A stretch of 25,611 nucleotides of DNA, taken from NCBI GenBank assembly GCA_964652335.1, contig CAZZDL010000003.1, positions 1-25,611 of the forward strand. The letters run 5' to 3'. Position 1 is the first letter of the stretch, and each line of letters opens with the position of its first letter. A model generated the notes under the pieces. It was not told the origin of the DNA, ran no database searches, and was given only the letters and a program-made list of their open reading frames with translations. Shown piece after piece: positions 1 to 25,611 of the stretch. The stretch comes from Candidatus Micrarchaeota archaeon (lineage in GTDB: Archaea; B1Sed10-29; WALL01; WAMD01). The position numbers were made by a program, and so were the translations under genes.

Positions 1-4
1 AACA

Positions 5-20
5 GCAAAACATTTATAAA
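5..20 (+). promoter_or_regulatory. Archaeal BRE+TATA promoter, likely driving the GC-rich element starting near 42
   Basis: GCAAAACA followed by TTTATAAA (13-20); spacing predicts a start near 41-44, exactly where AT-rich DNA switches to GC-rich structured sequence. Confidence 0.55.
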
Positions 21-41
21 TACCATAAACAAATATTATTC

Positions 42-115
42 GCTCCCGCTCCATACGGAGCAACTCCCCAAGACTAGCGGGCAATGCAGTAAGCAACCCG
101 CCAGTGGGAGTGGGA
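42..115 (+). ncRNA. Candidate ~75-nt structured RNA of unknown family
   Basis: GC-rich island between two TATA boxes; TCCCGCTCC(44-52)/GGAGTGGGA(107-115), GGAG-CAA-CTCC(57-67), CTAGCGGG(74-81)/CCCGCCAG(97-104) form a three-way junction. Confidence 0.4.
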
Positions 116-120
116 AAGGG

Positions 121-136
121 GTAAAAGGTTTATAAA
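121..136 (+). promoter_or_regulatory. BRE+TATA promoter of the ribosomal protein superoperon
   Basis: GTAAAAGG + TTTATAAA (129-136); predicted start near 156-160. Confidence 0.65.
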
Positions 137-156
137 CCCCCAATAGCAAAATAAAG

Positions 157-243
157 GCATACCGTGCAAGAGCCTGCGCGGTTCCATCAGTCCCCTTCTG
201 CCTGCTCCCAGGTGGAGAGTTAGAACTATACAGGGTGAACTGA
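157..243 (+). promoter_or_regulatory. Structured 5' leader of rpl3 with Shine-Dalgarno GGGTGA (233-238)
   Basis: Hairpins ACCGTGCA(161-168)/TGCGCGGT(175-182) and TTCTGCCTG(196-204)/CAGGTGGAG(209-217). Confidence 0.45.
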
Positions 244-1227
244 ATGACAAAAATGACAAAACCAAGATCAGGATCTTTGGCGTTTTCCCCTAGGGTTAGG
301 GCTAGAAGGATCTATCCTAGAATAAACTCTTGGCCAGACTCAGACGAGGTCAAGCCATTACTGTTTGCTGGTTACAAAGCAGGAATGACACACATAATGG
401 CTGTGGACAAAAATAAAAACTCACCAACATTTGAACAAACAATTGCAATCCCTGTCACTATACTAGAAGTTCCTCCTCTTGTTGTTTTCGGAATAAGAGT
501 TTACAAACAAACCCCGTATGGGAAAAAGGTTCTAACTGAAGTTTATGCAGAAAAGCTAGACAAGAATCTAGCTAGAAAGATAAAACTACCAAAGAAGGCA
601 AAAAAGATTGAAGACTTGGAAGCAAAGATTGATGAAATATCTGAAGTCAGGCTACTTGTCCATACAAAACCACCCTTCAAGAAGAAACCTGAGGTTTTTG
701 AGATAAAAGTGGGTGGATCTCCAAAGGACGCACTAGCCTATGCAAAAGAGAAGTTAGGTAAAGAAATTAGCATAGACGAAGTGTTTAAGGAAGGAGATTA
801 CATTGATGTAATTGCAGTAACAAAAGGGAAGGGCGTTCAAGGACCTGTCAAAAGATGGGGAATAAAGATCCAATACAGGAAAGCCCATGGATTTAGAAGG
901 CACGTTGGTGCTCTCGGTCCGTGGCACCCAGCTAAAACAATGTGGAGAGTCCCGCAAGCTGGGCAGACGGGTTTCCATGTCAGAACAGAAGTTAACAAAG
1001 TGCTTGTAAAGATAGGGAAGGATGGGAAAGAGGTAACTCCCGCTGGTGGGATACCTCATTATGGCGTAGTAAAGAATGGATATGTCCTAATTAGCGGGTC
1101 TGTACCTGGATCAAAGAAAAGGCTTGTAATGTTGAGATCAGCCATGAGGCCGCCGGAGAAGAAGAAGGCAATTGAGCTCGTTAATGTATCAACGGTGTCT
1201 CAACAAGGAGCTAGGGTGAAGGTGTGA
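244..1227 (+). CDS. rpl3: 50S ribosomal protein uL3
   Basis: PRSGSLAFSPR, GYKAGMTH, VTKGKGVQGPVKRWG motifs; first gene of the archaeal S10-like operon. Confidence 0.98.
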   Translation: MTKMTKPRSGSLAFSPRVRARRIYPRINSWPDSDEVKPLLFAGYKAGMTHIMAVDKNKNSPTFEQTIAIPVTILEVPPLVVFGIRVYKQTPYGKKVLTEVYAEKLDKNLARKIKLPKKAKKIEDLEAKIDEISEVRLLVHTKPPFKKKPEVFEIKVGGSPKDALAYAKEKLGKEISIDEVFKEGDYIDVIAVTKGKGVQGPVKRWGIKIQYRKAHGFRRHVGALGPWHPAKTMWRVPQAGQTGFHVRTEVNKVLVKIGKDGKEVTPAGGIPHYGVVKNGYVLISGSVPGSKKRLVMLRSAMRPPEKKKAIELVNVSTVSQQGARVKV

Positions 1228-1230
1228 GAT

Positions 1231-2028
1231 ATGAAGGCAAAGGTTTACTCAACAGATGGGAAACCAGTTAAGGAGATAAAATTGCCTAGCGTATTCTCTA
1301 CTCCATATAGGCCAGACGTCATACTCAGGGCAGTGGTCGCTTTACAAAGTCACAGGCTTCAACCAAAGGGCGTATACTACTTAGCTGGAAAGGATACTTC
1401 CGCAGAATATGTAGGTAGAAGAGGTTCGTATAGAGCAGGTATAAACAGAGGTATAGCTAGATTACCAAGAACAAAACCTGGTGGAGGAGGTCTAGGAGAC
1501 GTAGCTAGAGTTCCTCACGCAAAAGGAGGAATTAGAGCACACCCACCAAAGCAGGAAAAGAAGATTGCAAAGAAGATAAATGAAAAAGAGAGAAAACTTG
1601 CTCTTGCATCTGCAATAGCAGCTTCTGCAATGCCTGAGTTAGTAGGAAAGAGACACAAACTTGGAGAAATAACCTTGCCAATAATTGTTGATGAAAAGGC
1701 TGAAAAAATAAAGAAAACAAAAGATGTTGAAAAAATGCTTGTCGCTCTTGGACTAGGTGATGACATTGCAAGAGCAAAGGAAAAGAAGGTTAGAGCTGGG
1801 ATCGGAAAGATGAGGGGGAGAAGATACAAAAAGAAAAAATCTGTCCTAATAGTAGCTACGAATAAGGATTTGGTGAAAGCTGCAGATAACATTCCAGGTG
1901 TTGATGCCGTCCTGGCAAAGGATTTAAATGTTGAGTTACTGGCTCCTGGTGGACATGCTGGGAGACTGACTGTGTGGACAGAGCCAGCATTAAATGAAGT
2001 TTGCAAGAAGGTGAGCTCATGCAAGTGA
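1231..2028 (+). CDS. rpl4: 50S ribosomal protein uL4
   Basis: [35 protein letters not shown]. Confidence 0.98.
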
Positions 2029-2270
2029 TTAGATATCCTCTCTTATCAGAAAAGGCTGTCCAGATGATAGAGAAGGAGAATAAGATGGTATTCATAGTTG
2101 ACAAAAGGGCAACCAAGCCAGAGATAAAGAAAGCTGTGGAAGAAACCTTCGGAGTAAAAGTGGATAGAGTAAACACATTAATAGACAGAAAAGGCAGGAA
2201 GAAAGCTATCGTAAAGCTTTCAAAGGAAACTCCTGCATCAGAACTTGCAACAAGGTTAAACATAATATGA
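2019..2270 (+). CDS. rplW: 50S ribosomal protein uL23
   Basis: [32 protein letters not shown]; start placed at ATG 2019 after GGTGA. Confidence 0.97.
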
Positions 2271-2280
2271 GGTGTAAAAG

Positions 2281-2991
2281 ATGGGTAAGAGAATACTATC
2301 ACAAAGAAGAGGAAAAGGAACTCCTGCCTTCAAGACACCTAGCCATAGGTTTAAGACAGATGCTAAGTATAAGCACTTTGATAAAACAATTAAAGGCAAA
2401 GTCATTGACTTGATAGATGACCCATCAAAAACCGGAATAATCATGCTCGTTGAATGGGAAAATGGTGAAAGAACAATGTACCTTGCTCCTGAAGGCATTG
2501 GTATTGGCGATGAGCTTATACAGGGGCCAGACGCAGGCATAAGCATTGGAAACGTTCTTCCGTTAAAGGCAATACCTGAGGGTATCCCTATATTTAACGT
2601 CGAATCAAGGCCTGGAGACGGTGGAAAACTAATAAGATCATCTGGAGCTGCTGGATACATAGTATCAAAGGATGAGAAATCAGCTATAGTAAGACTCCCA
2701 TCAAAGAATACAAAACAGATAAATGTTAATGCACTAGCGACCGTTGGCGTAGTATCTGGCGGAGGTAGGCCAGATAAGCCTTTGGTCAAGGCTGGTAACA
2801 GCTACTACAAACACAAAGCCAGAAATAAAAGATGGCCTGTTGTTAGAGGTGTTGCAATGAACCCAGTTGACCACCCGTTTGGTGGTAAGGAGCACCATTC
2901 TGGTAAACCAACCACCACAAAGAGAACTGCTCCACCTGGAAGGAAGGTTGGTCATATAGCAGCCAGAAGAACAGGTAGGAGGAAGAGGTAA
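2281..2991 (+). CDS. rplB: 50S ribosomal protein uL2
   Basis: MGKRILSQRRG, WPVVRGVAMNPVDHPFGG, PPGRKVGHIAARRTG. Confidence 0.99.
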   Translation: MGKRILSQRRGKGTPAFKTPSHRFKTDAKYKHFDKTIKGKVIDLIDDPSKTGIIMLVEWENGERTMYLAPEGIGIGDELIQGPDAGISIGNVLPLKAIPEGIPIFNVESRPGDGGKLIRSSGAAGYIVSKDEKSAIVRLPSKNTKQINVNALATVGVVSGGGRPDKPLVKAGNSYYKHKARNKRWPVVRGVAMNPVDHPFGGKEHHSGKPTTTKRTAPPGRKVGHIAARRTGRRKR

Positions 2992-3372
2992 ATGGCAAAG
3001 GAGTTCAAATACAAAGGTTATACTCTTGATGAGCTACAAAAGATGAGTTTGGATGAACTAGCTCAGATACTTCCAGCTAGGCAGAGGAGAAAATTGAAAA
3101 GAGGACTCACAGAAGAAGAAAGGAAGCTGTTGAAGAAAATTGAGAAGTCAAACAAGCCGGTTAGGACACATGTAAGAGATATGATAATCCTTCCTTCAAT
3201 GGTTGGAAAGAAGATCGCTATCCACAATGGGAAAGAGTTCGTTTACGTTGAGATAAAACCAGAAATGATAGGCCATTACCTCGGAGAGTTTGCACCAACT
3301 AGGAAGGAGGTTAAACACGGTACTGCTGGTATCGGAGCTACAAGATCAACAAAGTTCATATCAGCTAAATAA
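2992..3372 (+). CDS. rpsS: 30S ribosomal protein uS19
   Basis: [33 protein letters not shown]. Confidence 0.98.
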
Positions 3373-3383
3373 AGGTGATTAGA

Positions 3384-3815
3384 TTGGCTTACTCGGTAGA
3401 GATTGATGAAAAGTCTGCGAAGGCATGTGTCAAGGACGTTGATGTTTCATATAAACATGCCGCTCTAGTAATGAGAGCTATAAAGGGAATGAAACTTAAA
3501 GAGGCAGAAAACTATCTAGAAGGCGTAATTGCCAAGAAGAGGATAGTCCCGTTCCCTAAATACAATACTGGGGTGGGACACAGATCTGGAGGAAAAATAG
3601 GAAAATATCCTGTAAAGGCTAGTAAGATAGCATTGAAACTACTCAAGAACGTTGAAAACAATGCAGAAAACAAGGGGCTAGATGTTGACAAACTTGTGAT
3701 AGTCCATGCAAAAGCAGATAAAGGAGCTACTATCGCTAGAAGAGCTCCAAAGGGTAGATGGAGATACAACAATATTGTACTAGCCCATATGGAAGTAGTG
3801 GTAAGGGAGGTTTAG
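3384..3815 (+). CDS. rplV: 50S ribosomal protein uL22
   Basis: GKYPVKA, LLKNVENNAENKGLD; probable TTG start at 3384 after AGGTGA (ORF open from 3375). Confidence 0.96.
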   Translation: MAYSVEIDEKSAKACVKDVDVSYKHAALVMRAIKGMKLKEAENYLEGVIAKKRIVPFPKYNTGVGHRSGGKIGKYPVKASKIALKLLKNVENNAENKGLDVDKLVIVHAKADKGATIARRAPKGRWRYNNIVLAHMEVVVREV

Positions 3816-3818
3816 GCC

Positions 3819-4475
3819 TTGATAGAGAGAAAATTTGTCAAAGACGGACTTGCAACAGTTTTCCTAGACAAATACCTAGCCGGAAAACTAAGGAAAGCTG
3901 GCTATGCTGGGGTTGATATACAAAAAACCCCATTGGTAACTAGGATAATAATTAAAGTGGAAAGGCCTGGGCTTGTAATAGGAAAGAAAGGTAAATCCAT
4001 AAGGGAGCTAACCGATGAAATAGAAAGTAAGTTCGGTCTACAAAACGTCCAAATAAAAGTTGAAGAGATACCTGTTCCAGAGCTTGATGCTGTTGTAATG
4101 GCAAATAGAATAGCAAGATCATTAGAAAAGGGACTGCACTTTAGAAGGATAATGATGTGGGCCATTGACAAGATAATGGCTGCTGGCGCGCTTGGTGCTG
4201 AGATTGTCATCAGCGGTAAATTAGTTGGAAAAGGTGGGATTGCTAGAAGGGAAAGGGTTGCTAGAGGATATCTGAAAAAAGCTGGAGAACCATCTAAGCA
4301 AGTGAGAGTGGCTCATGCTCAAGCACTTAGAAAGGCTGGTGTAATTGGAGTAACTGTTAGAATAGTTCCACCAGATGTTGTATTCCCTGAAAAGGTTGAT
4401 GTTGAAAAAGAAATAGCTAAGAAAGTGGGTGAGACAAGTGGCAATACTAAGGCCGAAGGAAGCCAGAGCGCTTAG
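3819..4475 (+). CDS. rpsC: 30S ribosomal protein uS3
   Basis: KH motif RPGLVIGKKG, GALGAEIVISGK, GVIGVTVRI; TTG start after GGAGG. Confidence 0.98.
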   Translation: MIERKFVKDGLATVFLDKYLAGKLRKAGYAGVDIQKTPLVTRIIIKVERPGLVIGKKGKSIRELTDEIESKFGLQNVQIKVEEIPVPELDAVVMANRIARSLEKGLHFRRIMMWAIDKIMAAGALGAEIVISGKLVGKGGIARRERVARGYLKKAGEPSKQVRVAHAQALRKAGVIGVTVRIVPPDVVFPEKVDVEKEIAKKVGETSGNTKAEGSQSA

Positions 4476-4644
4476 CTTAGAAGAGCTAAATGAAAAATTG
4501 AAAGCGCTAGAAGCAGAGCTGAGATCAGAAATAGGCGCTGTAGCTAGTGGTACTGCTCCAAAGAATCCTGGCAAGATAAGGGAGATTAGAAGAACAATAG
4601 CCAGGATAAAAACGATAATAAATGAAAAGAAAAAGGAGGTTTGA
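4438..4644 (+). CDS. rpmC: 50S ribosomal protein uL29
   Basis: NPGKIREIRRTIARIKTI; GTG start at 4438 after GGTGA; overlaps the end of rpsC. Confidence 0.96.
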   Translation: MAILRPKEARALSLEELNEKLKALEAELRSEIGAVASGTAPKNPGKIREIRRTIARIKTIINEKKKEV

Positions 4645-4651
4645 AGGGGGG

Positions 4652-4936
4652 ATGAGACTCGGAGGAATTCCTGAAGAAATATATGAAGAGCTCGATAAGA
4701 GCACAACCCGAATAAAAGTGAGAACCGAAAGGAGAAAGTTCGGAAAGATAGTAACCATCGTTGAAATAGATAACCCATCTGGAGTTGAAACGATGGCAAA
4801 GGAATTGAAGAGGAAACTTGCATGTGGAGGTGCAGTGAAAGACAACAAGATAGAACTGCAGGGAAACCACAAGGATAGGATAAAAAAAGTGTTAATATCG
4901 ATGGGATATGAAGAAGATCAAATTGAATTATCATGA
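4652..4936 (+). CDS. sui1: Translation initiation factor SUI1 / aIF-1
   Basis: RRKFGKIVTIVE, KELKRKLACGG, IELQGNH; conserved position after rpmC. Confidence 0.95.
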   Translation: MRLGGIPEEIYEELDKSTTRIKVRTERRKFGKIVTIVEIDNPSGVETMAKELKRKLACGGAVKDNKIELQGNHKDRIKKVLISMGYEEDQIELS

Positions 4937-5237
4937 CAGGCTAACAATAGCAGAGAATGGCTTGATAGGGATTGAAGCAGTGATCATCAATGCATCTGAC
5001 AGAAGTCTCATCGGAATGCAAGGGAAGATAATTGATGAAACCTTGAACACAATAAAGATACGAACAAAAACAGGGGACAAAACTGTGCAAAAATCAAACG
5101 TCCTGTTAAAGCTTTCATACAAAAAACCGATATTGGTTGACGGCAAGGACCTAATACAAAGGCCTGAAGAAAGGATAAAAAAATGGTGGAGAAAACTGAA
5201 ACCTAGGAGGAGAGCACATGTCAGAAAAAACGTGTGA
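4908..5237 (+). CDS. rnp1: Ribonuclease P protein component 1 (Rpp29/Pop4)
   Basis: LIGIE, GMQGKIIDETLNT, VDGKDLIQRPEERIKK; conserved position between sui1 and rpsQ; start uncertain. Confidence 0.92.
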   Translation: MKKIKLNYHDRLTIAENGLIGIEAVIINASDRSLIGMQGKIIDETLNTIKIRTKTGDKTVQKSNVLLKLSYKKPILVDGKDLIQRPEERIKKWWRKLKPRRRAHVRKNV

Positions 5238-5523
5238 AGATCCAAATTGCCCAAAGCATGGGAAGATAAGAGTAAGAGGAAATATATTCACTGCAAAGGT
5301 AGTGTCAACTGGAAAGATGAATAGATCCGCTATAGTTGAAAGAAGTTTCGTTAGAAAGGTAAAGAAATACGACAGAATGGAAAAGAAAAGGAGCAGACTA
5401 ACTGTGCACAAGCCAGATTGTATAGATGTGAAACCGGGAGATATTGTAAAGGTTGGGGAAACCAGGAAGATCAGTAAGACAAAATCATTTGTTATATTGG
5501 AGGTTGTAAAGAGAGGTGAATAG
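5218..5523 (+). CDS. rpsQ: 30S ribosomal protein uS17
   Basis: CEDPNCPKHG, KKYDRMEKKRS, GETRKISKTKSFV. Confidence 0.97.
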   Translation: MSEKTCEDPNCPKHGKIRVRGNIFTAKVVSTGKMNRSAIVERSFVRKVKKYDRMEKKRSRLTVHKPDCIDVKPGDIVKVGETRKISKTKSFVILEVVKRGE

Positions 5524-5524
5524 A

Positions 5525-5923
5525 ATGAAAGCTGTGGGGAGCAAAGTAGTCAAAGCTTTGCACATAGGATCTAGGCTAGTATGCGACGATAACACCGGAG
5601 CAAAGGAGCTTGAGATAGTTGGTGTCGTTGGATTTAAAGGAAAAAGAAGAACGCTCCCCAGAGCTGGAGTTGGAGACGTTGTAATATGCTCAGTAAAGAA
5701 AGGAAAGCCAGACATAAGGAAAAAGGTTGTAAAGGCTGTGATAATAAGGCAAAAGAAAGAATGGAGAAGGCCGGATGGAACAAGGATAAAATTTTCAGAT
5801 AACGCGGCTGTAATCATAGATGATAAAGGCCAACCCAAAGGTACTGAAGTTAAGGGGATAGTCGCGAAGGAAGTGGCTGAGAGATATGCAAAGGTTGCAA
5901 CACTAGCTAAAAATGTTTTGTGA
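5525..5923 (+). CDS. rplN: 50S ribosomal protein uL14
   Basis: CDDNTGAKE, AVIIRQKKEWRRPDG, FSDNAAVI, PKGTEVKG; ATG 5525 after AGGTGA. Confidence 0.98.
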   Translation: MKAVGSKVVKALHIGSRLVCDDNTGAKELEIVGVVGFKGKRRTLPRAGVGDVVICSVKKGKPDIRKKVVKAVIIRQKKEWRRPDGTRIKFSDNAAVIIDDKGQPKGTEVKGIVAKEVAERYAKVATLAKNVL

Positions 5924-5932
5924 GTGATGGAT

Positions 5933-6301
5933 ATGGCAAACGTTAGTAGTAAACCAAGGAAACAAAGAAAGAGGCACTTTACCGCGCCTCTGCACGCTAG
6001 GCAGAAAAAGGTAGCTGCTCACCTAAGTGATGAATTGAAGAAAAAATACAAGAAGAGATCTGTACCTGTGAGAAAGGGTGACAAAGTGAAAGTTGTAAGA
6101 GGAGATTTTGCAGGTATAGAAGGGAAAGTAGTAGAAGTGGACCTAAAGAGTTACAGGGTGTATATAGACAAGGTAAAAAGGAAGAAAACAAATGGAGAAG
6201 AAGTTCTCGTTCCTATTCACCCATCAAATCTCATAATCCTTGAATTGGATCTTACAGATGAAAAAAGGAAGAAGAAATTAACAGCTAAAGAAGGTGTCTA
6301 A
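5933..6301 (+). CDS. rplX: 50S ribosomal protein uL24
   Basis: [11 protein letters not shown] motif [20 protein letters not shown]; start could be 5927 or 5933. Confidence 0.97.
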
Positions 6302-7039
6302 ATGGCAAGGAAGGGAGAAAACAAAAAGATGAAAAGAATAGCCGCTCCAAAGGCCTGGAAAATAGCTAGAAAGGAGAGTAAATGGATAATAAAGCCTAGA
6401 CCTGGTCCTCATACTCTAGAGACTTCAATACCCCTTGGAGTACTAGTAAGAGACATACTCGGATTGGCAAAGACCGCTAGGGAGGCTAAAGTCATAATAA
6501 AGCAAGGGAAGATAAAGGTAGATGGGAAGGTAAGAAAAGATCTGAAGTTCCCTGTAGGATTCATGGACACAATCAGTGTCCCTGGAATAGATAAGTACTA
6601 CAGAATAGTTTATGACAAACTTGGTAGGTTGGGAGCCATAGAAATAGATAGGAAAGAAGCAAATAAGAAGCTTGTGAGGGTTGTCAATAAAACAGCTGCC
6701 AAGGGAAGAAAGATACAAATAAACCTGCATGACGGTAGGAACATATTAGTGGAAAAAACAGATGCTAAAACTGGGGATTCCTTACTAATAAGAGTACCTG
6801 ATCAGAATATTGAAAAGATAATAAAACTGGAAGAAGGATCTATTGCATATATCGTTGGTGGAGGACACACTGGTGAGATGGCTAAAGTAAAAGAAATAGT
6901 TCCTGGAACCATAACTAGGCCTCCATTAGTTAAGCTGGTATCTGACGAAACGGAATTCTTAACTGATAAACAGAATGTTTTCGTCGTTGGTAAGGAAAAA
7001 CCTGAGGTTAGCATAGGTGATGTTAAATGGTCTCAGTGA
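6302..7039 (+). CDS. rps4e: 30S ribosomal protein eS4 (S4e)
   Basis: KRIAAPKAW, PRPGPH, VDGKVRKDLKFPVGFMD, NLHDGRN. Confidence 0.98.
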   Translation: MARKGENKKMKRIAAPKAWKIARKESKWIIKPRPGPHTLETSIPLGVLVRDILGLAKTAREAKVIIKQGKIKVDGKVRKDLKFPVGFMDTISVPGIDKYYRIVYDKLGRLGAIEIDRKEANKKLVRVVNKTAAKGRKIQINLHDGRNILVEKTDAKTGDSLLIRVPDQNIEKIIKLEEGSIAYIVGGGHTGEMAKVKEIVPGTITRPPLVKLVSDETEFLTDKQNVFVVGKEKPEVSIGDVKWSQ

Positions 7040-7530
7040 AAATTGATAAAGTCACAGTGAACATCGGTGTCGGCGAATCCGGAGAACCGCTAGAGAAAGC
7101 AGAAAAGCTATTGCTAAAACTAACTGGCCAAAAACCAGTTAGAACAAGGTCAAAGAAAAGGATACCTACATGGGGCATAAGGAGAAAGCAACAAATAGGG
7201 GTAAAGGTTACACTAAGAGGAAAGAAAGCTATGGATTTTCTAAAGATGGCATTGGAGGCAAAGGAGAATAAATTGAATCCAGGTAACTTTGACGATAATG
7301 GCAACTTCGCATTTGGTGTTAGTGAATACATAGATCTACCTGGAATAAAGTATGATCCTGATATAGGAATATTTGGATTTGATGTTTGTGTTACGTTGAT
7401 AAAGGATGGATACAGAGTGAAAAGAAGGAAAAGAGCTAAAGCCAAGATCCCTGCCAGGCACAAACTTTCAAAAGAGGAAGCAATTGAATGGGTTAAGTCG
7501 AACCTTGGGGTAAAGGTGGAGGCTGATTAA
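7027..7530 (+). CDS. rplE: 50S ribosomal protein uL5
   Basis: [39 protein letters not shown]. Confidence 0.98.
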
Positions 7531-7531
7531 A

Positions 7532-7681
7532 ATGTCCAAGAAAGAAAGCAAGAAAAAGAAGAATACTCCAACATGCAAGATTTGCGGTAGCCATAGAAGA
7601 GTAATTAGAAAGTATGGCTTAGACATATGCGGGAAATGCTTTAGAGAGGTTGCCAGAAAAATGGGTTTCAAAAAATACTGA
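7532..7681 (+). CDS. rpsN: 30S ribosomal protein uS14, zinc-binding type (49 aa; not in the ORF track)
   Basis: Translated by hand: [49 protein letters not shown]; two CxxC motifs; canonical position between uL5 and uS8. Confidence 0.97.
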
Positions 7682-7691
7682 GGTGAAAAAA

Positions 7692-8081
7692 ATGCTCATG
7701 GATCCAATAGCAGACGCGATGACAAGAATAAAACAGGCAGAGGACGCCAGGAAGAAGGAGGTTACGTTAAGACCAGCCTCAAAGCTACTCGGTAATATAC
7801 TATCTGTTATGCAAAAGAGAGGATACATAGGCGAGTATGAATACATAGATGATGGTAAAGGTGGTATGTACAAAGTAAAACTGTTGGGAAGAATAAACGA
7901 CTGCAAAGCTGTCAAGCCAAGACATCCAATAAAAATGATGGAAATAGAAAATTGGGAAAAAAGATTCCTACCTGCCGCAGGTATTGGCATTCTAATCCTA
8001 TCCACACCTGTGGGAGTCATTGATAATGAAGATGCTAAAAAGAGAAAAATAGGTGGTAGACTAATCGCATATGTTTACTGA
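7692..8081 (+). CDS. rpsH: 30S ribosomal protein uS8
   Basis: DPIADAM, GYIGEYEYIDDGKGG, LLGRINDC, IGGRLIAYVY; ATG 7692 after AGGTGA. Confidence 0.98.
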   Translation: MLMDPIADAMTRIKQAEDARKKEVTLRPASKLLGNILSVMQKRGYIGEYEYIDDGKGGMYKVKLLGRINDCKAVKPRHPIKMMEIENWEKRFLPAAGIGILILSTPVGVIDNEDAKKRKIGGRLIAYVY

Positions 8082-8091
8082 GGGGAGTATT

Positions 8092-8643
8092 ATGACGCTA
8101 GCAGCAGAAGTTGAAGAGATAGTTGAGATCCCAGATGGAATCACAGTTGAAGTGGATGGATTAAAGGTAACTATTAAAGGACCAAAGGGTAGCCTTACAA
8201 GGGAATTTAAGACAAAGGAAGAGATACACATAGACAAGGTAGATAACAAGATAAGGATATGGGCAAGATTCCCAAGGAGAAAGACCCTTGCAATGATGGG
8301 AACCATAAGAGCACATATTAAAAACATGATAACCGGAGTGACTAAAGGATACAAATATACACTTAAAGTCCATTATAGGCACTTCCCGATGAACGTTAGT
8401 GTAGAAGGAAATAAGGTCGTCATAAAGAATTTCCTCGGAGAGAAGAGCAATAGGTATGCGAACATTGTAGGTAACACAAAGGTGGAAGTGAAAGGGAAGG
8501 ATACTATCATAGTGACTGGAATAAATAAGGAAGAGGTCGGCCAAACCGCAGCAAATATTGAGCAAGCCACCTACGCCAAGAATAGAGATCCAAGAGTCTT
8601 TATAGACGGTATATACATAGTTGAGAAAGGTGAGGGAGAATGA
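8092..8643 (+). CDS. rplF: 50S ribosomal protein uL6
   Basis: KGPKG, AHIKNMITGVTKGY, HFPMNV, NFLGEK, RDPRVFIDGIY. Confidence 0.98.
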   Translation: MTLAAEVEEIVEIPDGITVEVDGLKVTIKGPKGSLTREFKTKEEIHIDKVDNKIRIWARFPRRKTLAMMGTIRAHIKNMITGVTKGYKYTLKVHYRHFPMNVSVEGNKVVIKNFLGEKSNRYANIVGNTKVEVKGKDTIIVTGINKEEVGQTAANIEQATYAKNRDPRVFIDGIYIVEKGEGE

Positions 8644-8981
8644 ATCCAAGAGAAAAGCCCAAATTCACAAAACAATACTCACACATGAAAAAGAGGGCTC
8701 AGAAAACTGGTTGGAGGAAGCCCAGAGGTATAGATAGCAAGCAGAGGAAACATACAAAGGCAAAGGGGAAACACCCGAGAGTTGGATATGGTGCTCCCAA
8801 TGAAACAAGATATTTGCATCCAAGTGGATATGAAGAAGTTTATGTGAAATGTTTATCAGACCTTGATAAGATAGATGCTGAAACACAAGCCATTAGGATA
8901 GCCAGCGTAGTTGGGAAAAAGAAGAGAGAGGAGATAATCAAAAAAGCAGATGAAATGGGAATTAGAATACTTAACAGGTGA
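8640..8981 (+). CDS. rpl32e: 50S ribosomal protein eL32
   Basis: WRKPRGIDSKQR, GYGAP, LHPSG. Confidence 0.97.
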   Translation: MNPREKPKFTKQYSHMKKRAQKTGWRKPRGIDSKQRKHTKAKGKHPRVGYGAPNETRYLHPSGYEEVYVKCLSDLDKIDAETQAIRIASVVGKKKREEIIKKADEMGIRILNR

Positions 8982-8986
8982 AGAAA

Positions 8987-9400
8987 ATGGAGCTGAAAAA
9001 AGTTAAGGAACTAGCAGCAAGGACGTTCAATGTTGGTATTCATAGAGTCAAAATTAAGGACTCTGAAAAGGCGAAGGAAGCCATAACCAGAGAAGACATA
9101 AAAAGACTTGTAAAGACTGGTGCAATTGAGATAAAACCAAAAAGAGGCTCTTCTAGAGGTAGAGCTAGAACATTGGCAAAGAAAAAGAAGCTAGGTAGAA
9201 GGAGAGGGCCAGGAAGTAGAAAGGGGAAGAAGACTGCAAGGAAACCAGCTAAAAAAGCATGGATGGAAAAAGTAAGGGCATTGAGAAAGACGTTGAAGGA
9301 ACTAAGGCCTGAAAACTATAGAGAACTGTATAAGAAAGTCAAAGGTGGTTTCTTCAGGAGTAAAAGACATCTTTTGTCCTACATAAGGGGTGTTAAGTGA
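8987..9400 (+). CDS. rpl19e: 50S ribosomal protein eL19
   Basis: AITREDIK, GRRRGPGSRKG, YRELYKKVKGGFF; ATG 8987 after AGGTGA. Confidence 0.97.
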   Translation: MELKKVKELAARTFNVGIHRVKIKDSEKAKEAITREDIKRLVKTGAIEIKPKRGSSRGRARTLAKKKKLGRRRGPGSRKGKKTARKPAKKAWMEKVRALRKTLKELRPENYRELYKKVKGGFFRSKRHLLSYIRGVK

Positions 9401-9921
9401 TGGCGAGTAAGACTGTGTATCGGGTTAGGTTTAGAAGAAGGAGAGAGGGGAAGACGAATTATAAGAAAAGGCTAGCAATGCTTAAATCAGACAAGCCCAG
9501 ACTTGTGGTTAGGGTTTTAAACAGGCAGGTAATCGCTCAATTGATAACCTTCCATGAAAAGGGGGACAAAGTATTAGTATCTGCCAGTTCTCATGAACTA
9601 AAGAAGTTTGGATGGGACGGCCACCCAGGCAATTGTCCATCTGCGTACCTAACTGGACTTCTACTGGGAGTAAGAGCAAAGAAAAAGGGATATTCCGAAG
9701 CTCTACTAGACATAGGTCTTCATACTCCAGTTAAAGGATCAAATGTCTATGCTGCATTAAAAGGAGCTATTGACGCTGGTATGGAAATCCCTCATAGCGA
9801 TGATGTTATTCCTCCTGAAGATAGAATTAGTGGTGCAATAATCGCCGAATACAGAGGAATTCCAGATTTGATTGAAAAATTCAATAAAGCTAAAGAAAAA
9901 ATAATGAAGGAGAAAGGGTGA
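9400..9921 (+). CDS. rplR: 50S ribosomal protein uL18
   Basis: [37 protein letters not shown] overlap with rpl19e. Confidence 0.98.
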
Positions 9922-9925
9922 GAAA

Positions 9926-10588
9926 ATGGCAGACTGGATACCGAAAACAAAATTGGGAAAACTTGTGGCTAGCGGAGAAATAAAGACAATGGATCAGGCA
10001 CTAGAAACTAAGCTGCCAATACTTGAACCTGAAATAATTGATATACTACTCCCTGATTTAGAAAAAGAAGTCCTGCAGATAAGAGTTGTTAGAAGAACTA
10101 CAGACTCAGGTAGAAAAAACAAGTTCTTTGCCACTGTGGTGGTCGGAAATAGAAATGGTTTTGTTGGTGTTGGCACAGGTAAGGCAATAAACACAAAACC
10201 AGCAATAGAAAGGGCAATAAGGAACGCAAAGATGAATATAATAAAAGTCAGAATGGGATGTGGGTCCTGGGAGTGTATGTGTGGTGGACATCATTCAATA
10301 CCCTACGTAACAGAAGGAAAATGGGGTTCTGTTAAGGTAAGATTGATACCTGCTCCTAAGGGAACAGGTCTGGTAATAGGGGATGTAGGAAAAAAAGTTC
10401 TAGAGCTAGCTGGTATAAAGGACGTTTGGAGCAGGACATGGGGAGACACAAGGACCACTTATAACTTCGCGTTCGCTGTTTGGGATGCACTGAGGAACTT
10501 GAGAAAGACAAGAATCCCAGATGAGGTAATTATAAAAGCAGAAGCAAGACCAATAGCTGAAACAGTCAAAGAAGGTGGAGAAGAATGA
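9926..10588 (+). CDS. rpsE: 30S ribosomal protein uS5
   Basis: [37 protein letters not shown]. Confidence 0.98.
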
Positions 10589-11052
10589 AAAGGCTAGCTG
10601 TAATCCAGATAAGGGGATTGATAGACACCCCAAAGGAGATTAAGGATACTCTAAAATTATTGCACCTAACTAGAGCGAACCATTGCGTCGTAATAGACGA
10701 TAGAGAGAGTTATATGGGAATGCTTCAAAAAGTAAGGCCATGGGTGACCTGGGGTGAAATTAGTAAGGAAATGATGGAAAAGCTCCTCAGGAAAAGAGGC
10801 AGGCTAGCAGGAAATAGAAAGCTCACAGACGAATATGTAAAGAAGAATACAAAATTTAAAGATATATCTGATTTTGTTGATGCATTTATGAAATTTGAAG
10901 TAGAATTGGAAGACATACCTAACTTAAAGCCAGTATTTAGACTAACCCCACCATCTGGGGGATACAAATCAATAAAGAGAGATTTTACACAGGGTGGAGA
11001 CAGAGGCTACAGAGGAGAAAAGATTAATGAACTGCTTGAAAAAATGATATAG
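10585..11052 (+). CDS. rpmD: 50S ribosomal protein uL30 (archaeal long form)
   Basis: [34 protein letters not shown]. Confidence 0.97.
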
Positions 11053-11062
11053 GTGAGATGAG

Positions 11063-11455
11063 ATGGCATTGAAAAACAGAAAGATAAGAAAGAAACACAG
11101 AGGAACAAGGAATTGCGGTAGAGGAAAGAAGGGCTCCAGAAGAAAAGGTGGTGGTAAAGGGCTAGCTGGATCTGCGAAACACAAGAAACTAAAAATAATC
11201 AAAGAAATGCCTGATCATTTCGGTAAACATGGAATGGGTATGAAAAAAGAAAAAATAAAGTATATAACACTCGCTAAAGTAATTGAAATAGCAGAAAAGA
11301 TAGGAAAAGACGAAATTGACTTGACCAAGCTTGGTTATAACAAATTGCTTGGTAAGGGGGAGATATCAAAGCCACTAAAGATAAAGGTTAAATACGTGAC
11401 TAACTCGGCAAAGGAAAAGATTGAAAAGGCTGGTGGATCTATCCAGCTGGCGTAA
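11063..11455 (+). CDS. rplO: 50S ribosomal protein uL15
   Basis: RGTRNCGRG, GGKGLAG, FGKHG, KLLGKG, AKEKIEKAGG. Confidence 0.97.
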   Translation: MALKNRKIRKKHRGTRNCGRGKKGSRRKGGGKGLAGSAKHKKLKIIKEMPDHFGKHGMGMKKEKIKYITLAKVIEIAEKIGKDEIDLTKLGYNKLLGKGEISKPLKIKVKYVTNSAKEKIEKAGGSIQLA

Positions 11456-11473
11456 CCACTAAAGGTGAAATAA

Positions 11474-12997
11474 ATGGGATGGGAAATACTTGATCCTATA
11501 ATTGCTATACTTCCTGATGTCAAAAGACCTGTTCAGAGGCAACCTCTAAAGAAAAGATTAATGTGGGTTGGAATTGCACTTATAATATTCTTCATTTTAT
11601 CACAGATACCCCCAATAGGAATGCTAACTCCACAGAGGCTAAAAGAGATACAAGTAACTGATCCCGCAAAGTATGCGCAACTCAGTCAAGAGTACTCAAA
11701 CGTTTTGCAAAGAGTAGCTTTCCTTGAAAACGTTCAGACAGTTTTAGCCAGTAGATTAGGAACGCTTGGGACACTAGGTATAGGACCAATAGTGATGGCA
11801 TCCATAATACTACAGCTACTGGTAGGAGCAGAGATAATCCAAATGGATAAGAAAAGATACATGGCAGCGACGAAGATTGGGGGGATACTATTTGCTTTCT
11901 TTGAAGGGGCCATATATGTTTGGTCTGGTTTCTTACCAATAGAACCAAGTGGAATAAGCATTCTACCCATACCTGGCATCTCTGGTCTATTTGACTTAAA
12001 CGCAATACTGGTAATTGGGCAAATAGCATTGGGATCCATAATCCTTCTATTCTTAGACGAGGTTGTATCAAAATGGGGAATAGGATCTGGGATAGGTTTA
12101 TTCATCGTTGGCGGAGTCTCTGAGGTAGTGGTCTACAGAGCGTTGCATCCGTTTTATGGAAGCATACCTTCATTCATAAACGCAATAATAAACGAAGGTG
12201 TACTACATTTGGATATCATCGCTCCACTGCTGGCTACTATATTAGTATTCTTAATAGTTGTATATGGAGAAGGAATGAGAATTGAGATACCTTTAACACT
12301 TGGAAGAATTAGAGGAGTTGGGGGAAGATTCCCATTAAAACTGTTCTATGTATCTAATATTCCAGTAATACTTGCAGCTGCATTGTTTGCTAATATACAG
12401 CTTTTTGCAAATGTACTTGCACAAGCAGGATTACCATGGCTTGGGAGATTCGGGCCAAACGGGCAACCTCTGCCTGTACTATCTCTAAGCCTAGATCCAT
12501 CTCAGTTTACTATTCCAATCGCCTGGCTTGTAAAGGCCCCTTATGGTGTGCTAAGCGGTTGGACAGCAATACAGCAAAACTTCATAAATCCAGCCCAAAC
12601 AGTATTGGGGGTAATCCCAATAGAACTTGTTCATATAATATTCTACCTTGCATTCATGATAGGTGCATGTATCCTGTTCGGAATGTTCTGGGTTGAAACA
12701 ACAGGTATGGGACCAAAGCAAGTGGCTAGACAACTACAATCTGCTGGTTTATCCATACCTGGATTCAGAAGGGATCCAAGAGTAATGGAAAGAGTAATGG
12801 AAAGATACATACCTGTGATAACTGTGATAGGTTCAGCTGCTGTTGGTGGTCTAGCAGCCCTAGCAGATCTAACTGGTGCGTATGGGACTGGAACAGGAAT
12901 CCTGCTGAGTGTTGGTATATTGTATAGGTTGTATGAAGAACTAATGTCTGCCCAATTGGCAGAGATGCACCCGGCACTAAAATCATTTTTAGGGTGA
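11474..12997 (+). CDS. secY: Protein translocase subunit SecY (Sec61 alpha)
   Basis: LGIGPIVMASIILQLL, SKWGIGSGIGLFI, FYVSNIPVIL, IPGFRRD, GTGTGILL. Confidence 0.98.
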   Translation: MGWEILDPIIAILPDVKRPVQRQPLKKRLMWVGIALIIFFILSQIPPIGMLTPQRLKEIQVTDPAKYAQLSQEYSNVLQRVAFLENVQTVLASRLGTLGTLGIGPIVMASIILQLLVGAEIIQMDKKRYMAATKIGGILFAFFEGAIYVWSGFLPIEPSGISILPIPGISGLFDLNAILVIGQIALGSIILLFLDEVVSKWGIGSGIGLFIVGGVSEVVVYRALHPFYGSIPSFINAIINEGVLHLDIIAPLLATILVFLIVVYGEGMRIEIPLTLGRIRGVGGRFPLKLFYVSNIPVILAAALFANIQLFANVLAQAGLPWLGRFGPNGQPLPVLSLSLDPSQFTIPIAWLVKAPYGVLSGWTAIQQNFINPAQTVLGVIPIELVHIIFYLAFMIGACILFGMFWVETTGMGPKQVARQLQSAGLSIPGFRRDPRVMERVMERYIPVITVIGSAAVGGLAALADLTGAYGTGTGILLSVGILYRLYEELMSAQLAEMHPALKSFLG

Positions 12998-13001
12998 AGA
13001 T

Positions 13002-13511
13002 ATGATTGAGATACTTGGAATAAAGATATTTTATCCATTGGCGTTTGGAATAATCACGTTATTAGCCACCCTACTAACGATATTCTCATTGTTTATCCAC
13101 AGAAAAATGGTTGACCAAAAGAGAATGGAAGAAATTAGAAAGAAGATGGAAGAACATCAAAAAAGGTACATGGAGGCAAAAAAATCGGGCGACAAGAAGT
13201 TGCTTGCAAAATTGGAAATAGAACAAGAGGAGATAATGAAACAGTTCAAAGAAAATATGTATCAGTCGTTTAAGCCATTATTCATAACGACGCCAGTTGT
13301 ATTATTGCTTTTGTGGAGTATGGGGTCTGCTTTCGGATCCTTAGGACCAATACTAGAACTGCCATTTGGATTACCTGTGTTAACAAGACCGTTCTATGAC
13401 ATGGGAGTTGTAAATGGTATCGACTGGTTAGGATGGTATATAGTTGTTGGTTTAGGATCCAGTCTAATTGGCCAGCTAATATTGAAAAAGCTGAAAGGTG
13501 AGAAGAAATGA
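13002..13511 (+). CDS. DUF106 / EMC3-TMCO1-Get1 (Oxa1 superfamily) membrane protein
   Basis: TM helix, charged coiled coil, M..SFKP motif, C-terminal WLGWYI; conserved position after secY. Confidence 0.88.
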   Translation: MIEILGIKIFYPLAFGIITLLATLLTIFSLFIHRKMVDQKRMEEIRKKMEEHQKRYMEAKKSGDKKLLAKLEIEQEEIMKQFKENMYQSFKPLFITTPVVLLLLWSMGSAFGSLGPILELPFGLPVLTRPFYDMGVVNGIDWLGWYIVVGLGSSLIGQLILKKLKGEKK

Positions 13512-13738
13512 AATTCATGCATGTAGGTAGAGTATGCAAGAAGCTGGTTGGAAAAGAAGCTGGAAAGGAAGTCGTTGTAGTTGATATAATTGACGAGAAT
13601 TTTGCGTTGATTGATGGTATAAATGTTAAAAGACGAAGATGTAATTTCAAACACTTGGAGCCAACAGATAAAATACTCGATATACCAAAAGGCGCCAGCC
13701 ATGAAGAGGTTGTAAATGCTCTCAAGAAAGCTAAGTGA
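13508..13738 (+). CDS. rpl14e: 50S ribosomal protein eL14
   Basis: VGRVCKKLVGKEAG, VVDIIDENF, VKRRRCNFKHLEPT. Confidence 0.96.
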   Translation: MKFMHVGRVCKKLVGKEAGKEVVVVDIIDENFALIDGINVKRRRCNFKHLEPTDKILDIPKGASHEEVVNALKKAK

Positions 13739-14609
13739 TGGTTTTGTTGTGATTGACAAGCCACTTGGGCCTACTTCTCACCAGGTTACCTCATGGGTAG
13801 CTGATATGCTAAAGGCCAAAAAGTTTGGTCATGCTGGCACACTAGACCCGAACGCATCAGGCGTTTTGCCCATTGCACTTGGAAAAGCTATAAAGCTGTT
13901 AGAATATCTTTCTAAATCTGACAAGGAGTATGTGGGTATTGCTAAGTTTGAAAAGTCCATAGATCCAGGCAGATTTCTGGAAATAGCCAATCAGTTCACT
14001 GGGGAGATCTGGCAGATGCCACCAAAAGTCTCAGCAGTTAAAAGAAGGTTAAGAAAGAGAACTGTTTATTCTCTTGAATTCTTAGAAATACGAAATGATT
14101 TGGTTTTATTCAAAGCAAAGGTGCAGCATGGAACATACATAAGGAAGCTAATATCAGATTGGGGCGAGTTGTTAGGAGTCAAGGGATCTATGCTAGAATT
14201 AAGGAGAATTAGATCTGGGCCGTTTGATATAAAAGACGCTGTAATCCTGCAAGACCTTAAAGACGCTATTGTTTTCTATGAGAGAGGGGTCAGTGACGAG
14301 CTGCTGAGTATTGTCCTCCCTTTGGAAGCAGGGATAAAAAACATGAAAAAGATCTATGTTAAGGATTCTGCCGTAGCAGCAATATGCCATGGGGCGGATC
14401 TGGCAGCGCCTGGGGTTGCCAAATGTGACGACGGAATTAGGAAAAATGAGGCAGTTGCACTGATGACAAAGGAGAGCGAACTGATTGGAATAGGAATAAG
14501 CAAGATGAATTCTGAAGAGATTAGAAGATCAAAAAAAGGAATAGTAGCAAAAACAGACAAAGTGATAATGGACAGAAACAAATATCCTAAGGTGTGGAAG
14601 AGTGGTTAG
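13716..14609 (+). CDS. cbf5: H/ACA RNA-guided / tRNA pseudouridine synthase Cbf5 (TruB family)
   Basis: IDKPLGPTSHQV, GHAGTLDP (catalytic Asp), QMPPKVSAVKR, GTYIRKL, C-terminal PUA (DSAVAAICHGADL), YPKVW. Confidence 0.96.
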   Translation: MLSRKLSDGFVVIDKPLGPTSHQVTSWVADMLKAKKFGHAGTLDPNASGVLPIALGKAIKLLEYLSKSDKEYVGIAKFEKSIDPGRFLEIANQFTGEIWQMPPKVSAVKRRLRKRTVYSLEFLEIRNDLVLFKAKVQHGTYIRKLISDWGELLGVKGSMLELRRIRSGPFDIKDAVILQDLKDAIVFYERGVSDELLSIVLPLEAGIKNMKKIYVKDSAVAAICHGADLAAPGVAKCDDGIRKNEAVALMTKESELIGIGISKMNSEEIRRSKKGIVAKTDKVIMDRNKYPKVWKSG

Positions 14610-15201
14610 GCACTATTTCTCAGATATGCCAGTAAGTAAGCCAAAAAAGATGGAAATAACTGCAGAACTTAGAGGATACTCTTTGAATTTAGTAACCTAT
14701 TCTGGAATCTTTTCATTCAGAGAGATAGACAAAGGAACTAGACTTTTGGCTGAAACTATGCTCATACCTGAATCTGGAAGGTTCCTAGATCTCGGTTGTG
14801 GTTATGGAGTAGTAGGGATAATTGCTGGATTGGAAAATCCAGATCTAGAGATCTGGTTCATAGATACAAACAGACTAGCTATAATGGCAACAAAGCAGAA
14901 CGCAAAAAGATACCTAAGGAAATTCAAGGTATTGAAGAACGATGGGCTAAAGGGAATTGATGTTAGTTTCAATGCTATCGCAACTAATCCTCCCTTTTCT
15001 GCGGGGAAAGAGACCGTCTTCAGATTCATAGATGAGGGCTTCGCAAATCTAGTACCAGGTGGATGGATGGACGTTGTAGCCAGAAAGTCAAAGGGTGGGA
15101 AAAGTCTAAAAGAGAAAATGATGAGTGTATTTGGAAACGTTGAAGTAGCTGGCCGAGGATCTGGTTATCAGGTCTATAGAAGCTTCAAGATAGATAAATA
15201 A
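14602..15201 (+). CDS. Class I SAM-dependent methyltransferase, RsmC/MJ0882-like
   Basis: N-terminal HYFS, GIFS..IDKGT, LDLGCGYG (motif I), TNPPF (motif IV); GTG start. Confidence 0.9.
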   Translation: MVRHYFSDMPVSKPKKMEITAELRGYSLNLVTYSGIFSFREIDKGTRLLAETMLIPESGRFLDLGCGYGVVGIIAGLENPDLEIWFIDTNRLAIMATKQNAKRYLRKFKVLKNDGLKGIDVSFNAIATNPPFSAGKETVFRFIDEGFANLVPGGWMDVVARKSKGGKSLKEKMMSVFGNVEVAGRGSGYQVYRSFKIDK

Positions 15202-15229
15202 AAATAATGACAATCATAATTTAGTCGCT

Positions 15230-15311
15230 GCCGGGGTGGCGGAGTGGAAACGCGCTAGCCTTGAGAGCTAGTGGCCTTCGGGCCGCGAGGGTTCGAATCC
15301 CTCCCCCGGCG
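15230..15311 (+). tRNA. tRNA-Ser(UGA), intronless, CCA not encoded
   Basis: Acceptor GCCGGGG/CCCCGGC, anticodon arm CTAGC-CTTGAGA-GCTAG, long variable arm TGGCC-TTCG-GGCCG, T arm GAGGG-TTCGAAT-CCCTC, discriminator G. Confidence 0.97.
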
Positions 15312-15387
15312 TAGAACCGTCGCGTCCGTTCACGCCGCGAACGAAGCCTATCGCTCTGCGATAGGCTGGCCTTCGGGCGGGGTTCTA
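15312..15387 (+). ncRNA. Candidate 76-nt cloverleaf-like structured RNA directly after tRNA-Ser
   Basis: Closing stem TAGAACC/GGTTCTA enclosing CGTTC/GAACG, AGCCTATCGC/GCGATAGGCT and GCC-TTCG-GGC hairpins. Confidence 0.4.
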
Positions 15388-15388
15388 G

Positions 15389-15457
15389 TTTTCCCAAGGC
15401 TTTTGTTAAAAGGCTTTAGCGGAGCTGTTTTTCCCAAGGCTTTTTGTAAAAGGCTTT
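15389..15457. repeat. Two 29-bp imperfectly palindromic direct repeats, period 40 bp
   Basis: TTTTCCCAAGGCTTTTGTTAAAAGGCTTT (15389-15417) and TTTTCCCAAGGCTTTTTGTAAAAGGCTTT (15429-15457), 27/29 identical. Confidence 0.9.
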
Positions 15458-15476
15458 TCGAATCCGGCCGGGCCCA
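15457..15476 (+). pseudogene. Orphan 3' fragment of a tRNA (Val/Ile-like)
   Basis: TTCGAAT (T loop) CCGGC (T stem 3') CGGGCCC (acceptor 3') A (discriminator); no matching 5' part upstream. Confidence 0.7.
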
Positions 15477-15515
15477 TAGAGTAGACCTTCAGCTCGCGGG
15501 AGCGGACTACGCAAG

Positions 15516-15548
15516 ATAAAATAAACAATAAAAATAGGAAAAAGAAAG
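15516..15548 (-). terminator. Oligo-T archaeal terminator region after the Lys-rich gene
   Basis: Minus strand reads TTTCTTTTTCCTATTTTTATTGTTTATTTTAT just after the stop codon. Confidence 0.5.
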
Positions 15549-15555
15549 TTAGGGT

Positions 15556-15831
15556 TTATTTCTTCTTTCTCTTAGAGGCCTTCTTTTTGGTTGTCTTTTT
15601 CTTTGTTGTCTTCTTCTTTGTAGTTTTCTTCTTTGTCGTCTTCTTTTTCTTCTTAGTTGTCTTCTTCTTAGTGGCCAACTTTACCACCCCCTTTTTCTTT
15701 TTTAACATGAGCATGGACTTAGGATGATGTTCCTCCTTTTCTTTTATCTCCTCTTTGATAATGTCATGTCTAGATGGATTCCTAGAGAATTTCTTTTTCA
15801 AAAAATAATACAAGTTCCCAATCAATTTCAT
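15556..15831 (-). CDS. Highly basic protein with KKKTT repeats (91 aa, or 40 aa from TTG at 15678)
   Basis: Repeat unit encoded by mixed synonymous codons; SD-like GGGGTGG upstream of TTG 15678; TATA at leaderless distance from ATG 15831; T-rich terminator downstream. Confidence 0.75.
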   Translation of the reverse strand: MKLIGNLYYFLKKKFSRNPSRHDIIKEEIKEKEEHHPKSMLMLKKKKGVVKLATKKKTTKKKKKTTKKKTTKKKTTKKKTTKKKASKRKKK

Positions 15832-15850
15832 GCAACCTAGAACTCATACT

Positions 15851-15862
15851 AAATATAAAAAG
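15851..15862. promoter_or_regulatory. Divergent TATA region shared by the Lys-rich gene and kae1
   Basis: AAATATAAAAAG lies about 22 nt from both ATG 15884 (+) and ATG 15831 (-), consistent with two leaderless transcripts. Confidence 0.55.
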
Positions 15863-15883
15863 CTTGCTACTAAAAAATAGAAC

Positions 15884-16855
15884 ATGATAATTTTGGGAAT
15901 TGAATCCACTGCCCACACAATTGGAATTGGGATTACTGATGGAAAAAAGGAACTAGCAAATGAAATGATGATGTACAAGACAACTGGAGGCATCCATCCA
16001 AGAGAAGCTAGTCAGTTTATGGCAAAGAATGCCCCACTTGTTGTGAAAAAAGCTCTAGAGAAATCTGGACTAACTATTAATGACATAGATGGAATAGCTG
16101 TTGCAAATGGTCCTGGACTCGGGCCCTGCTTAAGAGTTGGTGTAAGTCTAGCTGTATTTTTATCAAGCTATTACTCTCTCCCACTAGTCGGAGTAAATCA
16201 TTGCATAGCACATATAGAAGTTGGTAAACATGATTTAGGGTTCAAAGACCCATTGGTTGCATACGTATCTGGAGCGAACACTCAAATAATTGGGCTAGCT
16301 GGTGGAAGATATAGGATATACGGGGAAACACTTGACGTTGGATTGGGCAATGCAATAGATATGGTTGGAAGGAAAATGGGGTTAGAATTCCCAGCCGGGC
16401 CGAAGATGGAGGCCCTAGCTAAAAAAGGTAAAAACTTCATAGAACTTCCATATACAATAAAGGGTATGGATTTAACATTCTCAGGGCTTGTTACTGCAGC
16501 TAAAAAGCTAGTTGGGAAAACTAACAAGAACGACCTCGCTTTCTCATTCCAAGAAACAATATTCTCCATGTTTGTTGAAGTAACTGAAAGGGCATTAGCT
16601 CACACTAAAAAGAAAGAACTATTGCTTGTTGGTGGAGTAGCTCAAAATGCAAGGCTGAGAGAAATGTTCCAAAAAATGGTAAAACCACATAAAGCCAAAT
16701 TCGGTTCACCAAAGCCAGAGCATAATAGAGACAATGGATTCATGATTGCACTCACTGGATGGAAAATGATTAAGGCAGGGTTAAAGACTGATCCAAGAAA
16801 TATAGGGATAAAACAAGGTTGGAGGACAGACGAGGTTGACGTCTGCTGGAGATAA
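15884..16855 (+). CDS. kae1: KEOPS subunit Kae1 (tRNA t6A threonylcarbamoyltransferase), not fused to Bud32
   Basis: GIESTAHT, GGIHPREA, GPGLGPCL, metal-binding HCIAH, VSGANTQ, GETLD, GGVAQN, RDNG. Confidence 0.97.
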   Translation: MIILGIESTAHTIGIGITDGKKELANEMMMYKTTGGIHPREASQFMAKNAPLVVKKALEKSGLTINDIDGIAVANGPGLGPCLRVGVSLAVFLSSYYSLPLVGVNHCIAHIEVGKHDLGFKDPLVAYVSGANTQIIGLAGGRYRIYGETLDVGLGNAIDMVGRKMGLEFPAGPKMEALAKKGKNFIELPYTIKGMDLTFSGLVTAAKKLVGKTNKNDLAFSFQETIFSMFVEVTERALAHTKKKELLLVGGVAQNARLREMFQKMVKPHKAKFGSPKPEHNRDNGFMIALTGWKMIKAGLKTDPRNIGIKQGWRTDEVDVCWR

Positions 16856-16858
16856 TAC

Positions 16859-16873
16859 CGACAAATATATAAT
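16859..16873 (+). promoter_or_regulatory. Probable promoter for the 16898 ORF-hppA-ferritin-bud32 unit
   Basis: CGACAAA + TATATAAT (16866-16873), about 24 nt before ATG 16898. Confidence 0.5.
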
Positions 16874-16897
16874 ACTAATGGAATAAATAGTGATTGA

Positions 16898-18166
16898 ATG
16901 AAGTTGAGGATGCATCTAATGGATGGGAAGCCTCCAGAGAGGCTGAGCAAGATTATAGGTACTTATAAGATGGGAAACTTCATCTTGGATATAACAAATT
17001 CTCCAACAAGGAAAAGAAGCTTTGGTGTTGGAGAAGTAATAATAAAGAATGAATTTCCAGAAGACCTCTGGAGGAAAACCAGCCTCGCTCTGGAGCAGTT
17101 CTTACTGAAACAATTCTACAAGAAAATGAAAAAGGCTGGATTTAGTTGGATAGAATTCCAAAGGCCCACTAGTTTTTTAGTGAAAAGATCTGGGATAAAA
17201 TTTGACGTTGATAAGATATACTTGAGATTTCACTTCAGGCCACCACTCAGGAAAAACAGAGTCAACGGAAAACTGTTGGCAAAGGGGTTTGAAAAGGTAT
17301 TGCCAAAAGTAGTGAATGAAAGTTTATCAGAGGTCATACATAGAAATGAAGAAATAAGGATGACAAAAAACTGCCTTGAGGATCAAATAGCGGTAAAAGC
17401 ATATCTAAGAGACAATGGATATACCATGTTCATCCCAAACGAGATAGTGTTTGGCAATTATAAAATCAGATTGAAAGGAAATGATGTTGTAAAGACTCCA
17501 CATTCTGGTAAAGTAAAAGGTGTCCTAATAAATGGTGGATCTGTCTGGTTGGCCAACTGCCCTATTGAGCTGTCCGAATTAATAGCAAAATCATACGCAT
17601 ACAGAAAATGTGATGATTACACAAGCTTATTAAAATCAGTAAATGATTTCGCTTTCATAGGTAGCCAGGACGTAAACGCAGTTGAATACTTCGGTGTAAA
17701 AAAAGTATTCTCCATAGAAAACCTGGGAATTGGTAAACAGATATACATAAACAACACAGATGGCGATCCTGCTATAACAATAGACATGAAGACAGGAGAA
17801 GTGACAAAAACTGGTAAAAACGAGAGTGTAATGAAAAATGAAATAATATCTCTCAGTCCTCCTGAATTTAGAAAGGTCAAACTAGTGGACAACACCATTT
17901 GGTATGAGGATAATAAGATCACATTACCATTCACGTTCGCTTCAACAATAATAGAAAAATCCCAGCTAAGAGGACTAGTGGACGCAGTCAACCTCTCAAA
18001 AAGATATGCAACTGGAAGGGATGTAAAAGCACTAGCAAACAAGGTAATAAGCGTAGTAAATAAAGATGGACTTAGGGTTTTGGGACTGGGTTTCTATACC
18101 GAATTTACTGGATGGCAGCTTTTTTATATCCTATGGAGGATGGCATTAAAAAGCTCGCAATCATAA
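16898..18166 (+). CDS. Divergent COG3044 / ABC_ATPase (MRB1590-like) family protein lacking the P-loop
   Basis: Colinear recalled family motifs: DGK..GTY..GNFILDI, FPEDLW..LALEQFL, LPKVVNESL, EDQ....YL...G...FIPN, PHSGKVKG, C-terminal SQLRGLVDA and DGL; no GxxxxGKS/T anywhere. Confidence 0.7.
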   Translation: MKLRMHLMDGKPPERLSKIIGTYKMGNFILDITNSPTRKRSFGVGEVIIKNEFPEDLWRKTSLALEQFLLKQFYKKMKKAGFSWIEFQRPTSFLVKRSGIKFDVDKIYLRFHFRPPLRKNRVNGKLLAKGFEKVLPKVVNESLSEVIHRNEEIRMTKNCLEDQIAVKAYLRDNGYTMFIPNEIVFGNYKIRLKGNDVVKTPHSGKVKGVLINGGSVWLANCPIELSELIAKSYAYRKCDDYTSLLKSVNDFAFIGSQDVNAVEYFGVKKVFSIENLGIGKQIYINNTDGDPAITIDMKTGEVTKTGKNESVMKNEIISLSPPEFRKVKLVDNTIWYEDNKITLPFTFASTIIEKSQLRGLVDAVNLSKRYATGRDVKALANKVISVVNKDGLRVLGLGFYTEFTGWQLFYILWRMALKSSQS

Positions 18167-18186
18167 TCCAATACACGGGTGGTAAA

Positions 18187-20145
18187 ATGGAAGGTGTATT
18201 AACTGGATTGATAGGCCTAGTGTATGTTTTGTATCTTATCAACTTTGTAATAAAACACAAAATAAAAAAGGATAAAACCAAAGAAGTGACTCACCTTATA
18301 AAAACGGGTGCTCGTGCTTATTTACATAGTCAGTATACACTTGTCCTCGTATTCGTTGTAATTGTAACCGCTATCCTCTGGCTCACTAGTGGCTGGGGAA
18401 TTGCCCTCGCTTTTGCATCTGGAAGTCTACTTTCAGCGATAAGTGGATATATAGGAATGGAAGTTGCCACTAGTGCAAACGGTAGAACGGCGGAGGCAGC
18501 TTCAGACAGTGTGAAAAAAGCATTGAGAATTGCTTTCTCCGCCGGGTCTGTTATGGGGCTTACTGTTGTAAGTCTTGGATTGATTGGACTAAGCATTGTA
18601 TACATGTATCTATCTTCTCATCTTGGAGTAAATGCAGCGTTGCAAAGCATAATAGGGTTTGGATTTGGCGCTTCAGCTATGGCATTGTTCGCTAGGGTTG
18701 GTGGAGGGATATACACAAAAGCTGCCGATGTTGGTGCTGATTTGGTTGGGAAAGTAGAAAAGGGAATACCTGAAGATGATCCAAGAAATCCGGCTGTGAT
18801 AGCAGATAATGTTGGTGATAATGTTGGTGACGTAGCAGGAATGGGAGCGGATCTATTTGAATCATACGTAGATTCCATAATCTCTGCAATGATACTTGCA
18901 TTCGTTGGTTTTGGAGTTGAAGGGATTCCAATCCCAATAAGGATTGCATCTATCGGATTGATTGCATCAATAATTGGAACACAATTGGTGCATACAAAAG
19001 GAGCAAGGATAAAAGATTTACTATGGGGGTTAAGGCGTGGTTTCATTGCAGCAATTTTAATCGTGGTAGTTATTAGCTTTCTACTATTTGATCAGTCCAC
19101 AGCAATAGCGGTAACAATAGGGTGTTTGACTGGATTGATTATAGGGTTTTCTACCGAGTATTATACATCTCCAAACTATCCAAGCACGAAATTCGTAGCG
19201 AAGGCAGCTAAGGATGGTGCTGGCATAAATGTTATAGCTGGACTATCAGTAGGAATGAAATCAACAATAATTCCAGTTATAATAATAGTCATTGCATTAG
19301 TACTTGCCACAAAAGTTGCTGGAGTATATGGGGTTGCCCTTGCGGCTGTTGGTATGTTATCCACTTTAGGAGTAACGTTGGCATCTGATGCATACGGTCC
19401 AGTAGCAGATAACGCTGGCGGAATAGCAAAGATGGCTGGGCTTGGCACGAGAACCAGGAAGAGAACAGATGTCTTGGATGCACTTGGGAATACAACCGCA
19501 GCTGTCGGAAAGGGGTTTGCAATTGGTTCAGCAGCACTGACATCCTTAGCATTAATAACAGTCTTCATACAAAATACTGGATTGAACGTATCAGAGTTTA
19601 GTCTTGGAGATCCATTTGTAGTATCTGGAATAATTCTTGGTGCAATGATGCCGTTTGCATTTTCATCTTCAATAATAAAATCAGTAGGTAAAACAGCTGA
19701 GAAAATAGTTGAAGAGGTCAGAAGGCAGTTCAAAAGAAAATCAATACTAAAAGGAAAAGGAAAACCAGATTACGAAAGGTGTGTAAGAATAGCATCAACA
19801 CATGCGGTAAAAGAAATGATATACCCAGGAGCGTTGGCAATCCTAGTTCCCATAATCGTTGGTTTTGTGCTAGGAGTAAAAAGTTTGGCAGGATTGCTCA
19901 TCGGTGCAACCTCTACTGGCTTTCTAATGGCTGTGTTTATGGCTAACGCTGGCGGAACTTGGGACAATGCCAAAAAGATGATTGAAAAAGGATTATTCGG
20001 AGGACCTGGAAGTGAAGCTCATAAATCAGCAGTTATAGGAGACACTGTTGGGGATCCACTCAAAGACTCAAGTGGGCCAAGTCTAAATATATTGATAAAG
20101 CTTATGAGTATCGTGGCTTTGGTTATAATAAGATTTATTGTGTGA
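18187..20145 (+). CDS. hppA: Membrane-bound cation-translocating pyrophosphatase, K+-dependent type
   Basis: [76 protein letters not shown] 18187 after GGGTGG. Confidence 0.97.
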
Positions 20146-20154
20146 GGGGATGAT

Positions 20155-20568
20155 ATGAAAGCAACCGAAATTAAAAAATTCATTGCAAAGGAATTGTATA
20201 TAATAGACTTATACCACGACTACATGAAAAAGATTGATGACCTGGACATAAGAAAGACATTGATGACATTGATAGTAGAGTCCCTAATCCACGCAGACAT
20301 GTTTGATGAACTTTTAAGGCAAAAGATAGGCGCTGGGGCAAAGAGACAGTTAACCGATGATGAAATAGAAACCCTGCTAAAGGAAGGAATGAAGGAGGAA
20401 GTAGACGCTAGAGAGATGTATAAGAAAGCTCTTGAAGAACCGGACACAACAGAAACAGAAAAGGAAGCTTTAAACATGATAATAAGCGATGAAATCAGAC
20501 ATGAAAAAATGCTTAAAGATCTTGTAAGGCGGTTGTATGAAGCTAATATACAGAGGGGCAGAGGCTGA
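20155..20568 (+). CDS. Ferritin-like (rubrerythrin-type) four-helix diiron domain protein
   Basis: Two E..Y / ExxH pairs: [14 protein letters not shown] and [14 protein letters not shown]; no rubredoxin CxxC domain. Confidence 0.75.
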
Positions 20569-21130
20569 ACTCTGGAAATCCAAATTCCTCGGATTGCCAT
20601 GCGTATTAAAGAAAAGGATTAGGAAAGAGTATAGGATAAAAGAAATTGATGAACGAATCAGGACATCAAGAGTAAAAAATGAGACTAGAATGCTGATTAA
20701 GGCTAGGAGATACGTAAATACTCCCCATGTGCTAGATGTGGATGAAGATGAATGTTCAATAATACTGGAGTACATTGAAGGCATGAAGGTTAGAGATATA
20801 ATTTACGAAGGAAAAATGGTTGAACGGATTGGAAAAGAGATTGGCAAGTCAATCAGAAAACTCCATGATGCTGGTATTGTCCACAATGACTTAACAACGT
20901 CTAATTTTATCTGGAACGGAAAACTCTGGTTGATAGATTTCGGGCTGGCAAAGTCAAGTGAAAGGATTGAAGATAAAGCTACCGATTTAGTTGTATTCAA
21001 AAGAATGATCTTTGCAAGCCATTGGGATGTGGCGGATAGATTATGGAAGGCATTCTCAAAAGGATACAGACTAAGCAAAAAGATGGAAGAAAGGATAAAA
21101 GAGATTGAGAGCAGAGCTAAATACATGTAA
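20537..21130 (+). CDS. bud32: KEOPS kinase/ATPase Bud32
   Basis: YRGAEA, KKRIRKEYR..IDERIR..R, HNDLTTSN, IDFGLA, EDKATDL, C-terminal IESRAKY. Confidence 0.96.
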   Translation: MKLIYRGAEAELWKSKFLGLPCVLKKRIRKEYRIKEIDERIRTSRVKNETRMLIKARRYVNTPHVLDVDEDECSIILEYIEGMKVRDIIYEGKMVERIGKEIGKSIRKLHDAGIVHNDLTTSNFIWNGKLWLIDFGLAKSSERIEDKATDLVVFKRMIFASHWDVADRLWKAFSKGYRLSKKMEERIKEIESRAKYM

Positions 21131-22057
21131 CTATCTCATTAGTAATGCTAACACTGCCTTCTGCACGTGAAGCCTATTTTCTGCCTCATCAAATACAACA
21201 CTTTGCTCGCTGTCTATAACTTCGTCCGTTACTTCGTGATTCCTATGCGCAGGCAAACAGTGCATAAATATAGCGTTCTTATCTGCCATTGCCATTAGCT
21301 CTGAATTAACTTGATATGGAGATAAGTCTTCTATCCTCTTCTTTTCTTCCTCCTCCCTTCCCATTGACACCCAAGTATCTGTATAAACAACGTCTGCCCC
21401 GGTTACGTCTGAGGGATCATTTGAGATAGCAAGACTTCCACCGCTGATCTCATTGTTTTCATTTGCCATTGAAATGACTTCATCTGCTGGTTCATATCCC
21501 TTGGGTGTGATCACAACAATGTTAGAGCCAAGCTTTGAAGCTAAAAGCATGAGAGAATGGGTAACGTTGTTGTTCCCATCTCCTATGTATGCTATCTTTA
21601 CATTAAATGTATGCTTATGCTCTAATATGGTGTAAAAATCAGCCAATGCCTGGCATGGGTGATACATATCGCTAAGCGCATTTATAACTGGGATTGTTGC
21701 ATTAAGGGCCAATTTCTCTATCTTCTCATGCTCATATACCCTAGCTATTATGCCATCAACCATTCTTGATAAAACCATGGCTGTGTCTTCTATTGTCTCC
21801 CCTCTAGATAACTGTATGTCATTCTTTGAAAGATATAATGCATGCCCCCCAAGCTGGGTCATTGCAACCTCAAAGCTGACCCTAGTCCTTGTTGAGGGCT
21901 TTTCAAATATCATACCAAGAGATTTCCCTTCAAGTAAGTAATGCCTTCTACCCATCTTTGTTTCTGTTTTTAAATGCTTTGTTACGTCAAATATTGTGTC
22001 TATATCTTTTCTAGTCAGATCATTAACAGTTACTAAGTCCTTAACACTTAACTGCAT
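21131..22057 (-). CDS. argF: Ornithine carbamoyltransferase
   Basis: FEKPSTRTR, HPCQ, GDGNN, DTWVSMG, HCLP, EAENR; ATG 22057 after GGGTGG. Confidence 0.97.
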   Translation of the reverse strand: MQLSVKDLVTVNDLTRKDIDTIFDVTKHLKTETKMGRRHYLLEGKSLGMIFEKPSTRTRVSFEVAMTQLGGHALYLSKNDIQLSRGETIEDTAMVLSRMVDGIIARVYEHEKIEKLALNATIPVINALSDMYHPCQALADFYTILEHKHTFNVKIAYIGDGNNNVTHSLMLLASKLGSNIVVITPKGYEPADEVISMANENNEISGGSLAISNDPSDVTGADVVYTDTWVSMGREEEEKKRIEDLSPYQVNSELMAMADKNAIFMHCLPAHRNHEVTDEVIDSEQSVVFDEAENRLHVQKAVLALLMR

Positions 22058-22092
22058 AATACCACCCCACATATTAACAATAGCAGTATTTA

Positions 22093-23004
22093 TTAGCCTT
22101 GAGTGATAATCGTACCTGTTTTTCTATTCAAGGCATCCAACACCTTGTCTAGTCTGGTTATTATTGAAAACTTTCCTCCTGATTCAACGAATTTTATTGC
22201 AGCCAAAATTTTTGGTTTCATGCTACCTTCTGAGAAATGACCTTCACTTAGGTAGCTCTTCATTTTCTCAAGAGTAATCTCTCTTATTGGTTTTTGGTTT
22301 GGTTTTCTAAAGTTGAGATACGCGTACTCAACGTCAGTAAGTATTATCAACCCATCTGCCCCTATTTCCCTGGCTATAACGTACGACGCTAAATCTTTAT
22401 CAATAACTGCCTCAACCCCTGTTAAATCCTCCAAAACAGGTATCCCTCCTCCCCCGCCACATACAACTATATAACCTCTATCCAGCAAAGCCAAAATGGC
22501 CTTTGACTCTAGACTCCTGATAGGCATTGGGCTAGGAACAACTCTCCTGTATCCCCGTCCTGCGTCTTCTTTCACTACCCACTCTTTAGGTAATCCTTTT
22601 GGACTAGGATAAAATGGACCTACAGGCTTTGTTGGATTCTCAAAAGCGGGATCGTTCTTATCAACCACCATTCTAGTTAATACACTAACAGTCCTTTTAT
22701 CCATCCCTTTTTCTCTCATAACCTTGTCCATCTCTGTCTGAATAGCATATCCAAGAAGCCCTTGAGTCATTGCATCGCACGCATCCAGAGGCATTGGTGG
22801 GACAAGTCCCTTGGCCTGTTCCTGTTGTATGAGCAGTGCCCCAACCTGTGGACCATTTCCATGAGTTATAACAATTTCGTGCTCCCTAGCTATCTCTGCC
22901 AGAAAACCAGATGTTCTCCTTAGATTCGCCAATTGGCTACTGAATGTCCCCCTCTCTCCTCTTTTTAGTATAGCATTTCCGCCAAGGGCGATTACTAATC
23001 TCAT
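22093..23004 (-). CDS. arcC: Carbamate kinase
   Basis: VIALGGNA, THGNGPQVG, PTKPVGPFY, RRVVPSP, GGGGIPV, EAVIDKD, GSMKPK. Confidence 0.97.
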   Translation of the reverse strand: MRLVIALGGNAILKRGERGTFSSQLANLRRTSGFLAEIAREHEIVITHGNGPQVGALLIQQEQAKGLVPPMPLDACDAMTQGLLGYAIQTEMDKVMREKGMDKRTVSVLTRMVVDKNDPAFENPTKPVGPFYPSPKGLPKEWVVKEDAGRGYRRVVPSPMPIRSLESKAILALLDRGYIVVCGGGGGIPVLEDLTGVEAVIDKDLASYVIAREIGADGLIILTDVEYAYLNFRKPNQKPIREITLEKMKSYLSEGHFSEGSMKPKILAAIKFVESGGKFSIITRLDKVLDALNRKTGTIITQG

Positions 23005-23011
23005 AGCATGA

Positions 23012-23251
23012 CTACTCCAGCTCAAGCTCCTTCTTTATCTCTCTTATTATTTCGCCAGTCTTCAATTCCCCAACCATTGTTGGTAGATTTTTTTCTGCAT
23101 AGTCCAAAAACGCCTTTATCTTCCCTTCAGTTAACTCCTCTGGACCAGTAACTCCAACCTTCTTCAGATAATGGTCAAATAATTCTCTGACGCCATGCCT
23201 CCCGCCTACTTCATGTATCCTTAAATGAGCCTCTTTTCCTAATTTTGGCAT
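23012..23251 (-). CDS. Hypothetical small helical protein, first gene of the arcC-argF unit
   Basis: Fills the gap between a TATA region and arcC, 7-nt gap to arcC, E/K-rich composition like other genes here; no family recognised. Confidence 0.65.
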   Translation of the reverse strand: MPKLGKEAHLRIHEVGGRHGVRELFDHYLKKVGVTGPEELTEGKIKAFLDYAEKNLPTMVGELKTGEIIREIKKELELE

Positions 23252-23280
23252 ACTAAGTTTATGCAAACACTAGTTAAAAT

Positions 23281-23296
23281 AATTATATAGATATAT
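23281..23296. promoter_or_regulatory. Divergent TATA region for rdgB and the arcC unit
   Basis: TTATATAG (23283-23290) about 21 nt before ATG 23312; TATATAAT on the minus strand. Confidence 0.5.
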
Positions 23297-23311
23297 GAGC
23301 TAAATTCAACC

Positions 23312-23863
23312 ATGGAGCTAGTGTTCGTGACAGGGAACAAGAGGAAATTTGAGGAGGCAAGAGAGATTTTGGGTGACGTAGGAATAGATATTGCTTGGAA
23401 AAACATTGACCTGAAAGAAATTCAGGCAGACAGCTTAGAAGAAATTGCTAAGGAGAAAGCGATAGATGCCTACGAAAAGCTTAGAGAGCCATGCTTTGTT
23501 GAAGACGCTGGCCTATTTGTGAAAGCGTTAAATAATTTCCCTGGGCAGTACTCAAAATTCGTTTTGAATACGATTGGATATGAAGGAATAATAAAACTAA
23601 TGAAAAATGAAATGGATAGAACTGCAGAATTTAGGGCAGTTATTGCGTTTACAGACGGCAAGGAGGTAAAGACGTTCAAAGGAGTTGTAAAAGGGAAAAT
23701 AGCTCTAAAACCAAGCGGAGAATCTGGATTTGGTTTTGATCCAATATTTATCCCTAATGGATATGAAAAGACATTTGCAGATGATCCTGTAACAAAAAAT
23801 AGAATTAGCCATAGAAGGAATGCATTGCTAGCATTCAAAGAATGGCTAATCTCTAATAAGTAA
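23312..23863 (+). CDS. rdgB: XTP/dITP diphosphatase (RdgB/HAM1 ITPase)
   Basis: FVTGNKRK, EIQ, VEDAGL, FPGQYSK, GFGFDPIF, KNRISHR. Confidence 0.97.
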   Translation: MELVFVTGNKRKFEEAREILGDVGIDIAWKNIDLKEIQADSLEEIAKEKAIDAYEKLREPCFVEDAGLFVKALNNFPGQYSKFVLNTIGYEGIIKLMKNEMDRTAEFRAVIAFTDGKEVKTFKGVVKGKIALKPSGESGFGFDPIFIPNGYEKTFADDPVTKNRISHRRNALLAFKEWLISNK

Positions 23864-25354
23864 TCAGGTTCCCTTCTTGTATACCCATAGACGTCTTATC
23901 CTAGCTTCAACCCTGAAAAATACTGGGGCGTCTATCTTTAGATCACCGCCTATGTGTTTTATGTAGGAGAGTACTTGACTCGGGATATGCAGGTTTGCAT
24001 TCTCCATTGTTGTTTTATCGAACTGGAATTCCCTTGACTTTAACGGCTCATTTTCTATTTCAGCAGCTACAAAATTAGCCAGAGCGTCTCCCATCTTTAT
24101 TCCTGTTTTCACGCCGTTGATTAATGCTTCATGATCTCCAACCGATGGCAAGGCTAGAATAGAACCCTTGTAAACCACCAGCTCATTGCTAAATCCTGGT
24201 CCGACAAGGCTCTTTTCATATCCAACTATCCAGACCTCTAGAGCCTTCTCGTCAAATTCCCTTTCATAGACCTTAAATTCACATGGGGCTGGCTGGGAAG
24301 AATAAAGCTTTGCATTCTTTAGAATTGCATTAACTATCTCCTTTCCTAGTTTTGTTTTTGGTTTCTTTTCAATTCCTATCTTTGATGCAATCTCTTCGTC
24401 TGACAAGTACCACTCTCCGTAAAATTGAGGATAGAGGGCAGAGAGCGGTTCCTTACCCATTGCTCTATACATCTTCAATAGGTCTATCTCAAAATAGAAC
24501 ACGGGATCCTCTATCCCATAGTTGTGAAGTGAGGTGGAGGAGAGCTGAGCAATATGGCCAAAGGTCGTTTCCCTAAACTTCATTTTCATGAAGGATCTTG
24601 GGATGAAAGCAAGATATGTGGTTATACTCGGGAGAAAGCTAGGTGTCATATTAAGATCTGAAAAAATCTTAGAAAGGATGCCTTTCAATTGGGATATACT
24701 TGAATCCCCAACCAGCACGCCAGATAGTATTGGTCTTGTTTCCTCAAAAATATGGACATTACCGATTGCAAAATAAGCTCTAGGAGAAGGATATCTCTTA
24801 TATAACTCAGATAATGTCTTGAACCACAATGAGCAAAGAGAGGAAGATAAAAATCTTCCAGATAAAGAGAATTTTGTCTTCATAACCCTCTCAGTCAGCA
24901 ATATGGCCTGTTCTGGTAAAAGTCCTGCCACCTCTACTAAAAGCCTGGGCACGTCTCTAGCAAGGATCTTTCCAGATGAATAATCATCAAACAATGTTTT
25001 AACCTTGTTTAAAGTAGATTTTCCTATATCTGGAATCACTTTTTTGATATCTTCATCTGTCAATGTATGCATCCTAGATGAAACAGCTAGTTGAGGAAAA
25101 TCGTTTATGTAAAAATTTATTCCCAGCTGGTTGTCTAAATCAGCCTTATCAATAATCTCGGGCAGGACAACTTCGTTAAAACCTAGTTTGATTAGACTGT
25201 TTGACAAGGTCCTTTCAAATTCCATAAACTCATTTGGACTAGCCTTACCAAGCTCTACCTCTCCGTCTAGCCTAGGCTCCTCTGACAACCATTCTGCTAG
25301 CTTGGATTTTCTCATGGTACTACTAACGATTAGCTTGTTTAAAAATCTTTCCAT
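23864..25354 (-). CDS. O-phosphoseryl-tRNA synthetase (SepRS)-like protein with degenerate catalytic motifs
   Basis: SepRS-like C-terminal half (LYPQFYGEW.LSDEEIA, PAPCEF, LVGP...NELVVYKG.I, G..TGI, APVF) and motif-1 region LGFNEVV.P; class II motif 2 and 3 arginines absent. Confidence 0.8.
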   Translation of the reverse strand: MERFLNKLIVSSTMRKSKLAEWLSEEPRLDGEVELGKASPNEFMEFERTLSNSLIKLGFNEVVLPEIIDKADLDNQLGINFYINDFPQLAVSSRMHTLTDEDIKKVIPDIGKSTLNKVKTLFDDYSSGKILARDVPRLLVEVAGLLPEQAILLTERVMKTKFSLSGRFLSSSLCSLWFKTLSELYKRYPSPRAYFAIGNVHIFEETRPILSGVLVGDSSISQLKGILSKIFSDLNMTPSFLPSITTYLAFIPRSFMKMKFRETTFGHIAQLSSTSLHNYGIEDPVFYFEIDLLKMYRAMGKEPLSALYPQFYGEWYLSDEEIASKIGIEKKPKTKLGKEIVNAILKNAKLYSSQPAPCEFKVYEREFDEKALEVWIVGYEKSLVGPGFSNELVVYKGSILALPSVGDHEALINGVKTGIKMGDALANFVAAEIENEPLKSREFQFDKTTMENANLHIPSQVLSYIKHIGGDLKIDAPVFFRVEARIRRLWVYKKGT

Positions 25355-25521
25355 TTTGGTTTGACTTTTTAAAGCTTTTTAATAGATATGGTTAGAATAT
25401 CTAAAAGTTGTTTTATAAAAATTTAGAATAAAAAACCGGTGAAGCAAGTAAGTAACTTTGTAAGCGATAACCTATGGGTAAATATTTAACTAGATTATGT
25501 GTAATCACTACAGGTGATAAT

Positions 25522-25611
25522 ATGCCTTTTACTAAAGCAAAGGCAAGGAAAATAGTTAAAGAGGTAATAATGCCAAAGCTCCCTAAGCATCCTGGAAAAA
25601 TAAGAAAGCTG
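25522..25611 (+). CDS. 5' part of an unidentified protein running off the window
   Basis: GGTGA (25513-25517) then ATG; open for 30 codons: MPFTKAKARKIVKEVIMPKLPKHPGKIRKL. Confidence 0.6.
   Translation, partial: MPFTKAKARKIVKEVIMPKLPKHPGKIRKL

Follow-up and report, generated by a model that had tools for sequence, protein, structure and literature searches.

A probable pseudoenzyme derived from SepRS and conserved in its C-terminal domain in a small class of DPANN archaea

Introduction

The closest described relatives of the protein analysed here come from the survey of Mukai et al. (2022; PMC8762117), section 3.3.2 and Fig. 8 of which present a single 'highly degenerated' full-length SepRS homologue from a Micrarchaeota bin of the Alv-FOS5 group. 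The same paper describes two SepRS homologues from the pISA35 group that consist of the C-terminal domain (C-domain) only and lie opposite asnS, and offers the guess that degenerate homologues support other aminoacylation systems. Its section 3.3.1 deals with SepRS-like proteins of Thermoplasmata and Deltaproteobacteria that it reads as perhaps retaining activity towards a different amino acid, and fusions of SepRS to a ThrRS editing domain are also among its types. Diverged SepRS-like genes that are not paired with SepCysS appear in PMC5424206. In Methanocaldococcus jannaschii the two anticodon-binding domains of SepRS meet, and three pairs of loops at this place bind the coiled coil of SepCysE (PMC5688128).

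The window analysed here (the whole stretch of DNA, 25,611 nucleotides) encodes such a degenerate homologue, which we call pseudo-SepRS. A metagenome scan found a protein 100% identical to it over residues 1–496 on Ga0190314_1000723 and 100% identity over residues 159–496 on Ga0190313_1000196, and these are two of the four contigs in the figure legend of PMC8762117. As a sequence of unassigned function pseudo-SepRS is therefore already published. New here are a class-wide series of dead forms, purifying selection on the C-domain and a mapped conserved surface, none of which was found in a literature search that had most subscription papers outside its range; the same search found no later work on these degenerate homologues beyond PMC8762117, and a term search of PMC9499178 gave no passage on them.

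Results

Extent, homology and fold of pseudo-SepRS

The gene and its domains, as placed by alignment to A. fulgidus SepRS (PDB 2du3) and by the predicted model, are as follows.

23864..25354, minus strand: pseudo-SepRS ORF of 496 aa, the likely start being the ATG at 25315 (483 aa)
25070..25237, minus strand: amino-terminal segment of the class II core, including the motif 1 region, residues about 40–95 (2du3 alignment and model)
24860..25069, minus strand: SepRS helical insertion domain, residues 96–165 (model), missing from the relatives of about 385 aa and about 195 aa
23894..24421, minus strand: C-terminal anticodon-binding-type domain, residues 312–487, the one region that every relative has and the best conserved of all

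The initial annotation had described an intact frame of 496 aa without stops and homology to SepRS over the whole length, and both descriptions hold. In the ORF reading of the window 496 codons are open end to end on the minus strand, from 25354 to 23864, with a codon-position GC (0.46/0.35/0.39) similar to that of eight neighbouring genes; as close orthologues start where Met14 (25315) stands, the protein probably has 483 aa. Residues 43–486 align to 2du3 in phmmer (E 3e-33), the AlphaFold model has a mean pLDDT of 90 and the ten top Foldseek matches to this model are all SepRS chains (an ESM Atlas search gave no usable match). The C-domain by itself matches 2du3_A with Z 22.7 and rmsd 1.9 over 175 residues, and in a fold search of 48,161 representatives SepRS alone stands out, the next row having Z 5.8. 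Homology and fold thus place the protein in SepRS across the catalytic, insertion and C-terminal domains, although its TIGR00470 score of 142.7 bits stays below the family cut-off of 380.65. A likeness to PheRS beta that had been claimed for it is real (41 bits against a cut-off of 22.4 for PF17759, the PheRS beta catalytic-like module) but not special, because SepRS with intact motifs also exceeds this cut-off (34.2 bits).

Other genes in the window

The nearest neighbour of pseudo-SepRS is the following.

23312..23863, plus strand: RdgB/HAM1 XTP/dITP diphosphatase, tail to tail with pseudo-SepRS, the stop codons abutting

Divergently upstream, an ORF occupies 25498-25611 (plus strand) of the window and is complete at L113:21-644 (minus strand); it encodes a basic helical protein of 207 aa with a hydrophobic middle and has no NCBIfam match. 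A gap in the assembly of the host genome falls inside this ORF, which was matched in 2/31 genomes of the class and is not a co-distributed partner. A scan for bacterial-type promoters gave matches at chance level. Elsewhere the window holds what we take to be an S10-spc cluster of ribosomal protein genes of the ordinary kind, secY included (244-13511, plus strand), a tRNA-Ser(UGA) gene (15229-15312, plus strand) and a 91-aa ORF (15556-15831, minus strand) with lysine/threonine repeats at its end, histone-H1-like by composition and lacking a Pfam match. Separate Kae1/TsaD and Bud32-like kinase genes lie around an H+-pyrophosphatase gene (15884-16855, 18112-20145 and 20537-21130, plus strand), and a 422-aa ORF (16898-18166, plus strand) matches the N-terminal domain only of an ABC-class ATPase family (PF20446), no match to the ATPase domain being found in it. 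Tandem ornithine carbamoyltransferase and carbamate kinase-like genes of the lower arginine deiminase pathway (21131-23025, minus strand) would be a possible source of ATP.

All three catalytic motifs are replaced

That the phosphoserine-binding motif, motif 2 and motif 3 of pseudo-SepRS are all replaced had been proposed, and alignment confirmed it at the following coordinates.

24821..24850, minus strand: eroded phosphoserine-binding motif, residues 169–178, LRSHMTTGWF to LSSSLCSLWF (RSHMT to SSSLC)
24740..24772, minus strand: eroded motif 2, residues 195–205, FSIDRCFRREQ to FAIGNVHIFEE (FRRE to HIFE)
24470..24496, minus strand: eroded motif 3, residues 287–295, NLGLGVERLAM to YFEIDLLKM (NLGLGVER to YFEIDLLK)

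Where SepRS has RSHMT and Asn-X-Gly, pseudo-SepRS has SSSLC and Y-F-E; the motif 2 arginine is I202, the Gly-X-Gly-X-Glu-Arg of motif 3 is E-I-D-L-L-K with both glycines acidic, and eight residues are deleted directly after motif 2, shortening the loop. In a 28-row alignment with six motif-intact SepRS and seven family-level orthologues, H172, T174, the motif 2 R202, N287, G289 and G291 are invariant in 6/6 of the former and absent from 7/7 of the latter, which have I or D at the motif 2 arginine position. A search for conserved arginines in another register turned up K294 and R297: K294, at the motif 3 arginine position, is S or N in 5/7 family-level orthologues, and R297 (in YRAMG), three residues past that position, is invariant in the seven close orthologues but lost in families f3 and f4. 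R170 is kept in 12/13 full-length dead forms and is Ser in pseudo-SepRS itself. With motif 2, whose Arg228, Glu230, His237 and Tyr240 are named as ATP contacts in section 9 of PMC5688128, gone and the motif 3 glycines acidic, binding of ATP appears very unlikely. As far as alignment can tell, pseudo-SepRS is confirmed as a catalytically dead SepRS homologue.

The host genome decodes cysteine with CysRS

The genome of the window (821 kb, 96.8% complete) was searched with profiles for the remainder of the pathway. No second sepS over the TIGR00470 cut-off was found in it; three stretches match, all under the cut-off, two of them in the pseudo-SepRS gene and one in PheRS alpha. SepCysS was not found in this genome either, the weak matches being cysteine desulfurase-like ORFs on reading. 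CysRS, which had been named as a gene to look for, is intact and tRNA-Cys(GCA) is present, so that cysteine is decoded directly. Intact pheS and pheT genes lie side by side, and each of the 19 expected synthetases, as well as GatE, has a full-length candidate (the names of some are those we take to fit their motifs). Two side observations concern C34:1929-2666 and C17:13711-15309: a short GatB-like ORF (423-aa frame) persists next to tRNA-Asn despite AsnRS and GatE, and LysRS appears to be class II.

A series of dead forms runs through the class

Among 31 genomes of the class, 21 carry a SepRS-family gene when rows that score at least 140 bits are counted, the weaker ones being cross-matches to PheRS; the C-domain profile matched 20 of them and the 21st carrier has an N-terminal fragment at a contig end. 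Family f5 (two genomes) keeps all SepRS motifs together with SepCysS and CysRS, and these are the sole class genomes with SepCysS (2/31). The dead forms (19/31) run from full length down to the C-domain only: nine full-length forms in the order of the host (three of them cut by contig ends), five of about 385 aa without the insertion domain (f10) and C-domain-only proteins of 192–197 aa (f8, 5/5 genomes). TIGR00470 scores along the series fall from 473, 465 and 461 through 328, 239 and 162 to 143 bits, no complete member aligned has a stop or frameshift and the domain deletions are clean, in-frame and always spare the C-domain. CysRS was matched in 28/31 genomes, including all 19 carriers of dead forms, in none of which was an intact sepS or SepCysS found; no class genome showed more than one C-domain match of note. 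As the family has no match in 10/31 genomes, three of them at least 90% complete, the protein must be dispensable. In addition, a protein search gave six further orthologues of 481–487 aa (49–65% identical to pseudo-SepRS) and the C-domain profile gave 145 matches in 1.84 billion representatives, further truncations of 199–432 aa included; a single-protein scan of genome contigs with pseudo-SepRS had no match.

A 532-aa protein, P0014, keeps RSHMT and FRNEQ, exceeds the sepS cut-off (461.5 bits) and already carries the C-terminal tail of the order (RMWRHEQPR). Its Asn-X-Gly has become Asn-X-Asp, making this near-intact form a candidate for altered amino-acid specificity. In the full-length tree 22 degenerate rows lie on one side of a branch and six intact rows on the other (support 92/95). 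To these 28 rows the C-domain tree adds 13 degenerate and 18 intact-looking ones picked by eye from the 145 (59 rows); it separates all class-like rows from 22 outside SepRS (support 81) and needs two changes for inactivation. A single clade of all 35 degenerate rows was not rejected by the AU test (p 0.64) and the constrained tree scored higher, so topology does not support several origins of inactivation; only the near-intact P0014, inside the clade of the order (support 98), suggests that motifs were lost separately.

Gene position argues for vertical descent: FttA adjoins the SepRS-family gene in f8 and f10 and lies 2.3 kb away in the f4 genome, and the f3/f4 and G005 neighbours given below point the same way. 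No neighbour conserved across the whole class was found. Linkage to asnS is seen in f8 and f10, the short forms standing head to head with it in 9/9 loci whose upstream side was visible, a KaiC-like ATPase and tRNA-Gln(UUG) stand opposite the gene at four loci of f3/f4, and f1 loci share no common neighbour. GatB/GatE (29/31) and Trm5-family genes (27/31) do not track the dead gene. Opposite the least eroded member (G005) are cysK, a tRNA-Cys-like gene and cysS. This tRNA-Cys(GCA)-like gene (L035:3160-3260, minus strand) was missed by ARAGORN and read by eye; close to the T arm it seems to carry some 27 extra bases, and a LAGLIDADG ORF lies between it and cysS.

Three other proteins, P0096, P0106 and P0148 (636–638 aa), join SepRS to the editing domain of archaeal ThrRS, PF08915 scoring above its cut-off. 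Their Sep motif, motif 2 and motif 3 have degenerated, unlike those of intact fusions such as P0066. They represent a separate degeneration and could act as tRNA-directed trans-editing deacylases; no dead versions were found mentioned in those parts of PMC8762117 that treat the fusion type.

The C-domain is under purifying selection

Rates were estimated by the Nei-Gojobori method; the dS values are unreliable. Between pseudo-SepRS and its orthologue in genome G003 (353 codons) dN is 0.35 and dS about 1.8, near saturation, so omega would be roughly 0.2 or lower. The two C-domains are 71% identical (dN 0.21), close to the rate of CysRS in the same pair of genomes (76%, dN 0.19), and the dead cores only 41% (dN 0.59). 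pN was below pS in all 21 pairs computed. Mean identity among the seven close orthologues rises from core (0.53) to C-domain (0.67) to tail (0.77), and in four outside SepRS the order is reversed (core 0.53, C-domain 0.41). On these comparisons the C-domain is under purifying selection much as CysRS is, and neutral decay of pseudo-SepRS, which would have refuted the initial annotation, is not tenable.

The conserved surface has moved

The retention of the C-terminal half that had been claimed holds for the fold and fails for the residues that read the anticodon. We compared 35 degenerate rows (including the nearly intact P0014) with 22 outside SepRS; the degenerate rows are kin, collected in part with a profile built from them, and residues that they share may therefore simply be inherited. 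Glu at 378, the position of A. fulgidus E418, whose role is evidenced by the titles of mutant structures among the Foldseek matches, occurs in 3/35 degenerate and 18/22 outside rows and is G378 in pseudo-SepRS. Phe at 479, the position of F526, presumably an anticodon-reading residue, is found in 6/35 against 22/22, although pseudo-SepRS itself has F479; Ala at 387 (6/35 against 22/22) and Gly at 476 (13/35 against 22/22) go the same way. E/D380, at the position of E420, is half kept (20/35; E380 in pseudo-SepRS). The E418, E420 and F526 equivalents are thus not conserved as a set, for which reason specific binding of the tRNA-Cys anticodon seems doubtful.

Another set of residues is held instead, in two elements.

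24221..24283, minus strand: beta-hairpin, residues 358–378, with the lineage signature K361, E364, R/K365, E373, W375; its end, G378/E380, corresponds to A. fulgidus E418/E420
23867..23929, minus strand: last beta-strand (E483, R485) and tail R-I-R-R-L-W-V-Y-K, a tail that the order conserves and canonical SepRS lacks

Here the counts (degenerate against outside) are K/R361 34/35 against 1/22, K/R365 29/35 against 0/22, E/Q373 33/35 against 4/22, aromatic 375 33/35 against 7/22, E483 31/35 against 5/22 and R/K485 30/35 against 6/22; the two intact SepRS of the class already have four of the six (K361, R365, W375 and E483). In the model the residues sit at alternating positions on the hairpin and the last strand, and this alternation along predicted strands suggests that they face outward on one exposed face. 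They may instead stabilise the exposed sheet. The C-domain has 26 K+R and 26 D+E, hence no net positive charge, and the patch is balanced too, which would suit a protein ligand better than RNA. Of the SepRS loops that bind SepCysE, loop 2 maps to about residues 365–370 (by arithmetic from end-points rather than residue-level alignment) and loops 1 and 3 map, through the M. maripaludis alignment, just past the invariant P332 and E434. By this indirect alignment the patch probably lies at or beside the C-domain cleft where SepCysE docks in Methanocaldococcus.

Discussion

Our preferred reading, to which we give a probability of about 45%, is that pseudo-SepRS is a non-catalytic adaptor whose C-domain docks a putative protein partner, and we propose that it was kept because this domain acquired a second, binding job. 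An ancestor of the class had SepRS, whose motifs are still intact, alongside SepCysS and CysRS, in two genomes. As the distribution shows, lineages that lack SepCysS decode cysteine through CysRS, and their SepRS copies lost Sep, ATP and anticodon residues stepwise until C-domain-only proteins were left. The alignments show that the C-domain remained under selection, which shifted to another surface, that of the hairpin and its neighbouring strand. The dead core, where present, may merely hold the oligomer together. We infer that the C-domains pair as in canonical SepRS, with the patch exposed, and that the docking site would be at or beside the cleft that receives the SepCysE coiled coil in M. 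jannaschii. As partner we would guess a protein that acts in tRNA metabolism or in translation. The analysis supports the suggestion of the initial annotation that the protein was repurposed for binding or as a scaffold. Still more tentatively, the dead SepRS is possibly the hub of a complex peculiar to this DPANN class, its second job having arisen while the enzyme was active; if so, this would explain why catalysis eroded more than once and how the protein was whittled to a 195-aa module missed by annotation.

The alternative that survives best, which we nevertheless consider unlikely, is a non-catalytic tRNA-binding cofactor, the C-domain gripping the anticodon arm with relaxed or changed specificity in aid of a synthetase or a tRNA-modifying enzyme. 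Arc1p and Trbp111 are proteins of this kind. The retained domain is RNA-binding by ancestry, conservation extends to the exposed aromatic W375, to K361 and R485 and to the basic-aromatic tail R-I-R-R-L-W, E/D380 persists in 20/35 rows, and the head-to-head pairing with asnS and the cysK, tRNA-Cys-like and cysS genes opposite the G005 member are what such a role might lead one to expect. Against it stand the loss of the E418 and F526 equivalents (left in 3/35 and 6/35), the lack of net positive charge, the separation of asnS from pseudo-SepRS in the host genome and the full-length candidates there for 19 synthetases and GatE, with which none plainly lacks a tRNA-binding domain. This alternative comes close to the guess made in PMC8762117.

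A slowly vanishing relic with no new job, conserved through folding constraints and short time, would account for the full erosion series and for the 10/31 genomes without a match, and is strongly disfavoured by the open frames of all complete aligned members, by a C-domain that keeps to the CysRS rate with synonymous sites close to saturation and by clean in-frame deletions that always spare this domain. That the class II core has gained another function, catalytic or ligand-sensing, as in other synthetase paralogues, is equally improbable: the core is still 53% identical among the seven close orthologues, which all have R297, and R170 is in 12/13 full-length dead forms, but the motif 2 arginine is I or D in 7/7, both glycines of motif 3 have given way to acidic residues, S or N replaces K294 in 5/7, R297 is lost in f3/f4, R170 is Ser in pseudo-SepRS, and the core evolves faster and is deleted outright in f8. 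More improbable still is an alternative beta subunit for PheRS alpha, the sole class IIc catalytic subunit in the host genome; the dead core is over the PF17759 cut-off and 27.7% identical to the host PheT over 112 columns, and its motif 3 has changed to F-E-I-D-L, resembling PheT, but the genome has intact pheS and pheT side by side, intact SepRS passes PF17759 too and the interface-forming core is the least conserved part and missing in f8. A beta subunit of an alpha2beta2 SepRS, as first proposed, can practically be dismissed, since beyond the PheRS analogy and a retained core fold of PF17759 level nothing speaks for it, no intact sepS or SepCysS that would supply a catalytic alpha subunit and its pathway was found in the host genome or any of the 19 dead-form carriers, PheRS alpha has its own pheT and no genome had a second C-domain match of note.

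Pseudo-SepRS offers a clean example of a synthetase that became a pseudoenzyme. Canonical SepRS (TIGR00470; PDB 2du3, 2du7, 5x6c) matches it end to end in fold and domain order; it differs in the lost Sep, ATP and anticodon residues, the score below cut-off, the lack of SepCysS and the extra C-terminal tail. PheRS beta (PF17759), HisZ, which is a dead synthetase paralogue, and similar proteins likewise have a class II core without chemistry that serves assembly, whereas in pseudo-SepRS it is the C-terminal domain rather than the core that is conserved, and its genome yielded no catalytic partner from the same family. The SepRS-like proteins of Thermoplasmata and Deltaproteobacteria, as presented in section 3.3.1 of PMC8762117, share with it the lack of SepCysS and the changed Asn-X-Gly, but pseudo-SepRS has lost motif 2 too. 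The C-domain-only homologues of the pISA35 group, whose build and asnS linkage are those of family f8, share its hairpin signature and, unlike it, have no class II core, insertion or RLW tail. With the homologue of Mukai et al. (2022) the protein is identical, agreeing also in its contigs, in the lack of SepCysS and in the full synthetase set; section 3.3.2 of that paper found no other example, and pseudo-SepRS now has at least six close orthologues and a class-wide series. This series, which is under purifying selection, occurs in genomes that are smaller than about 1.2 Mb and lose most genes they can do without, and K361, E373, W375, E483, R485, the RLW tail and the small proteins provide handles for testing its function. 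What was a lone oddity in 2022 is now one rung of a complete series of extant proteins that leads from an active synthetase to a free-standing domain.
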